Shown: one piece after another, positions 1 to 64,000 of the stretch
Layout of the letters: every line of letters begins with the position of its first letter
Numbering within the stretch: position 1 is the first letter of the stretch
NCBI GenBank assembly: GCA_051294905.1
Contig: CM119371.1
Span: 12,276,001 to 12,340,000, forward strand
Source: Botryllus schlosseri
Taxonomy: Eukaryota
Reading direction: 5' to 3'
DNA: 64,000 nt
Notes under the pieces: generated by a model
Databases searched by the model: none
What the model was told of the DNA's origin: nothing
Seen by the model: the letters and a program-made list of their open reading frames with translations, nothing else
Translations under genes and position numbers: made by a program

Positions 1-209
1 GGGTTTTAGGGGTGGGTAACCAAGTGAATCATGAAAATGAGTGGAGTTATCGCTATATACACACACCCAATGAGAACCTGGTAACGTTGATTCATCGTAA
101 TTGATGACAACAGCAAATTTCTTGTTAACTGTTTTTTTCGGTAGCTGATGAATAGATTTTTCGTGTCAGTATGATTGAAGAGAATATTATTAATCTCATC
201 CGTGTTCAT
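1..209 (-). pseudogene. Adenain-type cysteine (maturation) protease, N-terminal part, frameshifted
   Basis: Starts MNTDEINNILFNHTDTKNLF at 209. After a frameshift it reads KFAVVINYDESTLPGSHWVCIYSDNSTHFHDSLGYPP, with the catalytic His (GSHW) and Asp (DSLG) motifs of Polinton proteases. Confidence 0.9.
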
Positions 210-1476
210 ATTTCCACGACCTGTCTTTTCTGGTTCAGTTGTAAGAGGTGTTGGTACTATTTTAAGCACAGCAATGTCACAGGCGTTGGTAGTGGCTTGG
301 AGGTTGTCAAAACCAGGTGTACGGTTCCGGTTTTGTGTAGTTGGTAACACCCTAAGCTATTGTCTGGGGTCAAATCAAACACGAACAGAGTATACCCGTT
401 CATATAGTCGGTAGGTGATATATTTAGAGGTGCCTCACCTTCCCACTTACCTGTCTCAGAAAAGAGCATCATATAACCTTCTAAACCCCCTGATTTTTCG
501 AAATCGAAATGAAATTCTCTGCCTCGTAATTGATTGCCACAAACAGACAATGACATATTCTGAATGTCATAATGTTTAAAGTTGAATGGATTTTTGTTTC
601 TAGCCCCGTTAAACGCTGTGGTTTCAACCAAAATAATTATAATTTTTTTCGGCAAAGTCCCGTTATTAACTCGCGGTCAAGCTTCGTCAGTCCCCCTGCG
701 AATGTATGAGTTGACATTTGAAGACGAGACCACGGATATTTAGCATTCGATTTCTGTAATATCGACTTGTGAGCTAAGCTGACACTCTCTGCAATTTTCA
801 TTTGTTTGACATATAGTTCCATATCCGTGATTACAATTTTCACGTCTTCCGTGGTTCCAATAAGGCAGAATTTTTCGTCGTTACATGTGAATCGTAATTT
901 CATATCGACATTATCCAGCATACATCTTGATTGCTCGAAAAGTCCCATTCGGATTTTACCAATCAACTCCAATGCTTTACTACTTTTCGAAAGACCTTTT
1001 CGCGTTACGTACCCTGTGTTTTCAGCGCCTATAGTATCCATAAATTTTGCGGTGTCTTTGTGGAAGCCCTGACCACGAATAAAACTGTTACACCCAGCGG
1101 GTGTGTCATTCAACAGTCGATAGATATACGCTTTGTAGGCGTGGCAATTGTCTGAGTTGGTGATTACTTCATTTCCGATAGTTACATCAATTTGTTTGAA
1201 AAGAGAATCTAATATATTGTTGACAAATGCTACTTCCGCGGCATCTGCTAAATCTGTTCCATCGGGTTTAGTAAGCTTTAGGCATAATCGTAAGAATGAG
1301 TTTTGCTGGTCGATGTATCTGTCTGTTTTAGGTAATGAAATTTCCATTACATTTCCCAGACTGTGTGGTTTAACGATAACATATTGTGAATTCTCTATCG
1401 AGGTTTGGGTATGAGGAACACTAAATATATTTAATCCGTTATTATGACATTCGCGGGAATCTTCATGCATCATCAT
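206..1476 (-). pseudogene. Major capsid protein (double jelly-roll, hexon-like)
   Basis: The N-terminus MHEDSRECHNNGLNIFSVPHTQTSIENSQY and the C-terminal FNFKHYD...GYTLFVFDLTPD...GTVHLVL are typical of Maverick MCP. There is a frameshift near 640-655 and a nonsense codon at 257-259. The true stop is at 206-208. Confidence 0.92.
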
Positions 1477-1567
1477 ATTAATCGAAGATGTCCTTCTCTT
1501 TGCGGCGTCGCTTCTTAAAAATGTTTGATTTAGTATTTTTCTTTCTTTTTATACCATTGGTGGGTTT

Positions 1568-1828
1568 CTAAATTCGATCAATAACGCGAGTCCTAGCGTG
1601 CTTACTTCTTTTGAGGGCACTGGACTTGATGGAGTGTCCGTTCAAAAGATCTCTGGCTATCTCGCTGCCGGTGCGTAACAATTGTCCGCCGGCGTATTTT
1701 ACAACAGGGGTCACGAAACCAATACCAGACCCTGTTTGGTGGCCACCGGTGAAATATCCAAATCCATTCCCTGTTTGATTATAATGGTTGTATACCGAGT
1801 GATGGTCGCAGGTGTATGCAACTTTCAT
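1568..1828 (-). CDS. Small basic Gly-motif protein (putative core protein / protease substrate), 86 aa
   Basis: Contains QTGNGFGYFTGGHQTGSGIG followed by a basic tail. It sits directly upstream of MCP, as in many animal Mavericks. Confidence 0.7.
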   Translation of the reverse strand: MKVAYTCDHHSVYNHYNQTGNGFGYFTGGHQTGSGIGFVTPVVKYAGGQLLRTGSEIARDLLNGHSIKSSALKRSKHARTRVIDRI

Positions 1829-2216
1829 AATTGCTTCCTAATGTTAAATGTGACTTGCAATGATTGGTTGTCTATATTTATAGGGTCACCGAATTCATTT
1901 CTCAGTGAAATACAAACGGAGTGTATTACATCTTGCGATATCGGAAAATAATATGGATTCGTTGATATCCAATTTTGCGACATGGTGTTATTTTGTAACG
2001 GGATGAGAGGAGTAAATTGGCTAATGTGTCTCCGACCAATCGTGGGTTGATAATATTACAATAAACAAACAAATATCGTCCTGGTATAGGATTGGTCAAT
2101 GTCATATTCATCTCCATAAGCGCTATCTCACGGTATCTCGTAGAGATTTCGTTAACAGTGGACAGCGAGTGCTGGAAACCTATATCATTCCTAGAATTGG
2201 TCAGCGTTAAAATCAT
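1825..2216 (-). pseudogene. Minor capsid (penton-like) paralogue C, short (~130 aa), one frameshift
   Basis: Reads YLFVYCNIINPRLVGDTLANLL, then after a frameshift NPYYFPISQDVIHSVCISLRNEFGDPI...VTFNIRKQL*. Confidence 0.8.
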
Positions 2217-2890
2217 CGTAAATGAAGTGTCAACGTAGTGTGTATACCATGGATCAACTGACCGAATTGGTCCGTAATGGAGATTTTTATATTCTGGATG
2301 TGATTTGTTGATACTGGAAAATATATCTGTTTCTCAAAAATGATCTCCTCGCGGTAACGTGGAGTGGTTTTGATTTGAATAACGCGAAGTAGTTGACTCA
2401 TATAATCACCCACGTGACGATGCTTGACTGAGTCACAATAAACAAAAAGATATCTTATCTCATTGGACACCGGCTTACACCTGATTAATGTGGAATTACA
2501 AAACCGTTATGTTAGGTCGCGTGTGACATTGAAATATTTTTCTAGAATACTGCCGGGATGGATTGTAATATATATCGGGGTTAGAATTCGGAATAGTTCT
2601 CCATTGATTTTCTCTATGTTATAAACAGTATTATACGCAAATCTTTCAGATAAAATCCTATACATCAACTGTTTCGGGGTAGCATAATTTACAATAGGAG
2701 CAAGGTATATATCTAGTAATTGTTGAGAATTACGATACTCCCAAAGTTTTTCATTGTGTTTAATAATAATCTGATTGTTTAACTCAACATTAAAGCTTAT
2801 GTCCATAAGTGAGATTTCATTGCAAATGAAAGTATTGGTAACGTTGACTGAGAATACCGCGTGATCACCAGAAATTGTGACGTATGTCAT
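2213..2890 (-). pseudogene. Minor capsid (penton-like) paralogue B (~225 aa), one in-frame stop at 2507-2509
   Basis: ORFs 2507..2890 and 2213..2470 are in the same frame. The C-terminus reads YLFVYCDSVKHRHVGDYMSQLLRVI...QIYFPVSTNHIQNIKISITDQFGQLI...LTLHLR. Confidence 0.85.
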
Positions 2891-4941
2891 ATCGAGTACA
2901 CAGCTTTTCGGCGGGATAAAAGACTGACAGTGACAGGTCCTCAGAGGTGGTCAGTAACGAAGTACTTCTACTTTTTCGAAGTACTCAAGTAGTTTTCCTC
3001 TACTTCTGGTACTTACTCAAGTAGATCTGATTTTCTCTACTTCTACTTCTACTTCTTAATATTTGGTGATCTACTTACTTACTTTTCGCTATTTTCAGTT
3101 TCTCAAGTAGAAGTAGTTCAATCTTCCAATCAGGAAGATAGCCTGAGGAATTTCGGAGCTGTTTTCACGGAGTATTAACATTTGATTTTCATAAAAGTTT
3201 AGTAAAGCAGAGAATTTTCGTCGCGCTTGGCGCGCAGTGGATACGGAGTGACCAGTATGATTTCACGAAAGTATCGGTGAATATAATTTAGGTGGAAGGT
3301 TGACGTGGTTCCGTTCATACCACATTGTCGCCCTTCGCCCATATGAAATAATTCATCAAAGTATATATGGCTCATCATAACGTTTGAAACTGATGTTTCG
3401 CAATCTAGCATTTTCTTGTCATATCGTAATCTAGCATATATATCCATGGTGTGTCCTAATCTGGAAGAGTGGACTTTGACTTTCTTTCTTAGTTTTAGAG
3501 CTGTTTTAGCATACCACCTTCGAAACTTTCTGGACTAAAAACATGAAATACATATTCTGCTTTTAGAGGTAGTATTTATATTTCACTTTAAATTCCCAGT
3601 ATCATATACAGTACTTTGAGTTATAATTAATATCAGTTCTTTTGTCCGGATAACATACATGTTGAAGTATAAAAGCAAGTGCAGCAATGCATTTAATTTC
3701 TGGAAATAAAGCTACACAATATGGCATTTTTATGGTCCACCATATTTTTTAGTAACGTTTACTAATAGCGCAAAGTGTTTACACCGTATCCTATACAACT
3801 TCTCCGTATTGCTCTTCGACTAAACTTAGGACCTTATAATATGGGGGATGGCGCTATACCAAGCTATTTTCTAATACGTGATGTTCCAGAAAACAGAGGA
3901 TTAGTATCGCGTTTCCTTATCAATACTATCATTTTCATCCCATGATGCGGATGAATGCTTATGCTATCGAAAATTGGATACCTGCGGGTATGCATCAATA
4001 TGAATCAAGCTCGTCACCTATCACATAGCTCAATTTGCACCTTTTTATAATCCATCCAATCAGAATCGTTTTCACAACTACTTACTTACTTGAGTACTTT
4101 TAAAGTCAGTCAATTCTACTTCTACTTCAAGTAGTTTTAGGTTGCTTATGAAAGAAGTACTTCTACTTGTACTTGAGTAGATTATTTCGTCGCTACTTCT
4201 ACTTCTACTTGAGTAGCTTTCTTGACTACTTTGACCACCTCTGTGAGGTCCTTTTTGAAATTTAATTGGGTTACCAAATTTATCATGTAAATATATTCGT
4301 ATTCGATGAAAATTGTTTTTCGCCAACGGGAAATAGTATGGTTTATGAAAGACACTAGTTTGATTCTGGTTTGGTTCACATGTTACTGTGATGACTCGTA
4401 AGAGTGCCTTTAACTGATTACCATGGGGTCGTGGTTGAATCAAATCAGAATATACATAAATTTGATCGATGGTATCTAATTTCACAGCAGGGGAAAATAT
4501 GAATTCTATCGGCATAGTGGAATGCGGGGCATATATGCGCTTAAAAGCTAATTTGCTCAATACGGGACCAATAGGTGACAATCCGTAAGTCTCTATTGAT
4601 TTCTCGGTGTTAAGGTCTTTCGGTCTCGTAATCATAGTCCCGATGTTATTATTTGTCGATATACTTCGCGTGTGTCTAACTCTGTGTGATGGTAAATATC
4701 GAAAAGCGATTCTAAGCTCGTCATATCCTTGAATGATGAATATTTCACCCATGTAGTATTTTTCAAAAGCTTCTAACATTTCCGCGATATTGTGATAGGA
4801 CCCTTCTGGAATATAATATTGCTTGACATCTGAATTTTCATCACCAAATCTGAACCCTATAACATTTCTTGCCACTTCAATCCGGGGTTGAAAATTGTTT
4901 TCAAAACTTATCTCAGAAAGACCGACAAGGTGTTGTGCCAT
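2887..4941 (-). pseudogene. Minor capsid (penton-like) paralogue A, interrupted near its C-terminus by a hAT element
   Basis: Reads IYVYSDLIQPRPHGNQLKALLRVI...PYYFPLAKNNFHRIRIYLHDKFGNPIKFQKGP up to 4244. It resumes at 2941 with VTVSLLSRRKAVYSI*, stopping at 2887. Confidence 0.88.
2942..4243 (+). mobile_element. Non-autonomous hAT element (family CAGAGGTGGTCA), copy 1
   Basis: The TIRs are CAGAGGTGGTCA / TGACCACCTCTG, with AAGTAG-type subterminal repeats. The TSD is imperfect (AGGTCCT on both sides). It is homologous to 11512..12763 in the opposite orientation. Confidence 0.92.
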
Positions 4942-5032
4942 TTCTAGTTCGCTGTAGAGTTCTGTTTAAAAATTTGATGGTGTATTTTCAAAAATTGACA
5001 TACTAGCATTGGACGGTAAAGTTAGCAGCATT

Positions 5033-5266
5033 TTATTGTATTCTCAGCGCAGATGGTTGTGGGAGTAAATATCCTAGACAGCTCGATAACAGCGTTAAAT
5101 ATATTTCGCGATCGGGTTTCACAGAAATTTGATATAATGAAAAAATGATTATTCCGACTAACATAAAAATTTGTACGACAAATGCACACTGATTTTTTAT
5201 TTCAAGCTTGAATTCAGTAACGCGACTTGTCGTGGACTGGGAATCCATATTTACAATATAAAACAT
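5033..5266 (-). CDS. Small two-TM membrane protein typical of animal Mavericks, 77 aa
   Basis: Two hydrophobic segments end in LLSSCLGYLLPQP. It lies between the integrase and the penton. Confidence 0.7.
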   Translation of the reverse strand: MFYIVNMDSQSTTSRVTEFKLEIKNQCAFVVQIFMLVGIIIFSLYQISVKPDREIYLTLLSSCLGYLLPQPSALRIQ

Positions 5267-5269
5267 TAC

Positions 5270-6334
5270 TCAAGGCTTTATATAGTAATCCGAAAACCAC
5301 GAATTAAATTTTTCGGGGTATCCAGACCATTTGACCAGGTACTCAGTTTTTCCAGCCTTATTACGTGTAGACAGAATCTTTTCGACGTTGAAAATGTCAT
5401 TATCAATAATTACAGGTTGAATTTCCTCGCGTTGAAAACGACCGGATATAATTTCGTTTGCATAATCTTTCAGTTGATAACTAACTGGGTCCCCGGAAAA
5501 ACATTTCGAAATGAAAAATATTTCTTCGCTCCAACCAGCCAATGCTGATTTTACGAATCGCTGTCGTGTTTTTTGAAATCCGCACAGGGGTACCAATGGA
5601 TAGTGTTGGTTGCTTTGGTGTGATATCGCCGTATAATCGATGAAAGACATCCTCTTGTTTTGAAAAATTAACATCAATTGGAGCGCGACCTATACTGGTA
5701 TGGTAAGTCGAGTTAAATCCTAGGCACATTTCCGATAAAACATTGACGTAATTTAACGTTTTATTATGTTTAAAGTAGAGAATAGTATCTACTTCACACT
5801 TCTGATGGCACGTTCGGCTATAGACGCCTTCAATTCGCTAAGTGTGAAAAAGTGTTTTACTCTGTTCTGTTTTAAAAAACTCTGGAAGGAGCGGTTTGTA
5901 AACTCAGTTCCCTGATCGCTCTGAATGATGTGTGGTTTAATTTGTGTAAAGATTTCTTTGAAACATCGAATAACACCCTTTGCAGATTTATCTCGAAGCG
6001 GAAAAGGATATAGAAATTTACTGAAAATGTCCACAACCAATATTACGTATATGAAACCATCATTTTTTGCTGCTAGGTTTTCCATGTGCATGATATTGGA
6101 CACCTAAACCCGATGTAATTACTTTTGGGCGTTGAAACTTTTGTCCACAGGGAAGTGTCTGGTATAGGCCTCGCGTCGCCTAAGAAAGTCTTTTACCGCG
6201 GTTCCATTGCGCCCCCTGCCGAATACATACGCTCCGCGATAGCTACCGGGTCGATCCGGAGCGAAATATTCAGTAAACGCTCCATTTGAATCGCGACGGT
6301 GTCTTGATAGACCGCCTCCTTTTCGTTGTGACAT
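5270..6334 (-). pseudogene. Retroviral-like (rve) integrase with C-terminal chromodomain, frameshifted
   Basis: The N-terminus reads YFAPDRPGSY...KDFLRRREAYTRH. The core reads YVILVVDIFSKF...IQSDQGTEF...KASIAERAIRSVK. The chromodomain reads FNVEKILSTRNKAGKTEYLVKWSGYPEKFNSW. The first catalytic Asp region appears to have been deleted near 6090. Confidence 0.93.
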
Positions 6335-6677
6335 GGGGCGAAGCGATTTTAGTTGTGGGTCTAGCAGGTGACTGGTTCGGTACGGGGATCTTTGAAGATT
6401 CGGGTTTGATTTTTATCATATGTCGTAACGCATCCAATTCAGCATTAGAAAACAGGTTCGGTTGATCTGGTACATCAATTTTCATTGGTTGATTCAGAAC
6501 ATCGTGTCTGTTCTGGAACCGATTCAACGCGTCGTTATATAACGCTAATTTTTTATCCCGCGGAATATTCATTTGTAATATTTCATATATACGTTTATCG
6601 ATGTCTGAATTCAGTTTTTGAATGTCGACATGGTTGATTGGATTCGGCGTGACGTAAATTTTCTTGAAATGTGTCAT
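6270..6677 (-). CDS. Conserved Maverick helical protein with basic tail, 135 aa
   Basis: Contains SDIDKRIYEILQMNIPRDKKLALYNDALNRF. This pattern is typical of the Maverick ORF upstream of the integrase. Confidence 0.6.
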   Translation of the reverse strand: MTHFKKIYVTPNPINHVDIQKLNSDIDKRIYEILQMNIPRDKKLALYNDALNRFQNRHDVLNQPMKIDVPDQPNLFSNAELDALRHMIKIKPESSKIPVPNQSPARPTTKIASPHVTTKRRRSIKTPSRFKWSVY

Positions 6678-7026
6678 TTCTTAAATAAATTCCCTAGTAA
6701 TCCTTTAACCACTGGAAGTATACTTGATATTAGAGACATAAACATACCACCATGTTGATTAACAACAAGATTCTTTTTACGTCGAAATGAAACGTCTTTG
6801 TTGGTAAGCTTCCTCAAGATGTTTCTATGGTAACACAATCGTTTCTTCTGAGACGGTGACAGTGGTATATTTCCGTTTAATAAATTCTTTGCACACTCAC
6901 AAATACAACGTATTAGACCTTCACTAGCCCCAGATCAAATTTCCTTGCGTATCGCGGGTTTAGCTTGGTGTGCAAGAATGCTAACGTCGGCAAATGGTCT
7001 CGTGTTCGTCGGGGGATTCGTGTCAT
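6674..7026 (-). pseudogene. Small basic protein with C-terminal amphipathic helix (putative membrane-lytic peptide precursor); not in the ORF track
   Basis: Manual translation gives MTRIPRRTRDHLPTLAF/fs/...EI*SGASEGLIRCICECAKNLLNGNIPLSPSQKKRL...HGGGMFMSLISSILPVVKGLLGNLFKK*. Confidence 0.8.
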
Positions 7027-7057
7027 TTTGAAACCAGAACAGCATACACCCCGGTAT

Positions 7058-7666
7058 TTATAGCGGTTGAGTGTAAATAGTCAATGTTTCGCCTGGAAAT
7101 ATATTGGTCATAGCCCGTCTATCATCATGGCACTCTTGCGTGAGATCGAGGAACAAATACGAATGAGGTCTCTTGACAGCGTCTCTATAACATTCTGTTC
7201 GAAACCTTGATTTTGGGTACATCTGACGACCCAACACGGATATTTGATTTTGATCTCTGGGATTTTTAAACAGGAAGACATACATAGCCGATAGACTGAG
7301 GTCGCGGGCTCCTTTACCCTGATGATGAAAATTCTGTGTGCAGAAAGCTATTGATTTGGCCCCGTGGTGACTTATACGTATAAAGTATTCTCCCAATTTT
7401 TCTGTCTGGGTCATAAAATCGTCAACTATTATCAATACATCCTCATTATTTGATTTAAGATCTTCCAAAATCACCAACCCGTTGTAAAATTCAACCTGCG
7501 GCATGTTCTCAAAAATACTCTGATAATTATTATAACAGTACACGATTCTAGAAATATTAGGTTTGGTCATTGAGGCTGCATTCTTGATCAGTTTAGTTAT
7601 GAAAGTAGTTTTACCACTGCGAGATGGTCCGGATAGGATGAACGAGAAAGGATGCTTCAATTCCAT
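7058..7666 (-). CDS. A32/FtsK-like genome-packaging ATPase, intact ORF of 202 aa
   Basis: Walker A is SGPSRSGKTT and Walker B is LIIVDD. RISHH and the arginine-finger region ARDLSL...FKNPRD are also present. Confidence 0.95.
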   Translation of the reverse strand: MELKHPFSFILSGPSRSGKTTFITKLIKNAASMTKPNISRIVYCYNNYQSIFENMPQVEFYNGLVILEDLKSNNEDVLIIVDDFMTQTEKLGEYFIRISHHGAKSIAFCTQNFHHQGKGARDLSLSAMYVFLFKNPRDQNQISVLGRQMYPKSRFRTECYRDAVKRPHSYLFLDLTQECHDDRRAMTNIFPGETLTIYTQPL

Positions 7667-7748
7667 GTTGCTGTTTATTCAAACTCGAAAAACGAATGTA
7701 TTTATATATATATCACGAGTCTGCGGACTGGGAAAATCCACTGTTGTA

Positions 7749-8177
7749 TTAATCTTCAAGTGAGATGTATAGTCCCAGCAAAGTTCGATTCAGCAGTTTG
7801 CCGCGTGTGACAAAGTCCTCATCACTGCCTTGTAATTTCGTCAAGGGTAGTTGCAAGGTCACGAAGGCTTTTTGAAGATCGTCGAGCAGTTGTTCCCAGT
7901 CTAGATATGAAATGATATTAGAGTTAAATTAGAAAGTGATTTGATGAAAATGTCTACCATGAGAACACAAAATCATACATGCTATATCACCATTGGAGCA
8001 TTGCTCTAAATCGTGGCGTTGGCTTGAAATGCATCGATTGTAGAATTCATTCGACATATCATGCCTCAAATACATGTCGACAAATTGAATGCGATCGTGA
8101 TACCGGCGCAGTGTCTTGTCGTGTAGTTGATCCAGGTTGGAACGTTGCAGTATAGATTTTTAGAAGTTAGTAGCCAT
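7749..8177 (-). pseudogene. Unassigned Maverick accessory ORF (~142 aa) with two in-frame stops
   Basis: The ATG at 8177 and the TAA at 7749 are in frame (143 codons). It reads MATNF*KSILQRSNLDQLHDKTLRRY...LGLYISLED*. Confidence 0.45.
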
Positions 8178-8321
8178 CTGTAAAACAAAACACAAATAGC
8201 CTACATTAACCATCCCAGTACAAAACTGGTCTTTAACCCGATCAGATATTACATTTGAACACCTAAAATTGATAAGCATTATCACTAAACAGCAAAATAT
8301 CACAAATTGGGGTCTGCACAG

Positions 8322-8939
8322 TAGGGTGGTTCAAAAATAACCTTTTTTCCTGAATCTTGCAGGTTACTTGATTAAATCGTTAGGTTGCCTTAAAAAACGA
8401 CGCACACCAAATTTGAATTCATTCCAACCAATTTTCGCGGATTTCGTAGAGTTTGAAAATTTTGAATTTGCCTAAAAATGCAAAAAAAAAAAATTTTCAA
8501 ATTTTTCTGCCAACCCCATGAAATTGTTGCGCTGTCTCCGAAAACAATGCAAAACAAATTTGACTCAATTCGAAGCCGTAGAAGTGGAGTTATTTCAGTT
8601 TTTCTTTGATAATTCTGGGATTATCCTTGATTGGTGGATCATCTCAGAATTATCATCAAAAAACTTGAATAACTCCGCTTCTGCAGCTTGGAATTGAGTC
8701 AAATTTGTTTTCCATCGTTTTTGAAGACAGCGCAACAATTTCATAAGGTTGGAAGGAAATTTGAAAAAAAAATTTTTTTGCATTTTTAGGCAAATTCAAA
8801 ATTTTCAAACTCTACGAAATCCGCGAATATTGGTTGGAATGAATTCAAATTTGGTGTGCGTCGTTTTTTAAGGCAACCTAACGATTTAATCAAGTAACCT
8901 GCAAGATTCAGGAAAAAAGGTTATTTTTGAACCACCCTA
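8322..8939. mobile_element. 618-bp fold-back MITE (hATm-like), almost entirely palindromic
   Basis: Begins TAGGGTGGTTCAAAAATAACC and ends with the reverse complement; the inverted arms are ~300 bp. It has a perfect 8-bp TSD, CTGCACAG, at 8314-8321 and 8940-8947. Confidence 0.95.
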
Positions 8940-9470
8940 CTGCACAGTTATAGTTATCGGGGAAGCCATCGTTTCTCAATTCAGAAGGTTGTGTTCCAGC
9001 ATCACTGCTTTCCGAGTCTGAATGAGATCGTTTTCGAGAGTTGGCAGCACGATGCTGATCGAGAAAGAACTGCAAGGAACGACCACGCATAGAATTCTTG
9101 AAGTTGACTCTTTTTTCCTCCCTATCGTAAAGTGGAATCCAAGTCCTGGTTTTACCCAAAACGACATAATTTGTCAGCTTGGCTCGATAGAAAATGTCTT
9201 TGTGATCGCTCGGTAGCTTGCGGTCTGGGAATCGAAGCTGTAGCAGTGCTTCCATGCATATTTCTCGAATAGAGTTCCATCTTTGCTCGAGCTGATTCAG
9301 GCGCTCTCTGGTCGGATATCGTACCGGTGAGTGGATCGTCCTGGGTGCCGATAATAGAGTGTTGCGTTAAATCCTGTCTCAACCCAATGGTTTGCTTATG
9401 CAAAGTATCCAGATCTAGCTCTATTACAACCGATTTGATGAAAGAACTTGCACTATTCATCTGCGAAAAC
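8940..9470 (-). pseudogene. Unassigned Maverick accessory ORF remnant(s) downstream of pPolB
   Basis: The open frame reads ERLNQLEQRWNSIREICMEALLQLRFPDRKLPSD...RKRSHSDSESSDAG...NYNC. It is cut by the MITE at 8939, and the upstream part is frameshifted. Confidence 0.4.
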
Positions 9471-12400
9471 AAGAAAAAACATGATCAGAAATACACAAAA
9501 GCAAGTACATTACAGATTCACCATCGTCCAGGACATGACGCTTGGCGTAAAAATAAGACAAGGTATCGCGATGCTGTTGGTACGTGTAAATACCGTGATT
9601 ATGAACCCTGAAACCTCTATTATGACCTCCCATAGGCTTTTGAGATGTCAATACTTCAAGGAATGTTTCAAAATTTACTTGACCAGATTTCTGAAGACCT
9701 TTCGAGGCATACTTTTGTTTTGGACCATCACAAAAGTAATTTTTTTATTGGAGACCACAAAATGCAGTACCGTCCTCGTATTCGACCTTGAACAAACCCG
9801 GTTGCCGTAGAAAGTATGCATAAACATCTTTACAGCATTGTCTTGTTCTATCGAATGAGATTGGGTTGGACAGGAACTCATTTTTATGTTCGTTACAAAA
9901 ATAGCGTGGGAACCATTTTTCATAATTCAGATAAAATTCAGATCTTGTTTCTGGGATTAGCATATCACCGAAAGAAGCTGAATGCCCGAGATGGATCGAG
10001 CCTGTGTCGCACATAGCCGCTGTCCATTTCCTGTCGTCAAAGTACGTACAGAGACAGTCATAAAAAACGATAGTAATTGCTGTTTCGCGTTTTGATGGAC
10101 GAACCACCCGACGTGAATACAAGTATTCCATTTTATGTTTTTTTAGGCCTTTTGGTTACTTCATATAAATTAGAGCTCATCTCTTCTACATTCACAAAAA
10201 CCGATCATTGACATATCTCTGCAATTGACTTTTATCACAAAAAAATGGTTCGTTTAAATTTGAGGGGGTTCATTATCATCTTCCCATATATGACATTGCC
10301 TGAGAGCTTATGAGTCAAGGCAATAATTTCTTTGTCGGGATCCCGGTCACCCAACCGTCTCGCGTCAGAGACAGTTTTTGCGAACCCTTCAAAACAAGTT
10401 TACTTTGTAAACTCGATTGCCTCGTATATTCGTGAAACTATGAGACCATGTTCTATATACCATTTTATCAATATCGATGACAAAAGAATTTTCTGGCCAT
10501 AGTACGAAGCAACCAACATACGGCGTTGGACTTGATAATAGGTTGTGATCAATAGCAAATTGCTTCATGTGACCTTTCAAATCGTTACGTGAGACAAGGG
10601 TGTTTTTGAATATTGGACACAGTTCAGAAAAATATCTTTTCAAATAGGAAGGAGTGTAAATATCAACCAATAAAGCCCAAAAGAACGTTCCATCTAACAC
10701 CATTTCAATCAACTTATGAGCTGTTAGTGACTTGTTGCGAATCAATCGAGGTCGAACACTATTTATAAATTGAGCGATTTCAGAGTTTTCACGTTTAGCG
10801 ATATCCCAGTGACATTCCCACATCATGATAACACGATGCTCTAGGCTTCTGTAATATGAATATGCAAAGCGGCATTTACTGTGAGAATGGAAGAAACACC
10901 CCAGAAACGATAACACAACGCCTCGACCCGATGAGTCACGGTAGAATGCATCTGCAGGGTACCCCTTGGAACCTATCCTTACTTCTGACCCATTGAAAGC
11001 ATGGTGGACATGTACACCATGAACATGAGAATAGTACTGTATCCATTCACGTGCTTTATGACCAAAGGTAGGAGCAGTCTTGACCGGTTTAAATTTAGAA
11101 CACTCATTATCAAGGCTTTTCGAATGAATGGGATACCCTGCGGGTGACGCAAGCGAAATTGCTCGAACGTACATCGAATTGCAATCCATTTCTGTTATAT
11201 ACTGCGTTATTTCCGCGTCTTTACCATAGAAAAGTTGTTTTATGCGAGTTACACCTTTTTTTATATATCTATTGAAGATGATTGATGGTCCGCCAACAAG
11301 ATTTTCACGAAAAAGTAAAGCTAGATCTTTATGCTTTTCACTGAACAAGGTAAAGCACCTTGGAATGGAATTGAATATATGCCTCGAAACAACACCCGGC
11401 AGCGAGACAGCTTCTTTAAATATATCCACATTAAATTGAGACTTGAAAGAGTCGAATTGCTTTTCTAGCCCTTCAATGAAGTATTGAGTGTCAATTGCAT
11501 TGTACCATTTTCAGAGGTGGTCAGAGTAGTCAATAAATCTACTCAAGTAGAAGTAGAAGTAGCGACGAAAAAATCTACTCAAGTGCGAGTAGAAGTACTT
11601 CTTCTTTAAGCAACCTTAAACTACTTGAAGTAGAAGTAGAATTGACTGACTTTAAAAGTACTCAAGTAAGTAAGTAGTTGTGAAAACGATCCTAATTCGT
11701 TCACATGGATTGTAAAAAGGTGCAAATTGAGCTATGCGATAAGTGACGAGCTTGATTCATATTGATACATACCAGCAGTTATCCAATTTTCGATAGCATA
11801 ATCATTCGTCCACATCGTGGGATGAAAATGATAGCATTGATATGGAAATGCGATGGTAATCCTCTGTTTTCTCGAACAGCACGTTTAAGAAAATAACATG
11901 GTGTGGCGCCATTCCCCATATCATAAGGCCCGTAGTTTAGTCGAAGAGCAATACGGAGAAGTTGTATAGGATACGGTGTAAACACTTTGCACGATTAGTA
12001 AACGTTGATAAAAATTATTGTGGACTATAAAAATGCCATATTGTGTGGCTTCATTTCCAGAAATTAAAGGCATTACTACACCTGCGTTTATACTTCAACA
12101 TGTATGTTATCCAGAAAAAAGAACTGATAATAATTATAACTCAAAGTATATGATACCGGGAATTGAAAGTGAAATATAAATACTACTTCTGAAAGCCGAA
12201 CATGTATTTCATGTTTTTAGTCCAGAAAGTTTCAAAGAACCCACTCTTCCTGATTTGGACACGCCATGGACATGCTAGATTACGATATGACAAGTAAATG
12301 CTAGATTGCGAAACATCAGTTTCAAAAGTTCTTATGAGCCAAATGTACTGTGATGAATTATTTGATATGGGCGAAGGGCGACAATGTGGTGCGAACGGAA

Positions 12401-14483
12401 CCACGCCAATCCTCTACCTAAATTATATTCACGGATACTTTGGTGAAATCATTCTGGTCACTCCGTATATCCACTGCGCGCGAAGCGCGATGAAAATTCT
12501 GGGCTTTACTAAAATTTTATGAAAATTAAATGTTGATACTCCGTGAAAACAGCCCCGAAATTCCTCAGGCTATCTTCCTGATTGGAAGATTGAACTACTT
12601 CTACTTGACAAACTGAAAATAGCGAAAAGTAAGTCAGTAGATCACAAAATATTAAGAAGTAGAAGTAGCGAAAATCAGATCTACTTGAGTAAGTACCAGA
12701 AGTAGAGGATAACTACTTGAGTAGTTCAAAAAAGTAGAAGTACTTCGTTACTGACCACCTCTGACCATTTTAGATAGTCACGAAGCGATGTCATATTATG
12801 ATCATTCCAAACCTTGAGAAAGTTTTCATGATCGGCTTTCGATATATTACAACGTTTTATCGAGCTATAAAATGACTGATGAGTCCGGAGCATAGGGTAA
12901 TCCAACAGTTCAATACTAGTCAGAAATTCATATGGAAAATGACCCTTTGTACCACCACATTTGAACGCTTTCAGATATTTTTCATAAGAAAAACCAGGTG
13001 CCAAGTAATTGACAATATCAAGGAAACGAAGTCTGTTCAAGTTCAAGTCGTATCTACCGCCATTTAAAGATATAACTGGTATTTGCCTTAGATAACACAT
13101 GAATTCATCTTGTAAACATTCCAATGGTAAAGGCTTGTCCGAGGGGTCTAATACTTTCATTTCCGCGATTTTAGATTCAAACAAATCCAGATATTGACGG
13201 TATTCGACTAGCAACAGACTGAAGGATCGACTCTGAATTGTATGAAAAATTTCTACCATCTCTTCACACAACTGATTCGGGTCGCCATTCGGAACAATTA
13301 CTTGTGGTTACAAATATCCATCCACATTTGATGATATACTAACTGAAATTGGAATATGCTTCCACTCGTAAGTCGTTTTAGCCGAGGGATCAAAATCACA
13401 TTTTTGAAACATACTCTCGATATCGAAGGCGATCCGATATTTTAAAAAATGTAAATGATTTGGGACAATTATGCCTTCAATCTTCATTCGTTCAAATGTC
13501 GTCAAAGCTGGTCTATATATCCCACCCGGAAAAATCTCGACTGGTTCAGTGATGCAGTTGTGTCTGGTCAATTCATATTCAAGATCGAAAAATTTTCCAC
13601 AAGATTCACAATGATAGCTTTCGAGGTATCTGTTGATCTGAGTTATCAAGCAAGCATGAGAATTTTCGAGGTGTAAATAAACAGGAGTGCCTACATAAGT
13701 ACTACGTCGGACAGCAATAGCTTTACCATCGGTCTTACGATAGACAGATATCGCTACATCAAGCAATGTCTCGATGTCAGGCAACATCTCAAAAGTTACA
13801 CCACCAAAAACGTTCACACCATAAACCTGGGTATACTGTTCAGCCAATGATTTCGCATCACGATCGAGTGAGTGCCCAATACAACGAAATACACACAGAT
13901 TATCATTATACCGATTACGATTTTTATCGTAAAGTAGTGTCATGACACATTTCGATTTTGTAAGCCACAGTGGAAGTTTTACATCAGCACACCCTATCAA
14001 TAACCGATCGCTAGGGAATATGTAAAACTGTATATTTGTTAGACAAACAGGCTGCGATTTAGTATCCGGTCGGGCTTTACGCAATATATCAAATGCAGTT
14101 TCCCATTTAATGGATTCAACAAATTTTTCAAACTGTATCAATGATGAAATAGCCAATGGTATATCCAGAACACGATCGATATTTGACGATGCATGAAAAT
14201 AACGATATCTTAGAGTCTCGGTGTGGTATAGAATACAACCATATGAATAGTTGACTTTAAATCTATATGATTCAGAAAAGAATATCGCTTCGATGTCCTC
14301 GTAAACACCCGAGAGTTGACGATTTATAATCCTAATTTTGTACACCACTCGAGATCTGCCTATATTTGCTACATACGATTTTATGGCTTGCCAGTTCTGT
14401 GTTAAAATTTCTTGGCGTTCATCACCAATATCTGGTGGAAATTCATCTTCCTCACGGATACGGTGTCTTCTGCGACGGTTCAT
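9457..14483 (-). pseudogene. polB: Protein-primed family B DNA polymerase (pPolB), fragmented, with hAT insertion
   Basis: It has a C2H2 finger (CESCGKFFDLEYELTRH), an exonuclease motif (IAFDIES), SLNGGRYDL, GHFPYEF and FRENLVGGPSIIF. DCNSMY is motif A. An internal Vsr-like nuclease reads FLGCFFHSH. Motif C is degraded to CDTGS. PGLFKVE and the C-terminal NRGFR...YTYQQ.R..LSYFYAKRHVLDDG are also present. Confidence 0.95.
11512..12763 (-). mobile_element. Non-autonomous hAT element (family CAGAGGTGGTCA), copy 2, inserted in pPolB
   Basis: It has the same TIRs as 2942..4243 and a perfect 8-bp TSD, ACCATTTT, at 11504-11511 and 12764-12771. Confidence 0.96.
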
Positions 14484-14872
14484 CTGTAACATTTGTATTC
14501 GATTTCAATTTCACACTCTGTATTCTAGTAATTAACAAGATAGTAATACTTACTTGTATTTTTTTCTTGAAATCTTGAGTTCTTTTCACCTAGTAAACAA
14601 AGAAACAACCTTCCTCAAATTATGTTCACCAACCTGAGGTAGTAAAAACAGAGAACTTACCGATGCAATAAGTTCGGTGATTGGACTTGATTCTTTCTCT
14701 TTATCTGTTTCGATGAAGCAAGAAAACATCACGTTAACACAAACTTTAGTTTATTTAATTAGATCAGTGTATACTTACACGTGTATTGTAATATATCCAC
14801 GAGCGCAGATTTCACATCTTCTCGCTGCGACGTCCAGGTGGAAAAGACCGATTTGACTGCGTCGAGGTTAAT
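14484..14872 (-). other. Putative spliced leader exons of pPolB (three ~70-nt GT-AG introns)
   Basis: GTAAGT donors lie at 14778, 14660 and 14553, and YAG acceptors end at 14705, 14590 and 14484. The intervening exons (94, 44 and 36 nt) join into one open frame with the pPolB ORF. Confidence 0.6.
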
Positions 14873-15082
14873 CTAGTGCGAGCACCATCTAGTGCTCACG
14901 ATTTTCAGATTGTTTGTAAGCCTATTATCTGTAATTTCATACACAGCACATGAACATTCACATTCACACAATAAATACATTACACTGAATCACAAATATA
15001 TTTCAAGGTGGTTCTAATTGTTAAGAGCTGGTTCAGGAATTGGTCGGTTGCATCGTTCAGTTGTTTTTAAATCTGATCAAGA

Positions 15083-15886
15083 TCACTTGCGTTCAATAGC
15101 CGAAGCCAATAGCTTTTTTATTTCAAGAATGATTTTGTGCAGGGAAGGTTTCTTCTTTTCTGTAAGGGAATCAATGAAACCTAGAATCATGCCTAGGTGT
15201 GGTATGACCACATCAAGAGTCTTGAGATGGTCTCGAATATTGTTGGCGGTGCACAGACATATTTTCTCCTCTTGTCGTCTCCCTCTCGATGTCTTCGCCC
15301 GATCTTCATCTTAGCCGAGTTTCACCTGGTTAAGAACCAAAGTTTTTTGTTTCTATTTAGAGAGACGTATCTTTTTACATGGAGGTGGACTGGTTTGTTG
15401 CGAGGTTGTGGGTACATCTCGCTTTCTAGAACTTGATGGTTTCTCGATTGGGATCTGTGGTTTTGGTAGACCGGAAAATAACCTTCGAGAAGTCGTCGGT
15501 TTTTCAGATGGTACCGTGGATCGAACTCTAGATTTTGGAAAAATCTTACGAGGAGTTGCCGGTTTCTCAACTGGTAACACAGCTGAAGTTGTCGGTTCAT
15601 CTGGAAGGGGTAAGTTCAAAGCCGAGGTTGTCGGGTTGTCAACCGTGACTTGGTTCGAACCACGTGATTCCAACCATGCCTGTAGTGTGATGTCACGGTG
15701 AGGCGGTTGGTTTTCGATAGGTGTCGTGGAATCACACTCAACGACCTCTGTCGTTGAAGTAACGAGGTCTTCGGATAGGAGGGCCTCCAAAATATCCGCA
15801 TCTTCTTCAAATTGCAGTTCAAAAGAATTAGGTTCATACCCGATGGTATTAAATCTGTTCAACTGAGCCTGGGTCATGATTAACAC
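15083..15886 (-). pseudogene. Acidic, Ser/Thr/Pro-rich disordered protein with NLS-like motif, frameshifted
   Basis: The acidic N-terminus reads FELQFEEDADILEALLSEDL, followed by imperfect (E/D)KP(T/A/S)(T/S) repeats and PPPCKKIRL. It continues after a frameshift to ...LASAIERK* at 15083. Confidence 0.5.
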
Positions 15887-15963
15887 AAATTAAAATCGAG
15901 GTATACTGATCGACGGATGATATTCGGTATGAGCGAGTGGGATTTACCAGTTTACTGAGGACC

Positions 15964-15995
15964 TATTTATTCAAAACTACTTCCTCTTTCCCGCC
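15964..15995. promoter_or_regulatory. E2F-type site (TTTCCCGCC, 15987-15995) plus TATA-like TAAATA on the minus strand in the divergent promoter
   Basis: The consensus match is seen directly between the divergent ORFs starting at 15886 (-) and 16133 (+). Confidence 0.4.
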
Positions 15996-16132
15996 ATCAG
16001 TCCCCTTCTTCCTATTTGGTATCGTGTTACTCTGTTCATTATAACAACCTTTTATTCATTCTAATTTCCGATGTATGATCACCTAATTACCGGAATTATT
16101 TTTACAGTTTCTGTTGTCAATAACTACACAAT

Positions 16133-16465
16133 ATGAACTCAACTCATACCCGAGTGATTATAGAAAATTATCTACTTCACCATCACCATTTACCTGTCTC
16201 TGATTTGAGCGAAACAGAACAGTTGGTTCACGATATCGTTGATTTAAACATATCTGATCAAATTGTTGAGAGCATCGAGAAATGTGATTTCACATCACTA
16301 ACCAACACGATTCTGGGATACGGTGTGGACTGGAATGGTGTTATTTGTATTGTTGCGATCACAGCTATGAAAAGTGATGTTCATACTATCTCATTGTACA
16401 CAGATGCATCATCGAAATTCTTGAATACACACTTTATCTCACTGACAAATGATTGGGTATGCTGA
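16133..16465 (+). CDS. Putative divergent Bcl-2-like protein, intact ORF of 110 aa
   Basis: DFTSLTNTILGYGVDWNGVICIVAI resembles BH1 (F..[13 protein letters not shown]). KFLNTHFISLTNDW resembles the YLNDH...W approach to BH2. This is an alignment by eye only. Confidence 0.5.
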   Translation: MNSTHTRVIIENYLLHHHHLPVSDLSETEQLVHDIVDLNISDQIVESIEKCDFTSLTNTILGYGVDWNGVICIVAITAMKSDVHTISLYTDASSKFLNTHFISLTNDWVC

Positions 16466-16582
16466 ATTTCAGACTACACAATCATAAAACTATCATTATG
16501 ATTCCATTTACTGAATTCCTGCAGGGATTATTTCAAACCCAGTCTGTTCAGGCGATTTATCCAACTTCGAAACCGAGTAACT

Positions 16583-16616
16583 ACGCGTTTATGGTCACGT
16601 GACTAGGTCTATAAAA
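16583..16616 (+). promoter_or_regulatory. Promoter of the OB-fold gene: ACGCGT, palindromic E-box GTCACGTGAC (16594-16603), TATAAAA (16610-16616)
   Basis: The motifs are seen directly, 39-72 bp upstream of the ATG at 16655. Confidence 0.55.
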
Positions 16617-16654
16617 TACGAGTAACCCACGACAATGATCATTATCTGGACATC

Positions 16655-17256
16655 ATGGCAATGGGGAGTATATAAAAATTGACCATTGGGAAATCATCGG
16701 ACCTGCGAATTGCAGTCAAGTTTGTTTCCTCCCCGAAAAAGGGGCTCGTTAGTAGTTACCTGAAAGGTGTATTTATAGACAACGAGGACAATACTATACC
16801 CTTCACTTGTTTCAACCAAGAACTGTTCAAAGCCATCGAAAAAGCTTTTAGGAAACGCAAGCGACTACTCATTAAAACAGCCTGGACTCGACTCGATAAG
16901 TTCACGGGAGAACCTACTTTGCTAATCGGTCGAAGTTCGTCTGTTACTATTCATGGCACATCAAAACACACCCCGGACGAGTACCCCGTGGTAAGCTGTA
17001 ACACTATAGGCAGCGAAAAATATATTTCAATCAACGCGGTATGTATCGATCACGAGGAAAAATCCATCCCTGTCAATGGCGAAGACCTCAAACTACATAG
17101 TTTTACGTTAAGCGACGACACCGGAACTGTCAAACTCGATCAATGGACCTCGCCTGGTTTAAAAAAGGGAAAAAGTATGCACTAACGCGCGTCAAAAACC
17201 ACGAAGGAAGATTAAAGATTGACCAATTAACTCGAATTCTAGAGTTAAAAGAATGA
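16655..17256 (+). pseudogene. Tandem OB-fold ssDNA-binding protein (RPA-like), one nonsense codon and one frameshift
   Basis: It starts MAMGSI*KLTIGKSSDLRIAVKFV. OB1 includes VFIDNEDNTIPFTCFN. OB2 includes FTLSDDTGTVKLDQW, then after a frameshift GKKYALTRVKNHEGRLKIDQLTRILELKE*. Confidence 0.75.
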
Positions 17257-19566
17257 TATGTATGTGTGTCTACTGTTTCACAATACACAATGGTTGATGC
17301 ATATTTTCGTGTCATCTGTGATTCATGATATAGGCCTACTCAACACATTGAGTCAGTTTTGCGCTGAGCGGTTGTATTTGGTTCGTATTGTGTACGCTCA
17401 CGGATTGCTTTTCGACAACCTGTTGTACGGGAAACAATTCGCGATATAACCACTATAGTAATTCAGTGGACAGGATACCATAGTCATTTGTCCCAGCGGA
17501 ATATGTAGGTCACTATACATTAAAAACACCTGTTTTCAAAACCGATCGTGGAAAATCAACCATATGCACGTTATACAATGTAATTACTTCGACGAAATAC
17601 ACAATCGCGTCCATGAAGCACCACAATGACGCTTTTCCGAAGCTCCATAGCCCGATTTTCGACTGCTAGCTAGCTCAAACTGCACCGTTTCTGGTTTCGA
17701 AATACAACATTTGTGACTTCCGGTATTTTACGAATCACCAGCGATCGATTATACTACTGACATATGTGAGGATTGGTGTGAATGAAACCAGTTAACAATG
17801 TTTCTATGTTTACGATTGATTTAAATTATTACGTGGAATAAATATTATTTTTTGTACTCCAACTTTGTAATTGTGTAATAGCAACACATACAGTCGGCAG
17901 CTTGTGTTAGCAACGTAATTCAATGCGTTCAAGCAAACATTTGACTTAATCCGCCAAGTATTTCCTGCTTCTCATTCTCAGAGAAATTATTGCCCACCTC
18001 TAGCTTCGTGGTTCTCAAGTAATTAAAGGTTAACAACGATACTGAACTGGATTTCATTCTCCTGGGCAACGCATTAATTTTCATTTTATCTAAAATATCA
18101 GACATGAGTCGACATTTCAAATTGACGGGGTTTCGAGTTTGAAATGGGACAGATTTCGATCACAAAAAACTCACAATGGCTACGACACTGATAGTAATGA
18201 TGGCTCTGAGCTAGCAATTGCTACACATTCAACAGAACAGCGGTATCACGATTCACGCAAAACGACGTCACATGTGTTCAAGTTAAGTTGTTCGGCGACT
18301 AACCTTTTTTCAATAGTGCAACTAGAACTAGAACTACTGGACTTTTAAAATCTAGATCTAAAACCGGAACTGGAACTATTCACTTTTTAATATCCGCAAC
18401 TGCAACTAGAACTAGAACTTGTCCTACTCACTTTTAAAAATCTGCATCTAGAACTACAACTATCCAATCGTAAAATCTGCAGCTATAACTGCGCAAAACT
18501 CCGTTAGTTATAGTTGACCGTCAACTACTAAAAGGATAGTTTGTACCAGTCTGATTTGAATAGGTTTATCAATTGAACGATAGCCTCAATACTGTTTGGA
18601 GTCAATAATTAGCCCCTTGCTGTCATATCGACATGGTTCCGCTTGGCTACATTCTCCAAATGTCTTATATTTTAGACCTATAATGGGCAGTGTTCGTACA
18701 TGTAATAGGGGCTGTTCGACTGTCTCTTCTAACATGCATGGGTGGCCCCAGCCATCTTCGTCTCAAGTTTTCAGATCAATTAAATGTGAATTAATATGGT
18801 GTTTAATACAATTACAAGCCCCGTTCGCGATTCGATTTCCCTGAGGTTGTCATAAGAAATAAATTTGGGCAATATACATTGAACATTGCTTAGGGAGAGG
18901 CAGGTGAAATTGAGGCAGTGATTTAATAAGTTGTAACTAACAATATTGACAATATATTAGAGTGGAGAAGATTAACATACCACAGGCCTAGATTAACCTC
19001 GTTGCGACAGACTTTCAAATACGGAATGGTTATCTGAAAGACATTCGCTAAAGGACGACGATTTCTCGTTATCAAATGAAGGAAGAAACAATTTATTGAA
19101 ATCAGAGCTGCTGTTGTATATTGAGCTATGTAGCAACGATAAAAATATCTGGCTGCTTTTCCTGTTTGCATTCGTCAAACCATGGTTTGGACTATTGTGC
19201 GATACCAAACGCATGCGGCCCGCAGACGTTTATTTTCCGGCCCGCAACATCTGCGATGTTTACACTAGTCAACACATGTTTTTAGGAAGACAAATTAAGT
19301 ATAGTGATGGAGGCTCTGAAGGGCACTGATTCCGAATATGGCCCTATTTTTTCAAATTGGCTCTTGTTTTGGAGATAACCCATGGGGCTGTTTCGACTAA
19401 AATCTCCCGTTTTCGCTGTAATCGCTAGATAGAAAATCAGCCCAGTCTTACGATAAAGTTTACAAATTCAGTCTACTTGCTATTGTTACACACAGAAAAC
19501 TCTTTCAAATCAAAATACAGCAACAGTACTGTATTCAGGGGTATTCAATTTATCATAGTTATGGAC

Positions 19567-20610
19567 CAGGGCTTTTCAAACCGCGGCGCGGGGGCCGCAT
19601 GCAGCCCTCAGACGATTATTTTGCGGCCTGCGACAGCCTTCATTATGAAGGCAATTTCTGCTGGAACAGTGTTGTTATGCGTCATATTTGTCGAAGAACA
19701 GTAATTGTAGCGAAGTGTAGAAGCTTAAAATGATACCATAACTGTTTGTTCTGAAGTTGTGGCCTATATATGCTCCGATCTTATAAAAACGTTGATAGCT
19801 AGGTGTCAAGCCCAGCAATCCACACTTCGAGGCATTGTTGAAATTGCCGAAGGCGTCACAGGCACATTATTTAAAATTGCTTGGAATATCGCTCAGCCCA
19901 AGAAATCTGCTAGAGAATGAGTGGCTTTAGTTAAACCTTGACGTATTGTGCGAATATTCGCTGTTTCCTGATTTTGTTGACAACATCACCTGATAAATTT
20001 CGGAGTTGTCTGATTCAACTGTGACCAGAAGAGTCGTAGTAATGTAAGTCGATCTTTAATAGCATATACTAAAAACAATTGCCGCCCAGACTACTTTAGC
20101 CTAGCATCGACTCCACACACATCGTATAGCTAATTATCTAGGTGCATTTTACAAGACTGAGGACATATTTCCCGCAGTAAATCCTGACCGAGCATACGTA
20201 GGTAGAGCACCAGCGAAAAACATCAACTTGAAAAAGCTGACTTCTATAACTGTTGGCGCAAAGCTCCAGCCATGGAACTAAAGGAGAAGGGTTTGCTCGG
20301 AAATTGATATTGATATTGGCCTCTGTAACGAAAATGTTACCGTGATTTTATACTTGCTCGCTTACGCATTGAAACAGAGAGTTTAGTTTTCTGGTGGAAG
20401 GGTTTGAAGGTGAATATACAGATTTGGCAACGAACTCAATGCATTTTCCATGAAGAGGTTTACTTGCGCCGCCGTCCATTAATGCTTTAGAAATGCATGT
20501 AAAGGTACTGAATGCCCATTTACGACTGCTAAATAGGCTACAGTAGCCTAAATTCATTAGTAACCCACAAATACTTAGTAATAATGTTATGAGGCCCGCA
20601 GCGTGCCCGC
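19567..20610 (+). mobile_element. Decayed Buster/Charlie-type hAT remnant
   Basis: The left end reads CAGGGCTTTTCAAACC...GGGCCGCATGC. A transposase scrap, SELSDSTVTRRV, lies at ~20000-20040. The right end and TSD were not found. Confidence 0.4.
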
Positions 20611-20671
20611 GCTACGATCGTGTTGTATTTAAACTTTGACTTACTTCGTTTACCAATAATGATTGATACAG

Positions 20672-20866
20672 GTGACGATCAGTATCAACCTAGAGGCGAC
20701 AGAAAAGACGTGAACACGGTGATGAACTTTTATGGTCCAGCAAACATAGCAGGCGGGGACGTAAACACAGGAAATGCTATCGGAACCTGGAATGAAGGGG
20801 AAATTCACAACGAAAATCACGGATGCATCACACGAGTAACAGGAAAAAAAGTTGCAACTTCTGACG
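20672..20866 (+). CDS. Putative NLR N-terminal exon A (Gly/Asn-rich, amyloid/RHIM-like motif)
   Basis: The acceptor is ATTGATACAG and the donor is G|GTACTA. The exon is 195 nt, phase 1-1 and open: GDDQYQPRGDRKDVNTVMNFYGPANIAGGDVNTGNAIGTWNEGEIHNENHGCITRVTGKKVATSD. Its link to the NACHT exon is inferred from phase and strand. Confidence 0.55.
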
Positions 20867-21391
20867 GTACTATTTCAATGAAGAATTTGTTCTATCTTGT
20901 GGTTCTTAGTTGTAAATCGGGTCTTGCCCATATTTTGGTATATCGATCGCACATTCTAGTCCGTGACGCACCTGGTCTCACAGGCGGAAAGCGTCACGCA
21001 ACCTTTCATCAATAATAATAATTATTATTATAATAACAATAATGAAGATGAGACAAGAGCGGCATTGCGCGATGAAAGGAATTGCAGTAGACTCCGGTAT
21101 CGTGCATTTATGTGTATCTGCAGAAGAACATATAATTAGTCCGAAATATTCAGACGCGTTTATAGCATTAATGACAGACGTTTCCAAAGCTGTTGCATCA
21201 GTAATTCTGGATCAGTGTAATTCCTTTCTTAATCAACAGTGGTGGACCGGCGATTGGGGTGGTGGTGGCCAAGACTTCCGGGGAGGGGGGCGATATTTAT
21301 GTGATCGCAGCTTCTGGGGAGCTCCGTCCACATACTCCCCTTTCGTATCTATTGTTACCAACTTAGTTTTGGTGCGCTATATGGAACGGGA

Positions 21392-21555
21392 CAGACTTGG
21401 ACAACTAGATAATTCTAGATGTCTAATTTCACTAAATTAGAGCGAAATGCAAGTAATCTAATTTTAATCAAATTTGTGAAATGTTTCTATGTTCTAATTT
21501 CAATCTAATTTGTGAAATGTTTCTATGCTCTGATTCTAATTCTAATCTAATTTAC
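21392..21555 (-). repeat. AATTAG-rich MITE family fragment
   Basis: It starts CAGACTTGGACAACTAGATAATTCTAG. It is reverse-complement similar to 47420-47640 and related to 46000-46290. Confidence 0.75.
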
Positions 21556-21682
21556 GGTTTTCCTGAAAATGCCTCTTTTCCCATTTTGTAAAGAGAACAT
21601 CCCTCTCGTGCAGGGAAATCCAGTGGAAAGCCGCCATCGCATTGCTTACACCGTACAGTCATAGTATAGGGTTACCATACAC

Positions 21683-23841
21683 CAGTGATGAGCGGAGTCT
21701 GCTTTTCGAGACTCCGAGTCCCTCCGACAACCTTGGTCTCTGAGGCAAAGTCCCTCCGACTCCGGGGATCTCAATCCCAGACTCCGAGATAACCCGAAGA
21801 ATCTTGTCCAGTTTCCGAAACATATTCAGACCATTGTCGAAGAACCCCAATCGATGTTTTCGATAGCCTGTCTGATATTCATACCAGTTTTTTAGTATCC
21901 GTGAATTGCCGAACAGTCGCAACATTACTTCTGAGGGTCAAGTTCTCTTCAACAAAATGGGCAGTCAAGCTAATAGAGCTGCGACCCTTTAGATCGGTCC
22001 ACATATCTGTGGTGATGCCAGCCAGCCCATAACACTTGATAGCAACTCTTAGTTCCTCTGACAGCTTCTGCTTCAAAGATAAAGCCTCATCCAACTTACG
22101 TTTCGCTGTAAATCTGGATGGCAAAACGTCTTCTGCACAACACCACGGCAAACCGGCACTAATTCGGTATTCTCCACCCGGCGATCAGTGTTCCCCATGA
22201 TCACCTTCTCCTTTGATTTCTTGCTTACTTTTTTGTTGGACAACTGCGATCAATTCTTCTTACACGCTTCGATATGTCTTCGAAGATGCGACGTACCACT
22301 TGTCAACTTGTGATGCTTTAGCTGAGCATTGCAATTTTGACACCTCGCAAACCCAGTATACTGGCCGTTATTATCATGCAGCATCAGAGTGAAATCCTTC
22401 CACACGTCACTCTTTTTCTGCGTCTTTGTGAGTAACTCACTTGACGTCGATGGTGCTTCAGCCATTATATTAAAACGACGAAGGAAGACCAGTCAGTTCG
22501 AACTAACTACCACTAACACCACTGAAATCGACGATCACATCACAGGTTTCAGTAAATTAAGTTCCGCATCGCCATGAAACAGTTGATGGAACTGCACTGC
22601 ACTAAATATACATGATGCATCACTGACGCACCGATCGACGCTCCTTGGAGTTGACTAAATGACCAGTGGCTTCCAAGTTTGAAGCTGATACATGATATCT
22701 GGAATTTGGAGTCTGAGACAGACCAGCAGCAGAAACTTGATTGCGGTGCTGATTTTTCTTATCACATCAAAGTCATTTCTCAATCAAACCAAACATTACA
22801 TGACGAAAATTCAGAAGAGTTCTGGATGACTGACTACGTCAATCAATATTGAAGGAAGCGTAGTTGAGTTGATGCGAGCAGAGCAGACGGTTGAAGTTAT
22901 TTAGTGTGGCTGTTCAGAAATGCAATCATTAAATCATGTAACACATTGCATAAGTTATTATTGTTTCCATCCAGATACTTGCTTGTTGTATGTATATTTC
23001 TCACAGATATAAAGGTATTATTGATGTAACACTTATTATCGATATCTCTCACTGCAAATTGCAAGTACGATGACAGTTGCGAAAAGTTATCACAAAAGTG
23101 GTATCGGATATTATCTTGTTTCAACTGATACCAACGTTGGGAATACATTTTCATAAAATGGACCTATTACTATGTTGAATGTCATCAGGATAATGGGATA
23201 TATTCCGTTATGATCATGAACTTGCTGGAAGAATCAGTGTAGCTAAAGGCTGTACCATAGGGAAGCCCCGCTGTATGTTGCTGATTGTAAATGTTTCGCA
23301 CAATTACTGGGGTAGCATGAAAATTAGTCACGAAACAAATATGCAAGGAGGAATGTAATGTGACTATAGAAGACTGCAATGACAGCAACGTGAAAGATTC
23401 TGGAGATCTTATCTCATAATATGGTGACATTCAGCAGTGGATTCAAAGACTGCATCTCAAGGCAGGGAGCAAATGATGCACTGCGAATGATATTGGGTGC
23501 CTTCAAGTTTGTGAACTACAGATACTGCTCAACGGAAATGCCTTGCTAGATCACTAGGTTACTCTCCAGTCCCTGCAGTGCAGATGGCTGATTTTTATGC
23601 ACTTGGCAATCATTTTTGCATGTTACCCGTCATATTACAACTTTACAAGGTGTCAACTGTCTGTGTTTTGGTTTGTAATCAATAGTGTCTTCTGGTCAAA
23701 GATATCGGGGGCAAAACTTACAATACTCCGTAAAACTCCGGAAAAATATCTGTTGTAAACTCCGACTCCACTCCGGGTATCACAAAATTGGCAAAACTCC
23801 GCTCCGAGTCCACTCCGACTCCGCTCCGGTGCTCATCACTG
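21683..23841 (-). mobile_element. Internally deleted Hermes/hobo-like hAT element
   Basis: The TIRs are CAGTGATGAGC / GCTCATCACTG, with a perfect 8-bp TSD (CCATACAC) and ACTCCG subterminal repeats. Confidence 0.95.
21879..22465 (-). pseudogene. hAT transposase N-terminal fragments (BED finger and first catalytic Asp)
   Basis: Contains KSDVWKDF...CQNC...GTSHLRRHIEAC and GITTDMWTD...SLTAHFV. Confidence 0.9.
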
Positions 23842-24759
23842 CCATACACCCTCTTTCAAGTGGATATGTGAATTGTGTGCTCCTCACTTTAGTGACAATC
23901 CTGATGAGAGGTCAAGAAATAACAGCATGCTATACAGTGACTAATACAAATTAGCCCACCCGAAGATGGATCCTAATTTATAACTTGCTTTAAATTTTCG
24001 AAAACACCCCTACATCAACTCTATACCAGTGAATCTGATCACACGGGATGAGAAAGGATAAATGTTTCATGGTAATATGTAAAACTACTAATATCAATGA
24101 CGAAATTCATTGGCGAAACTGATTTTTTTTAGCATTACCAGTGACCACTCACGATTTTGGTGCGCATAGTATGCGTACCATTAAATAGATTAGTCCTGAG
24201 CTCACCAGAAATGGACATACAGACACGTTAACCTGGGTATTCGGCGTCCAGCTCGATCATTACGACTAAGTCCTGGAATGCGACCGCAGGCTAAACACGA
24301 GTAATCGAAATGCGGCCGTGAATGGCAAAAAGATTGGCCACCTCTGCATTAGTCATAATCTTGCGTTATCCCTGCGTATGCATTGTGATGAATACAAGAT
24401 ATTTAACTGTCAACGCGGACGTTCTAATTTTATTTACTACTGTGGTGATGGATAATATAATCTTTTTTTAATGTACTCAGAATTGCTATGCGGGCCGGAT
24501 AAAATCGTCTGGCGGGTCGGATCCGGCGCACGGGCCGTATGTTTGATATCCCTGGCCTAGTTTTATAAAATTTGTTAAGATACCTCCCATAGGTCAAATA
24601 CCTGAGTATGACGTCATAAATGATAGAGACGTGCGTAACTTATATAGGTGGTACGCGAGCAGTGCATAAAACCTCAAAATGGTACGTGGGTGGAAAAAAA
24701 GGCTTGGAACCACTGTTATAGATGATCTCAATAACAATACCAATAACAATAACAATCTG

Positions 24760-25290
24760 TTGCTGTTGTACACTGACCGCAATGTCACTAACGAAAGCCG
24801 AAATTTGATTAATTCATGAAAATGAAAAAAATACATAGAGATAAGATTTGACGTGATAGAGCAATTCCGACGACAGAATCGGATTCAGCAACCTAACATT
24901 AGCGTATATCAATGGATAAAATTTTCGGAACAAATTATCTTTGGAATTATTAGACCAGCGTAATTTTATTGGTCGAAAAGAGCTTCTGATTGAACGAAAA
25001 TCGAAAATTACTGGATTCAAGTTCACCAAAAACTCACTAATTCTGTATTACAACAACCCAGGTTTTATGATAGATGATTTCAATAACAATATTTGATCTG
25101 TTGCTGTTGTAAGCTTACCGTGATGCCACTAATGAAACCCAAAATTTGATTAATTTATGAAAATGAGAAAAATTCATACAGAAAAAATCTGACGTGATGT
25201 TGAAATTCTGAGTACAGAATTGGATTCAACAGCCATAAATTAGCTTAAATTACTCATTAAAATTTTTAACTCAAATTTTTTTTTTCGAAA
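24760..25290. repeat. Diverged tandem duplication, period ~320 bp
   Basis: The block ATCTGTTGCTGTTGTA...AAATTTGATTAATT.ATGAAAATGA...CAGAAT.GGATTCA occurs at ~24755 and ~25097. Confidence 0.7.
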
Positions 25291-27552
25291 TTTGTAGACC
25301 AGTCTTATTGATAAAAAAAAACATCAATGAGCCTGCAATAAGCTCACAAGAAAGTCGTTAAGATGTAGCCTAAAGCGTCAGAAAGTAGCTGCTGTACAAT
25401 GGGCTTCCCTGCGACCTTAGAACAGCGAGAAGACTAAGGGTGGAGGCCAAAAATATAGATCAAATAAAAGATCTGGCGATTTTGCACGTTGCTGGATTTT
25501 CTGCGGACCAGAAAGGTAGATTAGTAAGATTCTGCCAGAACAGACTGAGTATAGACTGCTGCTTCTTGATCCTGGTCGCCACCAGGATTAAAGTCTAGAT
25601 TAAGGTACACAAGCATATAAATTTGGCGAGGTTTGTAATAGTTATGACATTGTAGATTGAAATTGCTTATCTGAGGCTCATTATAAAGATGGTGAATATT
25701 GCATGTTAGCGATATTTTGTTACCGGTACTCAATTGTGCTTCTCCTTATTGACTGATGATTATGTTATTACAGAATGTTTAATGATAATTGCATACAAAC
25801 TATGTAATAAACGAGTTCTGCCGTTCTCTTGCATTGGAAACAATCAACCAAGCCGTGAAATGCCACATCACCAAACATGGCAAAAAACAGAACAGCAATT
25901 GAAGGTTGCTTCAAAACAAGAGAAAGTCTCAAAACTGAAAATGACAGAAGGCCTTCAGAACATTCAATGGTATCTGACCCGGTGACGGTGCTATTTATTG
26001 CAAGGTAAGATTGTAGACATTAATTATATCCATAATATGGCGCATATCAGTAAATTAATGGTTAAAGCTGTCATACCAGCACAGGTTCAGCCATTTGAAC
26101 ATCATTTTGAAAGTGATTCCACCATATTGTTTGTAGCTACTGCAGAAAATCAATCATGTAAGTTAATTTGCGAGAGAGTAATGAGAACTTGTTCGATACA
26201 TTGACCACATCGAGAAGTATTCCCCATGATGAAGATCGGTTCGTGTCAGAGGCAACTCTTCTCGTTATTTTCATCACTACTTTTTGCTAACATATCAATT
26301 GTACAAGTGTAGATGTATATTATATCGATTTCTTAGCCGGTGGTGTATTGAAGGGAACGCATTCACAATATCGAACGTTCTTGTCATACATTCAGCGATT
26401 TTATAATGAGATTTTTTGCTCATCGTCGAATGATCGGTTTCAGTATTTTTCACCGTCACTAGCAAATATGCATGTGCAATTGGGCATTGTACATGTGTAA
26501 ACATACGTATAGCCTCAAATCCTTCTGAAACATTCACATTTTTTTCAGAAACAAGGTACATGGAATCGCAGTCAACATGCGTGACAAGACCTGGTATGTA
26601 GCTTATACTCATTTGGATTTCAAGTCGAGCTGACATTTTAAAATATACAATCTTGCAGTTTCGGAGGGTTTGGCAAACTTTTGCTCCACTGTCCCAACCA
26701 TCGTTATGTAAAAATTTCCCACTTTTACTTAGTTTTCTAGTGTAAATTGTATCTGCGAACGATAGAGTTGGAAATGGTGTTTGACTGCTCGAAAGATTGC
26801 TGATTACCAGAGCAATGCACATAGTTACAATCCTGTAACAATTGATATAAGATGGTGTACAATGGAGCCTGACTGATTATATCGCTTTGTCGATAATATA
26901 GACTCGATATCACTCTTTGAAAGAATTATTGGTATCGGCTATTGGAAATGAATATATATGGGCAGTTTTCGTGAGGTCACAGCATGGTGATAGGAAGTCC
27001 ATAAACTATAATCTTTGACCACTAGACTGAGAATATTGATATATTACACTCTACAGGTGTCCTGATACAGCCTTTCTAGTTTATTTCCTGTCCAAGTTTA
27101 GTATTGGCTGTTCAAATAGAAGCCCTGAAGTTTTTCAAATGCGCATTTTAAGGTATTCCACACAATTTGAATATAGGCTATAGTGGTTATCGGTGAAGGA
27201 GTTAGATATTGGTTTTATCGGTATCGGCCCAAAACTCCAATATCAGTCGGGCTCTAGTATACAAATACAATACAATGAAAACTACCAATTCTGCACTCTG
27301 TGATCAGCTGGTTGCAGAATACAAGTTTTTAATGACTAGAGACTGACCGATTATGGGTTCACCGCTCATATCGATTGGATACCACACTTGGAAACGGATA
27401 TTGATATCAGGCATTAGAGGAAAAAATATCAGCCAACAAGGCAAGGAGAATTTCCAAATGATTTCTTTGTGATTAGCTTCCTAATACAAGTTTTAATTTA
27501 ATCATAGGTTACTACCTCATCGCAGAGTCAATATGAACTTCTTTTAATTCAG

Positions 27553-27729
27553 AAAAACAATAAGCTGAGAATTAAACTGATGGTGTCCAAGATTGAGGAG
27601 CTCAAAGAAAGAAAAGACATGAGAGACGAAGAATGATATTTCAGAAAGCAAGAATTCAAAATGCGTATTGAAGAACATGCGATAAAAATGGAAAAATATA
27701 GATTAGAACTTGGACAATTGAGGAATTAG
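27553..27729 (+). pseudogene. Last exon of the Harbinger partner (Myb/SANT-type) gene, coiled-coil C-terminus
   Basis: The acceptor is TTTTAATTCAG. It reads KNNKLRIKLMVSKIEELKERKDMRDEE*YFRKQEFKMRIEEHAIKMEKYRLELGQLRN* and converges on the transposase. The Myb domain itself was not located. Confidence 0.55.
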
Positions 27730-28077
27730 TGACATATGTAATGCAATATTTCTTTGTTCAATTATGTCAAGTTATGTAAATAGCCGAATACGCATTTTCT
27801 GAAAAGCAACATTTCTTTATAACATTTCATTGTGCATGCCTGCCAAGTGTTCCTCGCCTTATAGGTATTGTCGACGGTGCAAATATTTCGGTACATTTTT
27901 TCAATTCATATTTGTCAATTTGAATACAAATAATGCGACACCTGCTCTTTGTTTATTATCTACAGTGCAATGGTAGTTGAATCTTTCATTCCACGAAGTC
28001 ATGCACATTTCATTCTCTTTATTATTTTTACACCAGCACGGTTTACTGTGCTTGTTAAAATTTTAAAATAAACATAA

Positions 28078-29057
28078 TTAGTAGAAATATGTGTTCATCT
28101 TATTTTCAAGATAGGCTATTGCGTCAGTGTATCCAACTTCAGATGTTATATCCGTAGCTTCCTCGGGAGTAACTGCAATATCAGGAACTGGCTCATTGGT
28201 TTTTGTAGCAAAATTGTGCAAACATATTGTTGCAATGATTGCCAGGATGGTGTTTTCGATTTGCATTCGCATGTGATTTAGCAACATCTGGAAACGCTGT
28301 TTGAGAACGCCAAATCATTGCTCGATCAGCACCCGTGTCTTTGAGTGCATATAGCTGTATTTTTTTTCTTGTGCAGCCTGTGGATTTGTTAATGGAGTCA
28401 CCAGGTACATTTTTAGAGCATAGAGCCTCTGTCTCCCAGCAAAATACCATTGTATTTTTTCTGGCCGAGCTTGTATTTTAATCTGGAATTTGAAAAAGTT
28501 CTTGAGTCATGAGTACTCCCTGGCCATCGCACAACAGCATTAGTCACTACCGGTATTCTCTTGGCATTGCAGTCCATTTGACAGTTCGAAGAAAAATATC
28601 CTTTCCTGCAACGATAAGCTTTTCTGGTACAGAGTCACCTGGGGACTTTATTGGGATATGGGTACCATCAATGCAACCGATGACATTTGGAACTCCACCT
28701 ATGTCAAAGAAATCACTCTTTGTTTGTAACAAATCATCCAATCGTGGGATAAATTTTCTCTATTCTCTGATAATGCCCAAGAAATGCAGTGGATGATTCG
28801 GCGTGCAGTTGTCCGGCTGCCACCAATCAAGTCAGCGTCTGTTTGTTGAAAATGACCGTAGCAAAAAATCGGAGAGCACAGAGTAATTGCATCATGTGGT
28901 GCAAAGCTTGGCACCGTACATCCAACCATGGGCTGTCTTTAATCATGTCCAATAGAATTACCATAGCTCCCTTGTAAAATCTGTAGCGGTCAACGAATTC
29001 ATTTTCTGGGTATTTTACAAATGAGTCCGATATGTTTGCCAAGTAATGACTGGGCAT
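28078..29057 (-). pseudogene. Harbinger (HARBI1-like, DDE_Tnp_4) transposase, frameshifted
   Basis: Contains FVDRYRF, LLCALRFFATG, PNVIGCIDGTHIPIKSP, YLVTP, KTRVLIEQ*FGVLKQRF and IIATICLHNF. Confidence 0.93.
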
Positions 29058-29579
29058 GACAATTGTATTCTAGTCGTCCGAACTGCCATCTACGATGTCC
29101 AAAATATCCATACTAAAGACAGTAATAACAGCAGTACCAATTTGCAATGCCGTCTTTAGAACTTATAACTGTGAATAAACTACAGAGTAATATGCATTAA
29201 AGCTGCAAAGTGGCTTCAAATCAATTTCATAAGTCTACCTAGGAAACGATGGCATTCATAGCACATGACCAAAATCGACGACATTGCCAATCAGCATTGC
29301 CAAAGCATAATATTTACTACGAAGTCGATGGGTTGACATGGCAACCTTTCACGGATCACTACATTTTGCGTCATTTTGACGCAATAGCGTCCTACATCCT
29401 GGATTTGTAGATCTACTAACTTCGCACGAACATCCAATGTTTTGGCGTGCGGATCATCTACTTCTAAATCGGGAGATCTTGGAACTCGCAGATTAGGCGA
29501 AAATCCAGGATGTTTTTACTCAGCTTTTTGGCCTCCACCCTAATAATCACGAAATCACAGACCTTGATTGGTTAATCAG

Positions 29580-29838
29580 CAGAGGTGGTCAAAGTAGTCA
29601 CCGTCGCTACTCAAGTAGAAGTAGAAGTAACGCCGAAATATCTACTCAAGTAGAAGTGGTTGTTCACAAGTAAGTAAGTAAGTAGGTATTCTACGCTTAT
29701 TTTTGCCTACAAAACTGAAAACTGTCAAGTAGAAGTAGAAGTAGTCTAAAATTATAACTATTTGAAAGTAGTGTGAGTAGGAAAAATCTACTTCAGGTAC
29801 TTCAAAAAGTAAAAGTACTTCGTTACTGACCACCTCTG
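29580..29838 (-). mobile_element. 259-bp MITE, deletion derivative of family CAGAGGTGGTCA
   Basis: It has the same TIRs as 2942..4243 and 11512..12763. The TSD is TTAATCAG/TTAATCAT (7/8). Confidence 0.93.
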
Positions 29839-32776
29839 TTAATCATCTTACTTCAATGATCACGACCGCACTGGCTTGCTGATTATGTGCTTCTACTCAT
29901 TCAAGAAGTTTGCTTACGGCAATGATTTTGTCAGCGCATTGTGGGTTGGTGATATAATAATAAAATGTGACACCTGGTCAATAAATGTTTCAGTTTTAAA
30001 AGTTTGTAACGATATGTTTAGGGTTGCCATACGTCCGGAATGTCACTGCTAAAACTACGTCCGGGACGAATTCCTGAAATCTGTCTAAATGTCCGGAATT
30101 TTAAAGATTAGAAATCGGATCAAAATGTTTTTGTCAATTTTTGACAGATTTAGGCCACTTGAAATTTTCTTCACGCCACGCCATCAAAAATATGCAATCA
30201 AAAATTATTAAAAATATCCATCATTTACTGAAATAACTCTAATTTTAATCGCAAGTAGGGGAGAATGGTATATCACTGGAGTCGGTTGAAGCCATTTAGA
30301 TGCATTAGTCATAGATATTGGCCCGAAACCTGGGGTCGTCTGTCTTTAATCTCGGGTTCGCGAAGATGTTGAACGTAATCAGCTTACAAAATAGGCCGTG
30401 AGTTAGTCTGGGCAAAGGTGCTGACCGTTTTCAGTATTTAGCTTATCTAATTCTGAGGTGAGCCACAAAACATTTTCAAATAACAGATGGAGTCGCAATC
30501 ATGAATGGTTGAAAACCACCGGATGTGAAAACTGCTGGTTCTGATCTGCACATAGGCTAATAATTAGTGTTAATCGTGTGACATGACATGACTTTACGAT
30601 GCATAATCCCGATCCTCGTATTTTCGAATCATCGTCCTCCACCTCTAACTATTATCATGTGAGCGGAGACAGGATCACAATTTTATAGTAATACATAGAA
30701 GACGCAATATTATAGACTGATTTCATTCACAAAATTTAACGACCAGATGCATTTCAAAACCAGAGGTATATACTAAGGACCAAGAAGTTGCATCGATTTG
30801 TCTATGTTGAGCTCAAGATCAGTGTTTATTTGGACGGGAGGAGCCTGAAAAAATGTTCTTTCGATACTGGTTACAACACACAATCACCTAAATGTACCGA
30901 CCTAACATTATACCGGTTCCTGCTCCGTCTGGTGACCACCTATGGTCGATAGGCAAAGCTTTTCTAGTGTGACGTCATATCGTACTCGCCCAAACGTAGC
31001 AGACTAAAAGAATATCTTTTGTGAGACGCACACAGAAATTGTCATGGCTTTATTCCTTTGTGGATGCGCTGGGTGACATTTGCATAGTGGGCCCGGATTG
31101 GAAGGTCAGGCCCATCCAGCGCGGCTATTGACAATGGACGAATACCCTAAGTTTCGGCCAAGGTATTTCTATGGTATCACATCTCGTGGAGTTGCGTGTT
31201 GGCCGAAACTGTCTTTTGGTGTGTTGTGGGATCGTGGCGCGGTAATGACCGCTTCCGAAATGCATGTTTCCTATAAAATAGACTACGCAGGTTTTTCCTT
31301 GAAAGGAAGAGGTATGCATTTCAAACCCAGCTATTTGCTGAAGCAGGCGTCACCAACCGTTTTGAAACAAAAAGCCATTCTTGTGTAGTTGTGTACTGAT
31401 TATTGTGACGACCGACGGGTTACCACTTACTCCTGCCGTTTATCCGTGTTCAGTTGGATTTCTTCACTTAGAGTAAGACAATCTCACTCACCGGGACTCA
31501 CACCAGCTCTTCCGGGCTCAGTTGCGTTGCTGCAGTGCGCACGGAAGCGCCAATCTCCGCGTTGAGACTCGGGAATATTATCTATAGATTCCCATTCAGC
31601 CGCCGCGTGGGCGAAGACAAACAATGCCCCGAGCGACTGCGTTCGTATGTTCATTGTGGTCGGCCGACCCATGTTCAACTGCTACTCATATGAAACCAGC
31701 TTCAACTTTCAAATCTCTCATTTCGATATTTGCTACATCGCAGTGGTGGCCCTACGAACGGGGGGGGGGGGCAAGGCGACACTTACCGGGGGACCCTAGT
31801 TGTATCTAGCCGTAACTTATGGGGGGGGGGGGCTTCGCCCCCCAGACACCCCGTTTCCATATGTTATTATTATCTATATTTCACCACGGCAAGGTTTGGC
31901 CAGGTGCTGGATTCGGCCATGTCTATTTTGAATGTGTGCAAGGATATACTACATCAAAACTAAGTAACATTACCGCATGCATAGACGTGATGATTATCGG
32001 GATATGGTACTTTTGTCACAAATGCAGAGATTTGATGATGATTGACACATCTGTACGGAATCCTATTCTTGCTTTACACGGATTTGCATGTTTATTCGTT
32101 ATTATCATTGAAAAAGGCGCATAATCCAAATAGGGGGACCCTTCGACCAGGTTTTTTTTATTGAAACACTGTGAATTGACGTCACATATTTTACAACGGC
32201 AACATGGTTTCACAGTCCACGCTCGTCCTCAAACAAAACTACTCCATCAACTTCAAAATACATATGATTGTAACCTGTGTATAATTATCAATGATCAGCA
32301 GCCTCCTTTGGCACATGTAAGGATCAAGTTTGATGCAATTCGACATGCAGTGTATTAAAAATGAGAATTTATTTCTAGTTGTCCTTGCTCAAAACGTTGA
32401 TGGCAACGTGGAATTGAAAGTGACCGACCAAGGAAAAATAGAAATCAAACAAACCACACAAAACTTCATAACGCCACGCAATGAAGGTGAGTTTGGTTAA
32501 ATATTTCCTTGTTCGGACAGTTGTATATATGGGCGTTGTATTCAAATATATGCTATCCATCAAATATGCCCATAATGAATTGTATCGTTGCAGTGCCATG
32601 GCCGACTAATCCAAGCATCGTGCTGTGTAATTTGCGGCAATTCGGTGACATCGAATCCACGTAAAAATGCAGTAGTTTAGAATGTATGATGCCCCGTATA
32701 GCATGGTCTAATTCGCACATTTACGTCTCGCGATACCAGTACGGTAGCCTAGCGACGGTCATCCGTACGTAGGCTC

Positions 32777-34538
32777 TAGTGCGGGGCGGATCGACAAATT
32801 ATTTGGTCCGACTCCGATCCTGTTCCACAATCCTCTGGTCCGACTCCACTCCGACCGGATACTTGAAATGAGCGATATCCGATCCAAAAAAACTCCGATA
32901 ATATTCATGTACGACTAGCTATTAACAACAAATGCAGTAGCAGGCAATGGGTTCAGGTTATATTAAAAAAAAAGGAACATGGCATTGAAACTCACAGCTT
33001 TGTATGGAATATGAAAACTACACAAACACTACATAAACACTCCCAGGCTGGTATCAAATACAAAAAGACAAGGTAGGCTACATGGTAACAAAAACTCACA
33101 GGTTTGTATGGGATATGAAAACTACACTCACAGGCTGGTATCGAATTAAAAATGACAAGGTAGACTATATGCGGTCAACGACTTGCAACGAGATATTGTA
33201 TCAGAAACTTTTTCTATCATGTCAGTATCAGACAGAACTATAGGGCAGTGACTATGCACGGACATCGAGGGCTGTAACGTGTGCTGCAGGACAGTCGACA
33301 ACATGTGGCAAGCACATGTCAGTCTCTGATGTGTTGTCAGTGCAGATCTTATATTGCTTGCGTCATCTGTTACAAAATAACAGAAGTCTAGCAGAGAGCT
33401 AGATAGTCCAATCTCAGTGCAACATTCCTGGATTTTATTTAGCAGATTTACACCTGATTTCTGCTCCTCAAACTTTGTTGCAGATATTGCTACAGAGTGC
33501 AACTTTTCCTCGCGAATGTAATGGGCTGTCAGTGACATGTACGGTAATGTCTGCTATTGACATCAGCCCACATATCCGTGGTGAGCTCAATCATCCCATA
33601 TTCGCCAATAGTCGCTTTCACAATGATAGATATTTTTTCCTTCTCCAGTGCAGCACGGCTTAGAACTTCCCTTTTAACGGTATGTCTGGATGGGATTATT
33701 TCTTCTGCATTCATTCGACCATACACCGACCCTATATCCATAAATGTTTGAGCAAGTTCGACAAAACCATTACCCTCTAAAGATCGGAATGGTCTCAAAT
33801 CCTTTACAATGAATGATGTGGCTGCTTTGACCAATTGTACCTTGGCCTTAGTCGGAGCGGAGCAGATTGTTTTTGTCAGAAAGGATGACATTGAACGTTG
33901 GCCCGCTGATGGTATGACTTTCGATACACTGCATCTGGTTTTGATATGAGTGGCTTAATGTGTTGTGCCACTGTTCTTTCTCTCATGCTTGAATGTCAAA
34001 CCACCATGCCGACAGAGAACAAATCCTGAGTAGTCACCGCCCTCCTCACTTCACTGGTGCCAGGGCCAGTTGGTAAGGCAAAACTCTTCCACACCTCACT
34101 TTTATTTCCCTTCACATCAACCGCGTTTGGTTTCCCTTCTTCATACAAGGCTTTTGATATTTTCGATGATCTTATAATAATAGGATTACCAGCCATCTCA
34201 CTGCACGCTAAGGAGACCGCATCGACCACATACAGTTGAAACAAGGATGTTGGAGACTGTAATAAATGCTTAGTCATATAATAAATGCTGCGATTGAATG
34301 AGTTAGCATAAATTTGGGTCATGGCTCAGTGATTTTACAGATATGGCTTGGTTATTTTCTCACTGTGGTCGGAAGTTACTATAGTCATGCTGTGGCCGGA
34401 TCAAAAATATACTGATCCGGCTCCGATCCGGCTCCGGCCGTAGCAGAAAAAATACTGATCCGGCTCCGATCCGGCCCGACCAAAATTGAAAAAATCCGGC
34501 CGGATATCCGATCCGGCTCCGGTCCATGCCCCGCACTA
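32777..34538 (-). mobile_element. Internally deleted Hermes/hobo-like hAT element (second family)
   Basis: The TIRs are TAGTGCGGGGC / GCCCCGCACTA, with a perfect 8-bp TSD (GTAGGCTC) and CCGATCCGG-type subterminal repeats. Confidence 0.95.
33146..34196 (-). pseudogene. Hermes-like hAT transposase, N-terminal half, frameshifted
   Basis: Contains KSEVWKSF plus a BED remnant, KDLRPFRSLEGNGF, IPSRHTV, LTTDMW, SLTAHY, FVTDDASNI and CACHML (CxxH). Confidence 0.92.
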
Positions 34539-34601
34539 GTAGGCTCCTATATTCCCTGTGCTCAGTAAATGTTGGAGACGATTTAGTACAATGGTCTAAT
34601 A

Positions 34602-35616
34602 CAGGGGTCGCCAACTCAAAACGGGTCGCGGGCCACTTTTCAAATTTCGTAGAGGTGGCGGGCCGCATGAATTCGATATCGATGAAAAATAGGCAACAAC
34701 GTCCTAAAACTCTACGTCAGTATTACTGTGAGCTACCTAACATAGGCGATGGGCATATTGATCACAAACTACATAACATTTTAATAAAGGATTACAAATA
34801 CAACAAAAGATCATTATCATCAATTTTATTTTATTTGAACTGTGATCTGTGTACGATACCTGGAAACGATTTTCAGCGACTAAGGAATCGATATTGGGAC
34901 TAGCGAGATACGTGACTAGCCGAAAGTCCATCTTCACGTAAAGCTTGACATTGTGGCGAAACCCGAAGCCAGTGGTTCTCAAACTTTTTTAGACACGCCC
35001 CATTTATGATACTCAAAAATCGTCAGATCACAAAATGCAACCAGAATGCTAGCAATCCCAACGTCTAGTTTAATGGCATGGAAGGGTATGACTGTTGAGT
35101 GTTGATAAGAGAATTCTCTAAGATTAATTCCCTCTAAGATTAATTCCGGACTATACACAGAGCAATAACATTCCACCGAGGCAGAATCAGCTGATATGAA
35201 TGGGCATTCTGTCTTGACTTGCAATAGCCCAAACACTGTCAAGACCGAGACGCTTAGAAAACTGCTTAGGGCTGTGGTTCCTAAAACTGGGACGCGAATT
35301 TTTTTTTCAGTTGAGCGCATCTCCGCCTCCACTTCTCATTCTTTCGCGACTGCCCATTCATATCCGCTGATTCTCCCTCGATGGAGTGTTGTTGACATCA
35401 CCACAGCCGTTTTTGCTAGTGACGAATAGTGATATTGGGCACAAGAGAATAGCTTATTTTGAAACAACAACAGTAACATGCTGAAACTGTAGTCAATTTC
35501 AGTATTTCAAATTGGTTTTCTTAGATTTCTTCCGAAATCTCAAATCAGGTCGCGGGCCGCAGAATATGACTCGTCGGGCCGCATGCGGCCCGCGGCCCGC
35601 GTGTTGGTGACCCCTG
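34602..35616. mobile_element. Buster/Charlie-type hAT MITE (1015 bp)
   Basis: The TIRs are CAGGGGTCGCCAAC / GTTGGTGACCCCTG, with a perfect TSD (GTCTAATA). It carries an internal segment (~34845-35100) that also occurs at ~37100-37370. Confidence 0.93.
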
Positions 35617-38602
35617 GTCTAATATACCATCCAGCCACCTATATAAATTATCATAATTTTGATGCACCATTCATAGAAGAGGCAGAGGGCAGCTTTGGGA
35701 TATGCTTGCAACACTTTTATAAATGCAATTGTCAGGACATCCGGGCATGCATATTTTTGAAGTGACAGTTATTTGTATTTTCACCGGCCAGTTGGATCAT
35801 GAGGATGCTTCATGCAATTTTGAAAGTGGCCAACGGCGATCAACTGTTACATTTATGTGAACCATCTGCAAGATCAACTTTTTAAAACTAGTTTCTCGAG
35901 TAGGATAATTTTGATATGTCTTTGGAACTGATACCTCTACTTAGATCGACTGGAAATTAACAGCGTTACTTATTCATCTATACTTGAGTACAGGGATGGC
36001 TTGAACGTGAGGTTCACGACCACGTTCACGTTTTGTGTGTGAACCTCTGAAATTTTGAGGTTCACGTTCACAAACGAACTTTGGTAGGTTTTGCACTGTG
36101 AACCTTTTTCATATATTACAATTTTCACTTCAGTATAACATCTTTGGTTGAAATTTATTGCATTTCAAGTGCGGGCCACTCTCTGCGTGGCGCTGGCAGC
36201 ATAAAAATCAACACTAAACGAGCGTGTACCTTTACAATCTCAATAATTTTACCGGCATTGTTACAAGAGTTTGCTAGAAATATCCAGCTTTTTGTTTGTG
36301 AACATTTAGTGATTCTCTGCTGTCAGGTTGACCCGCAATCACACAACATTAAGAGCGAAATACGCTACAGGTAGGTCAGCGAACGATGCTTATTCAACCA
36401 ATCAATGAAATAGATATCGCGGTCTGATGTAACAAGTCTAGTGAACGTACGGAGTCCATCTCGATTTCCTATGTTTATTCTATCATAAAAACCAAATCCG
36501 TGCGTTCGGGGTGTTGGCTACTGCTGTATAGCCTGTTTAATGGGATAAAACCTGTTTACACTCTGCTCCACATCAACGTAGCAGTTTCAGACGCCGAATA
36601 CATTGCCCGGTCTGGCCTAGACCGTTAAGGCGCAAGCTTATATCTCCTTGCAAGTCCTCGTCGAAATTGTTGGCATCGCGACGGAAGATATTGAATTTAT
36701 GGGATTGCTAACGGGCTCTAGAATACATCAAATATTATTTGCTGCTATCTTTGCGCTCAAATGTCCTGCAGCTATAAAGTGCCTTAAAACCCCAGTGGAA
36801 GTCATAGATATAGGTCGTAGATGTCCGTGGCACTAACATAATAACAAGAAGGGAAGTTAGGTTGATAGATGAACTTTACCAAAATTGCAAAAGGACATAT
36901 ATTTAATGATTAAATCTGTAGCAAAGAATGCCTTTAAATTGTAAATTTCCTCTCTATTTGGACCAATGTCGAAAATTGAAGTTAGTTTGTGCGGGATATT
37001 TTTTTCGATTTGAACAAAATGATCATAATTTTATTAATTTATACCAAAATGTTCATTGATTCCTGCTGCAGACAATTTTTTTCAAGTCATAACCTTACTG
37101 TGCACGATACCCGGAAACGCTTTTGAGCGACTGAGGAATCGATATCGGGGCCAACGAGATAAGATACTAGCTGAAAGAACATCTCCACGTAAAGCTTAAT
37201 CTTATAGGGAAGCCCTGAGCCAGTGGTTCTCAAACTTTTCTTAGACACGCCCCCTTTATGAAACTAAAAATTTTGCGTCCCCTATCGTCATCTCACAAAA
37301 TGCAACAGAATGCTGACAATCCCACGTGATATTTTGATAGCATGGGAGGTTATGACTGTTGGTGAGAGAATTCGGTAAGATGAATTTCGCACTCTGAAAA
37401 GATTTATCATGACATACACTCTTAGAAATATTCGTAGATTTACCCAAATTATACCTGTAAATTTATACCGTCACTTAAATTAACGGTAAAAGCCCGTTGA
37501 ATTAGTATACGGGCAGGACAAGATGAATTTTACTTGTTTTTAGAGGGTAAAAAAAATACAGATTCAAATCGTACAAGCAATTTACGGGATAGCCAGTTTT
37601 TCACATTTACATTTGCATTCGTAACGGAAATATACTGGATGATCAGTATTTAGGATTTACATTTGCATTCGTAAAAGTGATTTACTGGATAATTAGATAT
37701 TATAATCAGTTTTTACATCGCAACATCGCTATTGCATTTACAAATCGACAATTTTATGCGCTTAAGGTTCTATTATTGTCATATCTGGTTTTCATCATCG
37801 CATCATGTATCAATTATCAAGCAATTTACGTCATCGATGGCGAATGGCCATGCTGGATACTAATCACTCAGTGAACAGCACTCTGCTGGTGTCTGAGCAT
37901 TTAGGAATATTACAGAGAACGTCGTTTATATCGCTTTATAATGGGTATCCTTTGAGACATCAAGGAAGCATGCCAAGCGTGTTTGGTATTTACGCAGTTT
38001 TACAGCAGGTATGAACTTTATGTAATGATCTGCTACGCCAGTTCTGTCCCCATCGCAGACATTTTAACGCATGCAAGATGTAACCATGTGCTGGCGTAGC
38101 CATGTTCTTTTGCCATTGCGATGAGCGTTCCACGTAGTTTACCTTTTTCTCGCGAAAGGCCTCATGAATTGTCTGATGCAGTGCTTTTCAACCTGTGTGA
38201 CGGTTCGCACTAGTGCGAATGAAAAAAATTGCAGTGCGAATGATGAAGGTGGTGCGAACGGTGCGAATGAAAATTCAGGGTGAGTGCGAATGACGAAAGT
38301 GGTGCGAATGGTGCGAATGAAAATCTCGGATGAGTGCGAATGAAAATCGTGAATAATTATTGTTAATTTTTCTGACCTGGAATAATTCAAATCAACCTAT
38401 TAGGAAATTCAAGGGCAGTGTAACTTTTGTTGTTGCGACGCAATTGTGAAAACTTGTTTAATTTACGACGCACCCCTTATCGTAGCTCTCACAAGCCGCA
38501 ATGAATTAATATTTTCGCACTATAATTATTACGTAACCAAAAGCCTGGTTCGGAAGCTTGTGTAGTGGCAGAAATACAGTATATCAGCCCGTCTGAGCCT
38601 GC

Positions 38603-40040
38603 GACAGGCTCGAAAAATGACGTCAAATCGACTTTCTGCTTTCTTTCGCTAAAAATCATCATACTTTCGTAATAACTGTTCGATTAATGCGAGGCACGAG
38701 GATAGTAGTAAATACCACCATTACAGACTCACATTTGCAAGTTACTGTAACGGAAATTTTTACCCCTTCAAAGGTTATTAAAGTATGGACCGCAAAAGGG
38801 TATAATTTTGGGTCGACGCGGTGGCAAAGCTATCCGTTAATATGTATGTATTATCTCCTAAATTTATTGAAAAAATCCTGCGATAGTTTTTACAAATCTA
38901 AGGTCACGGAGTTGAGTAGGCTACTCTAGCCAATAAGCGAGACACGCAAAAAATATGGTTTTATCCTGAGAATTCATGATAAGATTTGTCCGACTGGTTT
39001 TTCTGGAAAACATGGTCGAAGACCGTTGGGATGAACTAGTGCAGGGACTAGGGATGTGCAACGAGCGAGTTAGGGTCTATATGAGACTCATTTATTTCGA
39101 GGCCAACCCCTTTTGCGTCGGGTCAAATGAAGACGCAAAGTTTCGGCCAACAAACCGCTGATGAAATGCGGTGCCAAAACATAAGATTCGACAAAACCTT
39201 GACCAAAAAATGAACGATGCTGTATGGCCAAACCATTCGATATGGATATGCTCCGTTGTCGGCACGGAATAGTCCTGTTCTTGCAATTTGAGTATAACAG
39301 TAGTACAACTGCGACACGCGTCGGTATTTAATGCACCCTAATTTGAAATCGCGTGCGTCAGACATATTTTGTAGAGCTGTGTTGGATAGAATTGTGGTGT
39401 GCGCGCTCTGTATGTCATAAATGTGCGTAAAATCGTAGCATACTACTGTAATATTCAAAACGAATTCCTTTTCATGGGTGTGGCTCGGGTCGCGAGATGC
39501 CACAAAAAGTCAGATTTTTGTAGTAGTCTAAAAAGCTGCGTTAACGTTATTAAACTGTTATGAATTCTCAAGTTAGATTGATCTAAAGAGCAGAACACAC
39601 AGTATCGTCAGTTTATTTGCTATTCCCACATACTCGCGAGACATAATACGTTAAATCGAAAAAAGTCTCATAGGGTAGCGAGCTCCAATGTGCCTATACT
39701 CTTCTTGATCGTTTGGACCTTATTTTCCAAGACATAAGGCAAAAGCCTCAACACAAACAGGTGGGGTTTTCAGCCTTTCGACATACTCTATGGAGCCTCC
39801 TAGACCTTTTCGTCAGCTCTCAAAATCGATTCCTTCCAGCCAGCATTTTTCACTCGTGAAAAACACGTTGTATTTTGGATAGGAGTGCAGAACAAATTTT
39901 AAGTTGTGGCCATCCAAGCACTAGTAGACGTTCTTGTACCAAAACCCAACAACTTGTTAGGCAGAAAAGGGTTTTAGTGAAATAGTTGAAATCAAAACGA
40001 GCGAAAATAGTAGCCTTTTTAATGAGACACTAAACTTGTT
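38603..40040 (+). repeat. Unclassified ~1.4-kb interspersed repeat, copy 1
   Basis: It is collinear with, and visibly diverged from, the reverse complement of 62705..64000. Confidence 0.85.
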
Positions 40041-41902
40041 TCTTTGTTTGCGGTATTCATGGTGTTTGTCGACTACTATGGTCATTTCCACTAGGCCGGA
40101 CTTATAGCACGGCCCACTTCTAGGCTTTTTGTAAGACACCGCTTACGCGGATGAGGTGACGAGCAGGAGCCTAGATAAACCTCCAACAACTAAGGGTGGA
40201 GCCCAATTTCTCTGCTGAGTAGCGATTCTCTACTCAGCAACGATTTCGTTACTCAACTCACGCCAAAAAGTATACTCACACTCAAATGCGTCCAGATCGG
40301 CATCCAAATCTAAGTCAGCGCACCACCAGACTTAAGTGTCAATTTTCACGGTCGAGCAGCCAACTGCAGGCAACACCCGCCAAATACCGTAGTACCGGTA
40401 CTGTCGTATATAGCTGATATAGGTACACTATTTCGTGATGTGAGGTTCTGCTGAGTGAATGAAATCAGTGGCGCTTGGACGGATGTTGTGTTTATAATTG
40501 TATTTGTAATTATCTTGTACCCTTTCGACTTCTTGTCGTACGGCATCCCGGTATACCGGAACGGTAACTTCTGCAGTCTCAATGCGCTAGCATCCCCCCG
40601 CCGTCGCCGTTCTTACGGCGACAAAAAAAGACCAGACAAAGAGAAAGCACTCACAAGGAATGGAAAGAACTAGAAAGGGACGTGGCTTCAAAAAGATCAA
40701 CATCGAAAAGAACTGTGACATCGGGCACTCTAGGCCGAGATGAATGTCAGTATAAAAAAAAAGATCGCAACTGCGTGTCGTTCGATATCCTCCTATCTGT
40801 TCATTACATCGCATTGTGTCTTATCGCATTCTACATTGTGTGTGACTTGTTCAGATGAATAATATAGCCCAACGATTGTTATTGCTCACATATCAACCAC
40901 GCATGCTCTTTCCACAATTTAATAGATGAAACATCTTGAAAAGACCCCCAGCATGAACCTCAGCAGATAGAGTTCCAGGTACTATCAGGGTTAGGATGAA
41001 GTCGCTATACCTTCAAGCCAGTTTAGACGATAGCAGCAATAAGATATTGGATATAAGAGATACTGGATATTTAAGGGAGAAAATGTCGGGTGGGTCTAGC
41101 TATATCGGGAAGTTGAATGGTAGAGGGGCAAAGTGAATGGTTCAAAGAGGAGCTTCAATTGGAAAGAAATCCTGGAAATATGTTAATTTTTCAATTTATT
41201 TTCACGATATAGATGCATTCTTTTGTTATTTCAGGCCTGCACTTACGTGTTCGCCTGCTGTGAAACTTCTCTTTATATATTTCGAATGGGGTTGTAGCGT
41301 CTTGCAAATACACTTCTGTGGGGCATAGGAACGTTCCGGGTATCTTCAAGGATTTATATATTTCTATTGGGTCATCTTCAAAGAGTGTGGATCAGCTGAG
41401 GCTATTCATTGCATTTAGATAAATCAGTGAGAACTGCCTCTAGTTTTTACGTCAGTGACGAAATAGTGACGACAGCGTCGTGTTGTCATGACAAAATCGT
41501 TCACGCGTTCCGGTCGAAGGCGAAAAAAATCTGGCAACCCTATCTTGGAAAACGACGTCTGGAAATCGATACTTAACTGAGCAGAGAGAATTGGCGCGCA
41601 CTCAACGCTGAGTACCAATCGATTTTTAGTTGAGTGGAGATTCGCATTTAAGCAGTACTTGGTTGAGGAGAAGAATTGGGTTTGAGTGAAATAGTTGAAA
41701 TCAAAACGAGCGAAAATAGTAGCCTTTTTAATGAGACACTAAACTTGTTTCTTTGTTTGCGGTATTCATGGTGTTTGTCGACTACTATGGTCATTTACAC
41801 TAGGCCGGACTTATAGCACGGCCCACTTCTAGGCTTTTTGTAAGACACCGCTTACGCGGATGAGGTGACGAGCAGGAGCCTAGATAAACCTCCAACAACT
41901 AA
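39976..41902 (+). repeat. Near-identical ~218-bp direct repeats (39976-40193 and 41685-41902) flanking a Harbinger-like insert
   Basis: One mismatch was seen (TTTCCAC vs TTTACAC). The insert starts GGGTGGAGCCCAAT directly after TAA. Confidence 0.9.
40194..41684. mobile_element. Non-autonomous Harbinger-like element, right end clipped
   Basis: It begins TAA|GGGTGGAG, like the 25438 Harbinger. The right end GAGAAGAATTGGG mirrors CCCAATTTCTC but lacks the terminal CTCCACCC. Confidence 0.55.
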
Positions 41903-41975
41903 GTATAGGAATTCTGAAGTCGATCTCGGTCGGACTCGAACCCGCAACACTTGATAGCTTAAGATACATAGTAGC
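41745..41975 (-). repeat. tRNA-derived SINE
   Basis: The B box is GGTTCGAGTCC (rc at 41932-41942). The body shares GT.GGAG.TTT.TCT.GGCTCCT and GTG.GCCGTGCTATAAGT with the SINE at 52405. Confidence 0.7.
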
Positions 41976-42570
41976 CAATTTGTTGTATACATGAACAAAT
42001 AAATCTTGTATTTTCATCTTCCTTTTGCATAAAAATTTTCGGTTAGTTTGTGCGAATGAAATTTATTTTACAAAAAAAGTGCGAATGAAGCGCAAAAAGG
42101 TTGAAAAGCACTGGTCTGATGAATTCCGAGTTGCTCGAGCGAACATTTGATTGTGACATCATAGGAGTTCTAGTCAGACCTCAGACTGAGAGTGAGCACG
42201 TGCGGTTGAATTACTGAATTACTGAATGTCGCGAGATAGATATTATGGCGCGCGATTATTTCGTATTGGATATTAGCAGGATGCGTCTGTGCAAGGTCTT
42301 GAGATTTTCGAATCGAAGCCAGGGCTTAGGCTTAGCTTTAACTTTAGAATATTGCAAGTGTTGATAGCAGAATTTTCACAGGATGAGTTGCTGCGAGACC
42401 AATGGGAATAGCAGTCTCGGAAAATGACAAGGTATTGCTTGTTGCTTCCTAGAATCGGTCAATCGATGCGAGGCTGGAATCCCTTGTCATTTTCCGAGGC
42501 TGCGATCCCCGTAGATTACTGTAAGGTGCAGACTGTTCATGTTGAGTCTTGTTTATTATATTCTTTTCAG

Positions 42571-44964
42571 AAGTATGGGGCGTAAATTTCATAATGACGT
42601 GACATTCTTGAAGCATTTGAAGTCCCATCTACGAACGGGACACAGAATATTATGCCCATTTAGAGAGTGTACAAACAGTTACAACATTGTTTCCTCATTT
42701 TCGTCGCATAAAGAAATCATAAAGCAACAATGTTTTCATCCCCTCCACCGCGTGTATTAGATATAGATGTTGAACAAGGACGAAATAGTGATTTCATGAT
42801 TCAGCAAAACCATGTACCACATGTTCAGCTCCTGGAAAGTGATCCCAAAGGTACCGATGCAGATGTCAACCAACAAATTCAGATGTTTTGTATGAAATTG
42901 GAATATCAACATATGATACCAGCTTCACTCATTACTGAAATTATGTCTGGGTGCAAGGAATTGGTTTCAAGTCATTTGAAAGTGTTCTCTCAGCAGGTCA
43001 CAAACCTGATGAATATAAATGACAATGGCAATACGTCCTTGACGAACAAGATTAGTGATGTGAACTTTCATAATCAGTGCATTTCAGACAATTTCAGTCA
43101 AACTTCCACTCATTATCGCACTAAATTCGCGAAAGCATTTTTACCGTATGTGAGTCCTGTAGAGTTGAAATCAGCCCCGGCTGGTATGCTTTGTGAAGAG
43201 GTTGGAACGTATTGTTATATACCTTTGCTTGATAGTCTCAAACAAATCATTATGAATCATATTGTGCGTGACAATGTATTTAAGAGGCGAACTCCATCTC
43301 CAGAAGGCGTCTATTGTGATATAGAACATGGAATGGTTTACAAGCAAAACGCGTTTTTTGATCAATCTAATTCTATCCAAATCATCCTGTATCAAGATGC
43401 ATTTGAGATCGTAAATCCACTCGGTTCGGCACGAAAAAAGCATAAATTGCTTGCTGTGTATTACTCAATTGGCAATATGCCAATACACCAAAGATCAAAG
43501 ATAGACTCTATACAGTTGATCTTGCTTTGCAAAGAAAGTTATGCATCCAATCAATTTGTGGATTATATTTTTGAGCCACTAATCAGGGATTTGAAACATT
43601 TAGAGAGTGTTGGTATTGAAATTGCAACTGGAGTACATGTTCGAGGTAGCATTCTCTGTATTCTAGGCGATAATCTTGGAAGTAATTGGCTCGGGGGGTT
43701 TGTGACTAACTTCAGCACAGCAACTTACATATGTCGATTTTGTAGAGCGCCGCGAGACAAGTTCTTGGCCGTTGGCTCTGAGAGATGTTTACTACGCAAT
43801 CCTTCAAGCTATGAAACTTGTGCTCAACAATGTTCATCTTCAAATCGCATTACAAATGCTTTTGGTATCAAGAAGTCATCAATTTTCAACTGTTTGCAAT
43901 ATTTCCATGTGTGTAATCCAGGACTTTCACCATGTCTGGCTCATGATCTATTCGAGGGCATTGCTTCATCTGATATGGTGATATTTGTCAACTATTTTAT
44001 TTCACGTGGTTGGATTGATATGCAGTACCTGAACCGTCAAATCTCGAGCTTTCCTTATTCAAAAGAAGATATGCTCTCGAAACCTACTATATTGAAACAT
44101 GGCGACAGTAAACTGACTGGAAATGCCAGTCAAAATTGGTGCTTTGTCCGCTTATTTCCACTTTTAGTTATAAACAGAGTTGTTGATAGTGATGATGATG
44201 TCTGGAAAATTATGTTGCTTTTTCGCTCAATTATCAGTAGGATTTGTTCAAGGTGTATTCATCAAGATGATATTGCTGTGCTATCAAGGTTGATTGATGA
44301 ATATTTTGAAATGTATCAGAATCTTTTTCCTGATGCTACTGTATTACCGAAACATCATATATTAACTCATTATCCCTATCTCATTACACAATTCGGGCCA
44401 TTGATCAATCTTTGGACTTTGAGATTTGAGAGCAAGCATTCTTTTTTCAAGCAATTGATCCGACAAAAGAAAAACTTCAAAAATGTCGCCTTGACGCTAT
44501 CAATCGGCCATCAAATGCGGCAGGCTTATCTGTCAAAATCTGGATTGATTTCGTGCGACTTAGAATATGACTCGGACAAGAATGTTGATGTACCAACGGA
44601 AGTGCAGGCCATATTCAAAGATTTCGAAGTAACATGCTTTCTGAATAAAGCGGAGTTCAAGGGTACTGAATATCGGACTGGTCAATATATAACGTTGGCT
44701 TGTGATGTGGATCTTGAGCTAGGCCTTATTGTAGCACTAGCAATTGTTGAGAACAGTAAGACATTGGGGCCTGTTGTAGTTCTTGAAAAGTTTATTGGAG
44801 AATACAATTTTGATCTAGGTGTTTTCACTTTGCAACCAAAGTTAACTCCATTGTCATATTTACATGTTGCCAATTGCATTGATTATAATCCGCTTTCCTC
44901 GTATGTTCTTGATGGTCAGAATTATCTTGTTTCCAAGTACACTATGCCGCACGCGATACACTAA
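42571..44964 (+). CDS. EnSpm/CACTA-type transposase (744-aa open frame plus an upstream C2H2 segment shifted at ~42710)
   Basis: Contains YQDAFEIVNPLGSARKKHKL, FEPLIRDLKHLE, ILGDNLG, CRFC, HDLFEG, PKHHILTHYP and WTLRFESKH. An acceptor at 42570 is followed by HLKSH...CPFREC...SSH. Confidence 0.88.
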
Positions 44965-44998
44965 TCCAATATATAATTAATTTTTTAGTAAGACTATA

Positions 44999-47328
44999 AT
45001 GGATCTTTATATTAGTAACGTTTTGCCGCAACTATCAGCTGAAACTGTAACTGAGGTGGAAAACATGGTGAAAGATATGGGCGTTGAAAAAGAGGAGGAT
45101 CTCAAGTTAGTCACTGAAGATGATCTTGCCTCAGTATTAAATCGGATATCTGCTAGAAAATTACTAGCAGCCTGGACCAACCTTCCGTCAAAAATCATCA
45201 CATCCTTCACAACAGAATCTGATTGCTCATTTTCTTCAAGCAGCGATATGTCTTGGTACACTGAGTTCAATGTCCCTTGGAATCAGTTCCCTCCAGACCT
45301 TATGGAGTGCTGCAGAAGTGGACGGCAGCCTACCAGTTGTGACAGAAGAGAGATGATCCGAGTCATTTCCAGTACTATATTACAAATTAGTGAAAAACCC
45401 AAGCGGAAAGAGTTGGAGTGTATTTGCCACGTGATCGTTAATCAGTACCCAAGAAGCTTCAAAGATATTGTTGATGGGCAAGTTATTGGCACTGGGCACT
45501 TGTCCTTGCTGAATCAACTGACTTACCGAATTGAGAATCTGCAAAGAAAACAGAAGAAATCAGCTCCCAGCAACAAAGGAGAAGAAAGGTTAGACCAATA
45601 TGGCTGTGTTAACTGGGCACCACCAGTACTAGAGCCTGAAACAGGCGAAGAGGACAGGGTATGGTTGCTTACAGAATCAGCGAAAAGTAAGCCTGACATG
45701 AAGCAGGTCATGACTCGCATGGAAAGGACTTACAGCTTGCAGAGGCGATATATCAATGATAATGCATCAGTTTCATCTCTAAAAAATGAATGGCCATTTT
45801 TGTTCAATGACCAGTGTATGCTTCAACATTATGCCTTATTGGTGGAAAAGAAAGATGCGAAGGCAAACTTTCTGGAAAATTTGGAAGTTCGGGGTAAAGA
45901 ACTGTTCAGGTATTTACGGACGATCCATTAAGCTATCCTATACATCGTTTAAGAAATGTGACAAGAACTTCTAGTTGCAATATATCACACTCAGAGTAAG
46001 ACAACTAGAAGATTTTCGAATTTTCTAAACTAGATTGGAATTATCGCTAAAGAGCATTTTCCAAATTAGATTAGAATTAGACTTAATAAATTTGCGAAAA
46101 CTTGAGAATTTAATCAAGTTCAGTTCTTATCAAATCAGAATTCATAAGCAGGAGCATGGCAAATGTCTGCACAGAGAGCTTAGCTCGGTTTGCACTATGT
46201 AGTTCTCCTGTAGCATTATCAGGAAAACCAGAAATTAGAATGAAGATTGAGCATAGAAACATTTCTCAAATTAGATTAGAATTTAATTACCTAGTTGTGC
46301 CAGATCTGATCACATTCGCGGGCCTAAAAGTTCAAAAGCTAACTGTCTTATCTTTGTTCAGAACTCTAGAAGATCCCGCCAAGCAGAGAAGCCTCAAAGT
46401 AGCTGTCATTCATAAGCTGCTTGAAATTAACATCAAATGTGTGAATGACAGAGAAAATATCAAGTCTAATGCACTGGTGGATCTGATATCTTGTTACTTC
46501 AAAGAACCAATTTCTGACTTGTATCATTGTCAGCCACAGGTAATGGAATCGATACAATCGCTGTGTTCTGTTTTTGAAATAAACTTTTTAATATAAAATT
46601 CTCCTGTATTTTTTTACTCGCAACATTTTATTTTGTCATAGAATTCCTACGGTACCTCATTTTAACAATCGTTGCTTAACTGCAGTTTTTCATTTCAGGA
46701 CTGCTTGGTCTCGGATCTATGTAAAGATGCACCGCCTCAGCCATTCATTGTTGTCATCGGTAGGTAATCATAACCAAGTGTTTTTTTTAGAAAAATTGGT
46801 CTCTGAATCAAAAGCCTTCAATACAGATTATTATATTGGTGCGTGTTAGAGAGAATCGATGACTAGGGGAAAATCTTTATGCATGTACCTACCATTGCAA
46901 TTATTGCTTCCAGAAGATATTTTTCTAAAACTATCGAGTTTTACTACATCATTGTGCTGCTTCCAAAGTTTATTTGACTCGTACACAACAAGCATATTTA
47001 TCAAATAGTAGACATTTTATCATCGATGTCTGATGAACTAATTGATGGTCTTGTTTCGGCGCCAGTAAATGCACACCACACCCCCTAGGAATTTTGACTC
47101 GCAAAAGTAGAGCAGCCCATCTAACTTCAACCTGATTAATTTTTAACTTTTGTTACTCTCAGGTACATCCATTTACAATGCTTCGAAATTTCATGTCTAC
47201 ATTGAGAGTCAACTGCATTATTCAACGACAACTCTTGCTGAAGCACTGGCCTATCAATTCTGTTCATTCTACGTACTGAACATTATGTATCCATCGAAAT
47301 GTCTGGCCACATATGAATTCATTCAAAG
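44999..47328 (+). CDS. SAM-domain (SAMD3-like) partner gene of the EnSpm element, multi-exon
   Basis: The N-terminal SAM-like segment reads DMGVEKEEDLKLVTEDDLASVLNRISARKLLAAW. The exons are 44999-45909, ~46290-46539, 46699-46759 and 47163-47328 (FCSFYVLNIMYP...YEFIQR). AATTAG MITEs disturb the first junction and the last exon. Confidence 0.8.
46000..46290 (+). repeat. AATTAG-rich MITE family fragment in the SAMD3-like intron
   Basis: Contains AAATTAGATTAGAATTAG and GAGCATAGAAACATTT units shared with 21392 and 47420. Confidence 0.7.
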
Positions 47329-47419
47329 GTGAGTTTTTCCTACCCATTATTAACATTGTCATGAGACTTTATAGGTGTTTACAAAGAAAAGTCTGAGAAC
47401 GCAAAAAATTGCAGCTCTC

Positions 47420-47753
47420 CCAAATTAGATTAGAATTAGAATCACTGAATTCACAACAACTTGAATATTGAACGAAATTGTTAATAGGAAATAAATAGAA
47501 TTAGAATTAAAATTAGAGCATAGGAGCAATTCACAAATTAGATTAGAATTAGAGCATAGAAACATTTCACAAATTCGGTTAAAATTAAATTACTGGCATT
47601 TCGCTCTAATTTAGTGAAACTAGACAACCAGAATTATCTATCCATTTCCAATGTGTAAGAAGTCTCTTGTCTCTGTAACAGTCTTGGACAACTAGAATTA
47701 TCTAGTAGTCCAAGTCTATTACAGAGACAAGAGACTGCTTACACATTGGAAAT
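47420..47753 (+). repeat. AATTAG-rich MITE end followed by a 110-bp hairpin (47644-47753)
   Basis: The arms read ATTTCCAATGTGTAAG...GTCTCTTGTCTCTGTAA / TTACAGAGACAAGAGAC...CTTACACATTGGAAAT. Confidence 0.85.
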
Positions 47754-48204
47754 ACCTGCACTAGTCCAGTAGCCTAATATGGCTTATCAAATGATCATAT
47801 ATATGACATTCTCACAAGTTCTAATGATAGTCAACTATGTAATTTGAAAGTATTGACTAAATTCTAATGTATCAGATTATTTCAGTAATTTTTATATAGT
47901 ACGTCTCCGAATAAATTTGTACGCTCCAAATAAATTTGGTGGGACATGTCTTGCTCCAGCCAACCTGTATCCGTGACTGATATCGAACCATTGTCACTCA
48001 AATGGGCCATATAGGATTGTATGTAGCGTTGGGACCCCGGGAAATCCCGATCCCGGGATCCCGGGATTTGAAGCAATCCCGATCCCGGGATCAATCCCGA
48101 TGAAATCCCGGGATTTGTAAACAGCATCTACCAAGGCTTACGTACCGCCATATCTCTTATTTTGGTAATAAAGCACTGTCACAAACTCGGCTGATTGTCT
48201 AAAA

Positions 48205-49557
48205 CAGTGGTCTCAAACATGCGGCCCGCGAGAACATTTTCTGCAGCCTGCGTCACAGCGTCAGCATTTTGAAATTTCAACTATTCGCCAATATTTAACT
48301 GGAAATTTCTTATTTCGGATTTGACAACTTAAAATTCACTCTAAACTCCAAACACCCGAATCGCTCTCACGTGTCATATGTCCGATAGCTGCAAACTTTT
48401 GGCGCAACAGTTTTTACGTTGATATGATGCAATTGTCGTCTCGTATGGTGTCTAACAGTGTTGGGATCAAGTCACTACTTTCGAGTCACGAGTCATTTCG
48501 AGTCATTGCACATTTCTACTCGAGTCAAGTGAAGTCAATCGATTTTCAAAGGGGACTCGAGTCAAGTTAACTCACTCGATTTTTGGAGGTGACTCGAGTC
48601 AAGTCGAGTCAAGTTAAGCCAAGTCAAGTCACGAGTCAAGTCACAATTCAAGTCAAGTTGCCTTTTCGAAGTATGAAGCATGATAACGTCATTGCATTTT
48701 GCTAGCTGTCTGAAATACAGATGGAGTGGTCATTGATATTGAACCGATGAACGAATATAAAGTTATATATACACGCAAAAAGACGCTGTATCGCTAACTA
48801 TACACCTCAGTTTATAGTTACCAGCCATGATAGTGAATAGATACCAATTGATAAGATGCAATACATTACGCATTTACAAATCGATATGATACAATTCGAG
48901 CCTGCGCCAATGGTTGAGGACTATATAAACTATATTCGACTTCAGTTTCAATATAAACAATAGGTTTGGTTAAGGTAAAAACAGAGAACAGAATTTACTT
49001 TACTATATTAGTTTATGACAACGTAAGCTGATGTCAGCTTCGATCACTTCGTTTGCGGTCAATTTATTTGTGAGAAAACAATGGAGGCTCATAATAACGC
49101 ACGATCATTAAATGATTGGTCGCTCTCACGTGTTACACCATCGTTTGGCGAACAATCCGAATATATGTAAGATACAGTGATTTGGATCGACAGCGATTAC
49201 TTGATGACTTGAAATTGACTCGCGCATTTTGCTCCGAGTCACGAATCAATCCACATTTGTGATAGGCCGAGTAAGGTCAAGTCAAGTCAATTTAGCAAAG
49301 TGACTCGAGTCCAGTCAAGTCATACAAAATAGGTGATTCGAATCGGACTCGCGTCAAGTCTTTTTCGTGGCAAACGGGAATATTACAATAGTGAATCAAA
49401 TTTTCACAATGTGTATGGACTGCCAGTCTGTGCAAGGCCCGTCAAATAAGGCCTATACTTGGAAATACATATTGTACCTCTATTTTATGCTGCGGCCCGC
49501 CGCGTCATCAGAAACTGCGGAATTGGCCCGCGAGCAAGTTCGAGTTTGAGACCAGTG
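48205..49557. mobile_element. Buster/Charlie-type MITE nested in 48024..49747
   Basis: The TIRs are CAGTGGTCTCAAAC / GTTTGAGACCAGTG (1 mismatch), with GCGGCCCGC subterminal motifs. The TSD is degenerate (GTCTAAAA/GTCGAGAC). Confidence 0.8.
48456..49360. mobile_element. GAGTC/CAAGT-repeat element nested in 48205..49557, right TIR lost
   Basis: It starts CAGTGTTGGGATCAAGTCAC, with dense GAGTC/CAAGTC repeats at both ends. Confidence 0.7.
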
Positions 49558-50103
49558 GTCGAGACGATGATACTCTTGCTGCTCTTATGTTTTGGGTCAA
49601 TAATACAAGGAATAAATGTTGTTTGTGTAGCTTGTATGTGTATTTTATTACTTTTCCAATCCCGGGAAATCCCGGGATTGAGAAGCGAGAATCCCGGGAA
49701 AATCCCGATCCCGGGATTTCAAATTTGATCCCGAAGTCCCAACCCTAATTGTATGTGAATTTCACTCTTGATTTTTTTTCTGTCTAGGTACTTTGCTGGC
49801 ATAAATCCGGAGGGAACAAGATCAAGCATGTCACGAAAGAGAGCAGCAGTCCATCCGAAGGTGCTTGGTCTAGTGAGACTGCTTTCTGGATGATGATGAT
49901 GACAATCATGACTTTCACCTATGATTGGCATTAAGCAGAACCATTGTGATTGGCATTTGGCAGTGACCAATAAAATTGCCAAAAGATTACAAGAGTGTGG
50001 TCATTGGGTGCCGTATATTTACGACAGGAAAGTAAACATGTGGTTAGTCAGTGGAAACAGTTATATGAAGAAAATACGGGCAAAGCGTTCTCAAATTTAC
50101 TAG

Positions 50104-50590
50104 TCTCAGGATTGTAAAACTGCTGCACTGGACCAGACCAGTATAAAGATATTACAGCTGTTTTCTGTTACCTTGGGTGACGGGAATTTTCCGTAAAATT
50201 ATTTTACTGGTCTCATGAACGTAAAACTGCTGCACTGGACCAAACCAGTAATTTGATATTACAGCTGTTTCCTGTTAACTTTATTCACAGGAAATGCCCG
50301 TGAAAAAAATTACGGTCAGTATTTTTAAAATTATAATACGGGAAAACATATTTCAAATTTACAGGTCTCAGGAACGTAAAACTGCTGCACTAGACCAGAC
50401 CAGTAATTTGGTAATACAGCCGTTTTCTGGTGCATCAGGTGACGGGAATTTTCCGTAAAAAATTTAACAGTCAGTCTTTGAAAAATTAAATTACGGTCAG
50501 TAATATTTACATGATTTTTTTTTCAAATTTACTGGTCTCAGAGCCGTAAAACTGCTGCAAGGACCAGACCAGTAATTTGGTATCGAATAT
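50104..50590 (+). repeat. Four EnSpm subterminal tandem units
   Basis: GTCTCA...GTAAAACTGCTGCACTGGACCAGACCAGTA recurs at ~50104, 50209, 50365 and 50535, just inside the terminal TTTTAACAGTG. Confidence 0.85.
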
Positions 50591-50658
50591 TTTTAACAGT
50601 GTATATTCCGTATAAACGAAAAAGGATCTTAAACACAAAGCCGTCTTTGTATATTCAG

Positions 50659-50799
50659 ACTCAGTGGAAAATACAGAAGCTGGTCATGTCGCCGGAAGCT
50701 ATGGGCGCAACGAAAAGAAAGTAGCTGAAATTGTCAATTCCCCGGTATTCCATCCCAAAGACTATTCTGTGAAGGCCAAGTTAATAGAAAAAATGACAG
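50659..50799 (+). CDS. Putative NLR exon B (not in the ORF track)
   Basis: The acceptor is CTTTGTATATTCAG and the donor is AG|GTAGGG. The exon is 141 nt, phase 1-1 and open: DSVENTEAGHVAGSYGRNEKKVAEIVNSPVFHPKDYSVKAKLIEKMT. It lies outside all mapped TEs. Confidence 0.65.
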
Positions 50800-51270
50800 G
50801 TAGGGAATTTTAGTTAAGTTGCAGTTGTGCAATGGCCTCCCAAAATGAGCCGCGCAATAATGCATTGTTTCGAACAAATAGCGCATATGCCGCATTCGTC
50901 AGTTGACAGTATAAAAGCAAATTTGATGATAAATAACAATCACGAGGACAACAAAGGTATTATTTTTAAAAGTAGTTAATGGAGCATCAGACTCAATACT
51001 GTTATCCTCATTCTCCATACCTGTTTGAGTCATCTAGTTCCGTCGTTTGCCTTTTTATAATCAACACTCAATCGTTTCACTTCAAAGGTTGTTGATGAAA
51101 ATTCAATATATTTGGGGCCCTTGTTTAAAACATGCTTTTTAATGTTTCTTCTAAAACATTATCTAACGAATATCCAATTGTGAGGTCACACTAGATTGGG
51201 ATTGACAATAGAAAATGTAGGGTAAATATAGCTCCGTTGACGAAATAGGCTTCAAACCCATGCCGAATAC

Positions 51271-52143
51271 CAGGGGTGGGCAAACTTTTGAGCTCGCGGG
51301 CTGCATTCAACATCTGAATCCATTCGCGGGCCGCACTACATAAAATTGGGATCATAAACCAATATTACTGGTATTTGATTATACAGTGAGGACATGGAGA
51401 TAATATATAGTATATGCTTATTTGAAACAAACCAAACATATTGCGATGATGATATCGTATACGCGCCAGAAACAGTGGCGAGATTTCATAGGCTGGTCGA
51501 CCTCAATAACCAATTTGTCAAAACTATAGAGATGAAAGTCTGTTGTCCCGATTCTTAGAACAGGATTGAAATTTAAATCTGTGAGCAGTGATCAGTTCAT
51601 AGATTTACTAATTCAGCTTTAGGTTCAGTTCCAGGACACACAATGCTGACAGCATCATAACCATGTTAGCTTCAAACACGCTTCTACTATATGTGTAGAT
51701 TTCGCGCCCCCTTATCGCCATATCACAAAACGCAATCAGGATGCTATAACAAACCTAACGGATTGTTTGGTAGCATGGGAGGTTACGTTAATGATGAGAG
51801 ATTTTTAAAAAAGAAATTCATACAAAATACAGAGCACTAATTAGGAATTGGAAGGACATCGCGCGAAGCGCGAAAAAAAATTCAGTTGAGCTTAGCTTCG
51901 CGATCCCCTTCAGATGCTTTCATGACCCCACGGGGCACGCGTCCCCTACGTTTAGACCAACTTCCTTAGAATTATCATGGTGAAATATACTAAGAAAAAG
52001 TTTAATCAAGTCCCTACATGAATTCGATTTTTTAGTACGCATTTTATCAATATTTTTAATAAGTTTCTTTAGACTCTCGCGGGCCGCACAGAACGGCGTT
52101 GCGGGCCGCATGCAGCCCGCGGGCCGTAGTTTGCCCACCCCTG
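51271..52143. mobile_element. Buster/Charlie-type hAT MITE (873 bp)
   Basis: The TIRs are CAGGGGTGGGCAAAC / GTTTGCCCACCCCTG. The TSD is CCGAATAC/CCGTATAC (7/8). Confidence 0.93.
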
Positions 52144-52404
52144 CCGTATACTGACCAGAAATATTCGTAACCTTCGCTATGTCGTCAGGGGACATTTTAC
52201 GGTCGATGGTCATCATATTCAGAACATTCATTCCGTACGAACGATCTCTATGTACGTACTATAGCTGTTGAACTGACTATTTCGAGGGTTCAGCCATTCC
52301 ATATCGTATACGTCGGCTATACCGGGTGTAAATCGTCCGTAGGCTCATACTACATGTTTTTGGAAAGTATTTACACAATTATGGCACATTAATAGAAATC
52401 AAAA

Positions 52405-52603
52405 GCGACTGGCGCAGTTGGTTAAACACTGCAGTCACGACACAAATGGACGCGGGTTCGAAACCCGGTTATGACAAACTTCTACGTGTCGGAGATTTCT
52501 CTGGGCTCCTCATCGCCGACCTCGCTATTACGGTAGTGCACTGAGAAGCCCAGACTGAAAGTGAGCCGTGCTATAAGTTAGCAGCAGAGACCTCTATGTG
52601 GAC
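52405..52603 (+). repeat. tRNA-derived SINE, interrupted at its 3' end by the hATm-like element
   Basis: The A box is TGGCGCAGTTGG and the B box is GGTTCGAAACC. The body is related to the SINE at 41745-41975. Confidence 0.75.
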
Positions 52604-55233
52604 TAGGGTTGTTCAAAATTTGGAAAATGTTTGGAATTATGCGTGTCCATCGATTATTCTGTAGATTATTGTTAAAAAATAATAATGGGCTTGAAAGAAG
52701 CTCCCTGGAAAGCCGCTAACATTTGTCTAAATGCGTTTGAAAGTCGTCGTTGAAGAGTGGGCGGGCAACCGACAGCGGAGGCGGGCAATCATGAAATCAC
52801 GGTTCTTGATTGGGTAATCGGCTAAGCTTAACTGATTACTGCAACAGCTGACTCAGATTCGGGAGCCTCGCTTTACTAATTTGAAAGTCTGTTTTGCTGA
52901 GGTAGGTCTGTTAGTAGCGGTTGTGGTTCTGTACATGCGCGTTGTGGGTTGATGAGTCATTAGTAGTACTGTAACACGTGTTCTTTGAATGCTTCAGAGT
53001 CGATAGCAGTAGTTTATGATTTGGAGCAACAATAGTGCAGTCATGGCAGAGGCAAAACGGCGAAAGATTGCACACATGCCGCAGCGAAGAACAAGATCCA
53101 AATCTGAGCAGTACTTGGTCGGATATACTTGCGATTACATCTGTGGCTCGAGATTACCTACTATACGAGAAGTAATGAGTTTCTTGCTGCATCTGAAAGA
53201 GCATTGTCCTCAGTCAACCCCTACTCATGAACTATGTACTGTGGTGGTGGATGATGTAATGACAGTGTTAAAAATGGCGAGAATTGCGACAATGCAGAAA
53301 TCACATGTGGTGCGATCTCTTCAAAACCTGCACGAAAGATGACGTGATCTGAAGAAGAATCCGAAACAGGAAAGTGATCCCAAGGGTAAGAGGAGAAAAT
53401 TCACTGATAATTTGGACATGCTGTGGGATATTGGAAGTAGAGATGCCATAACAACAATAAAAATGACATTTATCTACCACATGAAAGAAAGCTTGAAGAC
53501 ATTGCATTTTATAAAGATCAACGGCAATCTCGCCAGTCAATAATGTTGGGAAGAGACAAAATTCTGGCTAAGACCTCAAAAAGAAAACAGCAGCTCTGCA
53601 GATCAAACTGTTGAAAACGTTTCACACGACTCAAGTTGTGACTATGTTGTTTTAGCATCATCGTCATCTTCAAAAGAGGGTGACAGTTTGAGTTCAAGTT
53701 CTGACTATGATGTTGGACTTGGCACCTCGACCCAATCCATTAAACTGATGGCAGCTAAAAATATTATGAAAAATACGCATGTGTCCCAAGCTCTGGATCG
53801 ATTGCAAGTAGCCTAACTGACAACGATGCTGATGGGAGCATTTATTAAGGCTTGTGGAGGAGATATAGCCATGTTCTCCCTGTCAAGATCTGCAACGAAG
53901 AGAGCCAGAGAAACAAATCGCCTGGAAATATCTCAGGACATTTTGGAAAAATTTGCATCGGTCGTGATGCAGAGATTCATCCAGGACATGTTGAGTTACA
54001 AGGAACATGACGTACAAGTTTCCAAAGCTGCTTCACAAAAGCTTTTAAAGCATGACTGGTATATCGCTGGAAACCGCTGTATATGCCTTGTTTTCGCCGA
54101 GTGAAAGCAATGAAACCCGAGAAAATATGGCAAATACGCTCCTGCAGGTAGAACGAACTTTCAAGTTTCAGGAGAGGCCCGCCCTCGTTGAATGCAACAT
54201 TACACATCAACAAGGACACTACTTTGTCTGATTTTATTGGGCCACAGTCGTGGTACATATTTGATGTTTTTGAATGCTCTGGGGCGTGGCTAGCTCAACC
54301 GGTTGATGTTTGGCCCTTATCAGATTCCTACACCAGAATGAGCTCCTACATCAGTTCTGTCAAAGTCGTTAATGATGCCGCAGAACGAGGTGTAAAGCTA
54401 AGCACAGACTATGCTGCAATCTTGACTGACAATGAACAACAAAGAGACAGTCTGCTTCAAGCTGTGGAACAGCATAGAAAGACACTTGGAAACAGCAGGA
54501 AGTCAACTCTAATCAAAAGCCTGTAATCTGCAACTTGTGCCTAACAATGCAACACTGATCTGCAACGTACTTTTTTAATGTCTTTTGTAAATAGTGCTTT
54601 TCGCCTTCATTCAATTGTGAATAAAAAGTGTAATATGCGTTCGTTTATGGGTGAGACGACTAGTCATAACAAGTAGGCTTCTACTGAGATGTTGACTCCT
54701 GGTGGTAAATTTTTGAGTATCACTCACTGTCAGTAACTTTAGGAACTTAGGTTAAGGTAGCAAGATGCATGAATCTAGTTCATTCGTATCTCAACTAGCG
54801 AGAGCACCTGTGCAATACATAGCACTATCTGCAGGTAGATATTAACTTAGGCGGCTTCAATGTTGTTCTATGGACTCCTGATGACAACATTAACAAAGGC
54901 AATATATCATGTCTGTAATGACACCAACAGAAACGACTGCACAACAGCACGCAAAAATCGTTACCAGCAGTGTTCACAAAGTCGGTCTTTCAGCCAATCA
55001 TTAGCTTATTATTACCGGCTTCAACCAATCAGGATTAATGGTTTCTCTTTGCCCGCCCACTTCATCAATTCCCCGCCCACTCTGCGACGGCTACTTTCAA
55101 ACGCATTTAGACAAATATTACCGGCTTTTCTGCGAGCTTCTTTCAAGCCCATTATTGTTTTTTAACAATAATCTACAGAATAAGCGATGGACACGCAGAA
55201 TTCCAAACATTTTCCAAATTTTGAACAACCCTA
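52604..55233 (+). mobile_element. hATm-like transposon, 2.6 kb, internally deleted
   Basis: The ~200-bp TIRs begin TAGGGTTGTTCAAAATTTGGAAAATGTTTGGAA. It has a perfect 8-bp TSD (ATGTGGAC). Confidence 0.93.
53043..54526 (+). pseudogene. hATm-type transposase remnant lacking the central catalytic region
   Basis: Contains RLPTIREVM...KMARIAT...LDMLWDIG, KHDWYI and VKVVNDAAERGVKL...LTDNEQQRDSLLQAVEQHRK. The subfamily name is from recollection of these motifs plus the TAGGG TIR and 8-bp TSD. Confidence 0.75.
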
Positions 55234-56979
55234 ATGTGGACCTATGTGAGCGAGAGAGAATGAAGAATGACTGCGAGAGAGATTGAATAACGTTTCCAAT
55301 AATACAGAAAAAAAGCAAATACCTATGAACATTATGAAATTCGCGTCGTGGAGCACAAGGCCTACAAATGCGATAAGCTCCACTGAGTTGTGTCCAATAT
55401 CGCATACACAACATATTTTTTTAAATGTCTTTGTTTAAAACACTGTTTAAAAGAGGTTATATACAAAGTGCTTTAAGCAATCATTTGTTTTCAATGCAGC
55501 CGTAAATATACTTGAAGGTAATAAACAGACGGTTCTCAGCCAACTTCTCTTCGCTAAGCATTTTAGTAACATGAATGATAACCTAATGTGTGATTTTCTG
55601 AGGAGTTTCGGTAAATCATTTCGACCCAATTTCGAGCAGCAGTAATGTCATAGTAACTGTAAGTGGGAGTAGAAAATCCAAGCCTGCAAAGTACTTAGGT
55701 CATTCCGAAAAGTGGATCTAATCGAGGTGTCTCATAATTTGAGCAGTTAATCGAAGGGAGCCGTATTTGAACTGGCCAGGTACCCGCTCGCGACTAAAGA
55801 AAAATGACTATTGTATGTATTAAGGTGGGCCTAAATATATATATTTATACATTTTTATTTTTTTTATTTTCACTGCGTAATATAGCGTGTCCTAAACGCG
55901 TAGGCAAAATGTCCAACCTATAAAAGGTATCATAACTAAGGACAGAGGAAGACATCCAATTCCCAGTAGATTGCTTGTAAACAATTTTGCCTTTATTCAA
56001 ACCACGTACTGCAACGCGCCTGTTCGTAATACGCAATGTGATTGGCTACCAAGACTCTCGCCAACCGATAAGGCCGAGTGCAACTAGAATTGTGTAGAAT
56101 TCTCCACGAGCATGCCAAGTGTCCGAAAACACGGTCGGATCTCGGATGGCAACAAAGGCAGTGGAATCAGTTCTTGCAAAGCCTTCTACATAAAAGGTTT
56201 GCAATATAACGCCCAATATTCCTAAATTTTAAATTGAAAAGTATCATTCTGGAAGGACTCAACCTAATCTCCGCGAAACTGATTTGTGGCATAGAAACTG
56301 TACAGAGCCTCATACGAAAAATAACGGAATAAAGTGGCTCAAGACTGTTAGGTTTTCACAACTCCAACTGCAAATGACATCACTTAATTTTTGTTACTTT
56401 TATTCCTACTGCAATGAAATAGAATTTACAATTGAATAATATATTCATATTCAAACAAACCAGAATATTTACGTCTGATACTGATCAAGGGTAATCTTTG
56501 GCAACTATGAATTGATAAGAACAATGTATGTATATCAACGACGGTGTCACCAAATATTACGTCACCGACATGAAATTTAAATATTCAATGCGTAGAGATC
56601 GTTTAAGCTCAATTTACTATCTTAGATGGTACACGAGCTCCTTCTGTAGGTATAGACTTGGCGTATTTTGACATAAGTCAACTCCAAGGCACACAAATTA
56701 AATTGAAAACGAAATCTGTCGCCTCGATAATTATTCAACAAATGTTTGTCAATGGCAGAATTCATGGCCTTTGCCCGATCTGATTTAAACTTCAGGGGAT
56801 GAGTGAGGAGTTACAACGTGTGCTAATCAATCTGGGGACATGCTGTTATCTACGTTCCTGTACACTTGCCAAAGTATGTAATTACAAATTGTTCCCAAAT
56901 ACCTCCAATTAAGTAGTAAACACAATATTTGACAGTTATTTTGACCGTGGATCATTGACGAAAATATATTTTTATTCAG

Positions 56980-58386
56980 GAAAATTTCTTGCTAAATTCA
57001 CGGAGACCGTTAGACGTCTCTCGTGGAACAATGTACAGGGTAAAGTCCTAGAATCGTACGAAGATTTGTCGGAACCAGACACTGAGTTTTACCCGCAATT
57101 GAAAACTGGATTTAAATTATACAAAGGAGAATATTTGCCACAAGAAGGATTCAGTGCCCACGGCAACCCCAAAACTGGACGTTTTATAGACTACAAAGGT
57201 TTTCTAAAGCGCATCCAAGAAAAACACGCTAGACCTTGCGCCATCATCGGACAACCGGGTAGTGGCAAGACCATCATGATGAAAAGATTAGCAAAGAAAC
57301 TTATCATTGCAAATAATCTCCACGATCAAGAACATTCACTATGGAAGAAATTTGTTAAACTATTTCGCAATGACGCCAAACAATATAACATCATCATGCA
57401 CATGAACATCAGAGATATTCCTGATCAGGAGAACGTTACTTTAGCAAATGTTATATTTAGCCCCAAAGTCACTAAGTTGTCAGTGATTGAGCTAGGATGT
57501 GGTCTTAAGGCAATACTGGATGGGGTGATAAAAATTATCATGTTTTTCGATGGATTGGATCAAGCTACATGGGATCCGATATGCGATAGAATAATTGGGC
57601 CATGGGAGGTGTCAAACACACGTACGATATTTGGTAACATACTGGCAGGATATCTTTTACCTGATGTTCCTATTATCATATCATCGAGGGAGCATTCGGT
57701 AGCTCGTCTGTCCAATAATATGCGACCAAATTTTATGGCAGCTTTGGTGGGATTTAGTGAAGGGGAAGCGGAGAAAATGTATTGTGAGTTGATGGGGCAT
57801 AATTCAGAAAATGATTGGCATGAAATGAGGTTATCTAACCCCGCAATGCACTATATGTGTCTCACACCATTGTTTCTGGTATTTTATATGATAACCAGGA
57901 AACGAGCTCCATCGCATCCTCCCAATTGTGCATCCGGAGTGATGGTCACTATAATTCAGATTTTCTTGGAATGTGAGAATACGAGAAACATCGACAACGT
58001 CATTGACGTAAACGACGTCATCGACAAATTAAAGGTAATGGCATGCAGTGGTACCATGAAGCAACAGGTAACATTCACCGACAAAGACCTTTCCAAATAT
58101 CGCCTTGCGTACAAGGATATAAGTGATGTTGTCATCAAAGTGCCTGGACTGACGATTCTAGGACAGAAAATTATAGCTGGGATGTATAGATACTTTTTCA
58201 GTCATCAAACTCTTCAAGAAGTTTTAGCGGCACTTTCCGTGGTGGGAATGAGACTGGATGATTTCAAGCATATCGTTGATCGTGAATTCCACAAACCCTA
58301 CTGGGCCGTTGTGCGCAATTTCACGAGTGGTATTCTAAAAAACGAAAGTGTTAGATCCGATATCAGTTCTGCAATTCTCAAGCCAG
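56980..58386 (+). CDS. NLR exon C: NACHT NTPase, HD1 and winged helix
   Basis: Walker A is GQPGSGKT and Walker B is MFFDGLDQ. It also has IIISSRE, VGFS, TPLF and FSHQTLQEVLAA. The acceptor ends at 56979 and the donor is AG|GTTGGT; the exon is phase 1-1 with no stops. Confidence 0.93.
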
Positions 58387-59129
58387 GTTGGTATTTCATT
58401 GTACTTCGAATGTCAATATGTTAGTATACGCCCCTTGTTCCCATCCTGGGGAAAAATTCCCGGAATTTAGCAATTTTAGTGTGAAGAATCTGCCTATATT
58501 TAATAGGAGAAAGTATACATGGACTGATCAAAGTTTTCATATTTCGTAACAGAACCGTAAGGTATGAAACCTGATCCGACGTGGAAATCTATCCGAGGGT
58601 TCCACTTGCTCAAATGGGCTCTAAACCTACTGTTACAATGATCAAGTCATGCGGTCAGTTATTCAAAAAATAATAGTCCCGCGCTGGTTACGTGGTGAAA
58701 AGCTATGTGCAAATTGCGTACTCACAAGATATCCAAAAAACGCATGCGATTCACTTTTTTTGCAATACTGCAGAGAGTTGCAGAAATGTGGTAACTTCAC
58801 CGTGAGCATCCGACTACACTAATAGCTCCCATAGTGGGGTCCACGAGACACATTTTTAGGAACGCGTAACACCTTCCAAAATTATCACGACCAAGAAAAT
58901 TTTGAATTTCGGATTTCTGGAATATATTGATCTTCAGACAACTTAATATACCAACCAAAACGCGAAAGTCGCCCGAAATTATTCGGTAATCAACATAAAA
59001 TATAGTTTGTGGTGAAAAATATTCAATTTGAAATTTCAGTCACTGCATTTCTATGTTTTATTGTGCGCATGCACACCGTGGAACAAAATAAGCATGATTT
59101 CAACGAAATAAGTCGATTTGTGCTCATAA

Positions 59130-59340
59130 TACAGCGCTCGAGGTTATTGGGATGCTTCCGTGTAGGGCTGTTCAATCGACGGGTGCATCATAGGCATTCC
59201 GGCGCTGACCATTTCTCAGCCAGGACCTCTGGCTAGCGGCCAGTTTGGCGAGTTTATCCACCCTTTCATTGCCACGTATTCCTGTGTGAGCGAGAATCCA
59301 CTTGTGTTCCAAGTCTCTCAATTCAACCAATATGTTTTAT
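59130..59340 (-). mobile_element. 5'-truncated non-LTR retrotransposon 3' end with RNase H scrap
   Basis: The minus frame reads LRDLEHKWILAHTGIRGNERVDKLAKLAAS, the C-terminal RNase H motif of I-group LINEs. Confidence 0.8.
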
Positions 59341-61053
59341 ACTCGTCGTTAATCTTGGTAAAATGACCAATTGGTACAGGGGAATATGTATTTCCGTTGT
59401 GCAGAAGTACGATTTTTAGGCTTGACAACCTGCTTTTTTGACAAACAAATATTTTGCATCATGTCATGTAAATATCGATAGAAGGACTGAGAATGACATG
59501 AGGGTTCTTCATAGTCAATTAGTTATTATTAGTTAAAATTAGAAAAAACTACGAGTTTCTTCCTACTAAGTGAAATATTTAATCATAAATACAGCAATTT
59601 CGGGCTTTATAGGGGTATAAATATCTGCTGACAAAGAGCCAATCTGACAAAACTATTGTGATATTCGTAATCAGCAACCACAAAAAAAACCAGAAACGGC
59701 TCTCAGATGTTCTGCCCTAAAAAAAAATTTCTTCATTTTGTTGACCAGCGTAATCGATTGCTTTGCAAACAAAAATCACTCAACTGTTTGATTTTACCAG
59801 GACTTAGATGTGATCTGAACGATGCGTTGTATCTTATGAACAATAGAAATGTTGGATTTGTTAAATTCATTTCTTATTGTTGCACCACAATAACTACCTG
59901 TCCTTATGCGTATAAATATTTTATCCGGGCGTACTCAAAAGCTTTTCGATCTTTGCTGTGCCAGTAGGATTTAGACAATCATATATGACTAGCTTGCACA
60001 AGTACGATAAGCCTCTCGCATTGATTCCTCCTTGCTATGATCTGCATAAGCGGTGTATTGAAAAGGTATAGCATTGGGACGTGTTCCTGGTCGCCAGATA
60101 CGGAATCGTAACGAGGAATTTCAACCGAGTGAAAATGAACAATGTAGTCGAAAAACACCTTGAATACCACAACAAACTTCCACAAGCCTGTCGCACCCTT
60201 CTTGGATTGTAACGTTTTTGAATCGCGCATTTCCATATTATGGCAATTGGTCATAATGACGTCTGGTTACTCGTACAAAGTGAAGTCCCATTGAACGTTG
60301 CTGCTATACGGCGATAATGTGAGTCGCACAAATGCTCCGATTTGAGATGTGCAATTTTTGTGAACTATACACATTCAGCGGACCATTACAATTAGATTCG
60401 GTCGACCAGCGACGATAATATTTGGTCAACGTTTCATCGCCGCCGATTATTTTGACACAGCACCGCTCGTTGATGTACACCCCTACACCAAAGCTTCTCA
60501 ACCATTTTTCACGGTGTGAAACCAAGTGAAACCAATGGTGGACAAATATTATCATGGATTCACACCGACTTATCTAATAAAAAGGTCGGCACATTTTCAC
60601 GATCAAGCGATATTGTAGTAGCGACTTTTCAGCGTGTCTCGCTGGTCGGCTATAGTATACAACACGGTAACCTCGGATATGTACGAACTATCTACAGACA
60701 ATCTCGCAAAGATCTTTTTTGAGGGGATGTAAAAATACTAAATACATATTTACAGATTGGTCTGGTACCTTGGAGACCCAAAATTACGTCTTCGCGACCG
60801 ATACTTTATAAAACTCTGTTATATCCAGTCGCCAAGACAGGTGTCATAGTCACTGCTCTATTGCGATTACATATCTCACATTTGAATGCAGAATAATTAA
60901 ATATGCTTTTCACTGATCACGTACATACTAGACGTGGATCGTAGTATTCTTACAATACTCCCGTGGGAAGGAAACATTCGATTGCGAAATATAGAAGTCT
61001 TTTTTACCACACCAACTTTGACGCTAATCTTTATATTATGTATATTGATACAG

Positions 61054-61361
61054 ATGATTTAGATCATAAAGCGGAATACCTCATGCAAAATTTGAAATAT
61101 CAACTGACGCAAGATATAACACCAGCGCAAAAATTGGACATTTTCACATCGTTGAAAGAAGCTGCGGCGCTCAAAATACTGGAAAGTTACACACAAGATC
61201 TTGACTTCTCGAATTATCCTCTGACACCCGCAGTACTGAATACGCTGTGCTCGGTGATTGGAAATCTCGGGAAAGTGAAATCCTTATCGTTTCATAATTG
61301 CGGCATCGATGACGATTTGTTGAGAGTTCTAGCTTCTGAGACGAAGAGACAGTTTATCAAG
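61054..61361 (+). CDS. NLR exon D: end of HD2 and first RI-like leucine-rich repeats
   Basis: The acceptor ATTGATACAG is phase 1, matching exon C. It reads KLDIFTSLKEA...LDFSNYPLTP...VKSLSFHNCGIDDDLLRVLA. The donor is AAG|GTAAGA. Confidence 0.9.
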
Positions 61362-62704
61362 GTAAGATTGACTTCATTGTCGGCTCAGTAGCATTAGTAT
61401 CAGTCCGACGTTCTACCAGATGTTCTGAGTAGATAGAAACTCACTATACTATGGTAGTTTATTTGAAGGATTCTTTTTGAAGGCATTGGTTCAACTACCA
61501 GTATTGCACAGCTTATTGGCTGCCATAAATTGTAGATCTTCGTTGAATATGTGGCGGAGAATAGTTGCAATTCATTTTTTTGATTTGATGATTCGTTCAT
61601 TGAACAGATAAAATTCTTTACCGCTATGTTATAGTTATAAAGAGGGTAACCTTTCGGATGGTGTGAACATAAGATTCGCGTTCTTTGCGTTGTGTATGTG
61701 AACCTTTGGAATGGATGGAAGGATGGCCTTCGCAAACGAATATTGATAGGCTCTCAAATTTCTTCGTGTAATCAAATTTTCCAGTCATTATAACGTATTC
61801 GGTTGAGATTCTTTGCATTTCAACTTAGGAGCACTCTCCGCATGGCGCTGGCTGCGTGAAAAGAAATTCAACACTAAACATTAAAAAAGCATGCATAGCA
61901 ATTTCAAAAATAATTTGCTCGAAAGTATGATCGGAATATTCAGCTTTCCGTCTGTGAATCTTCAATGAGTATCTGCTGTGATCTTTGCGAGCAATTAATA
62001 TCAAGAACAAAGTAACCTATATACACGCAGGAATTATAAGGGAATAGTGCTTTGTGAACCATTCAAATAATTATTTCCATCAACGAAATTGTCATAAAGA
62101 ATGCATTGATGTCTCATTTAAGAAATCGGCCAGGCATACGGGATCTATCTTGATTTGATATATTTTTACTATCTTAAAAACCAAGTCCCTCCAATCGTGG
62201 CGCTGGCTAATCAATAATTTGTTTTTAAGTTCACAACTCGCGTAAGCAAAGAAACCGATGTTTGATTCAATAAATCTGTCCGGTATAGTTGACTCCTCGT
62301 CAATAATGTTGGCAAAGTATTTTTTTTTTTGGAATTATTGTAGCATTTTATTAGTTCAGTTGGTACATTTGGTGACACCATACATGATAAATTAAATGTC
62401 GCTAAAGTAACATAAAATTACGATTGAATAGCCAAGTCGAACCTAACGAAGTAATTAAACTCAAAATAAATCAGCCAAGATGTGTTTAGCAACATATCTC
62501 TGGCTTGAAGGCTTGGAGTTCTGCAAAACATCATGCTGGCCACGTCACTCGTCATGGTTGATCATTCTACTACCGTTTCTCAGCAGTTGACTGTTTACAC
62601 TACGATACATCAGAAAATACTTAATTTTGGAGGGTGATGCACATTATTGGAATCAGCAGAATAAACTCTCTAGCATAAGTCAAAGTTGTTTCCTTCGACA
62701 TAGT

Positions 62705-64000
62705 GTCAAGTGTTTCATTAAAAAGGCAACTTTTTTCGATCATTTTGATTTCAACTATTTCACAAAAACCCGTTTTGGCCAAACAAGTTATTGGATTTTG
62801 TACAATAACGTCTACTAGTGTTTGGATGGTCTTAAGACCTGTTTTGCACTTCTATCCAAAAATACGGCGTATTTTTTGCGAGTGAAAAATGCTTGCTGGT
62901 GAAATCGTTTTTGGGAGCTGACACAAAGGTCCCGGAGGCTCCAGTTTGTCGAATAGGTGGAAAAACACATGTTTGTGTGCGAGAGGGTGAGTAGGCAGGC
63001 ACATTAGAGCTCGCTACCTTATGATAGGTTGCTCAAACTTGTGTGCTGTTTTTTTCTTCTTCTCATTTTCTGTCTTGCGCGTAAATGAGAAGAGCAAATA
63101 ATCTCACCTCACGCGCGTTCAGCCCTTTAGCTCAATCTAACTAGAGAGTACATAACAATTTAATACCTGTAAAGCAGATTTTTAGGCTACCAACAAAATC
63201 TGAGCTTTTGTGGCATCTCGCCACCCGAGCCTCATCCATGTAAAGGAATTCATTTTCAATATTACTGTAGTATGCCAGGATTTTACTGACATGTATGACA
63301 TACAGAACGCGCATATCACAATTCTATTCCCAACACAGCTCTACAAAACATGTCTGACGTACGATTTCAAATTATGGTGAAATAAATTTCTCTACGTGTC
63401 GCAGTTGTACTACTGTAACTACTGTCTAGTCAGATTGCAAGAAAGGGGCCATTCTGTGACGACAACGGAGCATATCCATATCGAAGGGTTTGGCCATTCA
63501 CCACCATTTATTTTTTGGTCAAGGTTTCGTCGTTGCTTATGTTTTGGGACCGCATTTTATCAGCGGTTGATTAACCTCTTCATGTACCCCAGCGCTGAAG
63601 TGGTTGGTCTAGAAATGAATGAGTCCCATAGGCCTGAACTCGCCATGTTTTCAGCGTGTGTCGCTTATTGGCTGCATTACCCAACGCAGTGACCTTGGAT
63701 ATGTAAAAACTATCGCAGGATTTTTGGCTATCAACTCGAAAAATATTACACACATATTAACAGATAACTCTGGCACATTGCCGACCCAAAATTATACCCT
63801 TTGCGATTCATACTTGATAAAACTGGAAGGGGTAAAATTTGCGTTACATTAACTTGTAAATATGAATCTGTAATGATCGTATTTACTACTATCCTCATGA
63901 CTTGTTCCATTCGAAAGAGTTATTGCGCAAATATGATTGTTAAGCGAAAGAAAGCAGCAAGCCAAGTTGACGTCACTTTTCCAGCCTGTCCAACGCTCAG
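62705..64000 (-). repeat. Unclassified ~1.4-kb interspersed repeat, copy 2 (runs off the window)
   Basis: It is a reverse-complement homologue of 38603..40040. Confidence 0.85.

What the first reader, a model, noticed from the sequence alone, without database searches (positions are those of the whole stretch)
14484..14872. Three ~70-nt spliceosomal introns form an in-frame leader for pPolB
Seen: three perfect GTAAGT donors (14778, 14660, 14553) each pair with a YAG acceptor, giving introns of 74, 71 and 70 nt. Removing them gives one open frame, INLDAVKSVFSTWTSQREDVKSALVDILQYT-YKEKESSPITELIAS-VKRTQDFKKKIQ-MNRRRRH..., which runs into pPolB. An acceptor at 14873 implies a further upstream exon. 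Known: Maverick core ORFs are usually described as intronless. The uniform intron size and frame conservation argue against chance.
Basis: partly seen in the sequence, partly recalled or inferred. Interest (0 to 1): 0.7.

Follow-up and report, generated by a model that had tools for sequence, protein, structure and literature searches.

The report
Tiny introns upstream of Maverick polymerase
A virus-like transposon (Maverick) has three tiny intron-like stretches just ahead of its DNA polymerase gene, one of them found removed exactly in a likely RNA dataset, but most related copies carry a stop signal just before the polymerase, so the small exons likely form a spliced leader rather than an extra front end of the enzyme.

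Summary
The three donors, acceptors, intron sizes (74/71/70 nt) and the open frame are as described and unlikely by chance (4 of 300 simulated windows). One contig of a likely RNA run lacks intron 2 exactly; the DNA run shows no such joint. Introns 1 and 3 have no junction support. The in-frame reading fails for the family: the last codon of exon 3 is a stop in about 90% of DNA depth and in all covering contigs of two other runs, and one-base indels occur in all three exons. This copy is dead and its open frame is a minority state. pPolB most likely starts at its own ATG (14483), set directly at the last acceptor, where its closest full-length relatives also start. Splicing before pPolB is widespread: of 12 related groups, two have conserved in-frame coding mini-exons and one a closed exon before an own ATG. 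Papers read call Maverick core genes intronless. The scan noted spliced pPolB leaders before on other DNA, in this genome too. New variant of a known kind.

The parts
14484..14553 (-). Intron 3 (70 nt), GTAAGT donor; acceptor AG directly before the pPolB ATG
   Evidence: no junction seen; the acceptor is likely kept in the 66%-identical relative P0002, whose frame reads Leu-Gln-Met at this place
14554..14589 (-). Exon 3 (36 nt); last codon is sense in this copy, a stop in most other copies
14590..14660 (-). Intron 2 (71 nt), the only one with junction evidence
   Evidence: joint 14586/14659 in X6 equals exact removal of 14590-14660 in a copy with one extra base in exon 3
14661..14704 (-). Exon 2 (44 nt); one-base deletion in part of the family
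14705..14778 (-). Intron 1 (74 nt), predicted only
   Evidence: retained in the X6 contig that spans it
14779..14872 (-). Exon 1 as proposed (94 nt); may begin at 14824 instead
14825..14899 (-). Candidate fourth intron (75 nt, GTGAGC...CAG, phase 0), alternative to the 14873 acceptor
   Evidence: untested
13308..14483 (-). First intact stretch of pPolB, from its own ATG
   Evidence: 15 of 28 shown family substitutions are synonymous, 17 of 28 at third positions
9457..13307 (-). Rest of pPolB, broken by a stop, a 1.25-kb insertion and frame changes
15083..15310 (-). 75-codon open frame upstream, same frame as exon 1; may be a 5' part of the upstream reading frame
   Evidence: no usable Atlas hit
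15353..15877 (-).
   Evidence: no Pfam match
16676..17185 (+). Divergent ORF, OB-fold / single-strand-binding-like
   Evidence: Atlas features 0.95 to OB-fold clusters; a few X24 reads
17753..17758 (+). (ACT)2 motif, likely right terminus of the Maverick
   Evidence: depth in X1 rises towards it
7058..7666 (-). Packaging ATPase (A32-like)
   Evidence: PF04665, 23.4 bits against cut-off 22.8
5270..6370 (-). Integrase with chromodomain, in pieces
   Evidence: PF00665 and PF00385
215..1476 (-). Major capsid protein, in two pieces
   Evidence: 35% identical to the L005 ORF, whose model matches double jelly-roll capsids

Best explanation
This is a decayed Maverick whose polymerase gene is preceded by small exons that the host spliceosome likely joins into a 5' leader; in most copies a stop codon closes that leader at the end of exon 3, so pPolB likely starts at its own ATG, the first codon after the last acceptor. 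Shown: the splice signals, exact removal of intron 2 in one contig, the stop in most copies, the start position shared with relatives. Inferred: a leftward transcription unit starting between the divergent ORFs (about 15900-16100); removal of introns 1 and 3; a short, loosely constrained upstream reading frame in the leader whose stop would abut the pPolB AUG after splicing; translation of pPolB by re-initiation or leaky scanning, which would keep polymerase output low.
For: Exact intron-2 joint in X6, absent from X1. Stop at the last codon of exon 3 in 765.5 of 850.2 (X1, 9 contigs), 16.4 of 16.4 (X6, 2 contigs), 8.99 of 8.99 (X7, 1 contig), three studies. Of the 12 indel rows shown (of 82), 3 lie in the 174 nt of exons, 3 in the 215 nt of introns, 0 in 1184 nt of pPolB and 0 in the 525-nt ORF (P about 0.0008 for exons against these ORFs). 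Closest full-length relatives P0004, P0005, P0006 begin within -1 to +3 residues of this ATG; P0002 keeps Leu-Gln-Met there. A parallel case: L028 and L029 share donor, acceptor and a 78/79-nt last exon closed in all three frames, before an own ATG. The copy is broken in pPolB, integrase and capsid.
Against: Only 1 of 3 introns has a junction, from one low-depth contig of a run whose RNA nature is a guess; the 13 raw RNA reads laid from X24 show no joint. Intron 3 has a weak pyrimidine tract (0.40). The exons are stop-free in the pPolB frame more often than chance (365 of 20000 shuffles, or 669 of 20000 for the shorter exon 1), and the one shown substitution in exon 1 is synonymous, so they may be real coding exons. 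346 substitution rows and 70 indel rows were not shown, so indels may compensate each other, and contig depth is not copy number. Two related groups do fuse coding mini-exons to pPolB. Exon 2 and the pPolB exon are both phase 0, so skipping exon 3 would give a fusion. No in-frame ATG lies in the three exons, so the start of the upstream frame is not located.
Confidence: 0.55

Rival explanations
1. The mini-exons are the 3' end of a separate small upstream gene, and the pPolB mRNA is cut free by spliced-leader (SL) trans-splicing at the acceptor before its ATG, as in ascidian operons; intron 3 would be used only sometimes.
For: Stop at the end of exon 3 and stop-free frame before it. Acceptor-like sites placed exactly at an ATG also at 9460 (pyrimidine share 0.79) and 15600 (0.74) in this element. 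Ciona operons are resolved by SL trans-splicing with no intercistronic DNA (PMC1488885, passages). Earlier unchecked notes call this host a sea squirt and report SL at Polinton start codons.
Against: The same paper says acceptors with an upstream partner donor are preferentially cis-spliced, and a perfect donor lies 70 nt upstream. No loose end at 14483 among the 18 of 134 shown. Host identity and SL were not tested here.
Confidence: 0.2
2. One reading: the exons encode an N-terminal extension of pPolB. The fusion would be made by skipping exon 3, by read-through of the stop, or by a minority of active copies that lack the stop.
For: Open frame in this copy. Phase 0 at the end of exon 2 and at the pPolB exon. 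In-frame coding leaders in two related groups: L021 group (exon lengths 48/42 and 54/57 nt, no Met within 160 codons of the main acceptor in 6 of 8 loci) and L056/L057/L061/L062 (zinc-finger and acidic exons, 4 of 4 in frame).
Against: Stop in about 90% of family depth; one-base indels in all three exons; the only junction seen includes exon 3. This lineage has its own ATG at the acceptor and close relatives start there. No similarity of the exon peptides to 151 proteins or 80 loci.
Confidence: 0.17
3. The donors are chance or cryptic sites in AT-rich spacer DNA, and the single joint is aberrant splicing or a deletion in one copy.
For: GTAAGT is at background frequency in the window. One contig only; introns 1 and 3 unsupported; intron 2 mostly retained in X6 (6.86 against 2.6 depth).
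Against: Cluster and frame statistics; the joint matches both predicted ends to the base; donors are enriched on the sense strand upstream of pPolB in related loci (29 seen, 12.1 expected, 15 antisense, 6 in the ORF; 29 non-independent loci) and conserved within groups.
Confidence: 0.08

Closest known systems
Maverick/Polinton elements (vertebrate set, Barreat and Katzourakis 2021, PMC8097293, passages; nematode Mavericks, Widen et al., 10.1101/2022.07.12.499685, passages)
   Same: pPolB, integrase with chromodomain, A32-like ATPase, double jelly-roll capsid, (ACT)2 end motif.
   Different: Those papers report intronless core genes; introns were seen only in captured cargo genes of nematode elements. 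Here introns lie in the pPolB transcription unit. The pPolB coding body itself is still without introns in this family.
Adenovirus E2B unit (pTP and Ad-pol mRNAs; PMC11304566 and PMC7851563, passages)
   Same: A protein-primed polymerase reached through several small spliced 5' exons joined to a terminal coding exon; rare mRNA.
   Different: Adenovirus uses long introns and shares the exons between pTP and Ad-pol; here the introns are about 70 nt, no second target of the leader was found, and a stop lies at the last junction. It works like E2B but is no member of it.
SL-resolved operons of Ciona intestinalis (PMC1488885, passages)
   Same: An upstream reading frame closely followed by an acceptor at the start of a downstream gene.
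   Different: There the acceptor is unpaired and takes a trans-spliced leader; here it has a perfect cis donor 70 nt upstream. SL use not tested.
Introners in dinoflagellate Maverick/Polinton-like elements (PMC11957031, passages)
   Same: Spliceosomal introns inside Maverick-like elements.
   Different: Those are mobile intron-generating transposons, mostly acquired after integration; here the three introns were not reported as repeats of each other (minimum 30 nt) and sit at a recurring place upstream of pPolB in several groups.

Membership tests
Maverick/Polinton | Protein-primed family B polymerase | tested here: met
   34-48% identical in pieces to P0004/P0005, which pass the PF03175 cut-off; broken in this copy
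Maverick/Polinton | Retroviral-like integrase | tested here: met
   PF00665 53.7 bits and PF00385 37.5 bits
Maverick/Polinton | A32-like packaging ATPase | tested here: met
   PF04665 23.4 bits, cut-off 22.8
Maverick/Polinton | Double jelly-roll major capsid protein | tested here: met
   indirect: window pieces 35% identical to the L005 ORF; its model (pLDDT 66.9) matches Sputnik, mavirus and PBCV-1 capsids, E 3e-14
Maverick/Polinton | Adenain-like protease | tested here: inconclusive
   no such Pfam match among 22 ORFs scanned; the left part of the element lies outside the window
Maverick/Polinton | Terminal inverted repeats with (AGT)2//(ACT)2 ends | tested here: inconclusive
   one (ACT)2 motif at 17753-17758 (the hexamer occurs 48 times in the window); the other end is outside the window
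Maverick/Polinton | 6-bp target-site duplication | not testable with these tools
   left end outside the window and no genome held
Maverick/Polinton | pPolB class (Alpha/Beta, pPolB1/2) | not tested
   no reference set was fetched
Major-class (GT-AG) spliceosomal intron | GT donor consensus and YAG acceptor | tested here: met
   3 of 3
Major-class (GT-AG) spliceosomal intron | Pyrimidine tract and branch-like site | tested here: inconclusive
   tract 0.70, 0.70 and 0.40; only loose branch-like matches
Major-class (GT-AG) spliceosomal intron | Exact removal in RNA | tested here: inconclusive
   met for intron 2 in one contig of a guessed RNA run; not seen for introns 1 and 3
In-frame coding leader of pPolB | Frame open into pPolB across family copies | tested here: not met
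   stop at the last codon of exon 3 in about 90% of X1 depth and all covering X6 and X7 contigs
In-frame coding leader of pPolB | Exon length changes only in multiples of three | tested here: not met
   one-base indels at 14582, 14694, 14788 at 14-36% of X1 depth (70 rows not shown)
SL-resolved operon | Spliced leader joined at the downstream acceptor | tested here: inconclusive
   13 raw RNA reads only; no loose end at 14483 among 18 of 134 shown

The most novel reading that the evidence does not exclude
Splicing of intron 3 builds a stop-start tandem that puts the stop of a small spliced upstream gene directly against the pPolB AUG, and the choice among including exon 3, skipping it and trans-splicing at the same acceptor is a switch that sets whether and in which form the Maverick makes its polymerase. 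Together with the fused and closed leaders in related groups, spliced pPolB 5' ends would be a general, adenovirus-E2B-like trait of invertebrate Mavericks, and many annotated pPolB N-termini would be incomplete.
Probability: 0.25. Interest if true: 0.75.

Novelty: new variant of a known kind. Interest (0 to 1): 0.5.

Why it matters
Mavericks are described as having intronless core genes, and how they express their polymerase is not known from the papers read. A junction-supported intron in the pPolB unit shows use of the host spliceosome and gives primer sites for testing when and where these elements are transcribed. Related groups differ in whether the leader is fused to pPolB or closed by a stop, so ORF-based annotation misses true N-termini in some lineages (11 of 29 loci examined have no in-frame ATG before the conserved part) and invents them in others. 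It also shows that a gene model read from one dead copy can mislead.

Tried and rejected
No genome is held for this window, so copies could be compared only through one read lay of 4 of the 24 listed runs; no listed holder is on record as RNA. Viral-contig scans found nothing. Alignments A1 and A2 were too loose or unused for locus scans; A3 gave 80 loci, all only about 22-49% identical to the window's frame, none of this family. A protein search with the 67-codon frame upstream of intron 1 found no candidate of near length. The search and the 'orf_helix' query were in the wrong frame and are void; the right frame was run only against local sets and the Atlas, with no hit. A single-sequence capsid model was unusable (pLDDT 32); PDB sequence searches found nothing. 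Look-ups of earlier notes by sequence or relatives gave nothing. Rejected: the acceptor at 14873 as proof of a further exon (weak tract; a better intron 14899-14825 exists, and in a trans-splicing host an unpaired acceptor needs no upstream exon); a 70-nt intron 14942-14873 (phase 1, does not keep the frame of the upstream ATG); a join to the ORF at 15877 (no joint seen). The three other joints are single diverged DNA contigs with unknown letters between, not introns. X24 strand directions were not used: 85% of its 13 reads run on unlike the stretch.

Full report
Context. The region lies in the right part of a Maverick/Polinton that fills about 1-17760 of the window. On the minus strand it holds capsid pieces (215-1476), an integrase with chromodomain (PF00665, PF00385), an A32-like ATPase (PF04665) and pPolB. 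The capsid call is indirect: the pieces are 35% identical to an ORF of locus L005 whose model matches double jelly-roll capsids. The 391-codon frame from 14483 is the pPolB N-terminal part: 1424 representatives match at E up to 0.001, and the best full-length ones pass PF03175 in 2 of 3 cases. An (ACT)2 motif at 17753-17758 fits the end motif described in PMC8097293 (passages). The copy is dead: pPolB has a stop at 13308-13310, a 1.25-kb insertion and frame changes near 10525 and 10140-10065. No genome is held. Earlier unchecked notes call the host a sea squirt; I did not test that.

Observation. All coordinates check out: donors at 14778, 14660, 14553, introns of 74, 71, 70 nt, phases 1, 0, 0, and an open frame into the ATG at 14483. 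The hexamer is at background level in the window (32 against 28.9), but a cluster of three within 230 nt arose in 4 of 300 simulated windows, and 25 of 3000 shuffles with fixed donors gave acceptors and an open frame. Introns 1 and 2 have pyrimidine tracts of 0.70, intron 3 only 0.40. The proposed acceptor at 14873 is weak; a 75-nt phase-0 intron at 14899-14825 fits the series better but is untested.

RNA evidence. I laid 4 of 24 listed runs on 13300-17500: X6 (RNA by guess, 109 contigs laid), X7 (kind unknown, 54), X24 (raw RNA, about 6% read, 13 reads laid) and X1 (DNA by guess, 1595). Four joints were listed. One, in X6 only (1 contig, depth 2.6, 25 letters on the short side), equals exact removal of 14590-14660 in a copy with one extra base in exon 3. 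The other three are single diverged X1 contigs with unknown letters between. So 1 of 3 predicted introns has a junction; intron 1 is retained in the X6 contig that spans it, and intron 2 is mostly retained too (6.86 against 2.6), as expected if X6 holds DNA or unspliced RNA.

The frame is closed in most copies. Among the 40 of 386 substitution rows shown, one changes the last codon of exon 3 into a stop: 765.5 of 850.2 depth in X1 (9 contigs), 16.4 of 16.4 in X6, 8.99 of 8.99 in X7. Among the 12 of 82 indel rows shown, one-base indels lie in exon 3 (14% of X1 depth, all of X7), exon 2 (36% of X1, all of X6) and exon 1 (14% of X1), three more in introns 2 and 3, and none in 1184 nt of pPolB or the 525-nt ORF (P about 0.0008). 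The pPolB frame behaves as coding (15 of 28 shown substitutions synonymous). Caveats: depth is not copy number, hidden rows could compensate some indels, and the indels sit mostly in base runs. Against a purely non-coding reading, the exons are stop-free up to that last codon in only 365 of 20000 shuffles (669 with the shorter exon 1), and the one shown change in exon 1 is synonymous. I read this as a short, loosely constrained upstream frame that ends at the junction.

Where pPolB starts. Of 151 relatives, 82 align within the first 35 residues; their N-terminal extensions run from -17 to +617 residues, but the three closest full-length ones start at -1, +2 and +3 relative to the ATG at 14483. 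The 66%-identical fragment P0002 reads Leu-Gln-Met at the same place, which is what a kept YAG acceptor before the ATG would give (inference, its DNA could not be fetched). The exon peptides match none of these proteins (best E 0.16) and none of 80 loci.

Relatives. A metagenome scan kept 80 of 130 confirmed stretches, none of this family. In the 29 of 80 with the N-terminal part and at least 500 nt upstream, GTRAGT occurs 29 times on the sense strand upstream, against 12.1 expected, 15 antisense and 6 in equal lengths of ORF; 11 of 29 have no in-frame ATG before the conserved part. These loci fall into about 12 groups (my grouping), so the counts are not independent. Group A (8 loci, 73-95% alike): the main acceptor is kept in 8 of 8 and in frame in 7 of 8; the last mini-exon is found with its donor in 5 of 8 (48, 48, 42, 48, 48 nt), the one before in 6 of 8 (54 or 57 nt; for L021 and L060 read, as the script picked an inner site), an earlier one is 57 nt in 3, 56 nt in 1 and deleted or absent in 4. 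Group E (4 of 4 loci, 62% column identity): conserved donors and acceptors around zinc-finger (81/84 nt) and acidic exons, all phase 0 and in frame. These are coding leaders fused to pPolB. Group F (2 loci): donor and both acceptors kept, last exon 78 or 79 nt, closed in all three frames, own ATG 2 nt after the acceptor, like the window's family. Four groups or single loci gave weaker signs (L069, L010-L012, L058/L059, L005) and five have an own ATG with no clear sign (L030/37/38, L009, L002, L066, L019/20). None of this has RNA support.

Mechanism. Most likely a leftward unit starting near 15900-16100, between the 174-aa ORF and divergent plus-strand ORFs (inferred), is spliced by the host; the mini-exons form a leader whose frame stops at the last junction, and pPolB is translated from the AUG that follows, by re-initiation or leaky scanning (inferred; 0.55). 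Rivals: a separate upstream gene with SL trans-splicing at the pPolB acceptor (0.2; a lead from earlier notes and PMC1488885, whose passages also say paired acceptors prefer cis-splicing); a true fusion through exon 3 skipping, read-through or a minority lineage (0.17); chance (0.08).

Literature. PMC8097293 (passages): intact vertebrate Mavericks have intronless ORFs, no introns observed. 10.1101/2022.07.12.499685 (passages): core genes intronless, introns in cargo genes. PMC11957031 (passages): introners in dinoflagellate elements. PMC11304566 and PMC7851563 (passages): adenovirus pTP and Ad-pol mRNAs share three 5' exons, and E2B mRNAs are rare. Term searches within 10.1101/697771, PMC8502044, 10.1101/2023.08.22.554363, PMC11296320, PMC8363768, 10.1101/2024.03.25.586562, PMC10175614, PMC9356565 and PMC8504770 (passages) showed no spliced pPolB. 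Listings of seven library searches (the first held 210 papers, 25 listed) showed no title or abstract start on it. Supplements were not read, and Repbase entries and subscription papers are outside the library, so a prior description is not excluded. The scan itself noted spliced pPolB leaders before, in other genomes (e1-7879951, e1-7879957, e1-7469974) and in other Polintons of this genome (e1-9820412, e1-9814383); the summaries shown report no RNA proof at the polymerase.

Verdict. Observation confirmed; introns supported, one by a junction; in-frame pPolB extension not supported for this family. New variant of a known kind, interest 0.5.

Noticed in passing
window 9460 (-) and 15600 (-): Strong pyrimidine-rich acceptors placed exactly at an ATG: a 102-codon ORF whose ATG overlaps the pPolB stop, and a 92-codon ORF inside the 174-aa ORF in another frame. 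No Pfam match above cut-off. Candidates for splice or trans-splice entry sites.
   Followed up: partly
window 16676-17185 (+): OB-fold, RPA/SSB-like accessory ORF facing away from the pPolB unit (Atlas 0.95, recognition 2327); a few RNA reads fall on it.
   Followed up: partly
window 11512-12764 and 2941-4243: Two inverted copies of a 1.25-1.3 kb element with terminal repeats; the one inside pPolB has an 8-bp target duplication, hAT-like by recall. A related end lies near 29580-29838.
   Followed up: partly
window 14996-14997 and 15087: This copy differs from most laid contigs by one-base indels here, so its frames between 15310 and 14980 are not those of the family.
   Followed up: no
L056, L057, L061, L062, about 950 nt upstream of pPolB: Three conserved introns with coding exons; a C2H2-like finger appears split by a phase-0 intron between its two cysteines, followed by an acidic exon.
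   Followed up: partly
L021, L023, L039, L052, L060, L073, upstream of pPolB: At least three conserved acidic mini-exons, all phase 0, ahead of a zinc-finger pPolB exon that lacks its own Met.
   Followed up: partly
L069:4656-5500: Several acidic mini-exons and an acceptor just before the conserved pPolB start, no in-frame Met; single locus.
   Followed up: no
window 8314-8947: A roughly 630-nt near-palindromic insertion between pPolB and the ATPase.
   Followed up: no
window 14878-14899 (-): A small inverted repeat that could form an 8-bp stem over the candidate donor at 14899 and the acceptor at 14889 (read).
   Followed up: no
window 42730-44964 (+) and 57276-58424 (+): A tnp2-type transposase ORF (below Pfam cut-off) and a NACHT-domain ORF.
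   Followed up: no

Follow-up and report, generated by a model that had tools for sequence, protein, structure and literature searches.

The open segment at positions 20672-20866 of a 64,000-nucleotide stretch of Botryllus schlosseri DNA (the window) is probably the front part of a decayed motif exon that was split by a SINE and orphaned, and that most likely lies outside the mRNA of the NACHT gene found downstream. The exon family to which it belongs probably encodes real repeat units (rungs) that would act as a homotypic module. A sequence-only reading of the window had taken the segment, here termed exon A, for the N-terminal motif of an amyloid-signalling NLR that is spliced through a second exon (exon B) to the NACHT exon. 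This reading of the exon was right in part. Exon A is a real homologous coding exon, but it was mis-bounded and is SINE-broken and orphaned.

Exon A and the ancestral 261-nt exon

The window sequence contains an open frame of 195 nt in phase 1-1 that is flanked by AG at 20670-71 and GT at 20867-68. The borders, length, phase and translation (DDQYQPRGDRKDVNTVMNFYGPANIAGGDVNTGNAIGTWNEGEIHNENHGCITRVTGKKVATSD) were all found as first described, and an in-frame ATG is present at 20659, just upstream of the exon. Four paralogous exons (C3:14308348, C3:25478146, C17:2178233 and C1:1195856) were identified in a six-frame search of the species' own 495-Mb assembly. The closest paralog, C3:14308348, shows 81% nucleotide and 59% amino acid identity (E 2.1e-15), and the other three matches have E values of 3.7e-9, 0.003 and 0.03. 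Profile searches with these paralogs returned 11 firm family members followed by 3 weak candidates; the genome search uses a first-look filter, and the counts of motif exons and other family members are lower bounds. Because paralogous exons match in the same genome, exon A is by homology coding-derived, and a chance open reading frame is ruled out. No second motif exon was detected anywhere in the window by profile search, exon A being the sole motif match. The parts of the motif that are conserved across the family are V.NV.G and DV..G.AIGTLN.G.I.NEN.G. The pseudo-repeats that had been read as ending in NIAG and NAIG do not follow this pattern, the NIAG segment being variable or deleted in relatives.

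The 3' border assigned to exon A at 20866 is not that of the family. The paralog exons run about 75 nt further, to '...NC...AVDSG/GT' (a slash marks the splice junction), and the reading frame of all four paralogs continues for about 25 codons past the position of 20866 to a conserved '...NC...(D/K)(N/S)(A/I)AV(D/N)(S/P)-G/GT'. The sequence at the position of 20867-68 is GACAGTTCC, which lacks a GT, in the closest paralog and ATAGTACT in the next one, and DNA alignment shows the donor to be missing from the paralogs. Alignment to the paralogs gives an ancestral phase 1-1 exon of 261 nt composed of 20672-20884 and 21049-21096 (Table 1). The second part shares 61% of its amino acids with the C3 paralog tails over 28 residues.

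Table 1. Positions of the main features within the window (a slash marks a splice junction)
Feature	Positions	Strand	Details
Motif exon, 5' part of the ancestral exon	20672..20884	+	Acceptor AG 20670-71, phase 1; homology to paralogs
Core motif of exon A	20719-20823	+	
Cryptic donor GT (ACG/GTACTA) inside the ancestral exon	20867..20868	+	Donor of the sequence-only reading
SINE-like insertion, 156 bp with A/T-rich tail plus one copy of the 8-bp TSD	20885..21048	+	No counterpart in paralogs
Motif exon, 3' part (...RQERHCAMKGIAVDS-G), then ancestral phase-1 donor G/GTATCG at 21097-98	21049..21096	+	Aligns with C3 paralog tails
Candidate exon B, phase 1-1, one beta 'rung' (VLAQNVDGNVELKVTDQGKIEIK...)	32379..32486	+	Acceptor AG 32377-78 (tttatttctag/), strong donor G/GTGAGT
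Intact NACHT exon	56980..58424	+	Acceptor ...tttattcag/ at 56978-79, phase 1; Walker A GQPGSGKT; PF05729

The two parts of the ancestral exon are separated by a 164-bp insertion that is flanked by the target site duplication AATGAAGA at 20877-84 and 21041-48. The insertion shifts the frame and leads to an in-frame stop codon at 21013-15, so that the open reading frame ends at 21015. At least 181 candidate copies of the 156-bp insert were found genome-wide. Identities of 86-93% were obtained for the 40 copies that were scored, of which 39 start within three bases of the first base of the element. Because dispersed copies at this level of identity share a start at the first bases, the insert is classified from its sequence as a SINE-type element. 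Removal of the element by splicing as an intron was considered and rejected, since the sole AG near its end gives the wrong frame, with a stop codon about 30 codons on.

A separate observation concerns the approximately 30 nt that follow the ancestral donor (window 21097-21130 versus L003:1726-1765). These match at 27 of 31 positions and are more conserved than the exon is between distant paralogs. They may represent an intronic splicing element or coding read-through ('G-I/T-x-HLC-x-S').

The DNA homology of exon A to the closest paralog locus spans just 20612-21250, about 0.5 kb. Neither the window nor the 20 kb before it was found to contain counterparts of the exons that neighbour the paralog (beta-rich ZU5-UPA-like open reading frames upstream, helical ones downstream) or further rung exons of that locus. 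Between exon A and its closest paralog, dN/dS is 0.75 (dN 0.205, dS 0.273) and reaches about 1.1 in the motif core, compared with 0.38 between the two intact C3 paralogs, all of these values being indicative only at 86 codons. Exon A alone has changed at three sites that are hydrophobic or Thr in 10 of the 10 other members (V/I to F, I/T/F/Y to N and L/V/I to W). On these sequence comparisons, the copy looks to be drifting near-neutrally. Its closest relatives, the two C3 paralogs, follow ZU5-UPA-like modules and are not placed before NACHT. Exon A would derive from the subfamily that has its intact members downstream of ZU5-UPA modules and would have reached its present position as a piece of about 0.5 kb; the SINE would have split the copy later, and near-neutral drift would have come afterwards.

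The upstream part of the window is occupied by a Maverick/Polinton-like element (positions 1-17800, - strand) with open reading frames for a packaging ATPase-like protein, a split protein-primed polymerase, capsid-like proteins and others. It stops some 3 kb short of exon A, which may have been parted from its earlier neighbours by this element.

The NACHT gene and candidate exon B

The intact NACHT exon of the window matches PF05729 with an E value of 1.6e-12 and 48 bits (cutoff 26.7). The exon family comprises at least 201 candidates in the genome, and the 5' boundary of the exon is kept in paralogs. The best named relatives, in a database without this species' own gene models, are Styela clava proteins with 33-34% identity. 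Four paralog loci (C1:12468356, C1:17128332, C1:11594711 and C1:11431371) were examined; one paralog is intact at 88% identity and lies 135 kb downstream, and three at 77% identity carry 1-3 stop codons. Homology between paralogs reaches just 44 nt upstream of the exon, except for the 88% paralog, which aligns throughout. Within 1.5 kb upstream of the NACHT paralogs, no motif open reading frames were found. The identities and stop codons of the four paralogs suggest that the NACHT exon of the window belongs to a young, partly decaying NLR subfamily.

Exon A and the NACHT exon are 36 kb apart. The interval contains hAT-, Harbinger- and tnp2-like transposase open reading frames and a high-copy TIR element, and a DNA search with 46.6-57 kb was swamped by TIR transposon matches. 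An element of about 2.6 kb with terminal inverted repeats of about 210 bp is located at 52600-55240 and is present in dozens of copies at 93-97% identity genome-wide; it is a young DNA transposon family within the putative NLR intron. Two long intact open reading frames (744 and 310 aa), the first of which weakly matches Transposase_21/tnp2 (E 9.6e-5), are present at 42730-45931 on the + strand and probably belong to an autonomous DNA transposon within the same putative intron.

Exon B, which translates to VLAQNVDGNVELKVTDQGKIEIKQTTQNFITPRNE, lies between exon A and the NACHT exon, with in-frame ATGs at 32333 and 32345 just 5' of it. An independent tblastn match (E 0.008) was obtained between exon B and the rung-1 exon of a small-protein gene on C10. 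Exon B also matches a rung model with an independent E value (iE) of 5e-17, a value that is not independent evidence since exon B is one of the seven training rows of that model, the others being six rung-1/rung-2 exons. The acceptor of exon B is at the position homologous to the C10 rung-1 acceptor, five residues before xVxGNV. On C11, a NACHT match begins at C11:4787636, 2.8 kb downstream of a paralog of exon B (C11:4784692-4784844); the inferred start of the NACHT exon is about 2.5 kb from that paralog, and profile searches detected no motif exon on the C11 contig. From this sequence evidence, exon B is likely the NACHT gene's own 5' coding exon. The simplest gene model consists of a short undetected first exon, then exon B, then the NACHT exon. 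Exon A is probably outside this gene and out of order relative to its relatives, because a rung-1 exon precedes the motif exon in every resolved relative.

Expression was examined in four bulk RNA-seq runs (37 M records). The RNA depth was zero over 32170-32772 around exon B, and the reads in 31500-33500 fell on flanking transposon sequence alone. The gene containing exon B is silent or very low in the four RNA samples. A search of RNA run records yielded nothing for either exon A or the NACHT exon, small word shares being uninformative.

An alternative is that exon A functions with its GT at 20867 and is spliced to exon B and then to the NACHT exon at 56980, giving an NLR N-terminus with a two-rung motif and one more rung. 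Exons A, B and NACHT are all on the + strand, with transposons and nothing else between them, and all are phase 1-1 or phase-1 compatible. The phase fit noted in the sequence-only reading was found as described, with a phase-1 NACHT acceptor and a phase 1-1 exon B, but it is weak evidence because every exon of these families is phase 1-1. Two other loci have motif exons before NACHT exons, the cryptic donor G/GTAC resembles the native donors of the family (G/GTAT or G/GTAC), and translation of exon A could start at the upstream ATG. The native 3' third of exon A has been cut off by the SINE insertion, however, and the donor at 20867 is without a counterpart in the paralogs. The order A-B-NACHT would also invert the rungs, with the motif ahead of rung 1, and no motif exon was detected near the exon B paralogs (C11 and C1:2.64 Mb) or near the 88% NACHT paralog. 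The near-neutral exon has lost core hydrophobic residues, and the implied introns of 11.5 kb and 24.5 kb compare with 0.1-2.3 kb in resolved genes. This model of a functional, spliced exon A is very improbable. The claim that exon A is the N-terminal motif of this NLR is not supported and probably wrong: the exon is SINE-broken, orphaned and near-neutral, with three hydrophobic sites lost, and a better candidate 5' exon lies downstream. The preferred reading is that of an orphaned exon A upstream of an NLR gene whose first detected coding exon would be exon B.

Two points for annotation arise from this locus. A clean symmetric 'exon' can be the stump of an exon broken by a transposon, and phase fit among shuffled phase 1-1 exons is a poor guide to which gene owns an exon.

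The rung family in three gene contexts

Members of the rung family have been identified before NACHT domains, after ZU5-UPA modules (as these appear from language-model features) and in small proteins that contain rungs only. The rungs are about 20-30 residues long and rich in Gly, Asn and Asp, and each is encoded by its own phase 1-1 exon.

The first context is found on C16 and C1. On C16, the order is a rung exon (...IKGVTGDASITVKDKGQLHVHV-G), the motif exon (NPQQ...NIFNISGDYHVVDRHEDFRGSAVDTVNKGRIRNDNIDC...) and a NACHT exon that matches PF05729 (E 1.9e-12). The introns between them measure 109 nt and 669 nt, respectively, and all junctions are canonical and in phase 1. At C1:1.19 Mb, an interval of 9.4 kb that contains an LTR retroelement separates the motif exon from a downstream phase-1 NACHT exon. 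Judged by gene structure, the motif would stand directly before NACHT at C16 and plausibly also at C1:1.19 Mb. At the level of the family, the idea proposed for the window is partly supported by gene structure, the motif lying in phase before NACHT at two other loci; the motif matches no RHIM or HET-s models, and an amyloid nature of it is putative.

The second context is represented by the two C3 motif-exon paralogs, both of which are preceded by beta-rich open reading frames; the copy at C3:25.48 Mb carries 'HFSW'. In ESM Atlas language-model features, a 55%-identical homologue of the C3 beta-rich open reading frames resembles ZU5/UPA clusters (score 0.97, 195 of 256 features shared) and FIIND clusters (score 0.92). 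No Pfam or PDB profile match was obtained for a ZU5-UPA identity of the C3-type open reading frames, and their AlphaFold2 model (pLDDT 38.7) was too poor for a fold search. A homologue search with the ZU5-like open reading frame returned one unnamed homologue, and HFS is not conserved in the homologue P0011. On the model features, the open reading frames upstream of the C3-type motif exon look ZU5/UPA/FIIND-like. The C3:25479.4-25484.7 kb region also contains two paralogous helical open reading frames of about 205 aa (L008:5396-6025 and L009:50-667), which have no Pfam match and sit 1 kb and 5.7 kb downstream of the motif exon linked to the ZU5-UPA-like module; they may be additional exons of this gene or genes of their own.

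The third context consists of small-protein genes that end in the motif followed by a stop codon. Two are in tandem at C10:26.83 Mb and one is at C2:12.94 Mb. The encoded protein has about 130 residues and is composed of MANKF, FKGVGGNVKMTLNDEAKFEATVG, ...VKGDAEIDMSKTAIMEVHVG and ...VNDVGGDLKVN...DFSGAGIGTLSNGTLISN... in this order. Because MAFFT stacks the exons on one another as internal repeats, the small protein is a string of three to four related rungs with hydrophilic linkers, and the motif exon corresponds to the last one or two rungs.

Two further copies on C17 are intronless and align to a C10 gene in five blocks across four introns. They are located at L035:9557-9949 (C17:2336856-2337248) and C17:2260346-2260543, and their parents are the five-exon genes at C10:26827-26836 kb. 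One copy has an intact 130-codon open reading frame and the other has a premature stop. Both are on a 3-Mb contig, within about 160 kb of a motif-exon fragment at C17:2178152. Because the C17 copies are intronless and match a C10 gene exon by exon, they are processed retrocopies, and they establish that the parent C10-type gene is transcribed and spliced in the germ line.

No Pfam domains were found on the small proteins and no relatives in an atlas search, and there was no NACHT match near C10:26.83 Mb among the matches listed. A profile search of 1.84 billion representatives returned two short motif open reading frame fragments (P0001 and P0004) and bacterial noise, and the contigs of both fragments provided no gene context. 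The AlphaFold model of the small protein (pLDDT 37.5) was too poor for a fold search. A complex prediction with the C16 NLR motif exon and the C10 C-terminal motif gave 'no answer' (score 0.01), which speaks neither for nor against binding.

The sequence-only reading had implied a partner effector with a matching motif. Such a motif is shared with the terminus of a second protein, in that the small proteins of the C10 and C2 genes and the C17 retrocopies end in it, but these proteins consist of rungs and lack an execution domain. Neither an execution domain (in Pfam) nor adjacency to NLR genes (at the loci seen) was found for them.

The module turns up at the start of NLRs, behind UPA where a CARD or death domain would be expected, and in small proteins that contain nothing else. 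Because of this recurrence the rungs are read as a homotypic adaptor, possibly a cross-beta or beta-solenoid polymerising module, that would substitute for CARD, PYD or death domains. Rungs displayed by an oligomerised NLR, or by a UPA fragment after its release, would template or recruit rung-bearing partners. The motif has alternating hydrophobic residues, an invariant Gly, frequent Asn/Asp at the repeat ends and repeats of 20-30 residues. By analogy, this pattern and the lack of a confident monomer fold fit a stacking into beta-arches or a beta-solenoid like that of HET-s and RHIM fibrils, and the family may stand in for death domains.

The rungs could instead be a flexible linker, a small soluble beta-domain or a short linear motif for a globular partner, their spread being a by-product of the shuffling of phase 1-1 exons. 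The motif matches no RHIM, HET-s or other Pfam models and no PDB sequences, and the canonical RHIM Gln is missing from it. The small protein is without a confident predicted structure, and known death-execution domains were looked for on the small proteins and not found. This explanation is possible but rather unlikely, as the motif has been kept across three unrelated architectures, in two of them exactly at the CARD/PYD/death-domain position. Rung-only proteins exist and are retained as multi-exon genes, and alternating hydrophobics with invariant Gly/Asn at the repeat ends fit beta-arch rungs.

With the rungs read as a homotypic module, a more specific and tentative proposal is that sea squirts evolved or retained exon-encoded beta rungs that replace death folds. 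The rungs would be carried on NLR N-termini and on releasable UPA fragments, and the proteins of three to four rungs would be polymerising adaptors nucleated by those sensors, a templating similar to that of HET-s/NWD2 in a chordate. This full system is doubtful at present. If it were true, the window would contain two rung exons before one NLR, A being decayed and B live. If the tunicate motifs fill the CARD/death-domain slot in NLRs and in ZU5-UPA proteins, signalling by nucleated polymerisation would be wider in chordate innate immunity, and the motif-only small proteins would add to this picture. The rung family also supplies short, testable peptides.

Comparison with RHIM, FIIND/ZU5-UPA and HET-s-type systems

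NLRs that signal through amyloid-type motifs are an established finding in fungi and bacteria. Among animals, to our knowledge, NLR-type amyloid motifs are known solely as RHIMs, together with a bioinformatic report of an amphioxus RHIM-NACHT protein. The concept of a motif before NACHT is therefore already known in animals, and the tunicate family differs in the motif. The core tetrad of the RHIM is (I/V)-Q-(I/V/L/C)-G, followed by x-x-N, and RHIMs are carried by RIPK1, RIPK3, ZBP1 and TRIF, with the insect cRHIM in IMD and PGRP-LC. Many RHIM proteins have been described in amphioxus, including the RHIM-NACHT protein BF82280, and these RHIMs occupy CARD-type domain positions, whereas tunicates appear to be without RHIMs (Kajava et al. 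2014, PMC4262963).

The alignment of 11 rung-family members gives (A/S/G)(A/G/S/T)(I/V)(G/D)T(L/V/W)(N/S), with the tetrad Gln in 0 of 11 members and a Gly...Asn spacing similar to that of the RHIM. The proposed check against amyloid-motif models gave no Pfam match to RHIM (PF12721) for any of seven members (hmmscan, Pfam-A, E up to 10), and no RIPK1/3 was found in the PDB profile search. HET-s/HRAM (PF11558) likewise gave no Pfam match, and no HET-s match was found among PDB sequences. The internal pseudo-repeats of the rung family differ in length and sequence from the two 21-residue pseudo-repeats of HET-s. By sequence, the motif is neither a recognisable RHIM nor a recognisable HET-s motif.

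The rung family differs from RHIMs in the absence of the tetrad Gln and in its longer repeats (about 20-30 aa), each on one exon. It resembles them in that the motif is short, non-globular and reminiscent of a hydrophobic-x-hydrophobic-Gly-x-x-Asn pattern (AIGTLN versus IQIGxxN). Like the amphioxus RHIMs, it would take the death-fold slot in immune proteins of an invertebrate chordate, including the NACHT N-terminus, at times in arrays of two or three.

In FIIND-CARD proteins (NLRP1 and CARD8) and ZU5-UPA-death domain proteins (PIDD1, UNC5 and ankyrins), a death-fold domain takes the place that a Gly/Asn-rich exon has in the tunicate genes, whose ZU5-UPA identity comes from language-model features alone. 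As in those proteins, the relatives of exon A follow a putative ZU5/UPA-like module and would fill the CARD/death-domain slot. One copy (C3:25.48 Mb) has 'HFSW' at the position expected for self-cleavage.

The HET-s-type systems differ in several respects. The rung family has no sequence match to them, and its amyloid state is putative. At the loci seen, NLR genes and partner genes do not lie side by side, and the rung partners identified so far lack HeLo, SesA, PNP_UDP or other execution domains. The rungs nevertheless resemble HET-s-type motifs in their pseudo-repeats of about 21-30 residues, with Gly/Asn at the turns and hydrophilic linkers between them. As in the fungal and bacterial NLR-amyloid systems, the partner has more repeats than the NLR. 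As in HET-s/NWD2 (HRAM), PP, sigma and BASS, one motif would be common to an NLR, at its N-terminus, and to another protein, at its C-terminus.
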